Part shown: positions 1 through 64,000 of the stretch, piece after piece | Position numbering within the stretch: position 1 is the first letter of the stretch | How the letters are laid out: every line of letters begins with the position of its first letter | The notes under the pieces: model-generated | The model's input: only the letters and a program-made list of their open reading frames with translations | The model's database searches: none | Told to the model about the DNA's origin: nothing | Virus record (IMG/VR): IMGVR_UViG_3300030060_005186 | From: an uncultured virus (IMG/VR IMGVR_UViG_3300030060_005186) | Lineage: Duplodnaviria; Heunggongvirae; Uroviricota; Caudoviricetes | Strand: one strand, 5' to 3' | DNA: 64,000 nt | Made by a program: the position numbers and the translations under genes

Positions 1-845
1 ATTTTTATGAAGGCATCATTACCGCTACCCTCAAATCTCGCCGCCTCGTTGTTTCCACCTGCGACATGGAAGGGAACTGCGGGACTCGTAGTACCTATTC
101 CGACATTACCCGATGTGTCAATGACAGCATGGGTGTTGCTACCTTCGACAATGCGGAATTTATCACTATCTCCACCCCTTGCCTGTAATTTCCAATGAAC
201 CGCATCGTTTTTTATCTCAACCGCAGGGTTGCTGTTTGAACCTGCATCTTCGACAAGAAGTGCCGCATCGGTTCCCTTTACATGGAGAATATCATCGGGG
301 CTTGTAGTCCCTATTCCGACATTGCCTGTGGCTTGTTTTACTGTTATTCTATCTTCAGTACCGTTGTTAGTTGCTATTACAAAATCTTCTGTGTTGTAAG
401 AAGAGACAAGGTAGGCATCACCACTGGTATTCCCACCATCTATTATCAACGGTTTATTGAAATAAAATCTAGTCCGGTCTGTCTGGATGTGAGCGTAGCC
501 AGTATTCGCCGGGCCTAGGTCTATGTAACCTGAAGCGGTGGTTACTCTTACAGGCGAAGGGCTTTCTATTAGTATGTCATTACCACCGAGAGACTTCTTG
601 CCAATCGTCAAGTTCTGATTTGCAGCAGAGTAAATACTGCCAGCGAAGTCGAACACCATGTCTACTGTGTTGCTGCCGTCTCCGATATGGATGTCAGCAT
701 CCAAGTCCCCAATCAGCAGACCGACTGAGGATGTGAGGACTAGGTTGCCACTGCTGTCCAACTGGATTGTCCCATCGACATTGCCACCGCTGTCCTTGAA
801 CTCAATCTTTCTCGAGGCTGGGGTGATAAGGACGTCATCACTCAT
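1..845 (-). CDS. Tail fibre protein with GNVGIGTTSP repeats, 3'-truncated by the window edge (not in the ORF track)
   Basis: Translated by hand from the ATG at 845, which overlaps the stop of 842..3409 (ATGA). MSDDVLITPASRKIEFKDSGGNVDGTIQLD...GNVGIGTTSPDDILHVKG...GNVGIGTTSPAVPFHVAGG..., with no stop before the window end. Confidence 0.8.
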   Translation of the reverse strand, partial: MSDDVLITPASRKIEFKDSGGNVDGTIQLDSSGNLVLTSSVGLLIGDLDADIHIGDGSNTVDMVFDFAGSIYSAANQNLTIGKKSLGGNDILIESPSPVRVTTASGYIDLGPANTGYAHIQTDRTRFYFNKPLIIDGGNTSGDAYLVSSYNTEDFVIATNNGTEDRITVKQATGNVGIGTTSPDDILHVKGTDAALLVEDAGSNSNPAVEIKNDAVHWKLQARGGDSDKFRIVEGSNTHAVIDTSGNVGIGTTSPAVPFHVAGGNNEAARFEGSGNDAFIK

Positions 846-3409
846 TTCATACCACCGAACCTTCTAGTGACTTCTCCGTGAGTGGAACCCAATCGGACAC
901 CTTGATTGGTGGTGGCGCCGTGAGAGTTGCTTAGATGCATGTCCCGGTGAGAGTACGGCTTGTCTATCCTAATGTCGATGGGCTTCATGTAGAATCCCTC
1001 ATCATTGGTGTTGGACATGTCCGTATCACGAGCCATCACTCCGGCTTCTACCATCCTCATGAATGGTTGAGGGTCCACTACCAAATCAATATTCTCATAC
1101 GTGGTAGCGAAATTAGCGTCAGCGAACTGCTGCTGGGTAGAGCCTTGTGTCTGCATGCTTATCCACTCAGTAGTGGATGAACTACCGAAAGCGTCGCCGG
1201 AGTCAGCACCTGAGTAGCCACCGAGGATGTTATGCACCGTCTGGACATAGGCGTAGGGCTCCGTCCCACTCCAATTGGAAGTTCCTTTGCAAGTCACTCT
1301 GATTCGGGCCGTCGCGTTGGGAGGAATCAAGAACAACTCGTTGATGACTGCCTGCTCTCCATCATCATGGAAGGTCCTCTGACAGAAGTAGGCCTGTTCA
1401 TCAGCGTCCCACTCGGAGCGCATGTAGTAAGAGTAATTGATGACCTTGTCGTACTCGAAGTCAGCCTCCACGACTCTGAACATAGCAGTCCCGCTCGAGT
1501 ATCCCTGTCGTGATGCGTAAGAACTGCCGGATACCCTCACCTTGCCCAAGACATCCTCGATACCACGGAATCTGGAGTAGAAGCAGACGAACTTGCCTTC
1601 TCCCACCTCGCTCATGTACGGTCCTTGGTAGAGGGAGTCCTTGATGTCGATTGCCCACATGGAGCCAGAGTACCCAGTGTGTCGATTGACTCTGATAGGG
1701 TCTAGGTCTACACAATTCACCTTGATGTTATGCAAGCCTCTACCTGCATTGTAGACAGGCTCGTAGTAGATGGCCCGCCCGCCGATTCTATTGCCGTAGC
1801 AGTAGGCGACCTCATGGTTGTAGTGAGTGCCTTGGACACGCAGGAATCTACTGGAACTCCTAGCGCCGAAGCAATTGTAGAGTCTCTGACTGGGGTCCCA
1901 GTGTACGGTAAAGGCGTCCTGCCCATTCACTGATACACAACAGCGGAAGCATGAGTTCCTGAAGTCATAGCCCCACATCCCCGAGTAGTCACGACGACCG
2001 TTGTCGTTTATCATGACGGAGACTCCTTCCACCCAAGGTTCGTTCGACATGGTCTGTATCTTGGTGGTGTTGGCGAGTGTCACAGGTAGGTTGTCAGTGC
2101 TGCCATAGCCTCTCATGACGAACCCAGCACGAAAATTGCTGTTGGTGTTACCGACATTGTGAAACCACACGTCCTTCAGGACTATCTGCCTGTCGTAATT
2201 ACTAACGTGCTCGATGTAGTAGTGGCAGATGTTAGTGGAGGCATCGAGGTCAGTGCTTCCGGTCTTCTTGGCACCGACTATGATGTCCCTGTTCATCTTG
2301 ACAACTAGAGAGCCTATGCCGACAGTGTACCCTATCTGCCCTGTCAGTGTGATGGTGTCACCGGAGACGCTATCCACGATATGCCTGCACTCGACGGAGT
2401 TGTAATCACGATTCGAGGTAGTGCCGTCAGTGGTCTGGAGGGCACATTCTACCACTATCACGTCACCTGATACGAATCCCGTCGCATCTCCCACTGTCAC
2501 CGTAGTGGCAGACGTGCTGTTGATGGCTGTGGTGACGCTCGTAGCACACTTCCTGACTCTCGAGTTGTCACTGTGAGGCTTGTGCAACCCAGTGACGTAG
2601 ACTCTGGCGTTGGCGATGGAGGGGTCTGCATCCAATGCGTATGGGTTTTCGTTGGCTAGATTCTTCAGTTTGAGAGTGTGTCTGGTATAATCGATGCTGG
2701 AAATACGACAGACGTTACGGTTGTTTCCAGTGCCGAAGATGATGCTTTGGTTCACTCTGAAAACCTTTGAGTTACTGACTGTGATTTCACTTGGTATCGC
2801 AGTGGCATCGAAGGCAGTGATAGTCACATCGTCAGGTCCCACGAACCATCGGAAGTAGATGTTATCACCATCCACGTCATGGACCCAGACTCCTTCGTCC
2901 TCGTACCTACAGAACTCATACTCCCCAGTGGCTGTAGACGTGCAATCGTATATCGCTATCCAATCCCCGGCTACGAAGCGACTCCCAGTGCCTAAGTCGA
3001 CAGTGAGAACAGTGTCACCGATGTTATGCGCTGCAGACAATTGCGAAGTAGGGAGAGGGTCAGTGCCCTCTGCGATGTGAGCGGCGTTAGCCTCGTTCTC
3101 GAAGTGGATGCCGTGGTTCTCCCCGCTTGTACCACTGAAGTAAATCCTCGACCCCGATTTCTGGTGGAGGCAACCCCCGCCATCTATCAACAAAACCCCA
3201 TCTACATCCATCTCCACTTGGTGAATGAGTACCCCATTACTTGCTATGGTGATGTCACCGAACCCATCACCCACGTTCAACTTCGTACCGTAAGTCACAT
3301 TGTGCCTCACGCTCACTGTGTCACCAGCAGCAGCCGGGTAGCCTAGCCCGGCGGTCCAAGTACTGGCATTGGTCCAATCACCATCCTGAGCACTAGTCCA
3401 ACTTGTCAT
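842..3409 (-). CDS. Tail spike/adhesin-like protein (G8-like N-terminus, repeated beta modules, probable beta-helix)
   Basis: N-terminal SAQDGDWTNASTW..P..GDTV pattern. Repeated T-V-x-V..F..GD-x-I modules. Lies in the fibre cluster. Confidence 0.6.
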   Translation of the reverse strand: MTSWTSAQDGDWTNASTWTAGLGYPAAAGDTVSVRHNVTYGTKLNVGDGFGDITIASNGVLIHQVEMDVDGVLLIDGGGCLHQKSGSRIYFSGTSGENHGIHFENEANAAHIAEGTDPLPTSQLSAAHNIGDTVLTVDLGTGSRFVAGDWIAIYDCTSTATGEYEFCRYEDEGVWVHDVDGDNIYFRWFVGPDDVTITAFDATAIPSEITVSNSKVFRVNQSIIFGTGNNRNVCRISSIDYTRHTLKLKNLANENPYALDADPSIANARVYVTGLHKPHSDNSRVRKCATSVTTAINSTSATTVTVGDATGFVSGDVIVVECALQTTDGTTSNRDYNSVECRHIVDSVSGDTITLTGQIGYTVGIGSLVVKMNRDIIVGAKKTGSTDLDASTNICHYYIEHVSNYDRQIVLKDVWFHNVGNTNSNFRAGFVMRGYGSTDNLPVTLANTTKIQTMSNEPWVEGVSVMINDNGRRDYSGMWGYDFRNSCFRCCVSVNGQDAFTVHWDPSQRLYNCFGARSSSRFLRVQGTHYNHEVAYCYGNRIGGRAIYYEPVYNAGRGLHNIKVNCVDLDPIRVNRHTGYSGSMWAIDIKDSLYQGPYMSEVGEGKFVCFYSRFRGIEDVLGKVRVSGSSYASRQGYSSGTAMFRVVEADFEYDKVINYSYYMRSEWDADEQAYFCQRTFHDDGEQAVINELFLIPPNATARIRVTCKGTSNWSGTEPYAYVQTVHNILGGYSGADSGDAFGSSSTTEWISMQTQGSTQQQFADANFATTYENIDLVVDPQPFMRMVEAGVMARDTDMSNTNDEGFYMKPIDIRIDKPYSHRDMHLSNSHGATTNQGVRLGSTHGEVTRRFGGMK

Positions 3410-5378
3410 ATTCTACCTCCATCTTATCCACGTCCTTCCTCTCAGCCTGTATGAAGTAGTAGAAGTCAGGAGACTTGGTGATGAAACCACCTACCACCAC
3501 CTTCTCCCTATCCACGCTCTTGACATAGAGGTTCTGCGTCCGCCCCTTGGCTGTCAGTTGCACTGTTATCGTGTCCTCGTCCACCAATCCTAGCCAATAG
3601 TCTGGCAGTTCGATTGTCTCGCCTACCTGATGCCCTCGAATGTAGACTCCATGCTCTGGCCCCTCAAGCACTCCGTGATGGAGTCGCATGCCCTCCTTGG
3701 TCGGGTGCTCTATGTCGAATGACTTGGTGGTGGCCTTCAATGCACCATTGACGTGGAACAAAGCAGAAGGGGTGAAGGTCATGTCAGCAGTGGTGACACC
3801 CACCTTGACGTTGGCATGGCCACCGATATTGATGACTCGTCCTTGAGCGCTTTTGATTTGGAAGACAGTAGACCCATCATAGCCTACCAGACCGTACTCA
3901 TTGTTATCACTGCCTTGAAGGCGAACATACATATCATCAGTATCTGATGTGTCCTTGAGGTTTATCTTCGCATCAGGAGACTGTATGTCAAGATGGTAGC
4001 CCGGAGAGGCAGTCCCTAGGCCAATGTGGCCTGCTGTAGTCATCGCAAACCTAGTATTGACGTGGAGATATGCATTGGAATCGTCTTGGCTTATCTTGAA
4101 CTTGTCACTGTCGCTGTTGTCGACACCCATGGACCAGACAGAGCCACCAGAAAAGAAGAGAGCAGCGTCTCCACTGCCAGCATTGTCTATCTTCACCTGT
4201 GGGAAGTTGCTATCATTGTCTGTACGCACGACCAACGCGGTGTTCGGACTTGAAGTGCCTATTCCGACCCTACCATCGCCTCTTACAATCATCACATCTT
4301 CGTTATCGCTGAATCTGAATGTGAAGTTATCAGACGATGCAGTTCCGCCTTCGTGCTTGATGTAATGTCCACCTGCACCATTGAAGTGCAGATTGCTAGA
4401 AAGTTCAATCGAGCCTGTGACATCCAATGGGCTTGAAGGACTTGTATTGCCTATTCCGACCTTACCTCCCAATGGGTTAATCACTATATCTCTAGCAGTA
4501 TCGGTGTGTGTCCTCCCTTGAATGTATAGTGGGTAAGGAGATGCGTTGTGCAGACCGAATGCAAACTCCGATTGTTCGTTTGTGAATATCTGACCTGAAG
4601 ATGCACCATATGTTAATGAAACGGCAGAAGTGTTGGTTTTGTCAACGTGCAATGTTGCAGATGGAGTCGGTACTGCTTGGTCACCACCTATACCTAAAGC
4701 ACCCGAAGATGTAAGTGCCATTCTAACTGCACTATTCCCATACCAACGAAGGTCATCAGAACTGTTGGCAGAATACATGACCCAAGGCCCGCTTGAATCG
4801 GATGCCAACTCTATTGCCGCTTCGTTGTCTGTGGATTCGACCTTTATTTTCTGCGCCCCTGAACCGCTTACATGAAGTGCGTGTGATGGACTCGTAGTGC
4901 CTATTCCCATTTTAGCATCATACGAGCCTTGTGAACCTCCGAAGAAGAAATCACCATTACCAATATCTACATCTGCTTCCCCATTGTATGATAGATACAG
5001 TTTCGATGTAGCGTCTTCTTCGTAATGGAATGCTAAGTCATTACCTACCACTAACCTCATTCCATCGGTTTGCATTAAGATGTAGGTATTGCTATCTCCA
5101 TTGTGGTAAATGTAATCATCAACACCAATGCTACCTGCTACATCTAACTTATAATCAGGACTCGTAGTGCCTATCCCGATTTGACCACCTCCATCTATAT
5201 AGAAACGGTCGCTGTTGTCCAAGGTAATCTTGTACGTATCATCACCTAGGGTGATTTGATTGTAGGTAGTATCATCGAAATCCCTGCGCAACACAAGGTT
5301 TGCATTATCGCCTGAAGAGATGGTGCCGTCACCGACAATCAAGTTCTTCTTTACCCTGAAATCACTTTGCGTACCCAT
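3393..5378 (-). CDS. Tail fibre protein with G-x-[VI]-GIGT-x-SP repeats and a conserved C-terminal domain
   Basis: About six GxVGIGTxSP-type repeats. The C-terminus KSFDIEHP..LHHGVLEGPEHGVYIRG..IELPDYWLGLV..TVQLT is typical of marine virus fibres. Confidence 0.8.
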   Translation of the reverse strand: MGTQSDFRVKKNLIVGDGTISSGDNANLVLRRDFDDTTYNQITLGDDTYKITLDNSDRFYIDGGGQIGIGTTSPDYKLDVAGSIGVDDYIYHNGDSNTYILMQTDGMRLVVGNDLAFHYEEDATSKLYLSYNGEADVDIGNGDFFFGGSQGSYDAKMGIGTTSPSHALHVSGSGAQKIKVESTDNEAAIELASDSSGPWVMYSANSSDDLRWYGNSAVRMALTSSGALGIGGDQAVPTPSATLHVDKTNTSAVSLTYGASSGQIFTNEQSEFAFGLHNASPYPLYIQGRTHTDTARDIVINPLGGKVGIGNTSPSSPLDVTGSIELSSNLHFNGAGGHYIKHEGGTASSDNFTFRFSDNEDVMIVRGDGRVGIGTSSPNTALVVRTDNDSNFPQVKIDNAGSGDAALFFSGGSVWSMGVDNSDSDKFKISQDDSNAYLHVNTRFAMTTAGHIGLGTASPGYHLDIQSPDAKINLKDTSDTDDMYVRLQGSDNNEYGLVGYDGSTVFQIKSAQGRVINIGGHANVKVGVTTADMTFTPSALFHVNGALKATTKSFDIEHPTKEGMRLHHGVLEGPEHGVYIRGHQVGETIELPDYWLGLVDEDTITVQLTAKGRTQNLYVKSVDREKVVVGGFITKSPDFYYFIQAERKDVDKMEVEYDKLD

Positions 5379-5413
5379 AAATTACCACCATGACTTCACT
5401 GTCCACCATAGTA

Positions 5414-8011
5414 TCAATACTCCTCCAAGAGAGTGGCGAATACCTTAATCTTGTATGTATCAGTAGCCGCGGGGGTAAAATTGACATCGACTACCGTGTC
5501 ACCGCTCCCCGCAGAGTCAGCGACATCAAAGGTACCGAGAGCGGCTGCCCCAGTGAACACAGACGCGTACTCAACAGCGAATACTTTGGCATCAGCGTCA
5601 CCTTCAGGTCCTTCAGCACCCTCGTAAGTGACTAGCATCTCCACAGCATGGGCCTCCGTCTCGGTCTCATCATTGGTTACTTGTATCAGTAACTTCGCAG
5701 TCCTGACAGCGGCACCATCGTAAGTATAGATGGTAGTGACGCTACCACTGTTCGTTATGGTAGTCTGCCTAGTATCCATTCGTGCAGCCCATGTTTGCCC
5801 GCCAGTCCCATTGGCGATGTAAGGCTCCACTAGCGTCTTATTCGATAGAGTCTGCACCTCTGTGGTACCCACCACGGTGCCGGGTAGGGTCTTTCCTAGG
5901 ACTTGGTTGTTGGTAAGGACATCAGTACCTGCAATCTTGTAGGACTCGCTGGTTGTAGCCAAATCTATGTCTACGTTTGATTGAAGTGCTGTCCTACCGT
6001 GTACGTACTTCCAGTGGATGTTATCGGTGCTTCCGTTCGTACACTCAATTTCCATCCCGCTACCATCTGCGTTTGTCAGAGTGTCGTTGCCCTTCGAGAC
6101 GGTAATCAGGTCGTCTTCCACTGTTATTTGAGTGGTAGATATGGTGGTGGTCCCGCCATTGACCACTAGGTCTCCTGCTATGGTAGTAACGGAGTTCGCA
6201 CCTGAACCAATGGTGATGTCTATCTCGTCCTCGGCATCGCCATCTGTCAGGACTATCCCCGACTGCATCTCCCCATCATGGGATGCGACTTGCAAGGACA
6301 ACTTGCCACCTTCAGCCCCATCTGACGCATCCACTATTTCTGCATCGATTCGTGCGTACTCGATAGCCTCTGGTGTGCCTGCATCATTGTAACTGTAGAA
6401 CATGATAGCACCGATGTCATCACCATCCTGCCCAGCAGTACCGTTGTTGTTCCTGTTCTTCAAGAACTTCAGAGAAGAACTGCTAGCGTTGTTGTTACCG
6501 TCATTGATAGTCAGGATATTACCAGTGAAAAACAAGTTAGCCTCTGCATCCAACTCGGTGGGAGTGTTGCCCACTGTCACTAACTCATTCTCAGTGGCAT
6601 TGTTCAGTGATGTTATTGTACCACTGCTTTGCGCTACCCAAGACATTACACCACCAGTGGTTGATGACAAAATGTACCCAGAAGAAGCGGGAGCGGCTGC
6701 AGGCAACTGGTAGGTAACACTAGCAGATGCTGAGGCGTGACCCCTTAATTTGGTGACTTGACTGTTACTGGTGAAACCTAGAGTGGCCTCCGCCTTCTGG
6801 AGAGTGAGGTTACCAGCACTCTCGAGTTTCAAGAGAGCGTTTGCTTCCTCCAAGGGATTGTTGGCACTATTCACCACGCTGTCGAAGGGGCTAGCATAGT
6901 ACCCGACAGTGAGATGATTGGAACTGGCTGAACCACCACGGTTCCCTACCCTACCTATGGCAAAGGAATTACCACTACTACTGCGACCCTGTGTGAATAC
7001 TACACCTTGCCCTACATGGATGTTCTCTGCTTGGTCGAGAAGTAATGCATTACCCATCCCGTTGTAAGTCGTACCTGCAACATCATCGTTGCCTATGTCA
7101 GTATGAAGGCGAGCCTCGACGTAATTGTACGCGCTGGCAGCATCTGACCCGCTCAACGCAGGGCCATTGACTTGAAGTCGGGTGTTTGTCTCTATAGCAG
7201 AGCCACCAACCCGCCCCGTGCCGCTAATAAGACCAGTACTAGAGGCACTGATGGTGGTGAACGAGCCTGCAGCAGGTGTGTTCCCACCCACTATGCCGTC
7301 TATCGGCCCTGCGAAAGCGGTGGATGTTATTGATGTAGCACCAGAGACTGTGCCTAGATTGGCTATAGTGGTGCCTGAGAAGGTGCTGTTCTTACCAAAG
7401 ACAATCTGCTCGCTGCCATTAGTCGTTGTGAACTTCATGTAGGAGTTAGTATCCTCGAGAATATTCAGCGCATCTGCTAGGTTGTCCTTCAGTTTTATCG
7501 TACCTTTGGTTGTATTGACGTTGCTGAAGTCCAGAGACAGACCTACAGCAGAGTCGTCCACTCCTATTCTATCTACGGAGAGTATGCCGACATTGGTGAT
7601 GTTGTTATCACCCATGCTCAGGTTGCCAGCGAGGGCTGTGATGGTAGTGGTACCAATGGTACCACCTGATACCTTATCGCCACTGATTTGGTCGTTGGCT
7701 AGGGTAAGGGTACCAGCAGAGACATCGAGATTTCCTATCGTCACCGTGCCATCAGCAGCGATGCTCATTCTGGACGCTGGTGTCCCTGCGCCAGAGCCGC
7801 TAGTTCCTGCGGGCGCTGTCTTGAAGTCGAGTATGCCCCCAGCACCTGTGCCATTGCCTGCACCGGCGCTTATCGTGAGACTCTTCCCGTCAGCATCTGT
7901 GCCAACTACGGTGTCCACGGAGATAGTAGCATTCACAGAACCATTCAGGTGAATGTCACTACCACCGACAATCAGCCCTTCTGCTACTTTGAAATCGCTC
8001 AATGTACCCAT
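5414..8011 (-). CDS. Tail fibre / virion structural protein
   Basis: G/S/T/A-rich fibre-like modules (TTTISTTQITVEDDLITV, YQLPAAAP..GYILSSTTGGVMSW). N-terminus MGTLSDFKV resembles that of 3393..5378. GAGGTGA RBS at 8016-8022. Confidence 0.7.
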   Translation of the reverse strand: MGTLSDFKVAEGLIVGGSDIHLNGSVNATISVDTVVGTDADGKSLTISAGAGNGTGAGGILDFKTAPAGTSGSGAGTPASRMSIAADGTVTIGNLDVSAGTLTLANDQISGDKVSGGTIGTTTITALAGNLSMGDNNITNVGILSVDRIGVDDSAVGLSLDFSNVNTTKGTIKLKDNLADALNILEDTNSYMKFTTTNGSEQIVFGKNSTFSGTTIANLGTVSGATSITSTAFAGPIDGIVGGNTPAAGSFTTISASSTGLISGTGRVGGSAIETNTRLQVNGPALSGSDAASAYNYVEARLHTDIGNDDVAGTTYNGMGNALLLDQAENIHVGQGVVFTQGRSSSGNSFAIGRVGNRGGSASSNHLTVGYYASPFDSVVNSANNPLEEANALLKLESAGNLTLQKAEATLGFTSNSQVTKLRGHASASASVTYQLPAAAPASSGYILSSTTGGVMSWVAQSSGTITSLNNATENELVTVGNTPTELDAEANLFFTGNILTINDGNNNASSSSLKFLKNRNNNGTAGQDGDDIGAIMFYSYNDAGTPEAIEYARIDAEIVDASDGAEGGKLSLQVASHDGEMQSGIVLTDGDAEDEIDITIGSGANSVTTIAGDLVVNGGTTTISTTQITVEDDLITVSKGNDTLTNADGSGMEIECTNGSTDNIHWKYVHGRTALQSNVDIDLATTSESYKIAGTDVLTNNQVLGKTLPGTVVGTTEVQTLSNKTLVEPYIANGTGGQTWAARMDTRQTTITNSGSVTTIYTYDGAAVRTAKLLIQVTNDETETEAHAVEMLVTYEGAEGPEGDADAKVFAVEYASVFTGAAALGTFDVADSAGSGDTVVDVNFTPAATDTYKIKVFATLLEEY

Positions 8012-8020
8012 CTAATCACC

Positions 8021-10195
8021 TCATATCGCTATGGCTCTCCAGTAAGCCTTGATATGTACCTTGTCCCCATTGGAATCTGACGTCGCTGTCAATTCTAAAC
8101 GTGCCTTGTTGGTGTTCACTTTGCAAGCGTAGTTCGCCTGTGCTGTCCCTGTGTTGCCAGTGGTTGAGTCTGACTGAGTGACACTGTACACGCTGAGAGG
8201 TATCTCTGTCGCATTGACTGGGACGCTCTTCGCTGTCAAAGCAACTCCAGTGGCAGTAGTGGTCGCTGCGTTGCTTATTGTGAGTGCCCCACTACCCACA
8301 TTCGTGATGGTCGTATTGTTGGGAATCCCGGTACCTGTGATTGACATGCCTTGGGTCAAGTCATCCATGGGGGTGACAGTAGCCAAGGCGTTACTGCTTT
8401 GTGTATTGCCAGTGAAAGTAGCCACCGTGAAAGGAGTCGTTATTAATATCTTAGCAACCTCGTACTTCTTGTCAGTCACATTGGCTATCTCCACGGTGAC
8501 TTCAGCAGCACGGAACTTCAAGAGGTCATAGAGGTCTAGGGTAGTAGCAGAGGATGTGCTGAATGAGGAAGCGGTAGTAGAATTGTATTCGTAAGCCACC
8601 GACTTCATCTGCATCGTGGTCTCCGGTGTGGATTGTTGCACACCTAAACGGTCGGTGTCAGAATCCACGAAGAGCATGTGAGTCTGGTTATCCGACTCAG
8701 CCCTGAAATCCACACTAGCGTCAGAATCATCATTGATGACTATCTCTGTGTCCTTGATGGTCAACTGGTCATCATTGGATGAGGTCTGGTCGTCAATCCC
8801 AGCAAGGGCTGCAAGTGGAGTGTAGAACTCCAGACCATTTGCACCAGAATTAACTCTAACCCCCTTACCTGCCTGCCCACTGAAAGAACTGGGGTCCACG
8901 TCATCTAAGGCTAAGAAACTCGTCACTCCACCTGTAGAATAGGGTAAAGCGAGCCAAGCACTGCCATCATACACGAACTTTCTTCTCGTCCCAGACGGGC
9001 TTGTGCCTATCACAGAGTTATTCAGACCAGTGGGGTCGAATATGACCTTCCCGTCACCAGTGTTCGTCACGAACACCTCAATGGTGTGACCCTCTGGGAA
9101 GAGGTAGTTACTACCACTCTTCTCAGGTGAGAGGGTTACTTCCTGACCAGCATTGACATTAAATATGAATGACTGGTCTCCGTATGAAGTGATGGTGTAT
9201 GAAGCATCATTCAAAGCACTGCTAGGTGCAGACACCCCCTTGCTGAACAGCCTTTTGCTGACTAGGTTCAACTCGCTATTCTCCTGACCAGCGAAGAACA
9301 ACTCATCCTTCATGGTCCTACCACCTCTGTCTTCACCATCGCCCGGACCGAAGCCGAGACTGGAACCGCTCTTGCTAGTGGACATCCATAGAACACCTGC
9401 ATCAATGAGAGTTGAACTGCTATTGGCATTGGTCCCCACGTCACCACTCTCGGGTGCAGCAAACAAGGCCCTGAGTTCGGCTGCTGTCTGGACCCCTGTA
9501 TTGCCAACACGCACTGCTTGACTGCTCGTGCTACCACTGTCTGCTCCCAGAGCACCGCTAGTGATAGGGAACATGTAGAGCGGGTTGCTCCTCAGATACG
9601 TCCTCTTGTCGTTAATCTCTATGACATTGACCTTGTGAGAGCCACCACCGCTGTTGTATTCACAGCGTACGGTGGCTAGCACAACGACATTCTGGTTCTT
9701 CCTAGTGGTTCCAGTGTCATAATTACTGAGGTACTGGCTGGGCAGTGAAGGGTAGAGCCCTGTGCTAGTCTTGACGGGGGTACCTCCATCAGCATAGACC
9801 CTGCCAGAGCCACCCTGTGATGCCACGTAGACCACGTACATGGACTGCTCACCTGACGCTGCCAAGGCCGTGCCGGAACCATGGGTTCCAATAGTGACAG
9901 TGGAAGTCCCACCCGGCCCTCCTCCAAATTCATAGAGTTGTCCTTCCAGAGTGACATAACCACCTGTGATAGTGAGGGTATTCGCGGAGGCTTTGGCAAC
10001 GTAGCCGGGATTGTTAGCGACATCATTCCTAGAAGCCGCTGCCATGACCGTGTCTTGCATGCGGAGTATGCCGTTTCCTTTCAGTCCCTGAAGCATGTTA
10101 GTCAGTGTGGGTGAGGAGAGAGAGTCCCCGTCTCTCAACCCGTCATTGCCTAGGGTGTGACCAGCAGCAGTATGTCCACTCAATGCGTCTACCAT
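8021..10195 (-). CDS. Tail fibre / virion structural protein
   Basis: Fibre motifs FLALDDVDPSSFSGQAGKGVRVNSGANGLEF and DFRAESDNQTHMLFVDSDTDRLGV. C-terminal domain resembles that of 5414..8011. Confidence 0.7.
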   Translation of the reverse strand: MVDALSGHTAAGHTLGNDGLRDGDSLSSPTLTNMLQGLKGNGILRMQDTVMAAASRNDVANNPGYVAKASANTLTITGGYVTLEGQLYEFGGGPGGTSTVTIGTHGSGTALAASGEQSMYVVYVASQGGSGRVYADGGTPVKTSTGLYPSLPSQYLSNYDTGTTRKNQNVVVLATVRCEYNSGGGSHKVNVIEINDKRTYLRSNPLYMFPITSGALGADSGSTSSQAVRVGNTGVQTAAELRALFAAPESGDVGTNANSSSTLIDAGVLWMSTSKSGSSLGFGPGDGEDRGGRTMKDELFFAGQENSELNLVSKRLFSKGVSAPSSALNDASYTITSYGDQSFIFNVNAGQEVTLSPEKSGSNYLFPEGHTIEVFVTNTGDGKVIFDPTGLNNSVIGTSPSGTRRKFVYDGSAWLALPYSTGGVTSFLALDDVDPSSFSGQAGKGVRVNSGANGLEFYTPLAALAGIDDQTSSNDDQLTIKDTEIVINDDSDASVDFRAESDNQTHMLFVDSDTDRLGVQQSTPETTMQMKSVAYEYNSTTASSFSTSSATTLDLYDLLKFRAAEVTVEIANVTDKKYEVAKILITTPFTVATFTGNTQSSNALATVTPMDDLTQGMSITGTGIPNNTTITNVGSGALTISNAATTTATGVALTAKSVPVNATEIPLSVYSVTQSDSTTGNTGTAQANYACKVNTNKARLELTATSDSNGDKVHIKAYWRAIAI

Positions 10196-10196
10196 G

Positions 10197-10385
10197 TTAT
10201 CTATTCCTTGTTACCCTAGTCAGCCCTATCTGTCTACGCATACTGGGCCTTCGTACCCCTATCTTAGCGTGCCGACTGTACTGCTTCTGCTTCTTCCTTT
10301 TGAGGTTCTTGTTGGCCAGCCTCTTGACACGAGCAGCCGCTAATCTAGCGGGGCGTTGTGATATGTAGGAACGCCTCGCCATCAT
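10197..10385 (-). CDS. Small, highly basic hypothetical protein
   Basis: 62 aa, R/K-rich. Fills the gap exactly, with a 4-nt overlap upstream and a 1-nt gap downstream. Confidence 0.55.
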   Translation of the reverse strand: MMARRSYISQRPARLAAARVKRLANKNLKRKKQKQYSRHAKIGVRRPSMRRQIGLTRVTRNR

Positions 10386-10729
10386 TCGACCTCCAAGATG
10401 AATGCGAACTCTACTTCATTATTAGTGCCTTTCTTGAATGCAGGTATGGCTGTCCTGAAAACAGGTATGAACTCACCAGTGGTGGAGTCCTTGTACTGGA
10501 GGTACACTTCTTGCACATCAGCAGCGAAAGTGTAGGAGGAGTCGAAGGAGCCCTCTACCAGTATGCTGTTATCATCTATGATGCGCACCGTAGGAGTGAT
10601 GGTGGCTAGTGAACGAGCCCCTCCGTCTTCCGCTGTGGCAATGGTGCCATCGCTCCCTATGTGTAGTTCATTGACGAGAGTGGCTAGATGTTCTACCATC
10701 CTACGCTTGATTGAATTCAACAAAGGCAT
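10382..10729 (-). CDS. Putative baseplate/fibre-attachment protein
   Basis: Pattern IGSDGT.AT..D...EV.L...FR....KK....E..F.LEV, seen in small phage tail-tip proteins. Coupled to both neighbours. Confidence 0.55.
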   Translation of the reverse strand: MPLLNSIKRRMVEHLATLVNELHIGSDGTIATAEDGGARSLATITPTVRIIDDNSILVEGSFDSSYTFAADVQEVYLQYKDSTTGEFIPVFRTAIPAFKKGTNNEVEFAFILEVE

Positions 10730-12498
10730 TACAACTTCACCTTCTTCGCACTGCTCTTGACAGTTCCAATCTCATGAGACCTTCCTCGCAAAAGTCGAAC
10801 TGTGAGATTGTTGGCTGGTATAGTGGCACTTGATGGTGCGAGGACGCTCACTCCTGTGAAGGTTGTGTTAGTTTTCCCGGTATATGTGGCGTGTATGCCA
10901 TCATTGATGACTAAATCACCCGTAGTGGGGAAGCCTGTGGTGGATGAGACGGTCAACGTCGTACTGCTGAAGGAGCCGCCAGTCAGACGAGGAGTCAAAC
11001 CCGTCCCAATAGCACCACGACTTGAGGCGTTACCTGTATCGAAGCCACGATGCCCTATTAGGAAGCCAGAGTGACTGTCGACACCATCATTGGCTAGAGT
11101 GATATCTGACGTGTCGCTGAAGGAACGTACCTTGCTACCCATCACCGCTCTAGTCTTCACGAGGGCTTTCACTCGCATGCTGGAAAGACCGATGGCGCTG
11201 TATTCCTTGAGTGTGACTGAGTTGTCCAGCCTAGGCGCTGAGTCATCAGCAGCGTCTTCAAGAGAGACATCGATGTTGGCTTGTAAGTCTTCGACACCGA
11301 CGTCATAACTTATTAAGGTGAAAGAACTAGTGCCTTCAGGGTATGAGTGAGTTGCTTCTAATATCGCAGTGCGTGTAGAAGAAGGCATGTTGATGTGATG
11401 GTAGTCCACCACATCTCCCGGTTGTATGTCCCATGCCTTCAGATGGCCGTCACTCTTCAGGCTGGACTGGGCTTTCCTGTTCAATCTGAGCATCTGATTG
11501 GCGCTACGACGGGCTGCTGCGCGTGTGTTGGCTGTCGGGTCAAGATGTGACATGGCTTTGATGACATTGTCCTTCTTCTGCATCTCTACGTCATCGACTT
11601 GGGCGATGTTGTTGTTGTTCAGAGCATTGCTAGGGCCTTGCACTGTGACCTTGTTGGCAATGTCGACTATCGGGTCTACCGTCACATTGCTAGCCACTAA
11701 CGCCTCTATCGAGCGGTCGCTTTGAGAGAAGGCAGACGGTGCGTAGGTGAAGTTGCCGTACCTATCAGAGAATAGCATGTAATGGTCGTATCGAGCGAGG
11801 AAACGAAGAGCGGTGGGTATGGTGACCCTGCGGAAGTCCTTTGAGACGAAAGAGGTAGAGTGGCGCAAGAGAGAGGAACCGGGATGCTGGCTATCCACTC
11901 CGCTTCTGGAGCCTGAGTATGGTAAGGACAATGAGACTGAGTTCAACGAGTACTTCTTATCATCGAATAGCCTCATGGCTAAGTCAGTAGTCCTCAAACC
12001 GACGTTCACTATCTGCCCGGCCTGCAGTGGCAAGTCCGAGTCTCTCAACCCTAACTGAGTGAGTGACCTGCCAGCAGTGTCCTTGAGTCCTACCTCTGTG
12101 GATTTCTCACGAGTTGTGATGGTATCGGGGAGTATCTTGTCTTCCCCTGAGAATAGCATTAAGGGCGCTACACTATTGGTAGTCAACTTACCATCGTTGT
12201 AGAACACAGGGATATTGTCATTGACACCCGGCGCTTGCAAGTGAGTGAGGTGCAATACACCGACCTCCTCGCTGTAATCGTACCCCTTACCAAGGGTGAC
12301 TTGGAAGTCGGATGTGGTAGGCCTGCTGAGACCTAGGCTTTTCCCCGTGGTTACGTCAGTCACCACCTTGTAGGCAGCATGGTGAACCGCATTGTCTACG
12401 AACTTGGGACTGGAGATACGACTACCTACACTACCGTGAATGGCATCTTGCTTAGACCCTGCATGAGCCGTAGTAGCGAAAGTTGGGAAGGAAGGCAT
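10729..12498 (-). CDS. Putative tail-tip/baseplate hub protein
   Basis: C-terminal half has a hub-like layout (IANKVTVQG..DDVEMQK..AARRSANQML..IQPGDVV..ILEATH). Position in the tail module. Confidence 0.55.
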   Translation of the reverse strand: MPSFPTFATTAHAGSKQDAIHGSVGSRISSPKFVDNAVHHAAYKVVTDVTTGKSLGLSRPTTSDFQVTLGKGYDYSEEVGVLHLTHLQAPGVNDNIPVFYNDGKLTTNSVAPLMLFSGEDKILPDTITTREKSTEVGLKDTAGRSLTQLGLRDSDLPLQAGQIVNVGLRTTDLAMRLFDDKKYSLNSVSLSLPYSGSRSGVDSQHPGSSLLRHSTSFVSKDFRRVTIPTALRFLARYDHYMLFSDRYGNFTYAPSAFSQSDRSIEALVASNVTVDPIVDIANKVTVQGPSNALNNNNIAQVDDVEMQKKDNVIKAMSHLDPTANTRAAARRSANQMLRLNRKAQSSLKSDGHLKAWDIQPGDVVDYHHINMPSSTRTAILEATHSYPEGTSSFTLISYDVGVEDLQANIDVSLEDAADDSAPRLDNSVTLKEYSAIGLSSMRVKALVKTRAVMGSKVRSFSDTSDITLANDGVDSHSGFLIGHRGFDTGNASSRGAIGTGLTPRLTGGSFSSTTLTVSSTTGFPTTGDLVINDGIHATYTGKTNTTFTGVSVLAPSSATIPANNLTVRLLRGRSHEIGTVKSSAKKVKL

Positions 12499-15400
12499 CA
12501 GTCATTCGTCCTGTTATCTGTATGTGAACTCTCCCCAGAGTGGTCGCTTTTGTTCAAATCATCGCCGGGATAGAGGGATTGAGTGTAACGTGGTTGTACT
12601 GTGTAATCACCTGAGCGAGATGCGTCTCCTCTGAGGTGCTGCAAAGTGTTGTCTGACACCGTGATACGTGCTACTGACTGCCTCAAGGAGGGAGTGAAGC
12701 CTGACGCTTCGTAGCCGGGTATGATTGGGCCAACGCTATAAGGAACTTGGTAGGTCTTCTGCGCTGTTGTTAGTTCTCCGTCACTATCAGTCTTATCATC
12801 AGCCCAAAGATTGTAGACAGGTGGGTACGGTGGGTTGGTCGGGCTTACCACTGTGCTTCTGACGTGTATGGAGGTACCAAGGGTAGAGCGACTTGAGGGT
12901 GCGTCATAGAGGAAGACACCATAACGCCCACCTGCTGTGCTACTGAGGGCATTGGTCTTCTCTCTGAATATCTCCAGATGGCGATGGTCCAATACTCTGA
13001 CGGGCCTGACTAGGAGTTTCACAGACATGTCACTGGTGTTGGTGTTCTTGGAGTGTGCTTCGTGCGCTGTAGTCTCGTAAGGATTGGAGGAGAGGTACTC
13101 AGCGTGCCTGCCAGATGCGAGTCCCCACCCCATGTCAGATACAGGCTCTACGTAATTGCTGATGTCGAGTATCAAATTGCCACCCAGAGGCCATATGCCG
13201 TGGGTGTAGTTCAATCTCATGGCCTGCACATTCGTCGGCTCCCCCGAGTCTGATGTGAAATTCAAGACAGATAGGTCGTAGTCAGAGAAGGCCCTGTTCT
13301 TGGTCCTGACACCACCTGCTACGAGGTACCTACGTCCCGCTATCCTATCTGTGTGCAGGCTATGGCCCTCTGTAGATACGATGACGTAGTCCTCTGGAGG
13401 CTTTCTTTGCACCTCGCTTAGGGTGATACTATCCAAACCGATGCGTGGGGTGAGTCTGGATATGGGTTCCTGCAGGTCTTCACCAGCAGGCAGCAGGCTC
13501 TCAGTCTCCTTCTCTACATTCGAGCCGGGCATGGCTTGAGGCTTGAGGAGCCCATCATCAGCATGGAGGTCTAGGACTCTTGATATGCCTTGGAACACCT
13601 CTCCTCCTTGGAAATCATCGTTGCGTGGTCTGATGTAACCTGAACCGACACTGGGTTCTGCGCTATGTGTCGACAGCATCAAACCAGAAGCATCCATGAC
13701 AGTGTCTATGTCTTGCAGCATGTCCTCATTGAAGACTGTAGGCCATCGGACACCACGACCGTCCCCTCTGTCTCCCACTCTCTTGGTCGTACCGGGGTCA
13801 TAGAAGTCCAACTCCGTACGTGAGTGGCCATGCTGTGACGGGGCCGCCATGACTAGCGCTCCCTTGGTACGGTCGGTAGATGAGTAGGCGTCTTCGGGGT
13901 CCCAAGCAGGACGTATCCCAAAGCCTCTCACAGGTGCCCTTCGTACATCCTCTCCTGTGGTGTTGCCCCACCAGTCAATCATGTAATGCCCTATCGCTAG
14001 AGCCAAGTCGCGCCTATTGTCATTCACTAGGTCTCTCCGTGAGCCTGCACCTGCCACATAGTCTCCATGATGATTGCGCAGGACGTATGGGTCGTTCACG
14101 AAGTTGCGTACTGCACAACCGAATGGGCGAGTCATACGCCTTCCGTGGCTGTACCGCACCTGTTGGCCCTTCAAGTCAGAGCCCACTAGCGCAGATGCGT
14201 TTGTGAGTCTCTCTAGCACGCCGGAATATCCTGCCATTGTAGTCTCATAATTGATAGCCACGCCGTTCTCAAGGGTACTAGCGCTGTAGACTTCACCAGT
14301 GACCGTGTCGTTCTGCACGTACGGGCCTGTGATGTAACCAGAGTGCTGCCCTGTGGAATCTAATAGTGCTTGAGTTGCCCATAGCGCAGCACGTGGTTTG
14401 TTGTAGGGGGCTCTCACTGAGAAGCGATAACCGAAAGAGGCGTTCCTCTTGATGTTGACATTGGAACCAGATGTACTGCACACGTCAGTGGGGTGGTCAT
14501 TCAGGCCTACTGTGGAATTGTTCGAGAGGTATATTTTGTGATAGTCCCAGTTCCTACCCCAACCCGCACCTGCTGTGCCCCACGCATCCATTCTGCTGGC
14601 TTGTGCTCCGAATCTGGAGCCTCCCGGCCAGAATGCACCGTAGTGGAACTTCTGATTGTTCGTCAAGTCACTAGCGGTATGCGCCTGTGGCACGTAAGTC
14701 GCACCCATGCTCTCCGGTTTGAGGATTTTACCACCACTGTCGTACACAGGACCGAAACCTCGGAATGCGAAAGGACCATCGCTGATGACGTAAGAGAAGT
14801 CGTGATAATGAACCGTTTCGTAATGCTCAGGCAGATGATTGTAGGGTTTCTTGTCCACGGCAGCATCAGTCATGTTAGTGCGGCTGTCTGAGTAATAGGT
14901 CATCGGCCTGCCTAGATTGTAATGCCACATGGAGAGATAGGCATCTGGAAGATGACCTGTTTGGGTGTCCCTAGTGCCGTCCTTGATGTCTCCGATGTGA
15001 TAGGCTGCTACGCTTGCAGTCTTGTCTGTGTAGATTTTACCCGGTGCTAGGGTGCCATAGTCTCCAGTGAGGGTTATCTTGCTGCCCACTTTGATGGCAT
15101 TCCAGAAACCTGCCGCAGCCGTGACCCCGTAGAATGTGTTAGTTGTCTCATTATGTCCGCCGCTGGCCTTGCCACGGTAATCGTAACTGGCTGTGTAAGT
15201 AGTACCGTCATCAGCAGTGACTTGCAGTTTCTTGTCGAAGGACTTCAGACCTACCTCCGGGAAGAGAGCGTTGTTGTCCACTAGTAGTTCTGTGGCTGAT
15301 TGGTCTTTGAAGCGGACAGTGCAGGTGGGATTCAATGAAGAGTAGGAGTGGAGTGTGGAATCTAAGAAGTGAGTCGGGTAACCGTGCATCACCATCTGTG

Positions 15401-18400
15401 CCCCTACTGCTCCGTACCCTGTACGACAATAGTGGAAGTAATCCTCAGGGTAGTAGTGAGACAGTTTCCTCCATTTGTTCGTCGTAGCGTAGGCTCCTTC
15501 AGTCGATGTGGCAGTCAGAGAGCCACTGCCGTTGACTGTCTTCAATGCAGGAGCCCACCAAGGGATAGTGAGTGTGTAGCCCGGTGTGGCTAGTCGGAAC
15601 ATATTGGGGTGATAGGGCAGGCTCTTCCGGGTCCATGTGGGCGAGGTGGATTCATTTATACCGAGGGGGTTATACAACGACAGAGGGGGTGTGTTGGCAA
15701 ATTGCTCGTTGGGTGATGGGTCTATGTCTAGCATCACCTCATTGAGATATACCTCACAGCCGCGAACATCGACAGGCAGTTGCTCTGACAGGACGAACTC
15801 GTAGTTATCAGTAGTCGCATTCCACTGCAGCCCAATGACAGTGACGACTTGCTGGCTCGTCAAGGACGGGTACTTGCCCCCAGAGAATGTCTTGTTGACA
15901 GCGTTGTAAGTCCCGCTGGAATCGAAGTCGTAATTGCTGTTGAAACCCATCAACTGCTGAGCAAAGAGGTTGGGCTGAATTACTATTTGATACGCACCAC
16001 TCTCTAGGGGGTCAGGGAAGTTCCAAGACGTGCTGTAATTGGTGCCAGATTCTAACCTCAGGATGTGGTCGCCATCGTTGTTCTCACTGTCATAAGCCAG
16101 TATCCCGTAGCCATCGTACTTGACCTTGGTCTCGAACATCAGAGTGAACCCACCACCATGGACATCAGATGGGGGGTGGGGAGTAGACATGGAGGAGAAC
16201 CACATGAGAGCATCGTGCCCGACACCATCCAAGCCTGCTAAGTCAACCGCGTTGTTATCAGCAGCGGGAGTGGCGCTTGCAACTATGGACGTGGCACCAA
16301 CGCTCTTTTCGACGCTAGACGTCGCAGATTGATATGCTCTGTTCAAATCATACACTCTCTGATAGAGGGGGTGGGACAAGTGACCGGGCATGACAGCCAT
16401 CGTAGGAGTGATATAGTGATGGCCCATCCTCGGCATGGGCATTGGGGTCAACCTGTTACTTCGTATAGCAGATGCTGGGCTCGCACTGGTTCCAACGCCC
16501 ATCCAATCTATGGGCTTCTTGTCGGGACTTTCACCACTCACCTCAGCATGGTCCCTTAGACGCCTTGCAGCAAAGTGCCGAGTGCTACCAGATGGTACGT
16601 AGAACGATGGTTTCAGTACATCACCGTCACTGGCAGAGAAACCGGGAGTGTACTTGCAGTCTCGGAATTCCAACCCGACTATGCTGGTGAAGGAAACCAG
16701 ATGTCCATTGACCGTGAAGAATGACCTGCCGTCAGGCAGTGTCTCTGCTCTCCATATCTCAGACTTGGGGATGTTATCGACTGTGACTGTCGTGCCACTG
16801 ACGGAGACTAGAGTGAGAGGGTCATGGGTGAGCGTGTTATTGATGATGCCAAGAGGCTCTCTGTCTGTGTATCCCCAACCCATCTTGGTCAGGTGGAAGT
16901 ACAGGGCCCTATCATGAGGCTCGTAGGACGTCTGCAGGAAGGACTCGGATGCTAGAGAGCCACTCTTGCTCTCCAAGGCGGTGTCACCCTCATCAGTGTC
17001 CAACCTCTCCCAACCCTCATTCTCAAAGAACGGCTCCTTCTTGGGCTCTGCATTGGCTGAATTGAAATTTTCTTTGACCACGTTCTCAGGGAGGTCAGGG
17101 CGATGCACACCTCCTGTACCTATGCTCTCGTGCTGGTAGGATTGTATCTTATCGAAGCCGCTTCTCACTACTATGTTCCCCGGTATGGTGTCAGGGTTAG
17201 GTAGGTTGATGGATAACGATGGGAGATTGCCGCTGCCAGCGAGTGCAGGGCCCTCTACCTCCCTGTCTACGACCTTAGAGAAGTCTCTGATTACAGTGCC
17301 GAAGGGTGAGCCACCTTCTATGGTGTGCGTCTGCCCTGCATCGTCAATCACGCTGATTTCAAGGAACTGCTCCTCTTCGTTGGGTATGGTCAGAGCACTG
17401 CTCACGTCCAGAGGGTACTTGTCAGCCAAGTGAGGCTGAGCAATCTCCTGTGCTTGTATGGTTGGGAACATAGCAGAGTTGGTAGTCTCGAACGAGAAAC
17501 GTGTGTTACCGTATATGTTCTCCCCAAACTTCACATAGGAAGAGCCTACCTTGCGCCAGACCCATGGCACAGCGCCGAGCCCCCTCGCGTTAGGACCCGG
17601 CATGCAAAGATTGCCTCCATCCATTCGCTTCCATACGGCATGGTTGATGAAGAAGTTCCGCGCTGCGCTGTTGCCTGACCAGAAGGAGTAGGGAGTCTGC
17701 AAGGAACTGGCTTGAGTGTCTAGTGTGTCACTGTCAATCTGGCTATGACGGATGAACTCCTGCCCGCTTTCAGAGGGGTATCGTGCTACACCGGGATTCT
17801 CTATCTTGTCGTAGAACAAGTCTCCAGTGGGGAACAGGCAACTCTCCATGGGATACATGCCTGCAGTGGTAGCCGCATGCGCCGACCATTCCCCGTCACC
17901 GCTACCCGGTGGAGTGAATTCTGCTGTACCTGTGGCATTGTAAGCGAACTGTGCATCAATGTGGGGTCCACCATTAGCGTAGGCAACGTATCTGTCATTG
18001 TTATGCCGCTTGTCATGCGACGCTATCACGGTGCCACCAGTGCCAGTGCCGGAAGGCGCCCACTTCTTGTCCAACATGTCACCACAGAGGATGAGCCCGT
18101 CCCTGTCTGCTTTGGCGATGATGGGAAGTTCCCCTTCATAGGACACCACTACGTAGTGGCGTGGGTGCAAGCCTGACATCAGTCCGTTGCTGTCTTGCGT
18201 GAAGGAAGCAACGGTGCCGCTACCGGATGTGTAAGTGGCACCGTTCATGGCGTGGCAACCCATGCTCGCCCCGTAGGGATTGAACCCGAGTGAAGGGTGC
18301 CATGCTCCGAGACCTGCTGAGACTCCGAAACTAGCACCTCCAGTCTTGGTTACCTTCAAACTGTTCAAGTATGAGTACCTCTCCCCATGCCATCCCACTG

Positions 18401-21400
18401 CTCCGACCGGACGAGTGCGGTCAATTGCATCTACATAGCCAGAGAAGTGAACCTGAGTGGAAGCGAGATGCTCATAGACGCTGTTCTTAGCGCCATAGTT
18501 CCCTGAAGAGGGGACATCATGGATAGCCTCGGGTGCTCCATTGCTCCACCTGAGATTCCCCGTCTTCGACCACACATACACGGTATCCCCATCCAGCGTT
18601 GCACTGGACGCTAACGCACTATCAGGCTGCTCGACAGGCGATAAATTACGAGCATTCGTCTCGAGTGTGAATTGACCTGCATTGGTGTAACTCTGGTACT
18701 TGGCGTAGTGAATGTTAGTACCGTCCCCTATCCTCAGCCATCCCTTGTCTGGGAGGCTGTTAGGCAGAGTCGTAGTCACTGAGAGTTGGGTGTCACCCGC
18801 ATCAGTCGAGCCTTGAAGCACGCCCACATTGACCCATGAGTACCTGTCTTGACGTATGGCGTCTTGGAAGGATGGCAGGAACGTACCACCTAATGACTTG
18901 AGGTTGCCTGCACCGGGGAAAGAGTTGATTGCTGCAGAGATGACGGCTCCCAGTTCCTCGGAGTTCTGCACTCGGGTAGCGTCTATCACGAAGACATCCC
19001 TTGCTGTATCAGTCTCCGTCAAGTCTGGGTCGTACGAGGACAATGCCAGACTCCCGACTCGGAACATGCTAGCGTTGAGACCCAGTGTCACGCTGTTGGA
19101 GCCAACGGTGACAGAGCGGGAGTTTGGTAGGAGAGTGCCGTAGATAGGGTGGGGTGGGTTCTTCCTCACCGCATTATCGAACCAGTTCCCTCCTGCTGTG
19201 TACCCACTGTCCATTCCCCAGTTGTAGTGGTAAGCAGCGTTAGTGCCGTCTTGGTTCATTGGATGGGCTATCTTCAATGAGGCTGTGCTGGTTTTCCAGT
19301 GAGTGCTGAGGGTGTAGGCGCTAGTGTAGGTGAAGTCGTCATTGAGCCACTTGCTCGGAGAGCCCGTAGCAGGCTCCCAGTTTCTCAGTATGCTGTATGG
19401 GTAGGGGGCAGACTTCTGGTACGCCATGGTCGGTGGCAGGTAAGGGAGGTAGTTACCTGCTCTGTTGGTGTAGACATTACTACCATTCTTGTACCCCTTC
19501 GTCAACTCATTAGGGTGGTGCTTGCCATTCTCAGTCCCGGACTTCACCACGCTGTCGTTCCCATGAACGTGAGTGAACTTCTCCGAGACTGTATTTACAG
19601 CAGCAGGCTCCCTCTCCCCTAGAGTGGCAGTAGCGTAGCCGTAGAAGTGCTTGGGGACTGACTGGCCGGGGCCGAAGATTACGTATGACACCTCATCAGG
19701 TGAACCGCTAGTAGCAGAGGAGAATCTAGCATGGGGGTGCGCGAATCTCAGAACGACTGGTGTTGGGTGTGTCACCACTGTCTTCGTGAGACTGGACCCA
19801 TAGATGTCCGTGGCATCAGTGTACCCCATAGTCTGAGCAGAGGTGCCTATCTTCAAATCCGGTGCTAGCAGAGCCTCGGCATTGGAGAAGGGAGGGTAAG
19901 TCTCCCCTCTATGCTGGTTGAGATAAGGTGTGCCGGGGAACATGGCTAGTATCGCCGTGGTGTCTAACAAAGCGAAGGAACCCATATTCTCACCTACGTT
20001 CTGCAGGCCAGAGCAGCCTGTGGGACCACTTGTGTAGGGGTGGGAGTAGAACTCAGTGTAGTCATTCTGCGTCCCGTCATTGACATCCATGACCACACCG
20101 CTGAAACCGCCACCGAAGTAGAGGGGCACGCTGTGGTCACTGCTGTCGTGCGCTCCTCTGAAGTACGTCAAAGGCTCTCCATGAGTGTTACCGGCCAGTC
20201 TGTTACCAGCGAACAAACGTCCTCTCTCACCTGACCAGAGGGAAATGAACGTATCATTATTATTACCAACGGAATAATCTGTGCTTGCAACCAAAGACGT
20301 GAAGCCAAGCGCCCCACCGAACGAACTAGGATGGACGTGGTTCCATTCCCCATCAGGAGTATGTACCTTGAGAGTCTCATAGAATGAAACTAGGCTACTA
20401 GTACCAAGAACTGGATGATGTGGAGTCACTAACCACCTGCTATTACCTGAGTTATTGTGAGTTAGACTGTTACTAGTCGCGCCCTTCATAGAAAGGATTG
20501 GATTGTTGACCGCAGGTGTGATGTGGTCACCGGGATAAGCCTGATACTTCTCTCCTCGTAAGTGCTTCTGCCATGTCGAGGTATCTATGGCGTTGCCTGC
20601 ACTGTTGATGAGAAGTGGCGTGGCAGTGTTAGCGTTGGCACCTCGATACTTGGTCGTGATGTTCAAGACAGTACGAGGTATGTAACCGTAGTCTGCCATG
20701 ACTCCGTTTTGAATGTGAGTGGTACCCAGTCCCCCTTTAGCCTCAGAGAGTTCGGCATTACCCGCATACAACCCCCAGTCTTGCGCTCGTTCTACGGTGA
20801 ATAGCGACGAGAGAGGAGTGACGTCGCTCTTCTCATTGAGGGTATGTACCTGCACGGCTGTCATCGCAGCATCACCCATCCATTCCGCGTAGGTACGCCC
20901 GTCAGGTGCGTACATCTCACTGCAATCGAATGCCTTCCCATCGTTAGGGTCTATGGTCATAGCATGCTCGACTGCTGCTGCTAGGAGTTCGTCAGTGACC
21001 AGCGTAGTCCAGTTCAGCATCGGACTGATGACAGCCTCTCGAGTCTGGTCTGTCGCCATGCTAGGAGAGCCATCAATCCCGAAGAATTTGTGAGTCCCAC
21101 TCGTCTCATCGTGTGTTCTACTAGTGTACCTGAACACATTGGAGGCTCTACTACTAGCCCTGTCTGTCCAAATTAAGAGACCTGCATCAGGGAATCCGAG
21201 GTGACCTAAGAAATCTAAATTGCTACCAGAAGGGCCAGCACCAGCGAAAGCCACGGTCAATGTCTTGGAACTAAAACTCGCAGAAGACACAGGGTAACCG
21301 CTGGCAGGCGCTCGAATGCCACTCCAAGTATTGCCTTTCCACGTGGGGTGAGCAATGTCCCCCAGAGACCAATTACGGTCGGTGGGATACGTGGTTCCTG

Positions 21401-24400
21401 CCATGTGCTTGCCAATGGTGAAGCCACCTCTACTGACGTCACGGTCATCTAGTGAAATGATAATCTCGTTCTCCAAGCCGGGTGGTAGAGTAGTATTGGC
21501 ATTGGCGAAAGACTGCCCTTTCTGCCTGTATATGATACGTATGGTGTGGTCTGTACCTCTGTGGTCAGTGAAGCGGAAACCATACAAGTCACTGTTCCCG
21601 ACCTTGGACTCGGCTTGCTCGTCACCAGTCACGTATGAAGAGTAAGCGCTGCTATTCGAGCCATACACCTCATTGAAACGACCACCCTTGTCCTTAGGGC
21701 CATAACCCATGATGCCAGCATCAGGAGCCCAACCGGGCACACCACTGGCTACCAAGCCACCGAAGTTGATACGGGAGCGGGCTCTAGTACCCACTCTCAA
21801 GCCATCTACTATACGCGTAGCATGCCCCTTTGACTCGAATGACTCGGTATAGACCGTATTGGCAGAACGCCCAGTCGCCATCTCAGTATTGACTTTGGAG
21901 TCAGTCCGGTCAGACTCTGCTAAGTTGTTGATGAATTCCTCATCCTCGTCATCAGATGGTAGCATTTGCACGAGAGTGGTAATAGGTGCAAATGGCCTGC
22001 CGTTCTTGGTAATCGGCATAGGAGCAGGGTGCATGTTCTCGTCCTCGCCTTCGGTAGGCATGCACCAGAAACTACGGAAACGACCACCATGACCCACTAG
22101 GAACTGAGGACGGTAGGGTGATTGTCCCTTGCTGTTGTCTAGCCATGTGCAGAAGTTCCTCCCAGATGCACCCGGTACCGTGCTATGGATGACTACAGTG
22201 TAACCGGACTGCCCATCAGCGTCAGTGACAGAACGCCCGAGATGCGCTCTCAGGTATCCCATGTGTGTACCTTGGTCGCCAGCGAAGGCTGTATCATCCC
22301 AGAAAGGAGCAGGGTCATGGGCTGAGCCTGACTGAGTCCGAGCCTGTAAAGCAGCCGATTGATTCACCCTACGTACAATCTCCCTTGCAGCAGACTCCAC
22401 ATCAGTGACAGGCTCTGCCTGACCGACTGACCCCAAGTCTATCGTCAACCTGCGTACGAAATCCATTTGGGTCCAATGAGGGAGGTTATCAAGTCGACTC
22501 TCACGGTGGCTAGTCAAATCTAACTCTGTGGAACGTGTACCTTTGAGACACAAGAAGGCTGGTATGGCCCTAGTCCCATCTGGAGTATCGAAGAAGGTAG
22601 AGTGCTTGGTGCCTACAGTCAAATCAGCAGACAACGCTTCCATAGCATGCCTGTTGCTGAAATCACCACTAGTCACAGTTGTATTCTCAGTGCGCCCAGT
22701 GCTACCGAGCAGACTACCACCGTAATCTATGTAGGATTTAGGAAGAGCGAGAGTGTTATGCTGCTGTCCTGAAGTGGTGACGTCCAAGTACGGACTGCTT
22801 TGATGCACGAATGCATTCTCGATGAATGTGGATTTGTCAGTGCTGCCACTGAGACTCCTGAACCTATTCTGACTTCTGAAGCCGTTGGCAACGTCTAGAC
22901 TTTCATTACCTATGCCGACTTTAGGAGTAGTCTGCCCTGTCTGAACTTGCATGTGGAGGTCATGGAATGCGATAAACTCCCTGTCATGAGCGACATCATA
23001 GAGAAGCACACGAGCGTGACCACTCTCAGCCAGATAGGGGTCTAAGTATGCCACTACTGGTATGTTCTCATCGCTGTACCCGAGTTCCAACCAATTGAGT
23101 TCTATAGTCTTGTTCACATGCTGAACGAAATTCCTCGCAGTCTCAAGGCAGGTGTCTCCTATCAGGAAGTTCTCCAGAGGTATGCTAGCACGAGCCTCGG
23201 TTCCTAACTCACCCCTGCCGCCATTGAAGCCGTTCCAGACCAAGAACTCGTTGCACACTCCACGAGACTTACAGAACATCCCTTCTATCGCATGTGGGTT
23301 GGTGTAATGCATGTTCATCCAGACTGTATCGCCATGCCGGAGACCTCCGGGAGCGAAGGGGTAGTTCCACGTTCGGTTCAGAGTATTGTAGAAAGACAGA
23401 CTGCTACCCGCATGCCCGTCATAACTGGCGAAATCGAATGCTCCGCTGTTTGTCGTGATGGCTTTGAGAGTGAACACATCACCATTAGTTGCAGTACCCG
23501 CGCTGATGTTGATGGTAGAAGCGTTGGCATGAGGTGTGAAGGATATCTCATCATCGTCCTGATTGATTGCTGTGTAAGTAGTGTTGGCCCATGCACCCGT
23601 GTCCATCCTAGGAAGTGATGCGCCGTCAGTGTACACGGTGGCACTAGCCGTGCTGGCATCTGCTATGGTAAACGTAGCAGCACCGCTCTCTATCCTAGCA
23701 GCATGAGGGTTTGCAGTGGGTCCTTCCTTGAACTCCACTGCACTGACGTACTGTCTCAACCCGTAGTCTATGTTACCCCCTTGAGTCTGTGTATTAGCCC
23801 TGTCGTGGTAGTAGGGCCTGCGAAACTCAGTGGCTGCGGTCTTCAACTCTGAGTCGTCTCTGATGTTGATGCCTGTGGTGTTCATGTAGGAACCGATTGT
23901 GAGGGGCTGCCCCACTAGTGTATCTTGGAAGAAGTTAGGACTGTAAGCATCGACAGTGAGCGCGTTTGTGGTTAGATTGATAGTGCCAATCTGGGCCCAT
24001 TCACCGTTGGGAAGATAGAGGCGACGATAGAAATGTATCTCATTAGTGATATCGCGCAGGTCAGTGTATGTCTTGAAGAACTTAGTATTGCTCACATCCA
24101 CTAAGAATTCTGCATCGACATCAGACACGAAGATGGTAGTGTTTGAAGTGCTACCTGTGCTCGTGACTGAGACTTTCAATTTGTCTTGGGTCCAAGCCTC
24201 ATGGTAGGGACCGACTGCCTCTCGGTCCATGGCAGGGCGCCCTGCAGGTCTTCTGCCTACTGGATTGGGAGCCCATGTGTGTGCTGTGAGAGTAGGGTCT
24301 AGGTGGATTTTCATGCTGTTGTTCGGACCGGGGAAGATGCCCTTCTCTGTGTCATCGAAGAATTGGTTAGTGAAGACTGGTATCTCCACTAGGGCACGAG

Positions 24401-27400
24401 TGCTAGCGTACTGGGTGCCCAACTGATAGTCGTGAGAGACGCTACCTATGCTTTGGAACAGCCTGTCGTTGATGCTCGTACCGTCAGGTATCACTGCTGA
24501 CTCATCGAACAGCGGGTCGAGGAGAATGGAGTCTCCTACTTTGATGTCATTGTAAGTCACCCAATTGCCGAAAGTATCAGTCTCAGTGCCGTCCTTGTTT
24601 ACGAACGAGGCGTTCCCACGACGGTCTCCTGTATAAGCAACGAACTTAGTCTGCTCAGTGGACTTGTATTCCATCTGCGCACCGTTCTCGAAGTAGATTC
24701 TGCCTCGTGGTGGGAACATGAAGGTAGACCAACTAGCAACTTCGGGAGACTCGTTGTTCAAGGGTACCACGACAATCTTGCTGTTGCCGGTATCTACCTC
24801 CTGCACTTCCACACCACCGTCTCTACCTGAAGCCCAGCCTAGCCTAGTGAGAGGGCTCTTGTCCCATGTCGGTACGGTCTCCACTGCACCTTGGCCCGGC
24901 CCACCTAGAGTGACCGAAACCACAGGGGTATCGGGGCGTATCTCCTTGACGATAGTGGAGTCATCGGAGCCCTTACCATAGAAATCAGATTCCAGACCAG
25001 CCACGTCATCCATCAGACCACGGGCATGGAGCGTCAAGTAAGTGCCCATCTGCCCTCTCTCGGCTTTAAACGAGGATATGCGACTCTTGCTTTGCAGATA
25101 TTCCAAGGTGAATGTGGATGAGTCATTCTGGTCTTGAGTGTCATCGTACAATTTACTGAGTTGCATTATCCGAGAACGGAGTGTGGGTTGTATGATGAGG
25201 ACGTGGTCTATGCCCGACGTGTAGTTGTCTATGATATCATATACCTCATTCAAATGACTGGATTGAGTGTTGTTGCCTTTGTTTCCCTCCTTGGGTGTCA
25301 CCTTGTAGAAATCACTACCGAAGGCGTTCTCACTCGACTTCTTTGAAGCAGAGGTGCGCATGATGATGCGATGATACTGTGATGGGTGAGTTACATCCTT
25401 CGCATGAGTAGAGGCCACCGGCTGTGGGGGTGCTGCTGGCAAGTCAGTAGCAGCCGAGGGTGAGTAGGCTGTAATGCCAAGACCGTTGGTCGGTAAGCGA
25501 CTGTAGTCTAACTCAATCTCGTTGTGTTGCCCTCCCGTGTTATCACCCACCAATCGATGAGGCAGCATGAAGGCTGGCATCGCACCTACTTGCTTTCCCG
25601 ACAGATAAAGAGCCCCACCCGGTGAGTGAATGGTCTTCCCTGAGGAGATTGCTGCGGCCATTTTAGCAGCGACTGTGGTGCCACCCGTACCGAAGATAGA
25701 GCCACCCGCTGGTACGGTCTTCTCCACTAATAGGCACGGCCCATTCATATTCATGGATTCACCAGTCAGGTCAATGGCATTGTAGTGAATCTCCATGTAC
25801 GGGAAGTCATTGTTCCCTGTCTCCATCACAGCCACTCGAGACTCTGTCTCAGGAGTGAGATGCATAGTGTAAGCATCGTCATCCTTGGCGATGTTGTCGA
25901 CGCCATGCCCTTTGAGGAGGAATGGCGTCACATCGAAACCTGCACCTCCTATAGCGATAATCTCATCCTGCTTGTTGTCCTTGCCAGCCATGCCATTCCG
26001 CACTAGAGCGACGGCTTTGCTGGAAGTGACTGCACGTAGAGCATTCATCGATAGGGACTGACGATACACGGAGACTTCCGAGTTTATCGGTATCTGGTCT
26101 ATCAGACCCTCATGCGAGCCATCGAAACTAGCAACGAAGGAATCTGACAGGCCATCTACCGATTGAGTGAGTTGCTCCTTCTCACTAGGAGGGAGGAATC
26201 GAAGATAGGGGTGGCCTGTGACATGTGTATAGAGATGGCGACCAGAATGTCCTACCTGATACTTCGTGTCAATACCCCAATTTCCACTGGAAATGGTATA
26301 GGGGTTCCCTGTGTCATTGATGCTCAATCTCCTACTGAAGAGGAAGCCATGGTTGGCGTTGATGCTCTCGTCAATGACCGTCATGCCATTGCGGTCTATC
26401 GATTGTGCGCCTAGTCCGGGAGGTTGTAGAGGCTTGCCTGACCCTTCGTCGAGCAAGAGGTCTGACTTGATGAGGACCATGGTGCTGTCATGTGCTAGAT
26501 TGTTAGTGCTATCAAAAGCAGTTCTGCCATGTAACACACCACGACTACCAGTGTCTGTACTGACGTCAAAATCAAGGTGGATGCTCTCCACTGCTATTGT
26601 ACCATCACTGTTGATGGTCTTCAGGCGCACTCGTTCTGGTGCTTTGCTGTTCGGCTTCCCTGTCTTGATGTCAGTAGAAGTAGGGTTGATGAGGAGATTT
26701 GCAATGGTGTGTGCTATCTTGACGTTCTGACTCCCACTGCTATGAGTGGTTACTGCCACTTGGTAATCACCCAAGGACGGGACATTGTACGTAGTAGGCA
26801 TGGTAGATGACTTGCCACTCACTAACTCGTAGAGTGACTGGGTCTGAGTGCTATCCAGAGTGAGTGTGGTATCACCAGCAGTCACAGTGGATTTGATATG
26901 GAACAGTTCACTCTCCACTTCGATTGGTTCCTCGAAACGCCAGAGACCGATAGTATCCGCACCCTTGACGAAAGGCAGAGGGAGAACCTTGGACACGCTG
27001 ATGTTGGACGACCAATGCACGGCTTCGATAACACCACGATACTGTCCTCCCTCACCTCCAATGAAGAAGTCAGCATCACTGTTACTGCAATGTGAATTTG
27101 GAGGGGTTTTGAGTGTGGAGATGACTTCACCGTTCACCATGAGCAGTATTCTATCTCCACTGAACACTCCAGCGATGTGGATTAACTCTCTACTGTGTTG
27201 GTCTATCTCGGTGTTGTTCGCTAAGACAGAGTGATTCGGGGTAGGATACGTGATGCCTGTGTAACCAGAACTCACGTTGGAGTTTGCTGATTCTGCTGTG
27301 AGAGTGGTAGGCTTACCATCATCGCTTTGCAACACGACTGAGAAAGAAGCAGGAGCGGGGGCTCCTACAGACCCTATGCTCAGTTCAAACAACCCTTCTT

Positions 27401-27638
27401 TGGAAGCCACTACACCACCACAGTCTGGTAGTACCCATGCCTCTACGGTGAAACCGCTCAGAGACCCCACTGCTGCCTGCCTTCTGGATTCGTTGTCAGG
27501 GCCGACTAGGTTGCCAGATGAGCGTGAGTCAGATGAGACTTTGACACTGGAGGAGGACTCTCTCGATGTGGGGCATACGATAGAATCACTGACTCCGTTG
27601 AAGAAAAGCCCATGGCTATTCTTGGCCATTACAGTCAT
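12498..27638 (-). CDS. Giant 5046-aa virion protein with an N-terminal LamG/concanavalin-A-like domain
   Basis: Uninterrupted 15.1-kb ORF. LamG-type motifs GFTVEAWV..HIAGVFSG..LMVNG..FFIGG..YRGVIEAV..GLWRFEE. Lies between the distal tail and hub genes. Confidence 0.8.
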   Translation of the reverse strand: MTVMAKNSHGLFFNGVSDSIVCPTSRESSSSVKVSSDSRSSGNLVGPDNESRRQAAVGSLSGFTVEAWVLPDCGGVVASKEGLFELSIGSVGAPAPASFSVVLQSDDGKPTTLTAESANSNVSSGYTGITYPTPNHSVLANNTEIDQHSRELIHIAGVFSGDRILLMVNGEVISTLKTPPNSHCSNSDADFFIGGEGGQYRGVIEAVHWSSNISVSKVLPLPFVKGADTIGLWRFEEPIEVESELFHIKSTVTAGDTTLTLDSTQTQSLYELVSGKSSTMPTTYNVPSLGDYQVAVTTHSSGSQNVKIAHTIANLLINPTSTDIKTGKPNSKAPERVRLKTINSDGTIAVESIHLDFDVSTDTGSRGVLHGRTAFDSTNNLAHDSTMVLIKSDLLLDEGSGKPLQPPGLGAQSIDRNGMTVIDESINANHGFLFSRRLSINDTGNPYTISSGNWGIDTKYQVGHSGRHLYTHVTGHPYLRFLPPSEKEQLTQSVDGLSDSFVASFDGSHEGLIDQIPINSEVSVYRQSLSMNALRAVTSSKAVALVRNGMAGKDNKQDEIIAIGGAGFDVTPFLLKGHGVDNIAKDDDAYTMHLTPETESRVAVMETGNNDFPYMEIHYNAIDLTGESMNMNGPCLLVEKTVPAGGSIFGTGGTTVAAKMAAAISSGKTIHSPGGALYLSGKQVGAMPAFMLPHRLVGDNTGGQHNEIELDYSRLPTNGLGITAYSPSAATDLPAAPPQPVASTHAKDVTHPSQYHRIIMRTSASKKSSENAFGSDFYKVTPKEGNKGNNTQSSHLNEVYDIIDNYTSGIDHVLIIQPTLRSRIMQLSKLYDDTQDQNDSSTFTLEYLQSKSRISSFKAERGQMGTYLTLHARGLMDDVAGLESDFYGKGSDDSTIVKEIRPDTPVVSVTLGGPGQGAVETVPTWDKSPLTRLGWASGRDGGVEVQEVDTGNSKIVVVPLNNESPEVASWSTFMFPPRGRIYFENGAQMEYKSTEQTKFVAYTGDRRGNASFVNKDGTETDTFGNWVTYNDIKVGDSILLDPLFDESAVIPDGTSINDRLFQSIGSVSHDYQLGTQYASTRALVEIPVFTNQFFDDTEKGIFPGPNNSMKIHLDPTLTAHTWAPNPVGRRPAGRPAMDREAVGPYHEAWTQDKLKVSVTSTGSTSNTTIFVSDVDAEFLVDVSNTKFFKTYTDLRDITNEIHFYRRLYLPNGEWAQIGTINLTTNALTVDAYSPNFFQDTLVGQPLTIGSYMNTTGINIRDDSELKTAATEFRRPYYHDRANTQTQGGNIDYGLRQYVSAVEFKEGPTANPHAARIESGAATFTIADASTASATVYTDGASLPRMDTGAWANTTYTAINQDDDEISFTPHANASTINISAGTATNGDVFTLKAITTNSGAFDFASYDGHAGSSLSFYNTLNRTWNYPFAPGGLRHGDTVWMNMHYTNPHAIEGMFCKSRGVCNEFLVWNGFNGGRGELGTEARASIPLENFLIGDTCLETARNFVQHVNKTIELNWLELGYSDENIPVVAYLDPYLAESGHARVLLYDVAHDREFIAFHDLHMQVQTGQTTPKVGIGNESLDVANGFRSQNRFRSLSGSTDKSTFIENAFVHQSSPYLDVTTSGQQHNTLALPKSYIDYGGSLLGSTGRTENTTVTSGDFSNRHAMEALSADLTVGTKHSTFFDTPDGTRAIPAFLCLKGTRSTELDLTSHRESRLDNLPHWTQMDFVRRLTIDLGSVGQAEPVTDVESAAREIVRRVNQSAALQARTQSGSAHDPAPFWDDTAFAGDQGTHMGYLRAHLGRSVTDADGQSGYTVVIHSTVPGASGRNFCTWLDNSKGQSPYRPQFLVGHGGRFRSFWCMPTEGEDENMHPAPMPITKNGRPFAPITTLVQMLPSDDEDEEFINNLAESDRTDSKVNTEMATGRSANTVYTESFESKGHATRIVDGLRVGTRARSRINFGGLVASGVPGWAPDAGIMGYGPKDKGGRFNEVYGSNSSAYSSYVTGDEQAESKVGNSDLYGFRFTDHRGTDHTIRIIYRQKGQSFANANTTLPPGLENEIIISLDDRDVSRGGFTIGKHMAGTTYPTDRNWSLGDIAHPTWKGNTWSGIRAPASGYPVSSASFSSKTLTVAFAGAGPSGSNLDFLGHLGFPDAGLLIWTDRASSRASNVFRYTSRTHDETSGTHKFFGIDGSPSMATDQTREAVISPMLNWTTLVTDELLAAAVEHAMTIDPNDGKAFDCSEMYAPDGRTYAEWMGDAAMTAVQVHTLNEKSDVTPLSSLFTVERAQDWGLYAGNAELSEAKGGLGTTHIQNGVMADYGYIPRTVLNITTKYRGANANTATPLLINSAGNAIDTSTWQKHLRGEKYQAYPGDHITPAVNNPILSMKGATSNSLTHNNSGNSRWLVTPHHPVLGTSSLVSFYETLKVHTPDGEWNHVHPSSFGGALGFTSLVASTDYSVGNNNDTFISLWSGERGRLFAGNRLAGNTHGEPLTYFRGAHDSSDHSVPLYFGGGFSGVVMDVNDGTQNDYTEFYSHPYTSGPTGCSGLQNVGENMGSFALLDTTAILAMFPGTPYLNQHRGETYPPFSNAEALLAPDLKIGTSAQTMGYTDATDIYGSSLTKTVVTHPTPVVLRFAHPHARFSSATSGSPDEVSYVIFGPGQSVPKHFYGYATATLGEREPAAVNTVSEKFTHVHGNDSVVKSGTENGKHHPNELTKGYKNGSNVYTNRAGNYLPYLPPTMAYQKSAPYPYSILRNWEPATGSPSKWLNDDFTYTSAYTLSTHWKTSTASLKIAHPMNQDGTNAAYHYNWGMDSGYTAGGNWFDNAVRKNPPHPIYGTLLPNSRSVTVGSNSVTLGLNASMFRVGSLALSSYDPDLTETDTARDVFVIDATRVQNSEELGAVISAAINSFPGAGNLKSLGGTFLPSFQDAIRQDRYSWVNVGVLQGSTDAGDTQLSVTTTLPNSLPDKGWLRIGDGTNIHYAKYQSYTNAGQFTLETNARNLSPVEQPDSALASSATLDGDTVYVWSKTGNLRWSNGAPEAIHDVPSSGNYGAKNSVYEHLASTQVHFSGYVDAIDRTRPVGAVGWHGERYSYLNSLKVTKTGGASFGVSAGLGAWHPSLGFNPYGASMGCHAMNGATYTSGSGTVASFTQDSNGLMSGLHPRHYVVVSYEGELPIIAKADRDGLILCGDMLDKKWAPSGTGTGGTVIASHDKRHNNDRYVAYANGGPHIDAQFAYNATGTAEFTPPGSGDGEWSAHAATTAGMYPMESCLFPTGDLFYDKIENPGVARYPSESGQEFIRHSQIDSDTLDTQASSLQTPYSFWSGNSAARNFFINHAVWKRMDGGNLCMPGPNARGLGAVPWVWRKVGSSYVKFGENIYGNTRFSFETTNSAMFPTIQAQEIAQPHLADKYPLDVSSALTIPNEEEQFLEISVIDDAGQTHTIEGGSPFGTVIRDFSKVVDREVEGPALAGSGNLPSLSINLPNPDTIPGNIVVRSGFDKIQSYQHESIGTGGVHRPDLPENVVKENFNSANAEPKKEPFFENEGWERLDTDEGDTALESKSGSLASESFLQTSYEPHDRALYFHLTKMGWGYTDREPLGIINNTLTHDPLTLVSVSGTTVTVDNIPKSEIWRAETLPDGRSFFTVNGHLVSFTSIVGLEFRDCKYTPGFSASDGDVLKPSFYVPSGSTRHFAARRLRDHAEVSGESPDKKPIDWMGVGTSASPASAIRSNRLTPMPMPRMGHHYITPTMAVMPGHLSHPLYQRVYDLNRAYQSATSSVEKSVGATSIVASATPAADNNAVDLAGLDGVGHDALMWFSSMSTPHPPSDVHGGGFTLMFETKVKYDGYGILAYDSENNDGDHILRLESGTNYSTSWNFPDPLESGAYQIVIQPNLFAQQLMGFNSNYDFDSSGTYNAVNKTFSGGKYPSLTSQQVVTVIGLQWNATTDNYEFVLSEQLPVDVRGCEVYLNEVMLDIDPSPNEQFANTPPLSLYNPLGINESTSPTWTRKSLPYHPNMFRLATPGYTLTIPWWAPALKTVNGSGSLTATSTEGAYATTNKWRKLSHYYPEDYFHYCRTGYGAVGAQMVMHGYPTHFLDSTLHSYSSLNPTCTVRFKDQSATELLVDNNALFPEVGLKSFDKKLQVTADDGTTYTASYDYRGKASGGHNETTNTFYGVTAAAGFWNAIKVGSKITLTGDYGTLAPGKIYTDKTASVAAYHIGDIKDGTRDTQTGHLPDAYLSMWHYNLGRPMTYYSDSRTNMTDAAVDKKPYNHLPEHYETVHYHDFSYVISDGPFAFRGFGPVYDSGGKILKPESMGATYVPQAHTASDLTNNQKFHYGAFWPGGSRFGAQASRMDAWGTAGAGWGRNWDYHKIYLSNNSTVGLNDHPTDVCSTSGSNVNIKRNASFGYRFSVRAPYNKPRAALWATQALLDSTGQHSGYITGPYVQNDTVTGEVYSASTLENGVAINYETTMAGYSGVLERLTNASALVGSDLKGQQVRYSHGRRMTRPFGCAVRNFVNDPYVLRNHHGDYVAGAGSRRDLVNDNRRDLALAIGHYMIDWWGNTTGEDVRRAPVRGFGIRPAWDPEDAYSSTDRTKGALVMAAPSQHGHSRTELDFYDPGTTKRVGDRGDGRGVRWPTVFNEDMLQDIDTVMDASGLMLSTHSAEPSVGSGYIRPRNDDFQGGEVFQGISRVLDLHADDGLLKPQAMPGSNVEKETESLLPAGEDLQEPISRLTPRIGLDSITLSEVQRKPPEDYVIVSTEGHSLHTDRIAGRRYLVAGGVRTKNRAFSDYDLSVLNFTSDSGEPTNVQAMRLNYTHGIWPLGGNLILDISNYVEPVSDMGWGLASGRHAEYLSSNPYETTAHEAHSKNTNTSDMSVKLLVRPVRVLDHRHLEIFREKTNALSSTAGGRYGVFLYDAPSSRSTLGTSIHVRSTVVSPTNPPYPPVYNLWADDKTDSDGELTTAQKTYQVPYSVGPIIPGYEASGFTPSLRQSVARITVSDNTLQHLRGDASRSGDYTVQPRYTQSLYPGDDLNKSDHSGESSHTDNRTND

Positions 27639-27640
27639 GG

Positions 27641-28882
27641 TTATATCCCCATTATCATATCTATTGGCTGGAATGTGATATCAGCGGAGTACGTGGTGTC
27701 TCCTGCAATGTATGAGATGTTGCACTCAGTGATGCATCCATGTATGCCCGTGTACTTGTTAGTGGGGTCAAAGACAGCGCTTGCTGGCTCATCGTTTGCA
27801 GAAGAACCTTGCTGCTCGGTCTTAGCATGTCCTGTGACGAATAGGAAATTGCGCGGCTCGTACCCTTGTATGGGGTCTCCGACTGTGCCTAAGTTCGCTT
27901 GTGTGAGAGACTGGTATGGCATCTGCAAACCCAGAACGTAGTCCTTGTGAGACAATCCTTCGACGAAGTCTATTCGGTCTACCAAGGACTTCTCATCGCC
28001 CAAATCTACACCGAGCAGACTACCACCCAGTACATTTCCAGAGAGTCCTGTGAAATTGCTATTCACAACATTGGCTAGCAGGTCCTGAGCCTTGTCTCCT
28101 GCTGAGCGACAGGTGTTCTCGCTGCCACCTGTGAAGATTTGCAGTAGGGGTGCCTCTAGTGTCGTGTCACCGAGCGCATTGGAACCTGCTAGGTTCTCTT
28201 GGGTGGGGGCTATGAACACGGGAGTGCTAGTGTTGCCAGACAGTCCTGCAGTCAGTTGCGTGAAATTCAGTCTGGTCTGCTTCTCATTGGTGAGTGAGAT
28301 GACAGGGCCCTTGAGGCCATCGACTGCTGTCACGGAGAACCGAGTGAGAAAACGATTGGCGTTGCCTGTGTTATGCTCCAAAGCCCCTTTCAGACGGCTG
28401 GCAATCTCAGACCCTTTCGGCCCTGCTCCTGCATCTGCTAGTGCTTTGCAACCTACTATGAGATTCAAGGGGTTATTGGAATTGTGATTCGTCGCACTGG
28501 TATCGAAGGTAGCAGTGTAATTCGTCCCGTCTGAGGCTCTGAACTCAAACCGAGCACCGTTCAAATCTGCCCAACTCGAGAGCAATTGATTGGAACCTGT
28601 ACCAGCATATAGATTGGCCCCGCTGGAAGTGCTACTGAAGTCGATGAACGACGTGGCTTTCTGGGCAATCAAATCAGCCGCACTGCAATCATCATCTCGT
28701 AAGAGGCAGACCATCTTGATGGAAGCCGCTACTAGGTTAGCGTCTGCACCGATTCTCTGACCCGTTATTGGAACTGATTTAGTGAACACGTTGCGTCTGA
28801 CTGTAATGTGATGCTCAACGCAATCGAGAGAGATTACCCTCCCCTCTCCTCGCTCCACCAACCTCACAGGGACGCCGCTCAT
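27641..28882 (-). CDS. Putative distal tail protein with an inserted domain
   Basis: Directly follows the tape measure. Beta-rich ends (GIHGCITECNISYIAGDTTYSADITF) flank an insert. Confidence 0.5.
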   Translation of the reverse strand: MSGVPVRLVERGEGRVISLDCVEHHITVRRNVFTKSVPITGQRIGADANLVAASIKMVCLLRDDDCSAADLIAQKATSFIDFSSTSSGANLYAGTGSNQLLSSWADLNGARFEFRASDGTNYTATFDTSATNHNSNNPLNLIVGCKALADAGAGPKGSEIASRLKGALEHNTGNANRFLTRFSVTAVDGLKGPVISLTNEKQTRLNFTQLTAGLSGNTSTPVFIAPTQENLAGSNALGDTTLEAPLLQIFTGGSENTCRSAGDKAQDLLANVVNSNFTGLSGNVLGGSLLGVDLGDEKSLVDRIDFVEGLSHKDYVLGLQMPYQSLTQANLGTVGDPIQGYEPRNFLFVTGHAKTEQQGSSANDEPASAVFDPTNKYTGIHGCITECNISYIAGDTTYSADITFQPIDMIMGI

Positions 28883-30036
28883 GGTAGCGCCCCTTGTGTC
28901 AGGCCGCCACCCCTTCTCCTCTTGCTACTAGTCAGTTCCCTGCTTATCGCTGTAGCGAGTTGCTCGTCAGAGCCTCTTGAGTTTGACCCTGTGATGTAGA
29001 TATTCGTCGTGGAGTTGTCCTGAGAGGATATCTGATTGGCTGCGTTTCTTGCTAGGCCAACACCCGTTCTAGCCATGCTTCTAAGAGAGCCCATGGGGTT
29101 CGCCCTGAATGTTCTCACCATCGCAGCCAACCGCTTCAAGCCCCTTATGATGGGACCGAAAGTCATGTCCCATATAGCCTCGCCAAGGCCCTCGAAGAAG
29201 TCGTAAATTTCCTTGCGGAACCTATAGATTAGAGTCAATATAGTCACGATTGCTATACCGATGAGAACGGGAGTACTGGCTATTCCAAGAATCACTGCAG
29301 TAATGGCAAGGAGAACGCCGGACACCAAAGCAGTAACAACAGACAAAGCAGGACTCAACGTACCGCTTAAGACAGCAGCGAAGCCCGCTACTGCAGCCGC
29401 GACCAGACCTAAAGTGCCACCGAAAGCATATATGATGACACCCATCCCAGACAAGATGGCCAGCATCTGGTTCATCGGGTCCAGACTCTCGTAGAATTGG
29501 AACAGAGCACTGTCAGTGCCTTGCAGGGCGAGGGAGAGGACACCGAAGATAACGGCTGCTGCTGCGAAGGCCATAGTCATTGAGTACGCTGCACTGAAGA
29601 TTTTGAGTATAGACAGCCTGAGACCTTGATAGGCACGCATGAGAAGACTGAAATTCTTCTTGTTCTTATTGTACATCACCTGCTCGTCTTTCATAAACTG
29701 CATGTGCTTCTTCTTCCATATCAGGAGTTTTGCAATTTGCATTCCGTATCGTGGAAGCATACGTGTGTTTTCGTCAGTGGCTTCTCGAGTGCCTGCCAGC
29801 CCCAGCACAACCGCTTTGGTAGAGTCCATCCAATTCACCATTGGCTGAGCGATTGACTTTATCTGCAATTCATACTTGGCTAGTTGCCTTTCAGCGAGAC
29901 CCATGTTTTTCTGAGCGCGCAGCAATGAATCATCAGTCGCTTGGTAATATCTATCCTGCTCCTCTCGAGCCTCGAGAGCCTCGCTTATCAGTTTTTTAAC
30001 TTCACTTGAATCGATTATTTGCGCCATGGCTACCAC
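28879..30036 (-). CDS. Putative tape measure protein (short, 385 aa)
   Basis: Follows the chaperone pair. Helical N-terminus, long A/L/V/G hydrophobic centre, typical ending (TTNIYITG..EQLATAISREL). Confidence 0.65.
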   Translation of the reverse strand: MVAMAQIIDSSEVKKLISEALEAREEQDRYYQATDDSLLRAQKNMGLAERQLAKYELQIKSIAQPMVNWMDSTKAVVLGLAGTREATDENTRMLPRYGMQIAKLLIWKKKHMQFMKDEQVMYNKNKKNFSLLMRAYQGLRLSILKIFSAAYSMTMAFAAAAVIFGVLSLALQGTDSALFQFYESLDPMNQMLAILSGMGVIIYAFGGTLGLVAAAVAGFAAVLSGTLSPALSVVTALVSGVLLAITAVILGIASTPVLIGIAIVTILTLIYRFRKEIYDFFEGLGEAIWDMTFGPIIRGLKRLAAMVRTFRANPMGSLRSMARTGVGLARNAANQISSQDNSTTNIYITGSNSRGSDEQLATAISRELTSSKRRRGGGLTQGALP

Positions 30037-30326
30037 CCCTCACTAAACGGCATAGGGCGATTCATACTTGTACTTTCTACTTTCATTGAATCAGGGTTGC
30101 TCCGCTCAGCCTCCTCTGCCTCCATCTTCTTTTGAGCCAATGCCCATTTGAACATCATGGAGAATCCGTACGGCGTTACACCGTCTAAGTCCCTAGGGCC
30201 CAAGTGATAGTGAGACATGACTACGTATATGGGAAACTCAAGAGCCAGCCCCACATCCTCCTTCTTGCCTCCTAGAAAATCTATAATGTCATTTACATCT
30301 CGCTCTGCGTCTGTCAGACTAAAGGG
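30030..30326 (-). CDS. Tail assembly chaperone frameshift extension (gpT-like)
   Basis: The frame of ORF 30030..30254 is open back to the slippery site: PFSLTDAERDVNDIIDFLGGKKEDVGLALEFPIYVVM... Confidence 0.7.
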   Translation of the reverse strand, partial: PFSLTDAERDVNDIIDFLGGKKEDVGLALEFPIYVVMSHYHLGPRDLDGVTPYGFSMMFKWALAQKKMEAEEAERSNPDSMKVESTSMNRPMPFSEGW

Positions 30327-30676
30327 TCACCCATCAACTCCGCTGGTTGAGGTAATATCTTAGTGATTCGAGATGCTATTTCTGGCTTCAATGCCAGTAA
30401 TTGAGTCTTCGATAACTCAGGTTCAGTGCGGTCGATGCAATTCATCATCACGAAGCGCCAGTAACCACCAAGGTCGACCTCGATGTTCCCGGTCCCATCT
30501 ACATTCATGAGGTCTTTGACTGCACTTTGCATTTCAATGAAGGACAGTTCCTTCACCCAAACTCGCAGAACACGCTCTTCGTCGCCTAAGGGGACGAGAA
30601 CATCGTGTGGAGTTGAACCCTGCTCCACTAACAGACCGTTTATGCTTTCCAATTTATTCTTCTTCTGTTCCTCCAT
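30314..30676 (-). CDS. Tail assembly chaperone (gpG-like)
   Basis: 120 aa, between tube and tape measure. V.VKELS..E motif; ends GDPLV at the slippery site. Confidence 0.75.
   Translation of the reverse strand: MEEQKKNKLESINGLLVEQGSTPHDVLVPLGDEERVLRVWVKELSFIEMQSAVKDLMNVDGTGNIEVDLGGYWRFVMMNCIDRTEPELSKTQLLALKPEIASRITKILPQPAELMGDPLV
30320..30326 (-). other. -1 programmed ribosomal frameshift heptamer C CCT TTA
   Basis: X XXY YYZ pattern in the correct register, one codon before the stop of 30314..30676. A -1 shift joins the downstream ORF. Confidence 0.8.
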
Positions 30677-31055
30677 ACTTACTCACTTCCTCTTCGCTGG
30701 AGGCTGCCTCTTCCGAGGGGGCCTCTTCCGGTTCTGCTAGAGTCTCTGATTCCTCAGAGAGGCCAGCATCATCCTCTTCTAGACGGGCGATGAGTTCCGC
30801 CTTTAATCCGTTGGTCGCTAGTCCTCGCTCTTCGAGCAAGTCACGCAACACTGCTACGGTCATCGAATTGTAATCTACAGTCTCCTCTTCCTCAGGGAAT
30901 GGGTTCCCATCAGTGGCTGCTTCTTCTGGATTGAACACAGTCACCTCTTCCTCCACTACAGGCTCCTCCACTACAGGCTCCTCCTCTATGACAGGAGAGT
31001 CATAGGCGATTTGGTTTGGTCTTCTGAAGCCACCGGGATGTAGGTTTTTTTCCAT
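30654..31055 (-). CDS. Acidic SAP/HeH-domain protein
   Basis: YNSMTVAVLRDLLEERGLATNGLKAELIARL matches the SAP consensus. Flanks are E-rich. Confidence 0.75.
   Translation of the reverse strand: MEKNLHPGGFRRPNQIAYDSPVIEEEPVVEEPVVEEEVTVFNPEEAATDGNPFPEEEETVDYNSMTVAVLRDLLEERGLATNGLKAELIARLEEDDAGLSEESETLAEPEEAPSEEAASSEEEVSKYGGTEEE
30949..30978. repeat. 15-nt tandem repeat (2 copies) encoding EEPVV
   Basis: tcctccactacaggc x2. Confidence 0.8.
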
Positions 31056-31064
31056 GTCATTACC

Positions 31065-33419
31065 TCAGGAGTGGAATAGTGTGTCATAGCCTACGACCTT
31101 GACGTGTTTGGGAAGAATCTTCAGAGGCATCTTGATTTGCTTGAAATCTTCTGGTATTTGGAGAGGTGCTTCCTCTATGATGTAATCGTCTATGATGATG
31201 AATATCTCCTCTCTGTCTCCACCTGCCCCGTTCTTCTGCAAGTGCAGAGTGATGGGCTCATCGTACTCGTGCGTGCGGTTGGTTCTGAATTCGTGCCACA
31301 GCAAGGGGTCTGATGGAATTATCTCCATGTCCAATTTGTACTCCACTTTACCCTCTATATTGAGGGAGGGGTTCCTGCTACCTGCATATGGTATCTGCTC
31401 CAGAGACTGCCCAGCAGCGTTACGTGACTCAGCAAGAGGGTTGGCTCCGACCGTGAGTATGGGAGTGGTGTTGGTCTCAGCAGACAGTGTGAATGCAGTC
31501 ACCTGCGCTATGTTCGTGCCAAAGCCAGTGATGGTTCCGTTGTAGTAGAAGTAAGGCTTCTCAGTGTTTGGAGCAATACCTGCCGCCTTACGAGCAGTAG
31601 GTGTATTAGCGACATTCTCGAACATCCTGTGTGCGGTGAACCTGTCCGCTTTAGCAAGTCCTCCAGAGAAGGCAGCAGTGAGAGTTATTACGCTATCAGA
31701 TATGGCAGTCCCACTAGGTGTGGTGTTACCTGCTACCCCTGCGTCATCTTGAGTGAGAGTCACAGCGGCATCTGATGCAGATGCTGACATGTTCAACGTC
31801 CCTGCTGTCTTTGCTGCATTGACTGCGGCTGCTATGTTTGTTGCAAATTGATTGGCATTGCTGTTGGCATTGCTGAAGCCTATGACAGTCGCTGTGGATG
31901 TGGCTGTGCTGTTATCAATGCTGAAATTGACTGAGTTAGTCCCATCACTGAGAGTTAGCACACGAGTGTTAGCCTCCCCCGCTGTCTTAGAGAGAGCAGT
32001 GAGAGTAGCAGTAGCCTTGACGGAATCCTCCAATCTGCCTGTGTCCGTATAGCACATCATGGCATCGAAATTGACTTTCATCTTGACTTGGGCATCGACA
32101 TCAGCAGTAAGTTCCCATGCTCTGACCTTGCAACCCTTGTACACACGAGTTAATTGCTTAGAATCCGAAGCACCACCGGGCACATTGCTTGTCTGCGAAC
32201 CTGCATATCCCCCAGTTCCGTAAGAATTGACATCGTACGTTCTCATACTGGTCTCCAAGGAGAATGAAGGCTGCTGCCACCGGCTCCAGAGGGCTCTCTT
32301 CTGCCTCTTCAGTATTCTACCGAATGTGTCCGTAGCAGTATCGAAATGAGGACTGCCGTTGCTATCTGAAGCGTCAGCCTTGAGAAGAACCACATCAGCA
32401 CCTGCAGCATGGTCGAAGTTGAACGGGTCGTCGACGTATATCCTCCTGTATCCAGCGGTGTTGTCGACTGCAAGTACTCTACGAGTCTCATTTCGCTCGC
32501 TGGTTTGGAACGTAGCAGAAGTGAGGTCTTGGCTACCGTCCCACTTGACTCTGCTCCCGCCTAGTTCTGTGCTATAGGGGTGGAGCGTCTCAGTTGAGTC
32601 TTTGACTATGATATAGTCGCCGGGCACTATGGTATCAAGACCTGAACTGATTGCGTCAGAGAACTCGACGTAAGTGTCACCCATAGCAATGACTTTCGCA
32701 TTCGTAGTATCCACAGTGCTAGACACAGTACCGGGTACAGCCACTGCCTCGTTACCTAGAGCGTAGTAAAGCCAGCGAGGACTATGTAGCATGGTCTCGA
32801 TGACACCTCCATCGTTCTTCATGTGCTGGGGTTCCTGCACCATGACGTCTCTGCCGAGACCGACCACATGAGAACGTAGTACGTTGACTGTCGTCTCTGG
32901 GAGAGTCACAGAAGCAGCCAGACCGATGAATTGGTCAGTCAATACAGTCTCATCACTGGCGTCAGCCGAGGAATTGTAAGCCATCCCTACATCCATGCTA
33001 GGAGTACCTAGGGTGCCAATGAGGAGTTCATCACCAGCAGTGGCATTGGTAGCCGCAGATGTTTTCAAAGCGGGAGTCACTTCGATGTAATTGCCTTGGT
33101 TGTGAACGATTGTGTATAGCGCACCCTTAGTATGGTCATCGGCTGAGAAAGCGCCTCCGCCTTTGATTTTCATCTTGGAGCCTGCTAGCATTCCCTTCGG
33201 GTATTTCAATTGACTTGAAGCATCGAACATGCTACAGGGTACCGCAGGGTTACTCCCGACTGTACGCTCACCAGCACTAGTGAACGTGATTTTACTGATG
33301 TCACCCGTAGTGGTGTGAGTCCAAGTCAAGCCACCCCATGCTCCTCTCGATAGTACGATTCCAGTCTCATGACCAAATGTAACTTCTGCTAAATCTCCCT
33401 TGTAGACTGTTGACGGCAT
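31065..33419 (-). CDS. Major tail tube protein with inserted domains
   Basis: Tube-type motifs G..AEVTFGHET, SFSLE..RVYKGCKVRAWELT..VKMKVNF, F.LSAETN..EGKVEYKLDMEI. Lies after the terminator and before the chaperones. RBS at 33427-33433. Confidence 0.7.
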   Translation of the reverse strand: MPSTVYKGDLAEVTFGHETGIVLSRGAWGGLTWTHTTTGDISKITFTSAGERTVGSNPAVPCSMFDASSQLKYPKGMLAGSKMKIKGGGAFSADDHTKGALYTIVHNQGNYIEVTPALKTSAATNATAGDELLIGTLGTPSMDVGMAYNSSADASDETVLTDQFIGLAASVTLPETTVNVLRSHVVGLGRDVMVQEPQHMKNDGGVIETMLHSPRWLYYALGNEAVAVPGTVSSTVDTTNAKVIAMGDTYVEFSDAISSGLDTIVPGDYIIVKDSTETLHPYSTELGGSRVKWDGSQDLTSATFQTSERNETRRVLAVDNTAGYRRIYVDDPFNFDHAAGADVVLLKADASDSNGSPHFDTATDTFGRILKRQKRALWSRWQQPSFSLETSMRTYDVNSYGTGGYAGSQTSNVPGGASDSKQLTRVYKGCKVRAWELTADVDAQVKMKVNFDAMMCYTDTGRLEDSVKATATLTALSKTAGEANTRVLTLSDGTNSVNFSIDNSTATSTATVIGFSNANSNANQFATNIAAAVNAAKTAGTLNMSASASDAAVTLTQDDAGVAGNTTPSGTAISDSVITLTAAFSGGLAKADRFTAHRMFENVANTPTARKAAGIAPNTEKPYFYYNGTITGFGTNIAQVTAFTLSAETNTTPILTVGANPLAESRNAAGQSLEQIPYAGSRNPSLNIEGKVEYKLDMEIIPSDPLLWHEFRTNRTHEYDEPITLHLQKNGAGGDREEIFIIIDDYIIEEAPLQIPEDFKQIKMPLKILPKHVKVVGYDTLFHS

Positions 33420-33431
33420 GCTCGACTCACC

Positions 33432-33881
33432 TCACGCGACTAACTCACTCAATATGACGATTTCGACTTGGAAGGTCATTCTATGTAGGCGTTTCGTTCT
33501 ATCCGAAAGGTCCGTACGGGTCTTGTACACTATTCTGTCGTAGTTTAAACCGTCTCCTTTTCTCTTTAAATGAAGTATCCTTCTCACTTCGTCTTCCATC
33601 TTCATCAAGTGCGTTCTGCCCTCTACTGTCCGTATGTCCACTGTGACGTTGATACGGCTATTGACGTAGTCATAAAATATGTCAGGCTGCTCTTCGCTGT
33701 GTGCTGTCTCGTAGAGGAAGATTGCATCGCTCCTGTTCAAATCGAAACGCTTTCCCCTACCGGGGTCCAAGGTGGTGATATCCATGATGACAGGCTTTCG
33801 CTGCTTGGTATTGGCACGATTCCATGAGTCATCGAAGATGCTCTGCATCAAGTCCACTGATTCTTTAGGCATCCATATCAC
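33432..33881 (-). CDS. Putative tail terminator/completion protein
   Basis: 149 aa directly upstream of the tube. VTVDIRT..MEDEVRRIL..HRMTFQVEI layout. Confidence 0.6.
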   Translation of the reverse strand: MIWMPKESVDLMQSIFDDSWNRANTKQRKPVIMDITTLDPGRGKRFDLNRSDAIFLYETAHSEEQPDIFYDYVNSRINVTVDIRTVEGRTHLMKMEDEVRRILHLKRKGDGLNYDRIVYKTRTDLSDRTKRLHRMTFQVEIVILSELVA

Positions 33882-34098
33882 TCCCTAGGTGGCTCTCAGC
33901 AGCAGCCTGCATGGACGCCATGTTAACGACATTAGTGTAGTCCTCATGATTGGAGGGGAGGATGTTGCCTTCCTCATCGATGAGATTGTACTCCTCATCA
34001 ACATCGTACCCATAGGAATGGGCTGTAGCAATGAAGAATATTCTCCCTATAGGGTAGAAGATAGAACGCTCTCGTGCTGCTTTAGTGATACTATTCAA
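33865..34098 (-). CDS. Hypothetical protein (neck region)
   Basis: Fills the gap with short overlaps on both sides. TTG start, uncertain. Confidence 0.5.
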   Translation of the reverse strand: MNSITKAARERSIFYPIGRIFFIATAHSYGYDVDEEYNLIDEEGNILPSNHEDYTNVVNMASMQAAAESHLGSDMDA

Positions 34099-35698
34099 GG
34101 GTCATCACTTCCATGTAGCGTGGTAGAGTCTCTGCCACTTGAGCCTTGAACAACTGATACTTGGCCCCTAGGTCTATGTTCTGCGTACCTTCAGGGATGA
34201 GTATGCTACGGTCGTCTGACAGGAGCAAGTCCATAGCAACCATCTTCGTGCAAATGTCCTCTATCGCCTTCTCGACGTATCGCTCTCCGTACACGTAGGA
34301 AGCCTTGACTGAGTTCCACTGGAAGTAGGGGTATGTGTTGTTGAAGTAGACAATACCGAGGTCGTAGTCAGCCCACCAATCACGAAGCCTAGCCTCGTCT
34401 CCAGTGCCACTACCGAAGTAGTCTATCTTGAGCCTGTACTGAGTGAGGACAGTGCCATTTGACACCGAGGCCAAGAGCCCGCTACTAGCGAGGTCAGTCA
34501 CCCCTGTGAGCGTAGTGGCTGTCTTACCTGTGTAGTAAGCGCACTTGACAGAGGAACCTGTTCCTGTGCAGATGATGCCGAAGGGAGACAATGCAGAGGT
34601 ATCGGCCATGGTGATAGTTTGATTACCAGCATGTGCACCAGTGACAGTCACTGTCGTATCAGTCAAGTTGGTAGCGGACATGGCTGTGAGGTTGGTTATG
34701 CCAAGGGTAGCAGTCTCTCCAGCCTCACCACGATTCATGCTAGTTATTTTCAGTTTTGAGTTCCCGTAATCAGCATTCGCAGAAGCCATAAACTCATGAT
34801 GAACATTAGCAGTAGTGCTACCACTAGATGTAGCAGCGGTTTCCAAAGTGAAAGAAGGAGAGAAGAGAACAGAGTCCTTCTTTCTGCGAAGGTCCTTGTT
34901 AATGAGGTCCGCAAGTTGTTGAGCAGCATTGACACCATCGAAATCTGCACTCCATGTTGATGATGTCGACCCTACCTGCAAACTCGCTACACCACCACCT
35001 CCGGGGCACAGGAATAAGTAATCATTGGTAGTCAAAGCAGAGTGGTCGAGGATTTGCAAACGAGCCTCGGCTGCTCCGACCTCTCTGTATTCCTGACCTT
35101 GCCATATTTCTAGCCTTAGAATCTGCTGGACGTTGCGGAACATCAGGGGTACCGTGCCCACGTAGTCAGTGTAATAACGCCGTCTATACGGCTTATAGGT
35201 GTCGAAATTGAGGTACTCTGCTGTCTGCAGCATTGGCCTCCATGAGTTGTTGCATAGGTTGTCTATCCTATCTTGCATGCGGAGTATCATGGTCTCGACA
35301 GCCTTGCGTGTCACACCCCTCCTCTTACCGTTGGTGAAGGACTGCAGCGGTTGAACGCTAGCATCATCTGCGACATCGTAGTCGCCTGACACACCACCGC
35401 TCCAAGACAGGACCACGTCAGTCCCGTCTCTTGCGACTCCAGTGAGCGTTACTTCCTCACCTAACTCAACATTACTCGCTAGTTCTACCTTGTCACCCTC
35501 CTCGAAACCCACGAGTCTAAAATCAGCAGGACTTATCTTCGCACTGGTGGCACCCGTATTGGCATCAGCAGTGAGGAAGACTGGGTCTGGGAGTGGTATC
35601 TGGAGTATGTCAGCAACCTTCTGCGCTGTGGTATATACGACTTGGTCAGGGAAGAGAGGCCGTGGCTCGCGTTCCCCTGTGTTGAACACCACTGGCAT
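34091..35698 (-). CDS. Putative head-tail adaptor with inserted domains
   Basis: YTTAQKVADIL..RIDNLCNNSW and VKASYVYG...IEDICTKMVA are adaptor-like ends. Long for this family because of inserts. Confidence 0.65.
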   Translation of the reverse strand: MPVVFNTGEREPRPLFPDQVVYTTAQKVADILQIPLPDPVFLTADANTGATSAKISPADFRLVGFEEGDKVELASNVELGEEVTLTGVARDGTDVVLSWSGGVSGDYDVADDASVQPLQSFTNGKRRGVTRKAVETMILRMQDRIDNLCNNSWRPMLQTAEYLNFDTYKPYRRRYYTDYVGTVPLMFRNVQQILRLEIWQGQEYREVGAAEARLQILDHSALTTNDYLFLCPGGGGVASLQVGSTSSTWSADFDGVNAAQQLADLINKDLRRKKDSVLFSPSFTLETAATSSGSTTANVHHEFMASANADYGNSKLKITSMNRGEAGETATLGITNLTAMSATNLTDTTVTVTGAHAGNQTITMADTSALSPFGIICTGTGSSVKCAYYTGKTATTLTGVTDLASSGLLASVSNGTVLTQYRLKIDYFGSGTGDEARLRDWWADYDLGIVYFNNTYPYFQWNSVKASYVYGERYVEKAIEDICTKMVAMDLLLSDDRSILIPEGTQNIDLGAKYQLFKAQVAETLPRYMEVMTLE

Positions 35699-36039
35699 TA
35701 GGCGCCTCTCCTTGGTTGCATAGTGCGTGGGTCATGAGGGTCGTTTATTCCTGTAGAACTGACTAAATTACTCTGAGATGGTTGTGATGTAGGTGGGTCT
35801 CTAGGGTACATCGGTCCCTCGGCTTCTGCTTCCAAATTTGCACGTGCTGCGTTATTTCTCGCTTCAATGGCTTCTTGAAGGGTAGGTTGCTTCCCCTCTG
35901 CTCCCTGTTTGGCTGCTGCGGCTCGTAATTTCCTTCTTCTTGCCGCAGCACTTTCCTCTAGTGGTTTTTTATTCTCTCCACCTTCCATAGGTGCTTTGAG
36001 AAAGTCCCAAGACTTGTCTAACGGATTCATACTTTTCAA
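35698..36039 (-). CDS. Small accessory protein with N-terminal SWDFLKA motif
   Basis: Coupled ORF, lower GC than neighbours. Confidence 0.6.
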   Translation of the reverse strand: MKSMNPLDKSWDFLKAPMEGGENKKPLEESAAARRRKLRAAAAKQGAEGKQPTLQEAIEARNNAARANLEAEAEGPMYPRDPPTSQPSQSNLVSSTGINDPHDPRTMQPRRGA

Positions 36040-36317
36040 TACCCCTTCTGAGCGTCAGTACTACTTCTGTTTCCGTGTTTCACTCCTACGTTCTTTGCGG
36101 GGTCATCCTTTTCCTTCTTCGGCTCTTTCATTCGGTCTGAGACGCAGATGTTACAGTATGGCTTTCCATCTTCAGGAGCGTACTTATTGGCATGCGCATA
36201 GCAATTCTTTGAAGCGCAGTAAGTAGTGCCTTTGGGTGCTTTGATAACAGACCAAGACTCACCTAGCGCTCCCATTGTGTCGTCTGTAGGAGTATTCAAA
36301 AATGAACCTTGTGTCAT
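36036..36317 (-). CDS. Small Cys-rich accessory protein with SWSVIKA motif
   Basis: CASKNC...CNIC. Coupled by 4-nt overlaps. Confidence 0.6.
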   Translation of the reverse strand: MTQGSFLNTPTDDTMGALGESWSVIKAPKGTTYCASKNCYAHANKYAPEDGKPYCNICVSDRMKEPKKEKDDPAKNVGVKHGNRSSTDAQKGY

Positions 36318-36586
36318 ACTTTCACATCCACTTTGCCTAGGTTATACTCCATCGGTTTGCTGCATGCACCGCAGCGCTCTAGGTAGCAGAAGTGGAGCAT
36401 ACCACAATGCTTGCATCGTGTCCCACTACCTATGTCGAGCACGTCCCTCACGTTACGAGAACGTAGGTTCTGCTCGCTTATTTGGCCGGAGAGCCGCTCG
36501 CTTGGACTTGCGTCCGTACGAACAGACTCCCCGGTTGCGTATTTCCATCCTTGTTTGGACAGTCGTTGGAGGTCCTCAGCATCCAT
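36314..36586 (-). CDS. Zinc-ribbon protein
   Basis: CKHC-x9-CGAC. GAGGTGG RBS upstream. Confidence 0.7.
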   Translation of the reverse strand: MDAEDLQRLSKQGWKYATGESVRTDASPSERLSGQISEQNLRSRNVRDVLDIGSGTRCKHCGMLHFCYLERCGACSKPMEYNLGKVDVKV

Positions 36587-36597
36587 GGTTAACCACC

Positions 36598-36759
36598 TCA
36601 GGTGGCCACCACTACGTATAGGTTACCGCCCACCATGTAACTAGTGAGACCCTTTACACTGCTGATGTCTTCTAAGACATCTACTATGCCGGGTCCACCA
36701 GCACCACCAACCAAGTTCTTGGCTTGGTCAGGTGTAAATTCGTAGACTGCTATACCCAT
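36598..36759 (-). CDS. 53-aa hypothetical protein (below the ORF-track cutoff)
   Basis: Hand translation MGIAVYEFTPDQAKNLVGGAGGPGIVDVLEDISSVKGLTSYMVGGNLYVVVAT*. GGGGTGA RBS; fills the gap. Confidence 0.7.
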   Translation of the reverse strand: MGIAVYEFTPDQAKNLVGGAGGPGIVDVLEDISSVKGLTSYMVGGNLYVVVAT

Positions 36760-36775
36760 GGGGTATCACCCCCAA

Positions 36776-37015
36776 TTATCTCTTACCGATAGCCATGAGG
36801 CGCCCTGCTCTACCTAGGTCGGTAAAGTCCACGGACGTGCCGTCAATGCATGCGGTCAGTGCTGTCGCGGTACCGTCAGTAGCCTGTACCTGAGCCATGA
36901 GAATCTCACTCATGAAATCAGAGAGGTCAGCGGTGTCGTCACCGCTTGCCACGGTACCCGTGACTACTATCATGTTACCAAATGCGCTTGGTCTATCATC
37001 TGCTACAAAAACCAT
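36776..37015 (-). CDS. Small putative head decoration/structural protein
   Basis: 79 aa, beta-rich, in the post-capsid operon. Confidence 0.55.
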   Translation of the reverse strand: MVFVADDRPSAFGNMIVVTGTVASGDDTADLSDFMSEILMAQVQATDGTATALTACIDGTSVDFTDLGRAGRLMAIGKR

Positions 37016-37017
37016 AT

Positions 37018-37356
37018 CTATTCCTCCTCTTGAACGACCTCAGCCGCTAGTACTTCATCAACCTTTTCCAGCATCTTCGCTTTCGTGGCGCGGAGCCCGG
37101 ACATTTCTACTCCATGCTCGTACAGCCATTGTTGAATGTCTGCCTTGAGCCAATTCGTGTCCGGGATTCCGTCACCATCGTCTTGCGTAAAAATGACGCC
37201 GGGGTAGTCTTCTTCGATGCGCCAATGAGTGGCGTCGAAAGCACTGCGTCTCATATCCAACCAATCCTGTGACACCTCGACTCCTTCGTTCCTGCTGAAT
37301 TCGCCGTATTTGGTACGAACTCTCATGTCCGTTCCTGCCCAGTATAGTGTTGGCAT
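37018..37356 (-). CDS. Hypothetical protein with a C-terminal HeH-like motif
   Basis: WLKADIQQWLYEHGV....ATKAKMLEKV. GGAGTGA RBS. Confidence 0.6.
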   Translation of the reverse strand: MPTLYWAGTDMRVRTKYGEFSRNEGVEVSQDWLDMRRSAFDATHWRIEEDYPGVIFTQDDGDGIPDTNWLKADIQQWLYEHGVEMSGLRATKAKMLEKVDEVLAAEVVQEEE

Positions 37357-37373
37357 GTTAGGTCACTCCTTAT

Positions 37374-38009
37374 TCAGGCCACCAATAGTAGTAGCGTCAT
37401 AGACTCGGTCGTACCAGATGTGTTCGTCAGGATGAGCGGCGTCCTCTTGTGGATAGCGCCGTCGTCTTGGACCTGTACCGTGGTGTTAGCCTCCAAGGTA
37501 ATCTCAATTGCCCCATTGGACGATTTCAACTTACCCAGTATCGCTCCTTGGTCGTTCAGTACGAAGTCGCCCACGCTAAAGTGGTCGGCTACAGTTACGC
37601 CTCCATCTACAGCGACTGTGGCCTCACTTGTCAAAAAGTGTGACCCGTCATTGACGTTAATACCAGTATCTACGTGCTGCGATAGTCCGGGGGCTGCGTT
37701 GCTTTCCTGCCACTGGCACATTGCGAACATTATCTCAGTCACTGGTGCTCCATTGCTGCTTGCGCTCGAAAGCGTAAGCGTGTCGTTATCAGCCGCTGAG
37801 GACCAATGGACTCGCACTAGCCTTGGTTGCATCTTGTTCGTTCCGTCTGTCTGTCTCGCTGCGAAGGACGTAAGCGCACCGGGGTACCCAGTTAGCCAGT
37901 CCGTAGCATCGGGGTCGACTCCAGCCCACATGGGCATGTCAAAGTCTACCTCGACTGTGCTGTTGTTGCTCGTTGTGTATGTTATTCCTCTAAATGTTGT
38001 TGCTGCCAT
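37374..38009 (-). CDS. Putative capsid decoration/minor head protein
   Basis: Immediately after the MCP, with GAGGTGA RBS at 38016-38022. T/S/G-rich beta composition. Confidence 0.55.
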   Translation of the reverse strand: MAATTFRGITYTTSNNSTVEVDFDMPMWAGVDPDATDWLTGYPGALTSFAARQTDGTNKMQPRLVRVHWSSAADNDTLTLSSASSNGAPVTEIMFAMCQWQESNAAPGLSQHVDTGINVNDGSHFLTSEATVAVDGGVTVADHFSVGDFVLNDQGAILGKLKSSNGAIEITLEANTTVQVQDDGAIHKRTPLILTNTSGTTESMTLLLLVA

Positions 38010-38015
38010 ATCATT

Positions 38016-38022
38016 TCACCTC
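38016..38022 (-). promoter_or_regulatory. Archaeal-type Shine-Dalgarno GAGGTGA (also at 8016-8022 and 33427-33433; GGTGA/GGTGG before many other genes)
   Basis: Complementary to the 16S 3' end AUCACCUC, 4-7 nt before ATG. Confidence 0.75.
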
Positions 38023-38046
38023 TTATTTATCTCCTAATCCGATACC

Positions 38047-39192
38047 TCACTTAAGGTCTCGGATTGAACCTCCTGCTCCGAAGAAAGAATCCCATACCTC
38101 ACCCATGGTTCGGTAGAGTCCTTCCTGTCCTAGTCTGTTGATGGCGAACGGGTCACCAGTCTCGATACCCGACTCGAAGTACTGAGTTGGGATAGCGGTC
38201 TGGAACCACAGGTAATCCGTATCGAAGTAGTAAATCCTCGAGATACCGGAGGTATCAGTCACTACGTCCTTGGATGGAATCAGAGGCACACCGTTGTAGG
38301 TAGCCACCATAAAACCAGCCTCGATACCGGGAACACCCTTCACGCCGTTGTAGGTTGGTGTAACCCTCTTCGACTCCATGAACCTCTGCTGGCTCTGTAG
38401 GAGTTGCTGGACACGCATTAGGGTATCGTACCCTGTTAGCATGACCTTGGGGTTACCACCACGCTTCCAAATCTGCTGGAAGAGACCGTCAAGTTGGTTC
38501 AGGCTTAGGTTCCTGTTAGTGTCAGCCGCAGTTGAGACATCTACCTCTGCACTGTGGAAGTCTGAACTTCCATCTCGAGTGATGGAGTACAGGTCGTGGT
38601 CCGTGGTTGCGCTCACGTGATTAGTGCTGGTCGTCATCTTGTCTGGGTCCGATGTTAGTCTGTCTAGGGACTCTAGGTCGTTTCCTGCTGGAGTCTCGAC
38701 ATCCTCTAGGAGCATCCTGTTGATGTGGTCAGCGTGGTGCTTCCCCATCTCTTCCTTCAGCACTTGGCGCACGTCTCCAAGACCGTCATCCTTGTCAGAA
38801 AGGAACATGGACACTTCGCTCAGGTCGAACGAGTGACCGATGGTCTTGGGCTTTGCAGCCACGTGTAGGAAGTCAGGCTTGGTGGTGTCTGGCAGAGTAG
38901 CGTTCTCAGCCAGTCCTCCGCCCACGTTGAACGAGGGCTTGGAGGTTATGATTCTCCACCCACTTCGCTCCCAAGGCTTCTTTGGAAGTATGCTAAACGC
39001 GTTGAACTCTTGGTTCAGTTGCGACCAAACTTTCCTTCCGTAGATTGCTTGGTAAGTACCAGCGGTGGTGCTCAGAAGCGGTGCGTCCGCCTTGAGTATA
39101 TCTCCACTGCTGTAAGTGTACCCAGTCGTTGCGGTACCACCGTAGTAGTACCTCTCCATGTCTTGTATTGTTCTTACGTAATTACGTGCCAT
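38047..39192 (-). CDS. Major capsid protein (HK97 fold, archaeal tailed-virus type)
   Basis: 381 aa after the protease. YGRKVWSQLNQE.NAFSILPK.PW..SGWR, GG.PKVMLTG.DT, YNGVPLIPSKD, IYYFDTDYL, GLYRTMGE. Confidence 0.9.
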   Translation of the reverse strand: MARNYVRTIQDMERYYYGGTATTGYTYSSGDILKADAPLLSTTAGTYQAIYGRKVWSQLNQEFNAFSILPKKPWERSGWRIITSKPSFNVGGGLAENATLPDTTKPDFLHVAAKPKTIGHSFDLSEVSMFLSDKDDGLGDVRQVLKEEMGKHHADHINRMLLEDVETPAGNDLESLDRLTSDPDKMTTSTNHVSATTDHDLYSITRDGSSDFHSAEVDVSTAADTNRNLSLNQLDGLFQQIWKRGGNPKVMLTGYDTLMRVQQLLQSQQRFMESKRVTPTYNGVKGVPGIEAGFMVATYNGVPLIPSKDVVTDTSGISRIYYFDTDYLWFQTAIPTQYFESGIETGDPFAINRLGQEGLYRTMGEVWDSFFGAGGSIRDLK

Positions 39193-39194
39193 AT

Positions 39195-40616
39195 TCAGTT
39201 ACCTCCCTGTAGAGCCTTACCGGCTAGTCGGTGGACATCGTCCCACGACATCTGAGCCATTGTCTCGGTCTCAGGAATTTGTACAGCGGGTGCTGCTTCG
39301 GACTTAGCAATCGTCTCGCCACCTTCGGCAGACACGTTTGAAATCCTGTCACCTAGTGCGAGGACAGCCTTCTGCAGGTCCTCTAGGGGGCCTCTCGCAT
39401 CGAATGCGGTCTTGGCCTCAGCATCTGCATCAGCAGAGAGTTCCTTCTGGAACCTCATGGAGAACTCGTTACCAAGGTCAGTCTTGAACTGCTGCTCTAG
39501 TGCTGCAGCCTTGTAGACTTGGTAAGCCTCCTCTATCTGAGCAGGGGAGACATCGGCTCTGTCGATGTACTCATCAGCCTTGATGACGTTCTTGTTTCCG
39601 CTGGGTGCGGACCCGAAGTTCATCTTTGGCCTCTTGCTAGACTCGCCCTCTCCGGCGCCCTCTATGCTACCCTGTCCACGGTGGGTGTACCCATGTGGAC
39701 CTTCCTGAAGGTATGACTTCTCGACGCCCTCATCGACATCCAAGTCCTCTAGAGCGCTTCGTGCTGCTGCTGGGTCGTACCCAGCAGACTTCACTGTGCT
39801 CTCTAGCCAATTTAGATAGTCCGTGGTAATCACGTCATCAAGGTCATCGCCTTTCTTCATCTTTTCTTTTTTCTCTGCATATGCCATCTTGTCTTCTTTC
39901 TCAGCGTCCTCGGCCTTGTCAGCATCGTCTGCTTTGTCCATGTCCTTCTTGTCCATGTTTTTCTTGTCCATGTTTTTCATGGCCTTTTCAGCATCCTCTG
40001 CTTTCTCGGTATCATCGAGACGCTTGGAGAGACGCTCCAAGACGTTCTGCAGTTCATTCATTGTTTCACTTTCGTTTGTCATTGTATCACCTTTATTCGT
40101 TGTATCCTCCTTTAGGATTCTAAACTGGGCCTCGGGATTGATGCCCTTTTCGCAAATGGTAACCTCGTGCAACTCCATGCGGCTTATCTCACGGTACCCA
40201 CCTCTGGTGTTATCGTGCTTGTTGACACGCTCGAAAGCCTGTCCACCGATGGAGAACGACTTGAGGTTCCCCTTGCGAATTTCTGCGGCCACTTCTCGGG
40301 CCTTCTCTATGTCATCACGTAGTTTGATGACGACGAACATACCAGTCTCATCCACCTCGGACTTCCATACCCTACCACCAGTGTCTGTGTAGGCTGGGAC
40401 TACCTCTCCCACCTGTATGTTGGAATGTGCGAGTTGCACGTTCCTGAAGCCCGGTGCTTTCATGAATTTGTCGAATGCATCTCTTAGGGCATTCTTCGTA
40501 ATCAGGTCTCCCTGCTTGTCCACCATCTCCACTGACGCATAGCCTGCTACGACTAGGTCACTGGCTCTAGATTTGAGCAGAATAGGATTCTCAATCGGAG
40601 ATTCCAGCATGAGCAT
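39195..40616 (-). CDS. Prohead protease (HK97/S78 type) fused to a scaffold region
   Basis: GYASVEMVDKQGDLI..H..VG..SFSIGG..LHEVTIC..GINPEA, followed by a charged coiled/disordered C-terminal half. Confidence 0.9.
   Translation of the reverse strand: MLMLESPIENPILLKSRASDLVVAGYASVEMVDKQGDLITKNALRDAFDKFMKAPGFRNVQLAHSNIQVGEVVPAYTDTGGRVWKSEVDETGMFVVIKLRDDIEKAREVAAEIRKGNLKSFSIGGQAFERVNKHDNTRGGYREISRMELHEVTICEKGINPEAQFRILKEDTTNKGDTMTNESETMNELQNVLERLSKRLDDTEKAEDAEKAMKNMDKKNMDKKDMDKADDADKAEDAEKEDKMAYAEKKEKMKKGDDLDDVITTDYLNWLESTVKSAGYDPAAARSALEDLDVDEGVEKSYLQEGPHGYTHRGQGSIEGAGEGESSKRPKMNFGSAPSGNKNVIKADEYIDRADVSPAQIEEAYQVYKAAALEQQFKTDLGNEFSMRFQKELSADADAEAKTAFDARGPLEDLQKAVLALGDRISNVSAEGGETIAKSEAAPAVQIPETETMAQMSWDDVHRLAGKALQGGN
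39934..39978. repeat. 15-nt tandem repeat (3 copies) encoding K[ND]MDK in the scaffold
   Basis: ttgtccatgtYYttc x3. Confidence 0.75.
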
Positions 40617-40639
40617 GAACGTCGATAGATATTCTCATA

Positions 40640-40647
40640 CTATTTAA
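40640..40647 (-). promoter_or_regulatory. Candidate archaeal TATA box (TTAAATAG) for the protease-capsid operon
   Basis: AT-rich box in a 32-nt gap, ending 24 nt before the ATG at 40616. No RBS, consistent with a leaderless mRNA. Confidence 0.55.
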
Positions 40648-40648
40648 T

Positions 40649-43600
40649 TCAGGCGGAAGAATCAGATTGAGAATTATGAGAAATCTGAACGTGCTGAGGC
40701 TCGTCTTCTTCGTTCTTGGGCGGCTTAGCGTCAGGGCAGTGCTCCATCTTGTGACCCATTCCCTGCTCGCACATCTGTCCCTTCTTGGCGCCGCACCAGC
40801 AATCCCCTCCCTTCTCTTGTCTATGGCCGGGGTCGTGGTCGGGTAGGTTGTATCCCTCTGTGTTCTCTGTGGGACCTGAAGGAGAATTTACAGGAGTGGC
40901 GTAGTCGATGCCTAGTGCTTTCGGGCCAGTCCACGTTATCTTCTCCTTGATTACTCTGTCCAGCAAGTCGTATGCCAGTTGCATGGATTTCGATATGTCC
41001 TCTTGCACTTCGTCAGGGTCTTTCGGTATGCGGTTCTTTTCAGGTATCACCTTTTTCGGTGGCTTGCTGTGATTCGCTGGTGGCTCAGGGTCGACGTCCT
41101 CCTTCTCAGCCCGCAGCAGCAAGGTAGCCACAGGTCCCCAGTAGTCCTGTTGGCTCTCTGCAATCTCTAGGGTGTAGTCATCTGGTGCGTCCGCGTCTTT
41201 CAGGATGAAGGCGTTGCCTTGCGTCTCTGTGGAGTATATCACCTGACCAGTGGGGAAGGTGAGGTAGATTGAGCCCTTCTTTACGTTCACAGAATGAGGG
41301 ACGTTTTCTTCTTTGAAGCCTGCGAGAATCTTCAGAGTGGCTGCACTGTCCGTGGCATTTGAGTCGCTCATACAGACGTACCGAGGCGCATTGACCTTGT
41401 AAATCGGCATCGTATTTCTCTTTTGCATAGTAACACTCGAGAATGATATTGTGATGTACTGGCCTTCTTCGACTCTCGATTCTGTGATGGACCCGACATC
41501 CATGTAGCACTCACCCTCGTACTCCTGCTTACGATTGCCCATCTTCTTCCCTATGGCCTCTGGGAAAGGACCGACTGCTATGCAATGGCGGTCTCCCTTG
41601 GAAGACACTACCAGCACGTCTATCTCCTTCTTGGGAGTAAGTAGAACCCAACGAGGGTGACGTGCCTCTCCTCTCATGTAAGTGGATTCTGCGTCTCTGA
41701 GTAGCACTCTCTGCACACCCTTCTCCTTGAGGAGATTCTTTACGCATTGTTGCAAACCTTCTGTGTCACTGCGCTTTGTGTTGATGGGAGCAGGTATCAG
41801 CACCTCCTCAGTAGCCTCGAACTTAGCACGCAGGAGTCGTATCCTGTTCTTGGCCTCCTCGTTGTGTATCTTCTCGTCACCACTCTCTATGATGTCGATG
41901 ATGTGCAACGTGTCCATGTCCCACACGGTATCGAGCAGGCAGTCCTTGTCGTATGCATCCTTGAGTCCCTTCTTGACGATGTTCGGCAGGGAGACTGCCT
42001 TGCCTTGGGAATCCCAAGCACGTATCGTCTTCTTCTTCTTGTGTACCATCAGCCGCTGCCCTTTGGGCCACGACGTGGTTATCCAGTCACCGGAGAAGCC
42101 CTGTAGAGAATTCAAGTCATCCAAGTCGAATATCCTGTGCATGTGCTTTATCGGTATTGGTTTCCCATCGTCGTCCTTCAGCAAGTAGTCCTCGTTAGTG
42201 AGGATGTCTAGGCTTCTCTTCAAGTCATACCCACTGTCCTCCATTCCTTCCTGTGGGCTCAACCCAGCCATTGCTGTTGATGCTGCGGTTCTCTGGCCAG
42301 CACTGCCACGCCAGTTTGGTGACACCATGCTAGAGGCTCCGCCATAGGATTCGGGGTATAGCGTCTCTTGACTGTAATCGAGGCTAGAGTCACCGAAGGC
42401 GTGCTTGACCCCGTTCGGTGGTAGGTGGAGGAGAGGCACTTCCTTGTCGCTGCTGACGAGTTTAGGCAACTTGCCTGAGGAGAAGTCAGCCTCTAGTCCG
42501 GGACGGCTCAGTGTGCCTCCTGCACTCAAGTGGCCTGTGGATGTGAATACGGACTTGGGTGAGAACTCATCACCCACTTCCAAGGACCCTATTCTGTCCC
42601 TGCCCTTTATGCTTCTGGACGATTCCGCGTCTTTGTCAGGTGAGTATTCGTACAAGTCGTAGGCCAACCTGCCGAGATTGTTGTATCTCTGCCAATTGTG
42701 CTTGGCACCTTTTCCCGTCTTGTCAGGCACTGTGAGGGGCTTTCTGTCTCCAGCGTGGACTATGGAGCCAGTCAAGTCTACATCGGAATGGAGTTTTTGC
42801 ATTACCTCCATCAATGCTTGGTAATCCATCACATCCAGACCAAAACGCCCTCTTCCGAAATTGAGACCTGTGATGTTCCCAGATTCGTTGCGCTCCACTT
42901 TTCCGTTCTTGCCTACGTGGTTATCCACATCCGCTAGGAAATCGCTCTTGCCCATGCTTCGTAGTTTCTGCACCGCTCGTTGCGCTCGCTCGAGCATGCC
43001 GGGTGAAATGTCATCTGAGTGCTTGTTCAGGTAGTTCTCCATGATATCCAGACCGCGAGTTCGTTGCACTCCGCCTCTGGCTTCACCGAATGCGCCCTTG
43101 ACTCGACCGAGGCTGACGTCATCCGGCGGTTCCTCGGTGTATTCTGGAGTGGACCAGTGCTCGAGAGTACGTAGGTTCCGAATGTTCGGTGCGAGTCGTT
43201 CGTCCCCCATCCCCTCTAGTTTATCAGCCAGTTCCTCCCTCCAAGACTGGTCAGGGCTGTGTATCAATTTCTCTGCTAGGTTCATGAGCATCATGTGATT
43301 GATGTAGCCCTGCCCGTCCAAGCCGAACATGTCAGCGAGTTCTGGTTGCTCTGAGAGGTAGTACTTCTTCAGCCCTTGAGCGACTGTGCCTGCCATGTTG
43401 TAAGCGTCGAGCATGTGCCTCAATTGACTGGAGACCGAGCCAAGCCTATTGGGAGCCTCGAAATTCCCTGCTAGGGTATCGGACTCGTGCATGAGTTGCG
43501 AGTCGTCGCTGTAAGCATATTGCAGGAGTTCTTGCTGCTGCTGGCCTATCGCTTCCTGCAGCACGTCCTTGACCATATCAGGAGTGCTATCAGTGTCACG

Positions 43601-46600
43601 TAGCCTCTCCAACTCGAGAATGTGGTCCATCATCAACGTAGCCGGGTGCGCTGCTATGATGACCCCACCCTCAGTCGAACTGGCAGTGTCAGTGCTAGCG
43701 TCCTCCTGCTCCTGTGACATCCGTGCTCTGCCGAGCAACCGCTGGTCTCCCGACCCACCCATGTCGACATCCACTCCGGTATCCACTCTGTTACGAGGCT
43801 TGATTACTGAGTTTGTGAACATGGGGCTGCGAATCACGAACTTGCCGAAGTTGTCGTGATAGGACCTTTCGTCGTCGCTTGCGCTAGCGTCCGTGTTGGT
43901 CATACCCCTGAGGATGGATGGAAGCCAACTAGCGAAGGCTCTCCCTGCGCGGTCTAGTAGAGGCATGCGGAAGAGTTGCCTCATTGAGTCTCGACGGAAA
44001 TCGACTGTGTCCTCACTGTCGTTGGCGGTCTCCCCATTGAGCAACTGCGCCCTTTCCTCAGGGTCTCGAACCAGAGAGTTGAAGTTGTCCCTATGGAATT
44101 GCTCAGGTGCACCCCAGCCTCCTCCGAATGGGTTCATCTTCATCCCGTGCTGCATCCACCCATCGAGTAGTTGCCCCCTGATTTTTGACAGGCTGCCCAT
44201 CTCAGGCACTACTTGGAACTGAGGGTGGTGAGGGTGTATGAGCAGGTCCTCAGGAGTGAAGTCGAAGATTCTGTCAGGCTCTTCGATGAGCGTGTTTAGG
44301 CGAGTGTAGACTGATTCTCTGTTCCCGTGGTTAGGACCGTTGGGCTCCAAGCCGTGGAAGATGGTCTTCCCGTCCTTGTCCTTCGTCCCCTGTGGATTCT
44401 CGACATAGACGTTGTAGTTTTCCATCGCCCTGTCCAGTGGTCCCATCCCGATGCGGTCCAAGCCTTGCTCCCCCCCATAGGCGAATTGGGTGATGCCTGC
44501 ATTGTCAGTCTTGACGTGGAGTGGGGCTTTTCCGTCCTGTATGGGCTCGTCAGGCGCAGCCCCCATCGAGGGTGTTCTGTTCGCCTCCGTTATGAGGTGG
44601 TTGAGCAGGCCTCCGGGACCGTCTACGCCCTTGGTCCGGGCGATGTCGAGGAGGTCATGGTCTTCCCCGTGACCGTTGGTCACTCCTAGTAGGAGGTCTA
44701 GTAGGCTGAAGTCCCTGACCGTGTCACCTACGTCATGCTCGCTCTTGTGGGTGTGCGAGTTCCCATGCTTCATAGCAGTTTCACCCATTTTCAAACGTCT
44801 ATGTTGAACAGTGCTTTCATGAGCGTTATCACCGAGCCTGTCTCGGGTGATGCTCTTGCGCCCACGGGAGGACTCACCCCCACGGGCTTCCTTCCAGTCC
44901 ATGTACTCCTTGGCCTCATCAGCCAGTTTAGGCGAATGCGAGAAGTCGTACATTCTGTTTCCGGTGCTCCACGTGGTGCCGCTGATGTCGCCCTCATCGA
45001 ACACCCGACCTCGTCCTTTGGGCAAGTCCGAGCCGAACCAAGGCCTGAAGTCGACCGTCTGCTTCTCAGACGACCCTAGACCACCCACCCATTCCGTATC
45101 CGCTACTATGGGCAGGGGTATCGTCATCTGGTCTATCTGCTTGCGTGCCTTCTGGGAGGAGAGTCTCTGTGAGAAGAGTCTGTCAGAAGGGTCGTAGTCA
45201 TCATCCTTCTCGTCGAAGGTCTTCAGCCTGTCTTCCGGGTCGACCTCTCCCATGTCAGTCATCAGGCCATCTAGGAACTCATGCCAGAAGTTTATCACGT
45301 CAATCGGCCCTAAGCCCTGACCTCCACCTCTGTTGAACTCGTGGTATATGTTCGTGAAAGAGGGAGCGCCGTCTGGAAGGAGCCTGCTCCTGTGAGCAGA
45401 CATGGCGTCGTTGGTTTGCAAGTCAGTCCTAGCGTATTTCCGTTGTGTGTCGAACTGCTTCTTCAAGGCGTTTCTCATGGTCTTGTTGAAGCCGCGTACG
45501 TTGTTCTTCTCCCAGCCCGCTAGTAGTTGGTCATTGATGGTCGGCTGTTCGTCCCCGTAGTTTCCATCCTCGTCAGGCAGGATTCCTTTCGAGTTAGCGA
45601 GCATCTGGAAGAGAGTAGGGCCGGAGAGGGGGTCTCGTGTATATCCACCACGCTTCTCCGTGGCTTGTGTCGTCTGTGGTGTCCTATTGGTCATGATAGT
45701 GCTCATCCAAGTCATCTGGTCCAAGTCAGAACTCTCTATATCACCATAGTAGTCGGGTGGAAATTGCTGGGTCACTTGACCTGCTGGCCGGGTGAGCGGC
45801 GCAGTGAGCATGGCATGCTTGCGCTGCTCCCAAATGCGATGAAGCAGCCCCTTCGATTGCAACTGCCCTGCGAGGAAGGAACTGTCCTTCTCGGGGTTGG
45901 GGTTTCTACCGGGGTCCCTATCCTCTCCTGCCACCCACCATCGCAGCACCTGCTTCGCGTCCTCAGATGGCAGAGCCTCCAGCCCTAACAAGGTAGGGAC
46001 CAGACCCAGTCGTGGGGTGGTGCCATCCCACGGCAAGGACATGAGTTGCTCGGCCCTGCCTTTGTCCCACTTGCCATTGTCATAGCACTCGTCGTAGATT
46101 CTCTCCTCTGGTATGCCTTCGTGTCGTAGTATGAGATGCTCCACGAAGTCGTTCCTCTCTCCCTCGAATCCCCTCTTCTTCATCTCCGCCCTCCAGAGGT
46201 CCAGACCATGTTGGAATATGTCTCCTAGACCGACTGCGTTCTCCCCGTACTCACCGAAGGCCTTGTTGTGAGTGTGTTTGCCGTGCTTTTTCTCCCAGCG
46301 CTTCATCTCCCTGTCCATGGCATCAACGGAACCACCCTCTCTGTACATCGCTCGCATTATCTCAGCGAAGGCATTGTCACGGTACAGGGGGATGCGCTCT
46401 ACAGGGTGGTCGACTACCATGTTATTGTGCCTCAAGTCATTCGCGTCCATCGTGTCGGTGTTTCTACTGGTGCTCTCAGGCCGAGCGCTGTAGAGGTCAT
46501 CGATTACGAAGTCTGGAATGTGATTGTGCACGCTCTCTTCAGTGGGGTCTTTCGCTTTGATGCCCTCCTCCGGGTCTGCGAATAGGTCTTCTTCCATACG

Positions 46601-46984
46601 CTCTCGTAATCGGCCATTGCCGCCTACCCCCTTGTTCTCGTAACTGGTGAAGGGTTTGAGCACTCTCCACGTATCACCCAAGAAGCCCTGCTTGCGATAC
46701 AATCGGCCTTCCTTGTCTGCTTGGATTCGTGCTTTGCGGGCTCGCTCTAGTCTCTCTTGCCTGTTTCTTATCCGCTCTATGTGCCTGACGGAGGCACCGC
46801 TGACTCCAGCGTCTTTGAGCAGGAGATGAGCATTTGTTATGATGGGGTCTGCCTCTGGCACAATGTCGTGATTGTGGAGATTGAGTATGGATAGGTACAA
46901 CTCAGCAGCGTCTTCGACGTCGTTGCTCTTGACGAAGTTCCCTCGCGCTCTTAGATAGAACTGGTAGGGCCCTTCTTCATACAC
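40649..46984 (-). CDS. 2111-aa putative internal head protein with a degenerate ATP-dependent DNA ligase domain near the C-terminus
   Basis: Ligase-like motifs in order at about 41370-42100: WITTSWPKGQR, LLDTV, IIDII, RIRLL, VLLRDAESTY..G.ARHPRW, then an OB-like part. GTG start with GGTGA RBS. Confidence 0.75.
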   Translation of the reverse strand: MYEEGPYQFYLRARGNFVKSNDVEDAAELYLSILNLHNHDIVPEADPIITNAHLLLKDAGVSGASVRHIERIRNRQERLERARKARIQADKEGRLYRKQGFLGDTWRVLKPFTSYENKGVGGNGRLRERMEEDLFADPEEGIKAKDPTEESVHNHIPDFVIDDLYSARPESTSRNTDTMDANDLRHNNMVVDHPVERIPLYRDNAFAEIMRAMYREGGSVDAMDREMKRWEKKHGKHTHNKAFGEYGENAVGLGDIFQHGLDLWRAEMKKRGFEGERNDFVEHLILRHEGIPEERIYDECYDNGKWDKGRAEQLMSLPWDGTTPRLGLVPTLLGLEALPSEDAKQVLRWWVAGEDRDPGRNPNPEKDSSFLAGQLQSKGLLHRIWEQRKHAMLTAPLTRPAGQVTQQFPPDYYGDIESSDLDQMTWMSTIMTNRTPQTTQATEKRGGYTRDPLSGPTLFQMLANSKGILPDEDGNYGDEQPTINDQLLAGWEKNNVRGFNKTMRNALKKQFDTQRKYARTDLQTNDAMSAHRSRLLPDGAPSFTNIYHEFNRGGGQGLGPIDVINFWHEFLDGLMTDMGEVDPEDRLKTFDEKDDDYDPSDRLFSQRLSSQKARKQIDQMTIPLPIVADTEWVGGLGSSEKQTVDFRPWFGSDLPKGRGRVFDEGDISGTTWSTGNRMYDFSHSPKLADEAKEYMDWKEARGGESSRGRKSITRDRLGDNAHESTVQHRRLKMGETAMKHGNSHTHKSEHDVGDTVRDFSLLDLLLGVTNGHGEDHDLLDIARTKGVDGPGGLLNHLITEANRTPSMGAAPDEPIQDGKAPLHVKTDNAGITQFAYGGEQGLDRIGMGPLDRAMENYNVYVENPQGTKDKDGKTIFHGLEPNGPNHGNRESVYTRLNTLIEEPDRIFDFTPEDLLIHPHHPQFQVVPEMGSLSKIRGQLLDGWMQHGMKMNPFGGGWGAPEQFHRDNFNSLVRDPEERAQLLNGETANDSEDTVDFRRDSMRQLFRMPLLDRAGRAFASWLPSILRGMTNTDASASDDERSYHDNFGKFVIRSPMFTNSVIKPRNRVDTGVDVDMGGSGDQRLLGRARMSQEQEDASTDTASSTEGGVIIAAHPATLMMDHILELERLRDTDSTPDMVKDVLQEAIGQQQQELLQYAYSDDSQLMHESDTLAGNFEAPNRLGSVSSQLRHMLDAYNMAGTVAQGLKKYYLSEQPELADMFGLDGQGYINHMMLMNLAEKLIHSPDQSWREELADKLEGMGDERLAPNIRNLRTLEHWSTPEYTEEPPDDVSLGRVKGAFGEARGGVQRTRGLDIMENYLNKHSDDISPGMLERAQRAVQKLRSMGKSDFLADVDNHVGKNGKVERNESGNITGLNFGRGRFGLDVMDYQALMEVMQKLHSDVDLTGSIVHAGDRKPLTVPDKTGKGAKHNWQRYNNLGRLAYDLYEYSPDKDAESSRSIKGRDRIGSLEVGDEFSPKSVFTSTGHLSAGGTLSRPGLEADFSSGKLPKLVSSDKEVPLLHLPPNGVKHAFGDSSLDYSQETLYPESYGGASSMVSPNWRGSAGQRTAASTAMAGLSPQEGMEDSGYDLKRSLDILTNEDYLLKDDDGKPIPIKHMHRIFDLDDLNSLQGFSGDWITTSWPKGQRLMVHKKKKTIRAWDSQGKAVSLPNIVKKGLKDAYDKDCLLDTVWDMDTLHIIDIIESGDEKIHNEEAKNRIRLLRAKFEATEEVLIPAPINTKRSDTEGLQQCVKNLLKEKGVQRVLLRDAESTYMRGEARHPRWVLLTPKKEIDVLVVSSKGDRHCIAVGPFPEAIGKKMGNRKQEYEGECYMDVGSITESRVEEGQYITISFSSVTMQKRNTMPIYKVNAPRYVCMSDSNATDSAATLKILAGFKEENVPHSVNVKKGSIYLTFPTGQVIYSTETQGNAFILKDADAPDDYTLEIAESQQDYWGPVATLLLRAEKEDVDPEPPANHSKPPKKVIPEKNRIPKDPDEVQEDISKSMQLAYDLLDRVIKEKITWTGPKALGIDYATPVNSPSGPTENTEGYNLPDHDPGHRQEKGGDCWCGAKKGQMCEQGMGHKMEHCPDAKPPKNEEDEPQHVQISHNSQSDSSA

Positions 46985-46997
46985 ACAGTCACCAGCC

Positions 46998-47828
46998 TCA
47001 CATCATAGGTGGGCCGCCACCGCCGCCCATTGGGGGCATGCCGGGCGGACCGCCGCCTCCCGGAGGTCCTCCACCACCCATTGGTGGCTTAGGCATTGGG
47101 AGTTTGGGCTTGCTGTCTCCTGACTTGTCTGCTAGTTCGTCGACTAGTGACTTGATTTTCTCTGCGAGGTCATCTGAGTCACCATCGTCATCCATGTCCA
47201 TCTTAGGTGGACCCATTGGAGGGCCGCCCGGACCATCGTCCATGTCAGGTCCATCGGGACCACCCGGCTTTGGCTTAAGCATGTCCATGAGATTAGCCTT
47301 CATGACGTCGCTGTGCGCTTTGTCACACTGTGCCTTTTGCTTGGCTGAGCACTCTGAGTACTTCTTACCGAACTTATTCATGCAATACTTGTCTTTGTCA
47401 CCCATATCGCCCTTCTTGACCTTCTTGCCTTTCTTCTTGTCTTTCAAGGCACTTCTCATGGGCTCCTTTCTGTCACCGTCACCATCCATGTCTAGGAAGT
47501 CTGGCTTCTGAGCCTTGCGAATATCACCAGCGGTGTTCTCATGCACTGACAGAGTAGAGCCAGTTTGATGTGGGTTAGCATCTAGCATTGATACATCTTG
47601 AGGGGCGACGTTCTTCTTAGACACAGTCTCTATGTTCTCTTCTGGCTGCATTTGATTGGTCCAGTAGTGAGTCATTGGAGCCTCTTCCACACCAGTGATG
47701 TTTCTTATTTGAGAGTCGTCCCTGAGAGATGCGATTTTTATCAGCATCTCCTCCATACTGTGTGCTTTCTCTAGCAATTCATCAACATCGGGAGCGTTCT
47801 CCCCTGCATCAACTCTCATTGGTTTCAT
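46998..47828 (-). CDS. Low-complexity head-associated protein
   Basis: PDFLDMDGDGDRKEPM (DxDxDG loop), a small Cys motif and a P/G/M-rich tail. Confidence 0.7.
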   Translation of the reverse strand: MKPMRVDAGENAPDVDELLEKAHSMEEMLIKIASLRDDSQIRNITGVEEAPMTHYWTNQMQPEENIETVSKKNVAPQDVSMLDANPHQTGSTLSVHENTAGDIRKAQKPDFLDMDGDGDRKEPMRSALKDKKKGKKVKKGDMGDKDKYCMNKFGKKYSECSAKQKAQCDKAHSDVMKANLMDMLKPKPGGPDGPDMDDGPGGPPMGPPKMDMDDDGDSDDLAEKIKSLVDELADKSGDSKPKLPMPKPPMGGGGPPGGGGPPGMPPMGGGGGPPMM

Positions 47829-48187
47829 ACGTCCACCGGCCTTCCTTCTGCTTGCGCGGCCTGTTCAGCCATCGCGTGAATGTCATCCCAACCCATGTCG
47901 TGCCATTGGGCGTTGTCTTCAGGCATGTTATTGACCATTACACCGTCTATGGCTATGGCGGCCTTCTCGATTACCTCGTCTCTGTCTCCTCGGAGGGGGT
48001 CTCCCCAGACGTCGCTAGTAGCGGGTGTCACTGCCTTGACGAAACCAGCCTGCTTCAGAAGTGCCTCTGGGTTACTCACCATTCCCTTGAGGATGGTGTT
48101 CTGCTCTTTGAGAGTGTCTATGTCACTGTCCATGCGCTCCATCTTAGTGATGAGCACGTCTACGAGAGCAGTGACCTCTTCTGACAT
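47825..48187 (-). CDS. Putative accessory scaffolding protein
   Basis: N-terminal coiled coil. C-terminal MGWDDIHAMA resembles the protease/scaffold C-terminus MSWDDVHRLA. Confidence 0.6.
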   Translation of the reverse strand: MSEEVTALVDVLITKMERMDSDIDTLKEQNTILKGMVSNPEALLKQAGFVKAVTPATSDVWGDPLRGDRDEVIEKAAIAIDGVMVNNMPEDNAQWHDMGWDDIHAMAEQAAQAEGRPVDV

Positions 48188-48540
48188 CAGTCAACCCTCT
48201 GTCCGAAACCGTGCTGGGGGCGCCAATTCGACATGATGCCATCAGGGCCGATGTAACCTGCTGGCCTATCACCCTTGATGATTGAACCTTGGTCCTTGAA
48301 TTCCATGACTGGAACTCCACCTGCGTAGATATCATTTACTCCAATGGCCTTGTTAGCCTCGGTTTCTGACTTGTAGATGGAGGTGACGTCCTCAGAGAGG
48401 TAGTCACTGGTCTGAGCAATCGACCTGAGAAACTGCTGAGCAGCCACCAAGTCGTTGTTTTCTAGCGCGCTCTTGAACTCTCCGATGGAGGTTTCGAGTT
48501 TCCTAACCATCGGGTCGAGTTTGACAATCGTGTCCGACAT
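48187..48540 (-). CDS. Hypothetical head-module protein
   Basis: Probable start MSDTIVK at 48540, with GAGGAG upstream (track start 48552). Helical N-terminus. Confidence 0.65.
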   Translation of the reverse strand: MSDTIVKLDPMVRKLETSIGEFKSALENNDLVAAQQFLRSIAQTSDYLSEDVTSIYKSETEANKAIGVNDIYAGGVPVMEFKDQGSIIKGDRPAGYIGPDGIMSNWRPQHGFGQRVD

Positions 48541-48563
48541 GACTCCTCGCATTGCCTACCGCC

Positions 48564-48571
48564 TCATTAAA
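48564..48571 (-). promoter_or_regulatory. Candidate TATA-like box (TTTAATGA)
   Basis: Ends 24 nt before the ATG at 48540, the same spacing as the box at 40640. Confidence 0.4.
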
Positions 48572-50413
48572 CTATTGTTGGAAACTGTTGTGGTCTTTTT
48601 GGTTGCCAAGAGGGTCACTCGCGGTCTCCATCGCATCTTCTACTGATTGTACCGCTTGCTCTAAAGGAGTCTTTTTCTTGCCTCTCTGGTTCTTGGTCCT
48701 CTTAGGTGACCCTGATTGGTGAGTGTCCGAACTAACTGGTGCCGGTCCTCTGTCCCGTTGGCCAGTGCCTTCTCCTAGACCCATGGCTTTGGCTATGCCG
48801 GGTGGGGGTGCTTGACCACCGGGAGGCATGCCACCGGGTGGGGGTTGTGGTCCACCGGGAGGCAGTCCTCCGGGTGCCGCTCCACCGGGGGGCGGTCCAC
48901 CGGGTGCTGCTCCTCCCGGTTGAGGGACTCCAGCAGGTGGTGGGCCGGGATTCGGTTGAGCCTGCTGTGCTTGCATCGCAGCCTCCTCTGGAGAAGGCAC
49001 TCTATACACGAATCTGATGTCTCGGCCAGCGTCTTCAGTCAACTCAGGCTGGAAGCCGAGGGCCTGCATCCTCTGGGCGATATTGACTTCCATCTCGTCT
49101 CGTCGGAGACGCGTGACATCATCCTCCTCCTCATTCGGCCTGAGCGTCAACTCCCAGTCAGTGGTGCCCATCTCTGTTAGCAGTCTCGGGAACAACTCAC
49201 GAGAATACAGTTTCTGGCCATACTCCACTGCTCTGTTCGTAACGAGTATCTGCAAGCCCTCGTTATTGAGGCCTCCACCCTTCCCCGTATCCATCATGAA
49301 GACGTTGGAAACTCCGTAGAAAGCCGCTATCCTCATGCGCAACTCATCGCGTACAGCGCCGTACTGCATCTCATCGAGAGAGTCCATGAAACGGACGAAT
49401 TCCACACGACCTCTACCTGTAGCAGATTCTATACCGACCTTGGGTATGTAGTTGGGGTCACGCTCCATCTTCTCCTCAGCGCCCTTCCAGAAGGAGGCAG
49501 TGGATTGGATGTTGTCTGTCGTGATAGCGAGGACGCCTCTGGGTATCCTCCTCTTCTGGTAAGCGAGGTACATGTAGTTGTCCATGGCGGATAGCGTCAT
49601 TGCTTGACGCCACATAGTAGCAACAGGGCTCCTACCGTAGAGTTTCGTCGGGTTGAATTTGGATATGTGGAGTATCTCACCGTCTATGTAGTACTGGGTC
49701 TTACCAGAACCTGCAGTGTTGATGTGGTGCACGTCTTGCAGTTCTAGTCCACAGGTCTCGCATTCCTTGTGGTCTCCAGTGAGTGGGTAGGTGCGGTCTC
49801 TATGGACTGGGCAGACGAGATACCGACCCCCTCTGACACCCCTCTTGTCTGATACGATGCGAATGAAGGTGGGGTCACCTCTGAGTACCTCTTTGATGCG
49901 GAAGAACTGTATCTTGCCACTGTCCGGGTCCATGTAATACTCCTTGATGAGAACTAGGAATGCGTCATCCACGACATTCAAGTCCCATTCAATCTCCCTC
50001 AGTACGTCAGTGAATGACTGGTCCATCGAATTACGCTGCTCAGTCAGCCATCTGGGGTATATGACTTGGTCTGGGTCTGGACTCTTCATCTCCTTGCTGT
50101 TGCAGAAGTGACATTCCTCGACGTCATGCTGGTATTCCTCGGAGCACGTCATGCACTTCTTGTGGAACTTCTTCTTCCAATAGTGACCACGTCGGAATAT
50201 CTCTTGCGATAGTGTGTTCAAGGTGGTTCGTAGAATCACGCTCTCCTGCACAGTGGCGTAGAGTGCAGGTATGCTGACGCCTTGCACTAGCACGGGTTCC
50301 TGTATCCCTGCTTTCCACAGGGGCATGATAGGCTCAGGAGTGGTCTTTCGACGGAAGCGGTCGGTGAGGCCGCTCATTAACCTCCCTAGTGGCCCTTTCT
50401 TGTCATCCGCCAT
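48572..50413 (-). CDS. Portal protein
   Basis: DL.VVDDAFLV, EILHISKFNP..LYGRSPV, DEMQY..RIAAFYGVS. Downstream of terminase. Two Cys-rich inserts and a P/G-rich tail. Confidence 0.9.
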   Translation of the reverse strand: MADDKKGPLGRLMSGLTDRFRRKTTPEPIMPLWKAGIQEPVLVQGVSIPALYATVQESVILRTTLNTLSQEIFRRGHYWKKKFHKKCMTCSEEYQHDVEECHFCNSKEMKSPDPDQVIYPRWLTEQRNSMDQSFTDVLREIEWDLNVVDDAFLVLIKEYYMDPDSGKIQFFRIKEVLRGDPTFIRIVSDKRGVRGGRYLVCPVHRDRTYPLTGDHKECETCGLELQDVHHINTAGSGKTQYYIDGEILHISKFNPTKLYGRSPVATMWRQAMTLSAMDNYMYLAYQKRRIPRGVLAITTDNIQSTASFWKGAEEKMERDPNYIPKVGIESATGRGRVEFVRFMDSLDEMQYGAVRDELRMRIAAFYGVSNVFMMDTGKGGGLNNEGLQILVTNRAVEYGQKLYSRELFPRLLTEMGTTDWELTLRPNEEEDDVTRLRRDEMEVNIAQRMQALGFQPELTEDAGRDIRFVYRVPSPEEAAMQAQQAQPNPGPPPAGVPQPGGAAPGGPPPGGAAPGGLPPGGPQPPPGGMPPGGQAPPPGIAKAMGLGEGTGQRDRGPAPVSSDTHQSGSPKRTKNQRGKKKTPLEQAVQSVEDAMETASDPLGNQKDHNSFQQ

Positions 50414-51777
50414 CAGACATCACCAACCAACGTGCTCGCTTCGTCAACTAATTTAATCATCTCAGGGTCCTCTTGGGCCCACGAGGCGACCTCTTGTTCA
50501 TCAACATTCCACTCATTTAGCAGGTCTTCCGCCTTTACATCGCGCCAGTTCTCCCACTTCACCACGCGATACAAGTCGTCACGGCGTTGCTTGACCAAGT
50601 CACTGCTACGCCCTCTCAAGTCTAGCAACTCAAGCACGCAATCTGCTTGCTTCTTCTTCAACTGGAGGAAGGGACGTGTGTTCTTGAGCAGTCTCTGCAA
50701 GTCGTCCTTGCTATAGAACTGCAAGCGATGCTGACTGCGCTTGCTGTTCTTGTGCAACTTCAGGTCTAGTTGGAGCACTCCGCACCCGAGCGTTTTATGG
50801 AGTTGCTCGCAATGCAATCGCCCTCTGTCTCCAGTGGCGATTATGCCAGCCCTCCCCTCTCCTCTCTTCGTGATTGTGATATAGCCATCAGCGTCGAGGA
50901 AGCCAGCGGTGTACGCCCATGGGTCCTTCAAAATCAGGTAGTCGTTCACGGTAGCCTTCTCCCAACGAGAGGTGTTCTTGACGATGTCGAAGTCGTCTCC
51001 GTGCATCTTCAACAAGGCTCCTAGCCTCTGAGTGGTCAGGCCAGTGTTCCGTGCATCGTGCTGGTGGATGTGGTGGAGTATGGTCCGAGAGTCCATGGCG
51101 CCGAACTCGCCTAGCACGTCAGATGCCGATTCAAGCCAGACTACCTCTTTCTTGGTGAGGCTGTCCGACTGATGCAGGGTATTGCGCCACATCTTCTTCG
51201 ACTCGTTTCTCTTCGCTAGTGCCTCTACCCATAGAGAAGCCTGCTCTTCGGAGAAGTCCCCTGTGACCTGACTGAGTTTGCTAATGACGTCGTTGGCATT
51301 CTCCCACTGGAGGCAAGCCTGCTTCAACGACACCTCACGAGTGATAGCATGTTTCCTGAGAGCCTTGAGGTTTCGCTCCGATAGGCCTAGTTGCTTCATG
51401 GTGTTCTGATGCTCATGTGACCACGGGATGGAGTTCAACAGGCTGTCCACCTCCATTTTCTTCATGCCCCTAATCAAATCTATAGCATCGTCTATCTCCT
51501 CTCTGTGCTGCTTGTGCAATCTTCTCTTCTTGCGCAGTTCTTTGACCATCTGATTGGCGTCCTTGTCGAAGCGAGACGTGAACCAACCCGCAGTGTCGAA
51601 TTGCACGGGACTCAGTTGGGCAGGCTCGCTTTCAAGCGACTCAGGACGCTCGAGCGATTCGTAGTGCTTCAGTATGGGGTTGGTGGACAGTTGCTTCTCT
51701 ACCCATATCTTGTCTATGTCTAACTCGTTTGTAGCAAAGTCAAAGTCATCACCGAGTAAATCACTGCCCCAACTCAC
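50413..51777 (-). CDS. Protein with a C-terminal single-motif LAGLIDADG endonuclease-like domain
   Basis: YTAGFLDADGYI..LGCGVL..PFLQLKKKQA. Probable GTG start at 51777 with GAGGTG RBS (track start 51816). Confidence 0.8.
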   Translation of the reverse strand: MSWGSDLLGDDFDFATNELDIDKIWVEKQLSTNPILKHYESLERPESLESEPAQLSPVQFDTAGWFTSRFDKDANQMVKELRKKRRLHKQHREEIDDAIDLIRGMKKMEVDSLLNSIPWSHEHQNTMKQLGLSERNLKALRKHAITREVSLKQACLQWENANDVISKLSQVTGDFSEEQASLWVEALAKRNESKKMWRNTLHQSDSLTKKEVVWLESASDVLGEFGAMDSRTILHHIHQHDARNTGLTTQRLGALLKMHGDDFDIVKNTSRWEKATVNDYLILKDPWAYTAGFLDADGYITITKRGEGRAGIIATGDRGRLHCEQLHKTLGCGVLQLDLKLHKNSKRSQHRLQFYSKDDLQRLLKNTRPFLQLKKKQADCVLELLDLRGRSSDLVKQRRDDLYRVVKWENWRDVKAEDLLNEWNVDEQEVASWAQEDPEMIKLVDEASTLVGDV

Positions 51778-51778
51778 T

Positions 51779-52099
51779 TCAAGCACCTCTACATACAGGA
51801 CAAGGTTCTGACTCATCCTCCGCTCCTACTTCTCCCGCACCTTTGCAAACAGGACAATTGTCGTCGCCTTTGATACCTAACCAATCCATCATCTCCTTAT
51901 TTTCTGCGGGGGACAACTCCTCTCTGAAATCAGGCATCGGTTCTCCACGACAATGATGCATATCATATCCATTCTGGCTCAGGAATCTCCTCTTGCACTT
52001 GTCGCACTGTATGCCTGTCCTAAGTCGGGCTAAATCTTTTGGGCTCAAATCAGAGGCGTCGGGGGTTTCTTCACCTTTCAGAACAGCCCACCAACTCAA
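51779..52099 (-). CDS. Small zinc-finger accessory protein with N-terminal SWWAVLKG motif
   Basis: CDKC..F....Y..HHC finger plus CPVCKGAG/CPVCRG repeats. Lower GC than the terminase gene. Confidence 0.7.
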   Translation of the reverse strand: MSWWAVLKGEETPDASDLSPKDLARLRTGIQCDKCKRRFLSQNGYDMHHCRGEPMPDFREELSPAENKEMMDWLGIKGDDNCPVCKGAGEVGAEDESEPCPVCRGA

Positions 52100-53505
52100 T
52101 CTATCAACCCCGACATCAACGCGTCCAAGTCTATGATTCTCTCACGGAACTCGGTAGTGGCCCAATTGCCCAGAGCGAGGGCTATGGCGAAGTCATCGTG
52201 CCTAGCGATGCTGTCCAACTTCCCCTCCTTGCTCATTCCAAACATGATTAGTTCGTGCTCCAATTGGCTGACGATGTCGCGTGACCTCTCGTCTCCCCAT
52301 GGTAAGCGAATCTGCTCTCGCTCAAAGCGAAGCACCAGACCCATAAGAAGGCTCTCTCTCCTCTGCTTGGTACTGATGAAAGTCTTGATGGGCAGGTCTG
52401 TGTCAGCCCTGAGTTCAGTAGCGAAGACACGCTGGAAGTGGTTGGCCTCCAGTTCTATGACCTCAGGGCGGAACTTGCTGTTCAAACGCTGTATCTCGAT
52501 TATCTGCGTCCTGAAGTCCATGCCCTTCTTGCGCACCACATGCACCAGTTCCAGAGTCTCGGGAGCGTCCGCTGGTCTGCGTAACACGAGCATGACAGTG
52601 TAGTCAGCCTGCCTGTCTGAGGATATGGCAGGGTCCCAGCCTATGAAATACTGACTGTCATCGTCACGGTCACGCCTGTCCATCAGCACGAGGTTCGGCT
52701 CCTTGCACGCATTGACCACGGTAGAGGGGAACAGGCTGGACATGTCGTCCATAGGCTCGCAGAGATACTCACGGGTGAAGGCGATGGCAGGCATATCCAT
52801 CCGCCTAGCGTCTAATGCTTCCAAGGACCACCTCCACGGCCATAGCGGCTCGCCCTTCGCATTGATTGCAGGATAAGTCTCAACTAGATACCCGTCTCTC
52901 CTCTCCAGTTCGGTATAGAGGTCAGTAGGAGTGAACGGGGTTCCTACCACGCACAACTGTGATGTGTGATGGAGCGTAGGTACGAGGACCTCGTAGAACC
53001 AAGAGGCGACACGCTGCAGTTCGGTGTCCGTAGTCCCCCAGAGTATGTCGTCTAGCAGAATCAAATCGGGGTGAGCGCCTCTGACACCACCACCGACTGA
53101 CTTGGCGTTGATTCGAGAGCCGTTGGTGAAGCCGAAGAACGTCTTGGACCAAGCGTCCTTGTCCTTCATCTTCGCTAGCATGGGACTGGACTCAATCAGG
53201 TCATTGAGGCCTCTCATGTGCCTGATGGATTGGTCTAGGCTGTGGCTGAAAATCATCGTATCCAAACGTGGTGTGAATATGACCTTCCATAGCAAATAGC
53301 CAAGGAACAAAGTAGATTTGCCGTGGTCTCGAGATGCTTTCACGCAATACCTGTTGTGGGTGTTGAGGTTGTGGAACCACTTGGCATGATGGTCGGCCAA
53401 CTGCCAACCGAGTATCTCCTCGAAAAAGAACTTGAAGTCCTTCTTCGCCATCTCCCAGTCTATGTCTTCTATGACTTGTGGGACTTCGTTCGACACACTC
53501 ACCAC
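52096..53505 (-). CDS. terL: Terminase large subunit
   Basis: Walker A ASRDHGKST, Walker B LILLDD, VVGTP, FTREYLC, nuclease motifs IGWDPA..DYT and HDD..IALAL. Confidence 0.95.
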   Translation of the reverse strand: MVSVSNEVPQVIEDIDWEMAKKDFKFFFEEILGWQLADHHAKWFHNLNTHNRYCVKASRDHGKSTLFLGYLLWKVIFTPRLDTMIFSHSLDQSIRHMRGLNDLIESSPMLAKMKDKDAWSKTFFGFTNGSRINAKSVGGGVRGAHPDLILLDDILWGTTDTELQRVASWFYEVLVPTLHHTSQLCVVGTPFTPTDLYTELERRDGYLVETYPAINAKGEPLWPWRWSLEALDARRMDMPAIAFTREYLCEPMDDMSSLFPSTVVNACKEPNLVLMDRRDRDDDSQYFIGWDPAISSDRQADYTVMLVLRRPADAPETLELVHVVRKKGMDFRTQIIEIQRLNSKFRPEVIELEANHFQRVFATELRADTDLPIKTFISTKQRRESLLMGLVLRFEREQIRLPWGDERSRDIVSQLEHELIMFGMSKEGKLDSIARHDDFAIALALGNWATTEFRERIIDLDALMSGLID

Positions 53506-56132
53506 TCCTCCTTGAAGAAGGTGTCAAACGCCCTGTCTAGAGGGTCATCGCTCTTTCCTAATTGCGATTCGTTTTCTAGCATTTGCTTGTAGTATGCTTT
53601 TACCTCGTCGACACGCTTGCCTGCTGCAATCGCTGCCTCCATTATCGTCTTGTTTTTCTGTTTTTGAGTCATGTTATCAGTCAGAGACTTCGCCCCATCA
53701 AGGATAGGCTCTCGTAGATAATTGATGAGAGGAGTGGCGTCTGAAGCCGATACTGCTTGAAACAGAGGGTCTTCCATTACATTTTCACTCGTAGGTGTGT
53801 TGAGAACCTCCGCGAAATTCTCACCTAGGGAGTCTCTGATTGCCGCGAAAGGCTCGTTAGCAGCCATTTCCAAGGGAGTGCCTCTCCCTTCTCTCCGAGC
53901 GATGATGTCTTGTACGTTCCCAGCCATTTGAGGCATTGTCTCTTCACCCGTCAGTTCTGGGTTGTCCATGTTGAAAGCGTCAGTCTCCTCGGTGGTTCCC
54001 TCTCTAGCAGCAGCAGGTTCTGCGTTTGCGGCACTTGACCTAACTCCAGTTCGCTTCTTCTTCTTCTTATCGTAGCCTTGCGCTTTTCGCTGTGCGAGGA
54101 AAGCGTCTCTCCCGACTCCGTGGACGTTCGGGAGCAAGTCATACAGAGCCGCTTCAGAGGGCCTCACCGCGTATGACTCCGCTCCCTCCTCATCGGGGAA
54201 CTCAGCCATCGTCTCCTGTGCCCCTTCCAAGGCGTCGTACTCCCACACTGCAGGGTCTCTGGTATTGTCACCACCTAACCGGGCTATGGAATCCAAGAAA
54301 CTACCACGCCCGGAGAAGGGCTTGATTCGACCTGTGCCTTTGGTCACTTGGGAAGCGATGGTAGCATCATCGACTCCCATGCTCTTCAGGTAATTGATGT
54401 AGTTCGCCACTTCCTCGTTGTACCTCTTCTCGGTCTCCTTGAAGTCTATCTCCCCATCATCGGTCATGCTGAATATCCCCCCGGTATCGGAGTCTCTCAT
54501 TCCTTCCACCATGTTCGCTGTATGACTTCTCATCAGGCCTTTGTATTTCGAGGAGAATGGAGGGTCTACGTACTTCTCCCCCGTAGTGGGGTCTATTAGT
54601 TGGTCTCTGCGCAATTGCCCTCCTATGTTACCTGCGTGTCCTAATCTAGACAGCATTTGCCTTCTCTTCGCCGTTCTATTCATGCCCATCGGGTAATCGT
54701 ATATTCTAGGAGGCGCTGCGCCTTGCCTCATGTCCATCGCAGACCTGCCTGCGACGTAGTCTGCGTCACCTTCCTCACCCACACCGGCTACGGCAGGGAA
54801 GGCACGATGCCCGTAGTCATAGCCATCGTAAGTCTCAGCCTCTTCAAGAGGTTCCTCCTCCTTTTCTTCTTCAGGTCCTACTTGAGTAATCGGTTCTGTA
54901 GGAGTTTCTCTTTCTCCTCCAGCAGGGGGTGGGGCTGTAACTCTCTCGCCCCGGTTTTGAGCATCTGCCATCTCGCGTGCGTTTGCAGTTCTTCGCACAC
55001 CTACTCCTCCCTCATTGCCCTGAGGCAATTGAGTCTCAAGCCCCCCTTGCTCGTCACCAAGTTCATCTCCCTCGGGAGGTTCCTCAGGTTGTGCGTCAGG
55101 TTGTTCATCTCGCCCAAATCTGTTGTTGTATATCTCTAAGATTCTATCCCGCGCTAGTTGACGATTGTGAGGGCTAACATTTTTGTCGTTTGCTAGGGAG
55201 TCATATCTGAGAACCTGTTGTCGGTCCTCAGGGCTAAGCGCTAGGAACTCCGCGGAGTTTTCTCGTGAGGGGAAGAGAGCCTGCTGGAAAGCAGTGTCCA
55301 GAGCCTCTCGTTGCACAGGGTCGAGATTTCCTCTGTTCTTATCCGCTCTGTTCGCTGCTTGGGTTGCGGCGTACACCTCTCTGAAACGCTCATGCTCCTC
55401 TGGACTCGCACCTATCAGCAAGTCAGCCAATGCTCTCTTGTCTCTCTTGTGTCGAGAGTAGTCCTTCGCTTCTTGTTGTAAGCCCTTAGCCCAATCGCGC
55501 ACTTTCCTAGGCAATCCCATGAGGGCTCTAGCAGAACCCCCTGCCGCTGCAGCCATTGTCCGAGCAGCACGGTCACCCATACCGGGCTGGATAGTGGCTC
55601 CCGGCATGTTCGGGTCATCCTCGGGAAGTTGATACTCGAACTGATACGGCTTGTCTCCAGTTGGCACTTTCTGACCGCGGGCTTGCGCGTAGCGACGCTG
55701 ACGGGCTATTTCCTTCCGACTCCCAGCATTTATGGAGGGACTCACGACGCCTACTCTACTCATGGCAGGCGCAGTAGAGAATGGGGCAGGTGCGCGGTCT
55801 TCTCCCACTGTCACAGGAGGCGCTGCTGCTGGAGGCGCTGCTGCTGGAGCCGCTGCTGGAGGAGGGGGAGGAGGAGCACGAACACTAGTTTGCGGTGCGC
55901 TGAACATGCCTCCTTGGTCAAGCCCGTGCATTCGACGGCTTACCGGGTCAGTCAAGTTAGGAACCGCGCCCGGCGCAGTCGCTTTGGTGAATAGGCCAGA
56001 GTCCTCATCACCGAAGAACACGTAATCGTACACTGCCTCTGTGGCATTGTAACTTTTGAGAAGGAGATACACAGCAACGCTGTCACCATAGGCGATTCTC
56101 GAGACTTGGAATTCAGTGGTATTCATAGTCAT
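53499..56132 (-). CDS. Large hypothetical protein, largely disordered/acidic (candidate internal virion protein)
   Basis: 877-aa coupled ORF with P/A- and E-rich tracts. Confidence 0.7.
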   Translation of the reverse strand: MTMNTTEFQVSRIAYGDSVAVYLLLKSYNATEAVYDYVFFGDEDSGLFTKATAPGAVPNLTDPVSRRMHGLDQGGMFSAPQTSVRAPPPPPPAAAPAAAPPAAAPPVTVGEDRAPAPFSTAPAMSRVGVVSPSINAGSRKEIARQRRYAQARGQKVPTGDKPYQFEYQLPEDDPNMPGATIQPGMGDRAARTMAAAAGGSARALMGLPRKVRDWAKGLQQEAKDYSRHKRDKRALADLLIGASPEEHERFREVYAATQAANRADKNRGNLDPVQREALDTAFQQALFPSRENSAEFLALSPEDRQQVLRYDSLANDKNVSPHNRQLARDRILEIYNNRFGRDEQPDAQPEEPPEGDELGDEQGGLETQLPQGNEGGVGVRRTANAREMADAQNRGERVTAPPPAGGERETPTEPITQVGPEEEKEEEPLEEAETYDGYDYGHRAFPAVAGVGEEGDADYVAGRSAMDMRQGAAPPRIYDYPMGMNRTAKRRQMLSRLGHAGNIGGQLRRDQLIDPTTGEKYVDPPFSSKYKGLMRSHTANMVEGMRDSDTGGIFSMTDDGEIDFKETEKRYNEEVANYINYLKSMGVDDATIASQVTKGTGRIKPFSGRGSFLDSIARLGGDNTRDPAVWEYDALEGAQETMAEFPDEEGAESYAVRPSEAALYDLLPNVHGVGRDAFLAQRKAQGYDKKKKKRTGVRSSAANAEPAAAREGTTEETDAFNMDNPELTGEETMPQMAGNVQDIIARREGRGTPLEMAANEPFAAIRDSLGENFAEVLNTPTSENVMEDPLFQAVSASDATPLINYLREPILDGAKSLTDNMTQKQKNKTIMEAAIAAGKRVDEVKAYYKQMLENESQLGKSDDPLDRAFDTFFKEEW
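55816..55860. repeat. 15-nt tandem repeat encoding AAAPP
   Basis: ggaggcgctgctgct x2 plus a degenerate third copy. Confidence 0.7.
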
Positions 56133-57889
56133 GAGAACGCTCCGCGTGATAATTTGACAGCGCTGACGATACGGGGGTCAATCATTAGCGTTTTGGCAAT
56201 AACATGCCAATCTCCACGACTCTCGGTAATGAACTTCAAATCGTTTGTAGTTAAGGAGAATTCTTTACAGAGGTCTTCGTCGTCGGTCCATTGAGGCAGA
56301 GACTTGACTATGCTCATGTCCGTCTTAGCATCAGCCAATTGAAGTCTCTCCATGAGGTCGTACAGACTTTGCTCTGAAGTCTGCACGAGTCCGGGATTGT
56401 CACCGGGACCGATGAAAGTTCGATTACCATCGTCATCAGTTGTCGAACCCATGGCCATCTGTGAAGCATAGAGAGACTCAGGCACTGTCGGGTTGGTTAT
56501 GTGAGAGATGTCTATCTCCCCTTCATTCAAGCCCCTCTGAGTGAGAAGTCTACGACTGGGCTTGTCTTGGTCGGGGAACAAGCCATTGATGTAATTGGAG
56601 ATTGCCCCATAATGGTCAGTATGGTCACGGTAACTCTGTATGTGGTCGCTGTCGAGTCCTGCGTTTCTCAGCATTTGCGAGATAGCCAGCGATTCTAGCA
56701 TCCTCGTGCCTACGGAGTTGGGTATCCCCAGCCTCCCCATGCCTGTTGCTCGATAGCCACGGACCAAGGATTGCTGCTCTCGTTGTACCTCTTCGTGAGT
56801 CTTTCCTGTGGCTTCCATGATACGACCATAGAGAGCCTCTATGTTGCTGTTGATAGCGCTACGACCTCCTCTTGTGGGGTTATCGTCACGAAGCCCGTTC
56901 CATAGCGAGCCGATTACTGTCCCTGAGAGGAGGCTGGCATTCCTATCATCGTAGCCTGCATCCATGAACTTCTGCTTCGCTTCTTCAGTCCCTCCGCTTT
57001 CTCTGTCCTTAGCATGGAAGAACGTCGAGTCCAAGCCTGCTAGGATGTGCCTGATATCCACGTTCTCGCGAGCGGATAGTTGTGCCTCATCGGAGAAGAA
57101 TGGAGAATCTGGGGCTACGTCTGTATTCTTGTATCTTCTGACTAGATTTGGGACCTCTTGCTCATTTACGTCTACCATGACGTCTTGGGGTTCTAGATGC
57201 CCGTAGAGCCCTATTCTCGTGGGGACGTAAGTGCCGTTCAACTTCGCTGCGTCCTTGTAAGGCTGCCCGTGGCCGATAATCTCTCCGAACTCCCTCCAAG
57301 AGGGGAATGCCGCACTCTCTAGAACGTCACCGCCTTGGAAACTGGTGACGTCCTTGCTGTTCTTGTAGAATGTGACGTGACCGTGCTTGTTGTGCGGTGT
57401 GTGCATTTCAGTCTGCTTGTCTCTGGGATAGTCTCCCACTACGACTTTGGACCAAGCGTCATTCAGCCTGCCGTTCGCATCGAAGTAGAGGTCGATTCTC
57501 TGCCCAGCAGGCACTTTACGATTGTACATTTCGACAGACTTGTTCATGAGTTCCTTGGCTCGCTTCAACCTCGCTTCGTAAGAGACATTTGCGAAAGCAG
57601 GGACTTTCTTCATATCAGCAGCGATTTTCTTAGCAGCGCCCTCTATGGGGAAAGCGTGCTCTATAGTGCCATTCGGATTGTCTTCCGACCTGACGGCGTT
57701 GAGTAACTTCCCAGTCTTGGGATGCACCATCCATGGATTGAGGGAATCATCAGTTATTGAACCCGCAGAGAAGGGGATGTAGTTGATGACTTGCTCACCG
57801 TTCTCATCGAGCACTGGATTCCCGTTCTCGTCGAACATGGGCTCGTGCAAGAAGACACCCTTACCCTTGATTATAAAATCAGTCATCAC
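56129..57889 (-). CDS. Hypothetical protein (586 aa)
   Basis: Coupled ORF. Possible short helical/HTH-like C-terminal domain. Confidence 0.7.
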   Translation of the reverse strand: MMTDFIIKGKGVFLHEPMFDENGNPVLDENGEQVINYIPFSAGSITDDSLNPWMVHPKTGKLLNAVRSEDNPNGTIEHAFPIEGAAKKIAADMKKVPAFANVSYEARLKRAKELMNKSVEMYNRKVPAGQRIDLYFDANGRLNDAWSKVVVGDYPRDKQTEMHTPHNKHGHVTFYKNSKDVTSFQGGDVLESAAFPSWREFGEIIGHGQPYKDAAKLNGTYVPTRIGLYGHLEPQDVMVDVNEQEVPNLVRRYKNTDVAPDSPFFSDEAQLSARENVDIRHILAGLDSTFFHAKDRESGGTEEAKQKFMDAGYDDRNASLLSGTVIGSLWNGLRDDNPTRGGRSAINSNIEALYGRIMEATGKTHEEVQREQQSLVRGYRATGMGRLGIPNSVGTRMLESLAISQMLRNAGLDSDHIQSYRDHTDHYGAISNYINGLFPDQDKPSRRLLTQRGLNEGEIDISHITNPTVPESLYASQMAMGSTTDDDGNRTFIGPGDNPGLVQTSEQSLYDLMERLQLADAKTDMSIVKSLPQWTDDEDLCKEFSLTTNDLKFITESRGDWHVIAKTLMIDPRIVSAVKLSRGAFS

Positions 57890-59175
57890 ATATGCCCCCT
57901 TCTAGCGACGATGCCGATGGGATGGGTGCCCCAGTACCTCGGGTCATCCTCAGGGTCGACATCAGTAGGCCCTCGGACATTGCTAGTGGTCTTACGATGA
58001 GCATTCGGCGTGGGTCTCTCATCATCATGCTCTGCGTCTTCCAAACCTGCCTTCCTGAAAACATTGGAACGCAAGACGCGACGGAGTTCACGTATGAGTA
58101 TCTTCAACTCAGCGATGTCAGAGATGGATAGTTCGGCTTTGTGCATCATATCCAGAGAGCCGCCCACTGGAGTGGGGTCTGTGGGAGACGCTCCTGTCGC
58201 TAGGCTAGTCTGGCTTGACGTTCCCTGACCGAGAGGTGTGCCTGCCGTCTTAGGCTGCCTCAATGCCTTCTTGTGTCGCATTTGCGTACCACCCCGACCA
58301 CTGTAGTTCTTGGTGCGCCCTTCAGCCATTGGTAGGATGTTGTTAGGAGTGTATGGTTGTGCTTGTGGGACATAGCGGGAGTGCCCTTGGTGGAATATCT
58401 GCCTCGCACGGTCTCGCGGATTCTTGCTGTATGCCGCTTGCCCGCTTTTCGTGCCTTGGAATCGAGAGGCAGTCACTCTAGGGAACCAGAAACCAGCAGC
58501 CCTGCTTATGCCAGCCAAGCCGCCTTGAATGATTTTCTTCGCTCCATTCATCATCCTAGTTATCCTAGATGGGTCACGAGAGGTGATTTTGAGTTTCTTC
58601 CCGAAGACGTTCTTAGCACTATTGAGGAAGCGCTTGGCCAGCAAGCCCTTCTTCTTTCTGGCTTTCTCCTTGGAAGTGCCTAACTTGCTGCTGAAGAGCC
58701 TAGGCGGTGTCAATGGCTTGGAAGTCTGCTTGACATTCGCGTAGGATATCTTCTTGATGTCTGAGAATGCGAGTTCCATAGGCTCACCAGTCATGATGTT
58801 GGGGCCTCCCATCGCGGAACCAGTCCCGGTCTTGGCACCTACTGCTACATCGAGAGGGAATCCTGTGCTGCTAGCAGGGCCAGTCATTTCCGACAACTCT
58901 TGGTCATTTCGCTGGTCGTCCAACTCGGGCCTCTTCTTGTCTTTTACTCGGATGGCTACGTGCTCTAGACTTTCGAGGTCACGCAGGCGATTGTCCCTCT
59001 CCCGCCTCTTCTTATCATCCTCGCGCTCTTTGCCCGCAGGGTCGTCTCTACCGTAGTTTCTGTCCTCCTCTGCGAACTCAGGAGCCTCTCTGGGATTGAA
59101 TCTCAGACCGGAAGTGGAACCACGATTGCCGCCACCAGCGTACTTGAGCACTAGGATTTTCTTCTTACCAGCCAT
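57886..59175 (-). CDS. Hypothetical basic, low-complexity protein (429 aa)
   Basis: Coupled ORF with a K/R-rich centre. Confidence 0.7.
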   Translation of the reverse strand: MAGKKKILVLKYAGGGNRGSTSGLRFNPREAPEFAEEDRNYGRDDPAGKEREDDKKRRERDNRLRDLESLEHVAIRVKDKKRPELDDQRNDQELSEMTGPASSTGFPLDVAVGAKTGTGSAMGGPNIMTGEPMELAFSDIKKISYANVKQTSKPLTPPRLFSSKLGTSKEKARKKKGLLAKRFLNSAKNVFGKKLKITSRDPSRITRMMNGAKKIIQGGLAGISRAAGFWFPRVTASRFQGTKSGQAAYSKNPRDRARQIFHQGHSRYVPQAQPYTPNNILPMAEGRTKNYSGRGGTQMRHKKALRQPKTAGTPLGQGTSSQTSLATGASPTDPTPVGGSLDMMHKAELSISDIAELKILIRELRRVLRSNVFRKAGLEDAEHDDERPTPNAHRKTTSNVRGPTDVDPEDDPRYWGTHPIGIVARRGHM

Positions 59176-59602
59176 TCTTCCCCTCCAGTATGGTCTCTGT
59201 CGTGCTCATCAAGCGGCTGTTGATGTTGAAGTAGAACTCTTTGAGAGGCTGAGGACCAGTGAATACCTCAGCCATGTGGTCTATGATTTTGTAGAAGTCA
59301 TCCAAACAGGAGTGCAACTGTCTTCGTACATCGAATATCGACTCGTCGTCAATGGTACTGACTTTCGTGAAGAGATGATTGAGATTGGACAACGTGCCGA
59401 TATCCTCGTTGTAGCCATAGTAGACATTAGGGCGAATCTTGCCAAGAGCGGAGTACCACCTGTTCATCACGTCCTCTACCAGAGAGAGGAACAACTGCAT
59501 CTCCTTCTTGTGTATGGGACCAGTGTCCGTCAGGATGGAGGACAATCTCAAGTCTTCGCACATCAGAGTAGTAACGGGTGTGAGCATGGTAGGGTTATTC
59601 AT
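59165..59602 (-). CDS. Hypothetical protein
   Basis: Probable start MNNPTML at 59602, overlapping the upstream stop (track start 59692). Confidence 0.6.
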   Translation of the reverse strand: MNNPTMLTPVTTLMCEDLRLSSILTDTGPIHKKEMQLFLSLVEDVMNRWYSALGKIRPNVYYGYNEDIGTLSNLNHLFTKVSTIDDESIFDVRRQLHSCLDDFYKIIDHMAEVFTGPQPLKEFYFNINSRLMSTTETILEGKNGW

Positions 59603-60278
59603 CGACGACCTCCGCATCTTCTTCCAACAATTTGGCCCTAACCCTCTTCCACACCTCTGGTGATTCCTTGGCCAATTCCACCTTGATGACATTCACAGTA
59701 TCGGCTTGTATGCTCGCACTGCTTTCACCCATGGCCTTCTCTTGGAATCGAACCATCGTCGTGAGTGTGTCGCGTACCTCCTTGTGGAGGCTCACCAGAT
59801 TCTTGATGTACGACGGGTCGTTTCTGTCCGCATCATCAAGGAACAAGTCTAGTTCACCATTGACTCGCTCTAGATTGCTTCTCATCATATCCATCTCCTT
59901 CCCTGTAGCGATGGATACTATGTCAGCCGCGCTCTTCTGCACCAACGGCTTTAGGTGGTGCTTCAAGTGGTGATACACTGTCGACTCGCTGCAGCCAATA
60001 ACATCCGCAACGGCCTCGCTTGTCATGCCCCCTGTGAAGTAAGCCTGCTCTACCTCAGCCCTCTCGGGGTGAGTACAAACTACACAATCACTGTTTGAGC
60101 CCATATGGAACTCCCCCATGTGGTTTCTGAAATGCCGGTCTGCTGTGCCTTCTCTCCAACCCATGTCCTTGTCTAGCATCTTCGGGATTATCGCCCCTTG
60201 GATGAGCCCTTCTTCCAAGTTGTCACGGTCCCCATGCTGGCAGAAAGCGCAAGATTGACGTGTAACGCGTCCACTCAC
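59595..60278 (-). CDS. Duplicated CxxCxH / HTH DNA-binding protein (terminase small subunit candidate)
   Basis: Two units: CAFCQH..ADRHFRNH and CVVCTH..SEAVADVIGCSESTVYHHLKHH, then a coiled coil. Start uncertain (GTG at 60278 or 60299). Confidence 0.65.
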   Translation of the reverse strand: MSGRVTRQSCAFCQHGDRDNLEEGLIQGAIIPKMLDKDMGWREGTADRHFRNHMGEFHMGSNSDCVVCTHPERAEVEQAYFTGGMTSEAVADVIGCSESTVYHHLKHHLKPLVQKSAADIVSIATGKEMDMMRSNLERVNGELDLFLDDADRNDPSYIKNLVSLHKEVRDTLTTMVRFQEKAMGESSASIQADTVNVIKVELAKESPEVWKRVRAKLLEEDAEVVDE

Positions 60279-60283
60279 GACGC

Positions 60284-60625
60284 ATGAGACGAGGGCCACG
60301 CTCTAAGGTCTTTCGTTTGGGACGAGCGAGAAAAGTCCTAGGTGTACCTGTCACGAGAGACACCGCGAAAGACCTCAATCAGGCAATGAAGGACATACTA
60401 TCCAGAAGTCATGCTCCCGATGAGGTGAAAGCAGCACGCAAGGAAGTATGCATGTCTTGCGAGCACAGGCGAGAGGCTCGTTGCGACCTTTGTGGGTGTT
60501 TCATAGATTACAAAGCAAAACTACGAAACAGCGAGTGCCCTGTGGGAAAGTGGTCAGGCCTTGTCTCCGAGGCGCTTGTAGACAGTCCCGGTGAGCAACA
60601 GGCTAGTGAACAGGACTCCCATTGA
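60284..60625 (+). CDS. Small Cys-rich protein (DUF6171-like); the only plus-strand gene
   Basis: R..CxxC-x7-CxxCGC...K......CP.GKW pattern. Occupies the only large gap among minus-strand genes. Confidence 0.75.
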   Translation: MRRGPRSKVFRLGRARKVLGVPVTRDTAKDLNQAMKDILSRSHAPDEVKAARKEVCMSCEHRREARCDLCGCFIDYKAKLRNSECPVGKWSGLVSEALVDSPGEQQASEQDSH

Positions 60626-60796
60626 GTACATGAGTTCTGTCTGGTTCATATCGTAAGCCGAATAGGCGATGAGCAGGAACGCACCTAGTGTCAGGCTCAT
60701 GACTTGCACCATTATCATGTCAATGAGAGATGACTTCTTTATCTGAGTCATGTCATACATGCCGTACATCATGTCGTTGAATGTGTCTATGGGCAT
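60554..60796 (-). CDS. Small two-TM membrane protein
   Basis: Two hydrophobic stretches (IMVQVMSLTLGAFLLIAY; LMYSMGVLFTSLLLTGTVY) and a basic end. Confidence 0.7.
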   Translation of the reverse strand: MPIDTFNDMMYGMYDMTQIKKSSLIDMIMVQVMSLTLGAFLLIAYSAYDMNQTELMYSMGVLFTSLLLTGTVYKRLGDKA

Positions 60797-61428
60797 TATC
60801 GCACCCCCATCATGCTTCTGAACACGCTACCCACACCACTACCCACGCTTTCCATCATGCCCGGATTTGCCATTGCAGCGCTCAAAGCGCCACTCATGAG
60901 GTTCTGCTGGACCATGTTGAGAATGGCCTGCTGTTGCTGATGGGCCGCAGTCACTTGCGCTTGTGCTGCATTCTGCAAGTTGTTTGCCTCCATGGTGACG
61001 CTATCAGAGGTAGGTGCGGTAGAGAATGATGCGAAATCGAATATCATGTCGCCGTTAGCGTCTTCGACTATCTTGGCATTTTTGAGTACCTCGATAGTGG
61101 CTAGGCTGCTGACCTTGTACATGAGGGAGACGAGAGTCTGCATGTTGGGGCCTGAGAACCACCTGTCGACTGGAGCGCTGGTTTGCATCAAAGCGGCCAT
61201 TACTTCCAAATCCGATGGTGGCGCCATGGGCGCTGCTGGCTGCACGCCCATAGCCCCCATGAGACCAGCACCGAATGATGCTCCAGTCTGGTCGTACATG
61301 GGAGGTGCACCCCATCCCCCCATATTCGTCCCTCCGGGAGCATATTGTTGTGGAAGAGATTGCTGGCCGTTAGGTAGGCCTAGAGAAAGGGTGTTAGCGG
61401 TGTCATTGGAAGAGCCGAATAAATTCAT
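60796..61428 (-). CDS. Hypothetical Q/A/M/G-rich protein
   Basis: Coupled ORF. The C-terminus looks amphipathic (MMESVGSGVGSVFRSMMG). Confidence 0.7.
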   Translation of the reverse strand: MNLFGSSNDTANTLSLGLPNGQQSLPQQYAPGGTNMGGWGAPPMYDQTGASFGAGLMGAMGVQPAAPMAPPSDLEVMAALMQTSAPVDRWFSGPNMQTLVSLMYKVSSLATIEVLKNAKIVEDANGDMIFDFASFSTAPTSDSVTMEANNLQNAAQAQVTAAHQQQQAILNMVQQNLMSGALSAAMANPGMMESVGSGVGSVFRSMMGVR

Positions 61429-62420
61429 TCTTTCACCTCTGGTGGAGCGTCTTCACTCACTGCTTGTGATGAAGGGGCAGGAGCCGTCTGGCTTAACAGT
61501 TCCGCGAGACCCATGCTATTCACTGTAGGAGTGTCTGTGGGTAGAGGAGGTGCACTCATCTCAGCATCTGTCAAGAGTCGATTATTCGCACCAGTCTGGA
61601 ATTGCTCCATGTCGAATATGACTATTACTTGCTTGTCTCTCTTCATCGCGTCTTTGATGCGCACGACTGGGATGTTATCCTGCTTGAGCATATTGAAGAA
61701 AGGCTCGTACGGGGCTAATTGTGGAGGAGTATTGTCCTTCATGGCGAAGCCAGTGACGGGCACAGTGACCATAGACACGCCTTTGTTGAGTTTAGTCTTG
61801 AGACTGCTCGTAGTGCCGCTCTCCTCTTCTTGCTCGGCTCTTTCCCACTTGGTTAAGAGATGATACAAATGGAGATGCTCAGGGCAGTATGTGCCTCGTA
61901 GCAATCTACCACTCGTGACGTGTTCTCTTGCTTGGAAAGCCTGAGGCGCCCCCGTCACTGGGTCTTTGAAGTACAGGTCGTACAAGGACTCACCAGTATC
62001 CTCGTCCTTTATCATGTCGTAGACGTTTCCGGCAGCCCTGAGTAGTTCATCTATATCGCAGCCGTCGACGACGCAACGAGTGGCATCTCCCACGAAAGCA
62101 TACTTGCCACCGAACCAGTATCTTCTTGGGGAGAGTATGCTTCTCTTGGTGGGCGCAAGCAACTTGTAGGCTTGGCGGATGTCAGCCTTTCTGGCTTTCT
62201 TGGGGTTGGGGTGGTTGGAAGGGTAGAAGTTCACCTTCGGTATCTCGATGTGTCGCTGCATAGCAGCGTCCTGCATCATGTTTTGGGCTTGAGCCATCTG
62301 CTGCAACTGAGCAAGGGGCACCTGCGAGTTTGCTGCTAGGTGTACCATTTCTTGACTCGTCTGCGTTGCTAGAGGCTGCCCGGCAGTTTGTCCGAAAGGG
62401 TTTATCGTGTTCATTACCAT
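61425..62420 (-). CDS. Hypothetical protein, possible metal-binding site
   Basis: CVVDGC ... YCPEH. Q-rich N-terminus. GGTGA RBS. Confidence 0.7.
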   Translation of the reverse strand: MVMNTINPFGQTAGQPLATQTSQEMVHLAANSQVPLAQLQQMAQAQNMMQDAAMQRHIEIPKVNFYPSNHPNPKKARKADIRQAYKLLAPTKRSILSPRRYWFGGKYAFVGDATRCVVDGCDIDELLRAAGNVYDMIKDEDTGESLYDLYFKDPVTGAPQAFQAREHVTSGRLLRGTYCPEHLHLYHLLTKWERAEQEEESGTTSSLKTKLNKGVSMVTVPVTGFAMKDNTPPQLAPYEPFFNMLKQDNIPVVRIKDAMKRDKQVIVIFDMEQFQTGANNRLLTDAEMSAPPLPTDTPTVNSMGLAELLSQTAPAPSSQAVSEDAPPEVKE

Positions 62421-62424
62421 TATA

Positions 62425-63144
62425 TCACCAACTGAGCATCTCGAGGAGGCTCTGCTCGACGTTCCACCCTATCTTGGTCGCCATCATGTTGACTCGGCAG
62501 GGTATGCCTGCCTTTTGGAGTTTCACCATGGATTCCCTGTAAGGGTCGAATATGTTGTGCTCTCGGAGCCTCTTGGCCTGCCACAGGATGTTCGCGTTCT
62601 GGTCCCACCACTTGTCGGCCTTGTTGGCGATTACCCATATCTGCTTTGGAGCGTATTTTCGCCCTTTCCACCAAGTCTTGAGGCTGCGATATCTCCAGTT
62701 TCTCTCTATCAATGACTCTACGAGGTAGTCTAGTCCCCCCACTGCGTCTATTATGTCCGCATTCGAGCCACTCTTCCCTCTGTCGTCTATCAGGAATACT
62801 ACTACTTCCACCTGTCTCTCGACCATGTCGTCGACCCACAGGTTCCAGAATCTCTGCTGCCCTCCGAGGTCTGCGGAGTGGATGACTCTTTTCTCTCCAT
62901 GCCATCTCACTCTCTTTCTTGTAGCCTTGGGGAGTACGTGACCCCCTCCTACTAGGCGTGAAGTATGAGTCGTCCTTTCTTCTATGTCGGCCATTTCCCC
63001 CGGAGTCGTCATGTACCTGTCTAACGTAGTCTTTCCAACCATTGACGGCCCGTACACGCCAATCCTCCGTGGTTTCAGAAAGTTGTAGAGTTCCTTCCCG
63101 TACACCACCGCACCCATCAGTACTGAACCTGCTACTCCTACCAT
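62425..63144 (-). CDS. Arf/Sar1-like small GTPase (Ras superfamily)
   Basis: G1 GPSMVGKTT, G2-like RTT, G3 DLGGQ, VVVFLID, G4 NKAD, G5-like MATKIGWNVEQSL. Hydrophobic/amphipathic N-terminal helix. Confidence 0.85.
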   Translation of the reverse strand: MVGVAGSVLMGAVVYGKELYNFLKPRRIGVYGPSMVGKTTLDRYMTTPGEMADIEERTTHTSRLVGGGHVLPKATRKRVRWHGEKRVIHSADLGGQQRFWNLWVDDMVERQVEVVVFLIDDRGKSGSNADIIDAVGGLDYLVESLIERNWRYRSLKTWWKGRKYAPKQIWVIANKADKWWDQNANILWQAKRLREHNIFDPYRESMVKLQKAGIPCRVNMMATKIGWNVEQSLLEMLSW

Positions 63145-63152
63145 TCAATAAA

Positions 63153-63404
63153 TCACGTCCATGAGTTTACTTTCTCTTGAGCATATTCGATGAACCACTC
63201 TATCGTTCTGTTCCACACGCTGATATCGAGAGTCTTCTCGACGAAGGACGTGATGAAAACAGCACTGACAGTGAAAAGTAGAGTTCGAGCCCATCCCCAA
63301 CCATACTCGTAATAGTTGTCTAGGGTGTTTGCCATGTGCAACCCTCTCAGGGTCGCTTCGGTAGTGTCATCACTTGGAGTGTGAAACAGCCAACCCATAC
63401 TCAA
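63153..63404 (-). CDS. Small membrane protein
   Basis: One TM segment (WARTLLFTVSAVFITSFV) followed by a W-rich amphipathic helix. Confidence 0.65.
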   Translation of the reverse strand: MSMGWLFHTPSDDTTEATLRGLHMANTLDNYYEYGWGWARTLLFTVSAVFITSFVEKTLDISVWNRTIEWFIEYAQEKVNSWT

Positions 63405-63982
63405 GCCTTCTTGGAAGCAAACTTTCCACCCTTGTCACGAGTCTGGCCTTTATTACTCTGACTCTTGGTCACAGCCTTGCTCCCACCGAGGTCTATACCG
63501 CCTTTGTCCTCGGCTGCGTGTTGAGGTAGACTCGATTCGATACCATTCATTTCCAAATCGTTTTGATGCTCAAGCATGTTCAACTGCCTCATGAATTGGG
63601 CTTCCTGCAATTTCATCTCGACTTCCATCTGCTTGTTGGCCATGACTTGCTGCATGCCTTGCATCTTGCGAGCCCTGTCTCTGTCCATCCTTGCGAATGT
63701 CGCTCGATGGTCGAGGTTCTCCTGCATAAGCAGTTTGTAGAGAACGAAGGACATACCTTGGAGAGTGAAGGCCCCCATCGCGTAAGTCGCTGCATTTGTT
63801 CGGACGTCACCTTCTGTTCTGAGCCAAAGCCCTGCATCGAACACTGCGATTGCGGCGCCGACTAGTATGGATACGAAAGTTATCAGACCCAACACCCGTA
63901 TCTCATCAGTGTTGGAGTCGCTTGGTTGTAATGGCGGTAGGGACTGCATACTCACTGTTCTCCTTGAGACCCGGACATACAA
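63401..63982 (-). CDS. Two-TM membrane protein with coiled coil
   Basis: VLGLITFVSILVGAAIAVF and YAMGAFTLQGMSFVLY, then a Q/M/E coiled coil. Ends RDKGGKFASK. True start probably 63949-63955. Confidence 0.7.
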   Translation of the reverse strand: MYVRVSRRTVSMQSLPPLQPSDSNTDEIRVLGLITFVSILVGAAIAVFDAGLWLRTEGDVRTNAATYAMGAFTLQGMSFVLYKLLMQENLDHRATFARMDRDRARKMQGMQQVMANKQMEVEMKLQEAQFMRQLNMLEHQNDLEMNGIESSLPQHAAEDKGGIDLGGSKAVTKSQSNKGQTRDKGGKFASKKA

Positions 63983-64000
63983 CTAGCACATATACCCTCC

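Follow-up and report, generated by a model that had tools for sequence, protein, structure and literature searches.

How do tailed viruses of archaea leave their host cells? A review describes their egress machinery as uncharacterised (PMC10791045). The DNA analysed here, a stretch of 64 kb referred to as the window, raises this question in a particular form. It carries six coupled open reading frames, g1 to g6, all on the minus strand (60554..63982), and the third encodes a small GTPase. A first-pass annotation had described this gene set as an Arf/Sar1-like GTPase among membrane proteins and as a candidate system for membrane remodelling or egress. Here we consider what kind of GTPase g3 encodes, how firmly the genes belong together and what the cassette may do. 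Literature searches for a conserved Ras-like GTPase block in prokaryotic viruses found no description of one.

The virus and its cassette

The window belongs to a head-tail archaeal virus, which is probably a magrovirus, its host being presumptive. Its closest named relatives by capsid protein are HCTV-1 and HVTV-1 (34%). Profiles of g3 and g4 gave no match in the records of these two viruses (0/4), so related tailed haloviruses, which are lytic, exit their cells without the cassette. The genomes of relatives are about 90-118 kb, and since the window is part of a larger genome, a separate lysis gene could lie beyond it.

The cassette is approximately 3.4 kb long. From g1 to g6 its genes are separated by gaps of 2, 8 and 4 nt and then overlap by 4 and 1 nt. 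The probable starts of g1 and g2 are the ATG codons at 63949 and 63398, rather than TTG codons further upstream. The features are as follows.

63989..63994, minus strand: putative promoter of the cassette, a TATA-like sequence 45-40 nt before the g1 ATG
63401..63949, minus strand: g1, 182 aa, with a strong and a marginal transmembrane helix close to the N-terminus and a long, charged helical tail at the C-terminus
63153..63398, minus strand: g2, 81 aa, a single central transmembrane helix
62425..63144, minus strand: g3, 239 aa, divergent small GTPase of the Ras superfamily, as judged by motif census, AlphaFold2, Foldseek and VIA-align
61425..62420, minus strand: g4, 331 aa, soluble, with residues C116, C121, C179 and H182 that probably form a Cys3His zinc site
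60796..61428, minus strand: g5, 210 aa, with a disordered N-terminus rich in Q/M/G, a conserved core and an amphipathic C-terminal helix
60554..60796, minus strand: g6, 80 aa, accessory protein with two transmembrane helices, restricted to certain lineages

Homologous loci were divided into groups A to D, group B being a distant lineage. The pattern WTATKW was found at -60..-30 of g1 (peak -45..-36) in 39/47 upstream regions of group A and 2/11 of group C, compared with 1/61 and 0/63 at the internal starts of g4 and g5 and a shuffle mean of 6.4/58, for a pattern picked after looking at the sequences and among sequences that are related. A convergent plus-strand gene lies between g6 and the downstream genes, and late timing of the cassette is therefore conjectural.

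The GTPase and its relatives

As judged from its G1–G5 motifs and its modelled fold, g3 is an intact small GTPase of the Ras superfamily, predicted to bind and hydrolyse GTP, in agreement with the earlier claim. The motifs are GPSMVGKTT (residues 32-40), RT (57-58), DLGGQ-x6-W (92-103), NKAD (174-177) and MATKIG (221-226). Among 136 unique homologs, G1 (GxxxxGK[ST]), G3 (DxxG) and G4 (NKxD) are invariant in all sequences that cover the region. The AlphaFold2 model (mean pLDDT 74) matched Rac, Rab and Arf chains in Foldseek with probability 1.0 and LokiRagO in VIA (Z 14.4, rmsd 3.2, 168 residues aligned); the scores of Rag, Arf6, SRbeta and a Rab were tied within 1 Z unit. As a single sequence, g3 had no significant match in Pfam, PHROGs, NCBIfam or the PDB, and tblastn against GenBank phages gave none. 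RecA rows in the profile searches were rejected as repeated P-loops of fusion constructs. The Rab/Ran-like GTPases of giant eukaryotic viruses, which are likewise virus-encoded members of the Ras superfamily, were the top BFVD structure matches; however, their identity to g3 is 10-21% and their hosts are eukaryotes. The best 50 BFVD structure matches included no protein of a prokaryotic virus.

The N-terminus forms a helix in the model (residues 2-23). It had been described as hydrophobic/amphipathic, and a helix is present, but a hydrophobic, non-amphipathic stretch of 11 residues (moment about 0.1) precedes an amphipathic one of 11 residues (moment 0.5-0.7). Position 2 is Val, which bears out the reported lack of a Gly2 myristoylation site; Asgard ArfR and Arl8 also lack Gly2, and its absence is hence not decisive. 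A basic and aromatic insertion at about residues 147-166 precedes the G4 strand, with a net charge of at least +5 in 47/58. Arg57, immediately before the presumed G2 residue Thr58, is invariant (140/140 homologs). Thr58 is assigned to G2 because it is invariant and because group B has the form RTVG; the model is weak in this region (pLDDT 53-68).

Whether g3 is an Arf was assessed with the family-defining features of Kahn et al. 2006 (PMC2063696). The Arf family, including GerdArfR1 (PDB 8OUN/8OUM), Arl8, Sar1 and SRbeta, shares with g3 the Ras fold, an N-terminal membrane-type helix, DxGG, the switch-II Trp and NKxD. The Arf/Sar1-like label was right to the extent that Arf proteins head the small-GTPase structures matched by a virus-only profile in the PDB (GerdArfR1 8OUN, E 2.2e-6; Arl8, E 1e-3), but several defining features are missing. 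At the position equal to Arf Asp26 in the P-loop, nearly all homologs have Ser/Thr, and Asp is in no group's residue list. Half of the signature wDvGGqxxxRxxW is present: the final Trp (D+11) occurs in 140/140 homologs and GG in 122/136, while the Arg at D+8 occurs in 13/140 (Trp in 124) and the residue before the G3 Asp is Ala/Ser/Thr/Val instead of the Arf Trp. DLGGQ-x6-W had been matched to Arf1 including the catalytic Gln; that match does not extend to the family, because Gln follows DxGG in only 84/140 homologs. If Thr58 is the G2 residue, the alignments give a distance from G2 Thr to G3 Asp of 24 residues in group B and 32-34 in groups A and C, compared with 19 in L197, a homolog of GerdArfR1, and the short retractable interswitch of Arf would be absent. 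Moreover, g3 has RT and not PT at G2, an N-terminus that is hydrophobic rather than purely amphipathic, and fixed partners in a viral genome.

It is possible, but unlikely, that g3 is nevertheless a genuine Arf/ArfR, acquired from an Asgard archaeon or a eukaryote, which has diverged strongly but kept the interswitch toggle. Such ancestry would accord with the profile matches, the helix and the shared part of switch II. Two small ArfR-like clusters also scored above the Rup3-like group in hhalign (107 and 99 vs 95), and a tree constrained to place g3 as sister to Arf was not rejected (p-AU 0.28). Against it stand the missing motif residues and the long Thr-to-Asp spacing, and at E<=0.5 the Pfam Arf family is not matched by the window protein, whereas L197 scores 178 bits. 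None of 200 bootstrap trees united g3 with the full set of ArfR-like sequences, 7/200 joined it to a single small cluster, and two insertions of g3 that are common to the bacterial and Rup3-like groups are missing in ArfR.

The phylogenetic comparison that had been proposed thus gave no support to membership of the Arf/Sar1/Arl clade: aside from the p-AU value, the tree and the indels favour a separate, insertion-bearing lineage of prokaryotic GTPases, with which g3 fits better than with Arf. In a tree of prokaryotic, Asgard and viral sequences, with no eukaryotic ones, g3 fell outside the group containing ArfR (support 80/93), and it joined the bacterial and Rup3-like groups in 136/200 bootstrap trees. 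The Asgard members of these (the L182 group of insertion-bearing small GTPases) are probably the Rup3 of Vargova et al. (bioRxiv 10.1101/2024.02.28.582541), a name that follows the text of the preprint and not its alignment figure. The best cellular scores for the viral profile were 43-47 bits in the L182 group and up to 53 bits in the bacterial family (P0205, P0316-P0335). Both share with g3 the spacing of 28 from the G3 Asp to the beta4 Asp and the long insertion before G4, and both cluster with it in the trees. However, their G3 motif is DxPG, they lack an invariant Arg at G2, and the Asgard group is without the N-terminal helix. Relative to Rup3, the viral family can be no more than a sister group. 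The other family is unnamed and probably bacterial, one member being labelled Bacteroidia. At four inspected loci of these cellular GTPases the neighbours included no cassette genes and no clear membrane proteins, and a metagenome scan for the bacterial family yielded one locus with uninformative neighbours.

Two other prokaryotic systems were compared with g3. The sequences that we take to be ArvA-like, labelled by their motifs, formed a separate clade (100/100) and matched only the N-terminal part of the viral profile (about 25 bits). The score against an MglA-like Asgard cluster was the lowest (45). In MglA of group 1 (Myxococcus/Thermus), as in g3, an Arg stands immediately before the G2 Thr, and it is described as an intrinsic arginine finger in PMC3199381 and PMC4316618. 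MglA differs in having TVPGQ at G3, where g3 has DxGG, and the roadblock GAP MglB; no roadblock family was matched among the g3 neighbours. In Haloferax, vesicles are formed by the action of a small GTPase that has an N-terminal helix, according to PMC10927574, which for H. volcanii describes ArvABC (OapABC), likewise an operon of a helix-bearing small GTPase, a zinc protein and a third partner on the membrane. The cassette differs in that g4 and g5 have no DUF2072/DUF2073 Pfam matches and the viral block adds integral membrane proteins. We propose that g3 would work like the membrane switches Arf, Sar1 and ArvA, yet it is probably not an Arf. MglA and ArvA-type structures were not among the VIA matches listed for g3, which does not imply their exclusion.

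Partner genes and conservation of the block

Among the 80 closest loci, those with sufficient flanks all keep the order g1-g6 (75/75 on the upstream side and 80/80 on the downstream side). The co-conservation of the gene set, which the first-pass annotation had proposed to examine, was thus borne out for its core: g3, g4 and g5 are adjacent in 80/80 loci of group A, 65/65 of group B and 12/12 of group C, and g3 and g4 in 4/4 of group D. In the 164 informative loci g4 lies downstream of g3 without exception and g5 was found in 161, the three misses all being in group D. Two small membrane genes stand directly upstream of the core in every lineage inspected. The description as a six-gene operon suits the closer lineages; g6 is present in groups A (80/80) and C (12/12) but was detected in neither B (0/65 informative loci) nor D (0/4). 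Similarly, homologs of g1 occur in groups A (75/75), C (12/12) and D (4/4), and group B has at its place a gene of the same shape without detectable homology. Group A has g2 in 75/75; its group-C counterpart has an hhalign probability of 81% and its group-B counterpart one below 1%, and hhalign detected no homology between g1/g2 and the membrane genes of group B (probability <2%).

The earlier descriptions of the individual genes (six coupled genes, one transmembrane helix in g2, Cys/His residues in g4, a Q/M/G-rich g5 with an amphipathic tail, two helices in g6) agreed with our results, except that the second helix of g1 is marginal. In a 19-residue Kyte-Doolittle window the hydropathy peaks were 2.65 and a marginal 1.23 for g1, 1.43 for g2 (family mean 1.82), and 2.03 and 1.42 for g6. 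No Pfam, PHROG or NCBIfam family was found for g1, and g5 (27% Q+M+G; tail moment 0.56 vs a family mean of 0.49) had no match in the PDB, family databases or Atlas. In g4 alignments Cys116, Cys179 and His182 are conserved, together with Cys121 or a CxxC variant, and the protein may bind zinc. Its model (pLDDT 73.5) had no Foldseek match at E<=0.001, and the best VIA match of the whole protein (Z 5.2, 38 residues) was to a short helical piece. An invariant Arg that could act as a trans arginine finger was looked for in the g4 alignments, and none was found.

The block was said to sit at the head of the late genes, which is one of at least three positions that it takes. In groups A, B and C it lies within or just before the morphogenesis module, ahead of the terminase and portal region in A and between the major capsid protein and neck-like genes in B, whereas in group D a chaperonin gene, not head genes, precedes it. 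Some loci have an AbrB/MazE-like small DNA-binding gene between g3 and g4. Among contigs chosen by capsid protein alone, 3/5 carry the cassette and the other two stop before the expected locus. A GTDB-wide two-pattern scan, which covers Poseidoniales, gave 3 matches, all on MAG contigs of approximately 8 kb with the viral cassette and its neighbours; they were rejected as cellular copies and read as misbinned virus DNA. A search with P0125 found no viral contig.

What the cassette may do

Our favored reading, held tentatively, is that the cassette acts from the cytoplasmic side of the membrane as a machine switched by GTP, and that it breaches or remodels the envelope for the exit of progeny. 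The cassette would be transcribed from its own TATA-like promoter. The g1 and g2 proteins, and g6 where present, would insert into the membrane, expose no more than short loops on the outside and mark a site there, the g1 tail and all the large domains of the cassette probably facing the cytoplasm. The GTPase would dock there by its hydrophobic N-terminal helix and its basic/aromatic insertion, and its constant companions g4 and g5 may serve as a regulator and as a polymerising or membrane-binding effector. Hydrolysis would use the GTPase's own Arg57, as in MglA, so that a partner need only position the active site. The GTP cycle would then time the membrane lesion or deformation that frees the virions. 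Of the earlier membrane-remodelling or egress proposal, the membrane-associated anatomy stands, and a role in egress or vesiculation is putative. In line with the absence of a recognisable holin or endolysin noted earlier, a PHROGs scan of 43 proteins or protein pieces of the window matched no such family, and g1, g2 and g6 matched no holin families. The cassette resembles holins and phage lysis cassettes in its small membrane proteins of one or two helices, its charged tails and its closeness to morphogenesis genes. It differs in having no holin match or adjacent endolysin, although holins are too diverse for exclusion by profile, and in including a GTPase and two soluble partners.

It is less probable that the cassette is a membrane platform for assembly or packaging, which tethers proheads or packaging machinery, or forms a membrane-bound compartment, with the GTPase timing release. 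The location of the block next to head genes in groups A and B, as well as the inferred cytoplasmic orientation of the large domains, would suit this role, but assembly proceeds without the cassette in haloviruses whose capsid protein is homologous, and the position of the block relative to the head genes varies. We regard as similarly doubtful a module for host takeover or exclusion that alters the envelope, division or vesicle output (e.g. to block superinfection) and has no direct role in exit. The promoter-like box of the cassette, the chaperonin gene before the group-D block and the AbrB/MazE-like insertion, which suggests regulated expression, are consistent with it. However, the cassette occurs in all sampled lineages in a fixed order, which is tighter than usual for accessory genes, and the contigs chosen by capsid protein carry it wherever they reach the locus. 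A virion-borne entry module, with some proteins packaged to form a channel through which the genome would cross the host membrane, is very improbable despite the place of the group-B block among structural genes, the membrane segments and the long helical regions of g1 and g5, because ejection proteins do not typically include a switch GTPase or a soluble protein with a predicted zinc site, and these genomes already have tape-measure and tail genes.

Exit through the cassette can be stated in a fuller form, to which we give still less credence than to the egress machine in general. Magroviruses would leave their cells by a new lysis or egress machine that opens or buds the archaeal membrane. 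In it, a GTPase timed by GTP and equipped with a cis-acting arginine would act together with small membrane proteins and two soluble partners of a novel kind; the GTPase would be a deep, insertion-bearing branch of the Ras superfamily, found otherwise only in one Asgard group and in scattered bacteria. The exit of tailed archaeal viruses from murein-free cells is treated as an open question in PMC10791045, and the cassette, which could be expressed in a laboratory archaeon, provides a concrete, conserved candidate for egress in an abundant group of marine archaeal viruses. Whatever its job, a Ras-like switch GTPase is placed here within a conserved gene block of prokaryotic viruses. The combination of GGQ and an N-terminal helix need not mean Arf, and the apparent kinship of g3 to the Asgard insertion-bearing group and the bacterial family, and not to ArfR, bears on the origin of Arf-like membrane switches.

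Conservation of the gene block across viruses

The cassette is a real, conserved viral GTPase-membrane gene block. The first-pass annotation described six coupled genes (g1 to g6, 60554..63982). These were confirmed on the minus strand of the window, although the starts of g1 and g2 had to be moved, to 63949 and 63398, respectively. IMG/VR was scanned with the GTPase g3 and three of its distant homologs, which gave four sets of loci. We call these groups A (the best 80 of 97 loci), B (the best 80 of 140), C (13) and D (4); the labels are our own and do not denote published groups. Group A is closest to the window and group B is a distant lineage. When the counts were restricted to loci with sufficient flank, the membrane protein genes g1 and g2 were found in 75/75 group A loci among the best 80 of 97, and g4, g5 and g6 in 80/80. 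In group C, g1, g4, g5 and g6 were present in 12/12, and in group D, g1 and g4 were present in all four loci and g2 and g5 in one. Both g4 and g5 were kept in the 65 informative group B loci among the best 80 of 140, where g1, g2 and g6 were not detected; the g1 and g2 positions there hold a two-helix and then a one-helix membrane gene that have no detectable homology to g1 and g2. Since the loci were found via the GTPase, these counts measure co-conservation and not prevalence. In an independent check by capsid protein alone, the cassette was found in 3 of 5 contigs, and the other two end before its expected place. One GTPase copy (G160:C1:44482-45195) has an internal TGA stop, which may reflect an assembly error or a broken gene.

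The three hits in GTDB lie on contigs of about 8 kb in assemblies labelled Maricaulis, Promethearchaeati and Parvibaculum (L178, L179 and L180). Because these short contigs carry the whole viral neighbourhood, and there are 3 such matches in one of the assemblies and 2 in another, they are probably misbinned DNA of these viruses. A search for the GTPase in cells could thereby wrongly report copies as "Asgard" or "bacterial".

Genomic setting, promoter candidate and flanking genes

The best GenBank matches of the window capsid protein are those of the haloviruses HVTV-1 and HCTV-1 (34%), and the longest IMG/VR relatives are approximately 90-118 kb in size. The virus is probably a magrovirus, with Poseidoniales as the presumed host. 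The genes that place the cassette in the window are as follows.

38047-39192, minus strand: major capsid protein
48572-50413, minus strand: portal
52096-53505, minus strand: large terminase
59595-60299, minus strand: protein of 234 aa that has a helix-turn-helix plus Cys/His pairs and weakly matches a small terminase family (E 0.035)
60284-60625, plus strand: small Cys-rich gene, DUF6171, phrog_13558 (family match)

A maturation protease and a tape-measure-like protein are also encoded on the minus strand. The cassette is separated from the large terminase by three large orphan genes of 429, 586 and 877 aa (53499-59175, minus strand; no family match), and a 467-aa ORF whose C-terminal part matches an HNH endonuclease lies between the large terminase and the portal (50413-51816, minus strand). 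Two very large minus-strand ORFs, of 5046 aa (12498-27638) and 2111 aa (40649-46984), have no PHROG match.

The cassette had been placed at the head of the late genes. This position fits group A, in which the block precedes the terminase region, but not group B, in which it is flanked by the capsid gene and neck-like genes, or group D, in which it follows a chaperonin gene. In the group D viruses L174 and L177, the cassette sits amid many small orphan genes, and no head gene was recognised within the inspected flanks.

A TATA-like box is present 45-40 nt upstream of g1. The pattern, which was picked after inspecting the sequences, is kept in position in 39/47 upstream regions of group A but only 2/11 of group C, and occurs at 1/61 and 0/63 internal starts used as controls. 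At the other end, the DUF6171 gene, kept in 72/80 group A loci (best 80 of 97), is convergent on g6 and overlaps its end by 72 nt, so that read-through from the cassette into later genes is putative only. The 234-aa helix-turn-helix gene follows the cassette in 80/80 group A loci (best 80 of 97) and 12/13 group C loci; HCTV-1 has a 233-aa gene directly before its large terminase. The gap between the GTPase gene and g4 exceeds 150 nt in 13 of the best 80 of 97 group A loci, and in some group A loci a small AbrB/MazE-like DNA-binding gene is inserted there (Pfam MazE_antitoxin just below the cut-off):

L065:4995-5171
L069:6538-6729
L056:6728-6949

Resemblance and ancestry of the GTPase

As a single sequence, g3 had no family match. 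Its AlphaFold2 model (pLDDT 74) has a Ras fold, for which Foldseek ranked Rac and Rab chains on top and GerdArfR1 22nd, and VIA-align scores were tied among LokiRagO (14.4), Arf6 (14.1), SRbeta (13.8) and mimivirus Rab (13.4), with Sar1 at 13.3. The resemblance to Arf noted at first reading is real, because the best small-GTPase matches of a virus-only profile in PDB were GerdArfR1 (E 2.2e-6) and Arl8 (E 1e-3), with Rab33B at 0.019.

Membership in the Arf/Sar1/Arl clade, which had been suggested along with this resemblance, is not supported by the motifs. The defining features of Arf include wDvGGqxxxRxxW (Kahn et al. 2006, PMC2063696). In a census of 140 viral GTPases (one truncated ORF of 141 was left out), the final Trp of this signature is invariant (140/140), but its leading Trp is absent and its Arg is present in 13. 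The position of the catalytic Gln is Gln in 84/140 homologs (Glu in 43, Asp in 11 and His in 2). Ser or Thr occupies the Arf P-loop Asp position, and the G2-to-G3 spacing, measured from a presumed G2 Thr, is 24-34 and not 19. An Arg directly precedes the presumed G2 Thr in all 140, an arrangement like that of Arg53-Thr54, the intrinsic arginine finger of MglA (PMC3199381, PMC4316618); it is missing in two more divergent database homologs, P0125 and P0150.

The profile matched 87 of the 1.84 billion representatives searched. In a set of 151 Asgard genomes, ArfR was outscored by 212-residue insertion-bearing GTPases (L182 and L183, 46-47 bits), which were the best cellular matches and whose group is present in 20 of these genomes. 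We infer that this group is Rup3, since it agrees with how the preprint of Vargova et al. (bioRxiv 10.1101/2024.02.28.582541) describes that family in its text. A family of 21 proteins, probably bacterial, reached up to 53 bits with the viral profile. This family also led the profile-profile comparison (122), ahead of ArfR-like (107, 99 and 91), Rup3-like (95), RasL-like (83), ArvA-like (67), Rag-like (48) and MglA-like (45) clusters; L197 alone was confirmed to be ArfR (331 bits to 8OUN; Pfam Arf 178 bits), and the other cluster names are our own, from motifs and Pfam. Many of the Asgard genomes sampled carry GTPases that we presume, from their motifs, to be ArvA-like (L190-L193, L199-L201, L204-L207, L209 and L210).

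A starting set of 58 viral, 21 bacterial, 6 orphan and 106 Asgard sequences was thinned for redundancy to 77 sequences (154 columns). In the resulting tree, the viral clade (support 100/96) fell outside the ArfR, RasL and Rag group (80/93, not starred). The viral, bacterial and Rup3-like sequences grouped together in 136/200 bootstrap trees, and also in a quick tree from which the ArvA outgroup and the longest branch had been removed (SH-aLRT 95). The viral sequences joined all ArfR-like sequences in 0/200 and one small ArfR-like cluster in 7/200. Long-branch attraction may affect this tree, which was built without eukaryotic sequences and in which forcing the viral clade with ArfR was not rejected (p-AU 0.28). 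The grouping of the viral, bacterial and Rup3-like sequences is matched by two length characters. The distance from G3-Asp to beta4-Asp is 28 in 58/58 viral, 26/26 Rup3-like and 17/21 bacterial sequences, but 26-27 in 17/18 ArfR-like sequences and 26 in all 23 of the 30 RasL-like sequences in which it was measurable. That from beta4-Asp to G4-Asn is at least 45 in 57/58, 26/26 and 20/21, respectively, and below 40 in 18/18 ArfR-like sequences. Since the trees and both characters point elsewhere, the GTPase is not filed as Arf, and its being a true Arf by descent is improbable.

Partner proteins and predicted role

At the N-terminus of g3, 11 hydrophobic residues lead into an amphipathic stretch, and g3 also has an insertion of basic and aromatic character upstream of G4; both could contact the membrane. 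The soluble protein g4 keeps a probable Cys3His site, and its model is confident over residues 21-200, yet has no fold match. The Q/M/G-rich protein g5, for which searches gave no match, ends in an amphipathic helix. The products of g1, g2 and g6 carry membrane helices and short loops, and none of them matches a holin family. This anatomy points to a GTP switch that would act on the cytoplasmic side of the membrane, aided by membrane anchors and by two partners of its own.

Virion exit is our tentative best guess for the membrane step that the cassette may serve. It is favoured because the block usually lies within or just before the morphogenesis genes and because, as was first observed, no other lysis gene is recognisable in the window (no family match; 43 proteins or pieces in PHROGs), about 40% of the genome lying outside it. 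Moreover, a review describes the machinery by which tailed archaeal viruses leave the cell as uncharacterised (PMC10791045), and vesicle formation in an archaeon is driven by a small GTPase (PMC10927574). The main evidence against exit is that related haloviruses do without the cassette. Neither the g3 nor the g4 profile matched HCTV-1, HVTV-1, vir335 or vir519 (0/4). The same switch might instead provide an assembly platform or take part in host takeover or exclusion, two roles that we consider unlikely to an equal degree. A role in entry is very improbable.

The cassette is apparently undescribed. No paper linking a magrovirus with a GTPase was found, and broader searches showed no description of the cassette among the papers listed; the original 2017 magrovirus papers and most subscription journals lay outside their scope. 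"GTP" is absent from the available main text of two magrovirus genome papers (PMC11706807, PMC10160649), and GTPase terms from the available supplement of the former, whose large annotation tables perhaps lie outside it. Some homologs carry the automatic IMG label "GTPase SAR1 family protein". The viral GTPase is probably not an Arf by descent; it would be Arf-like in its working principle, with a predicted role at the membrane.
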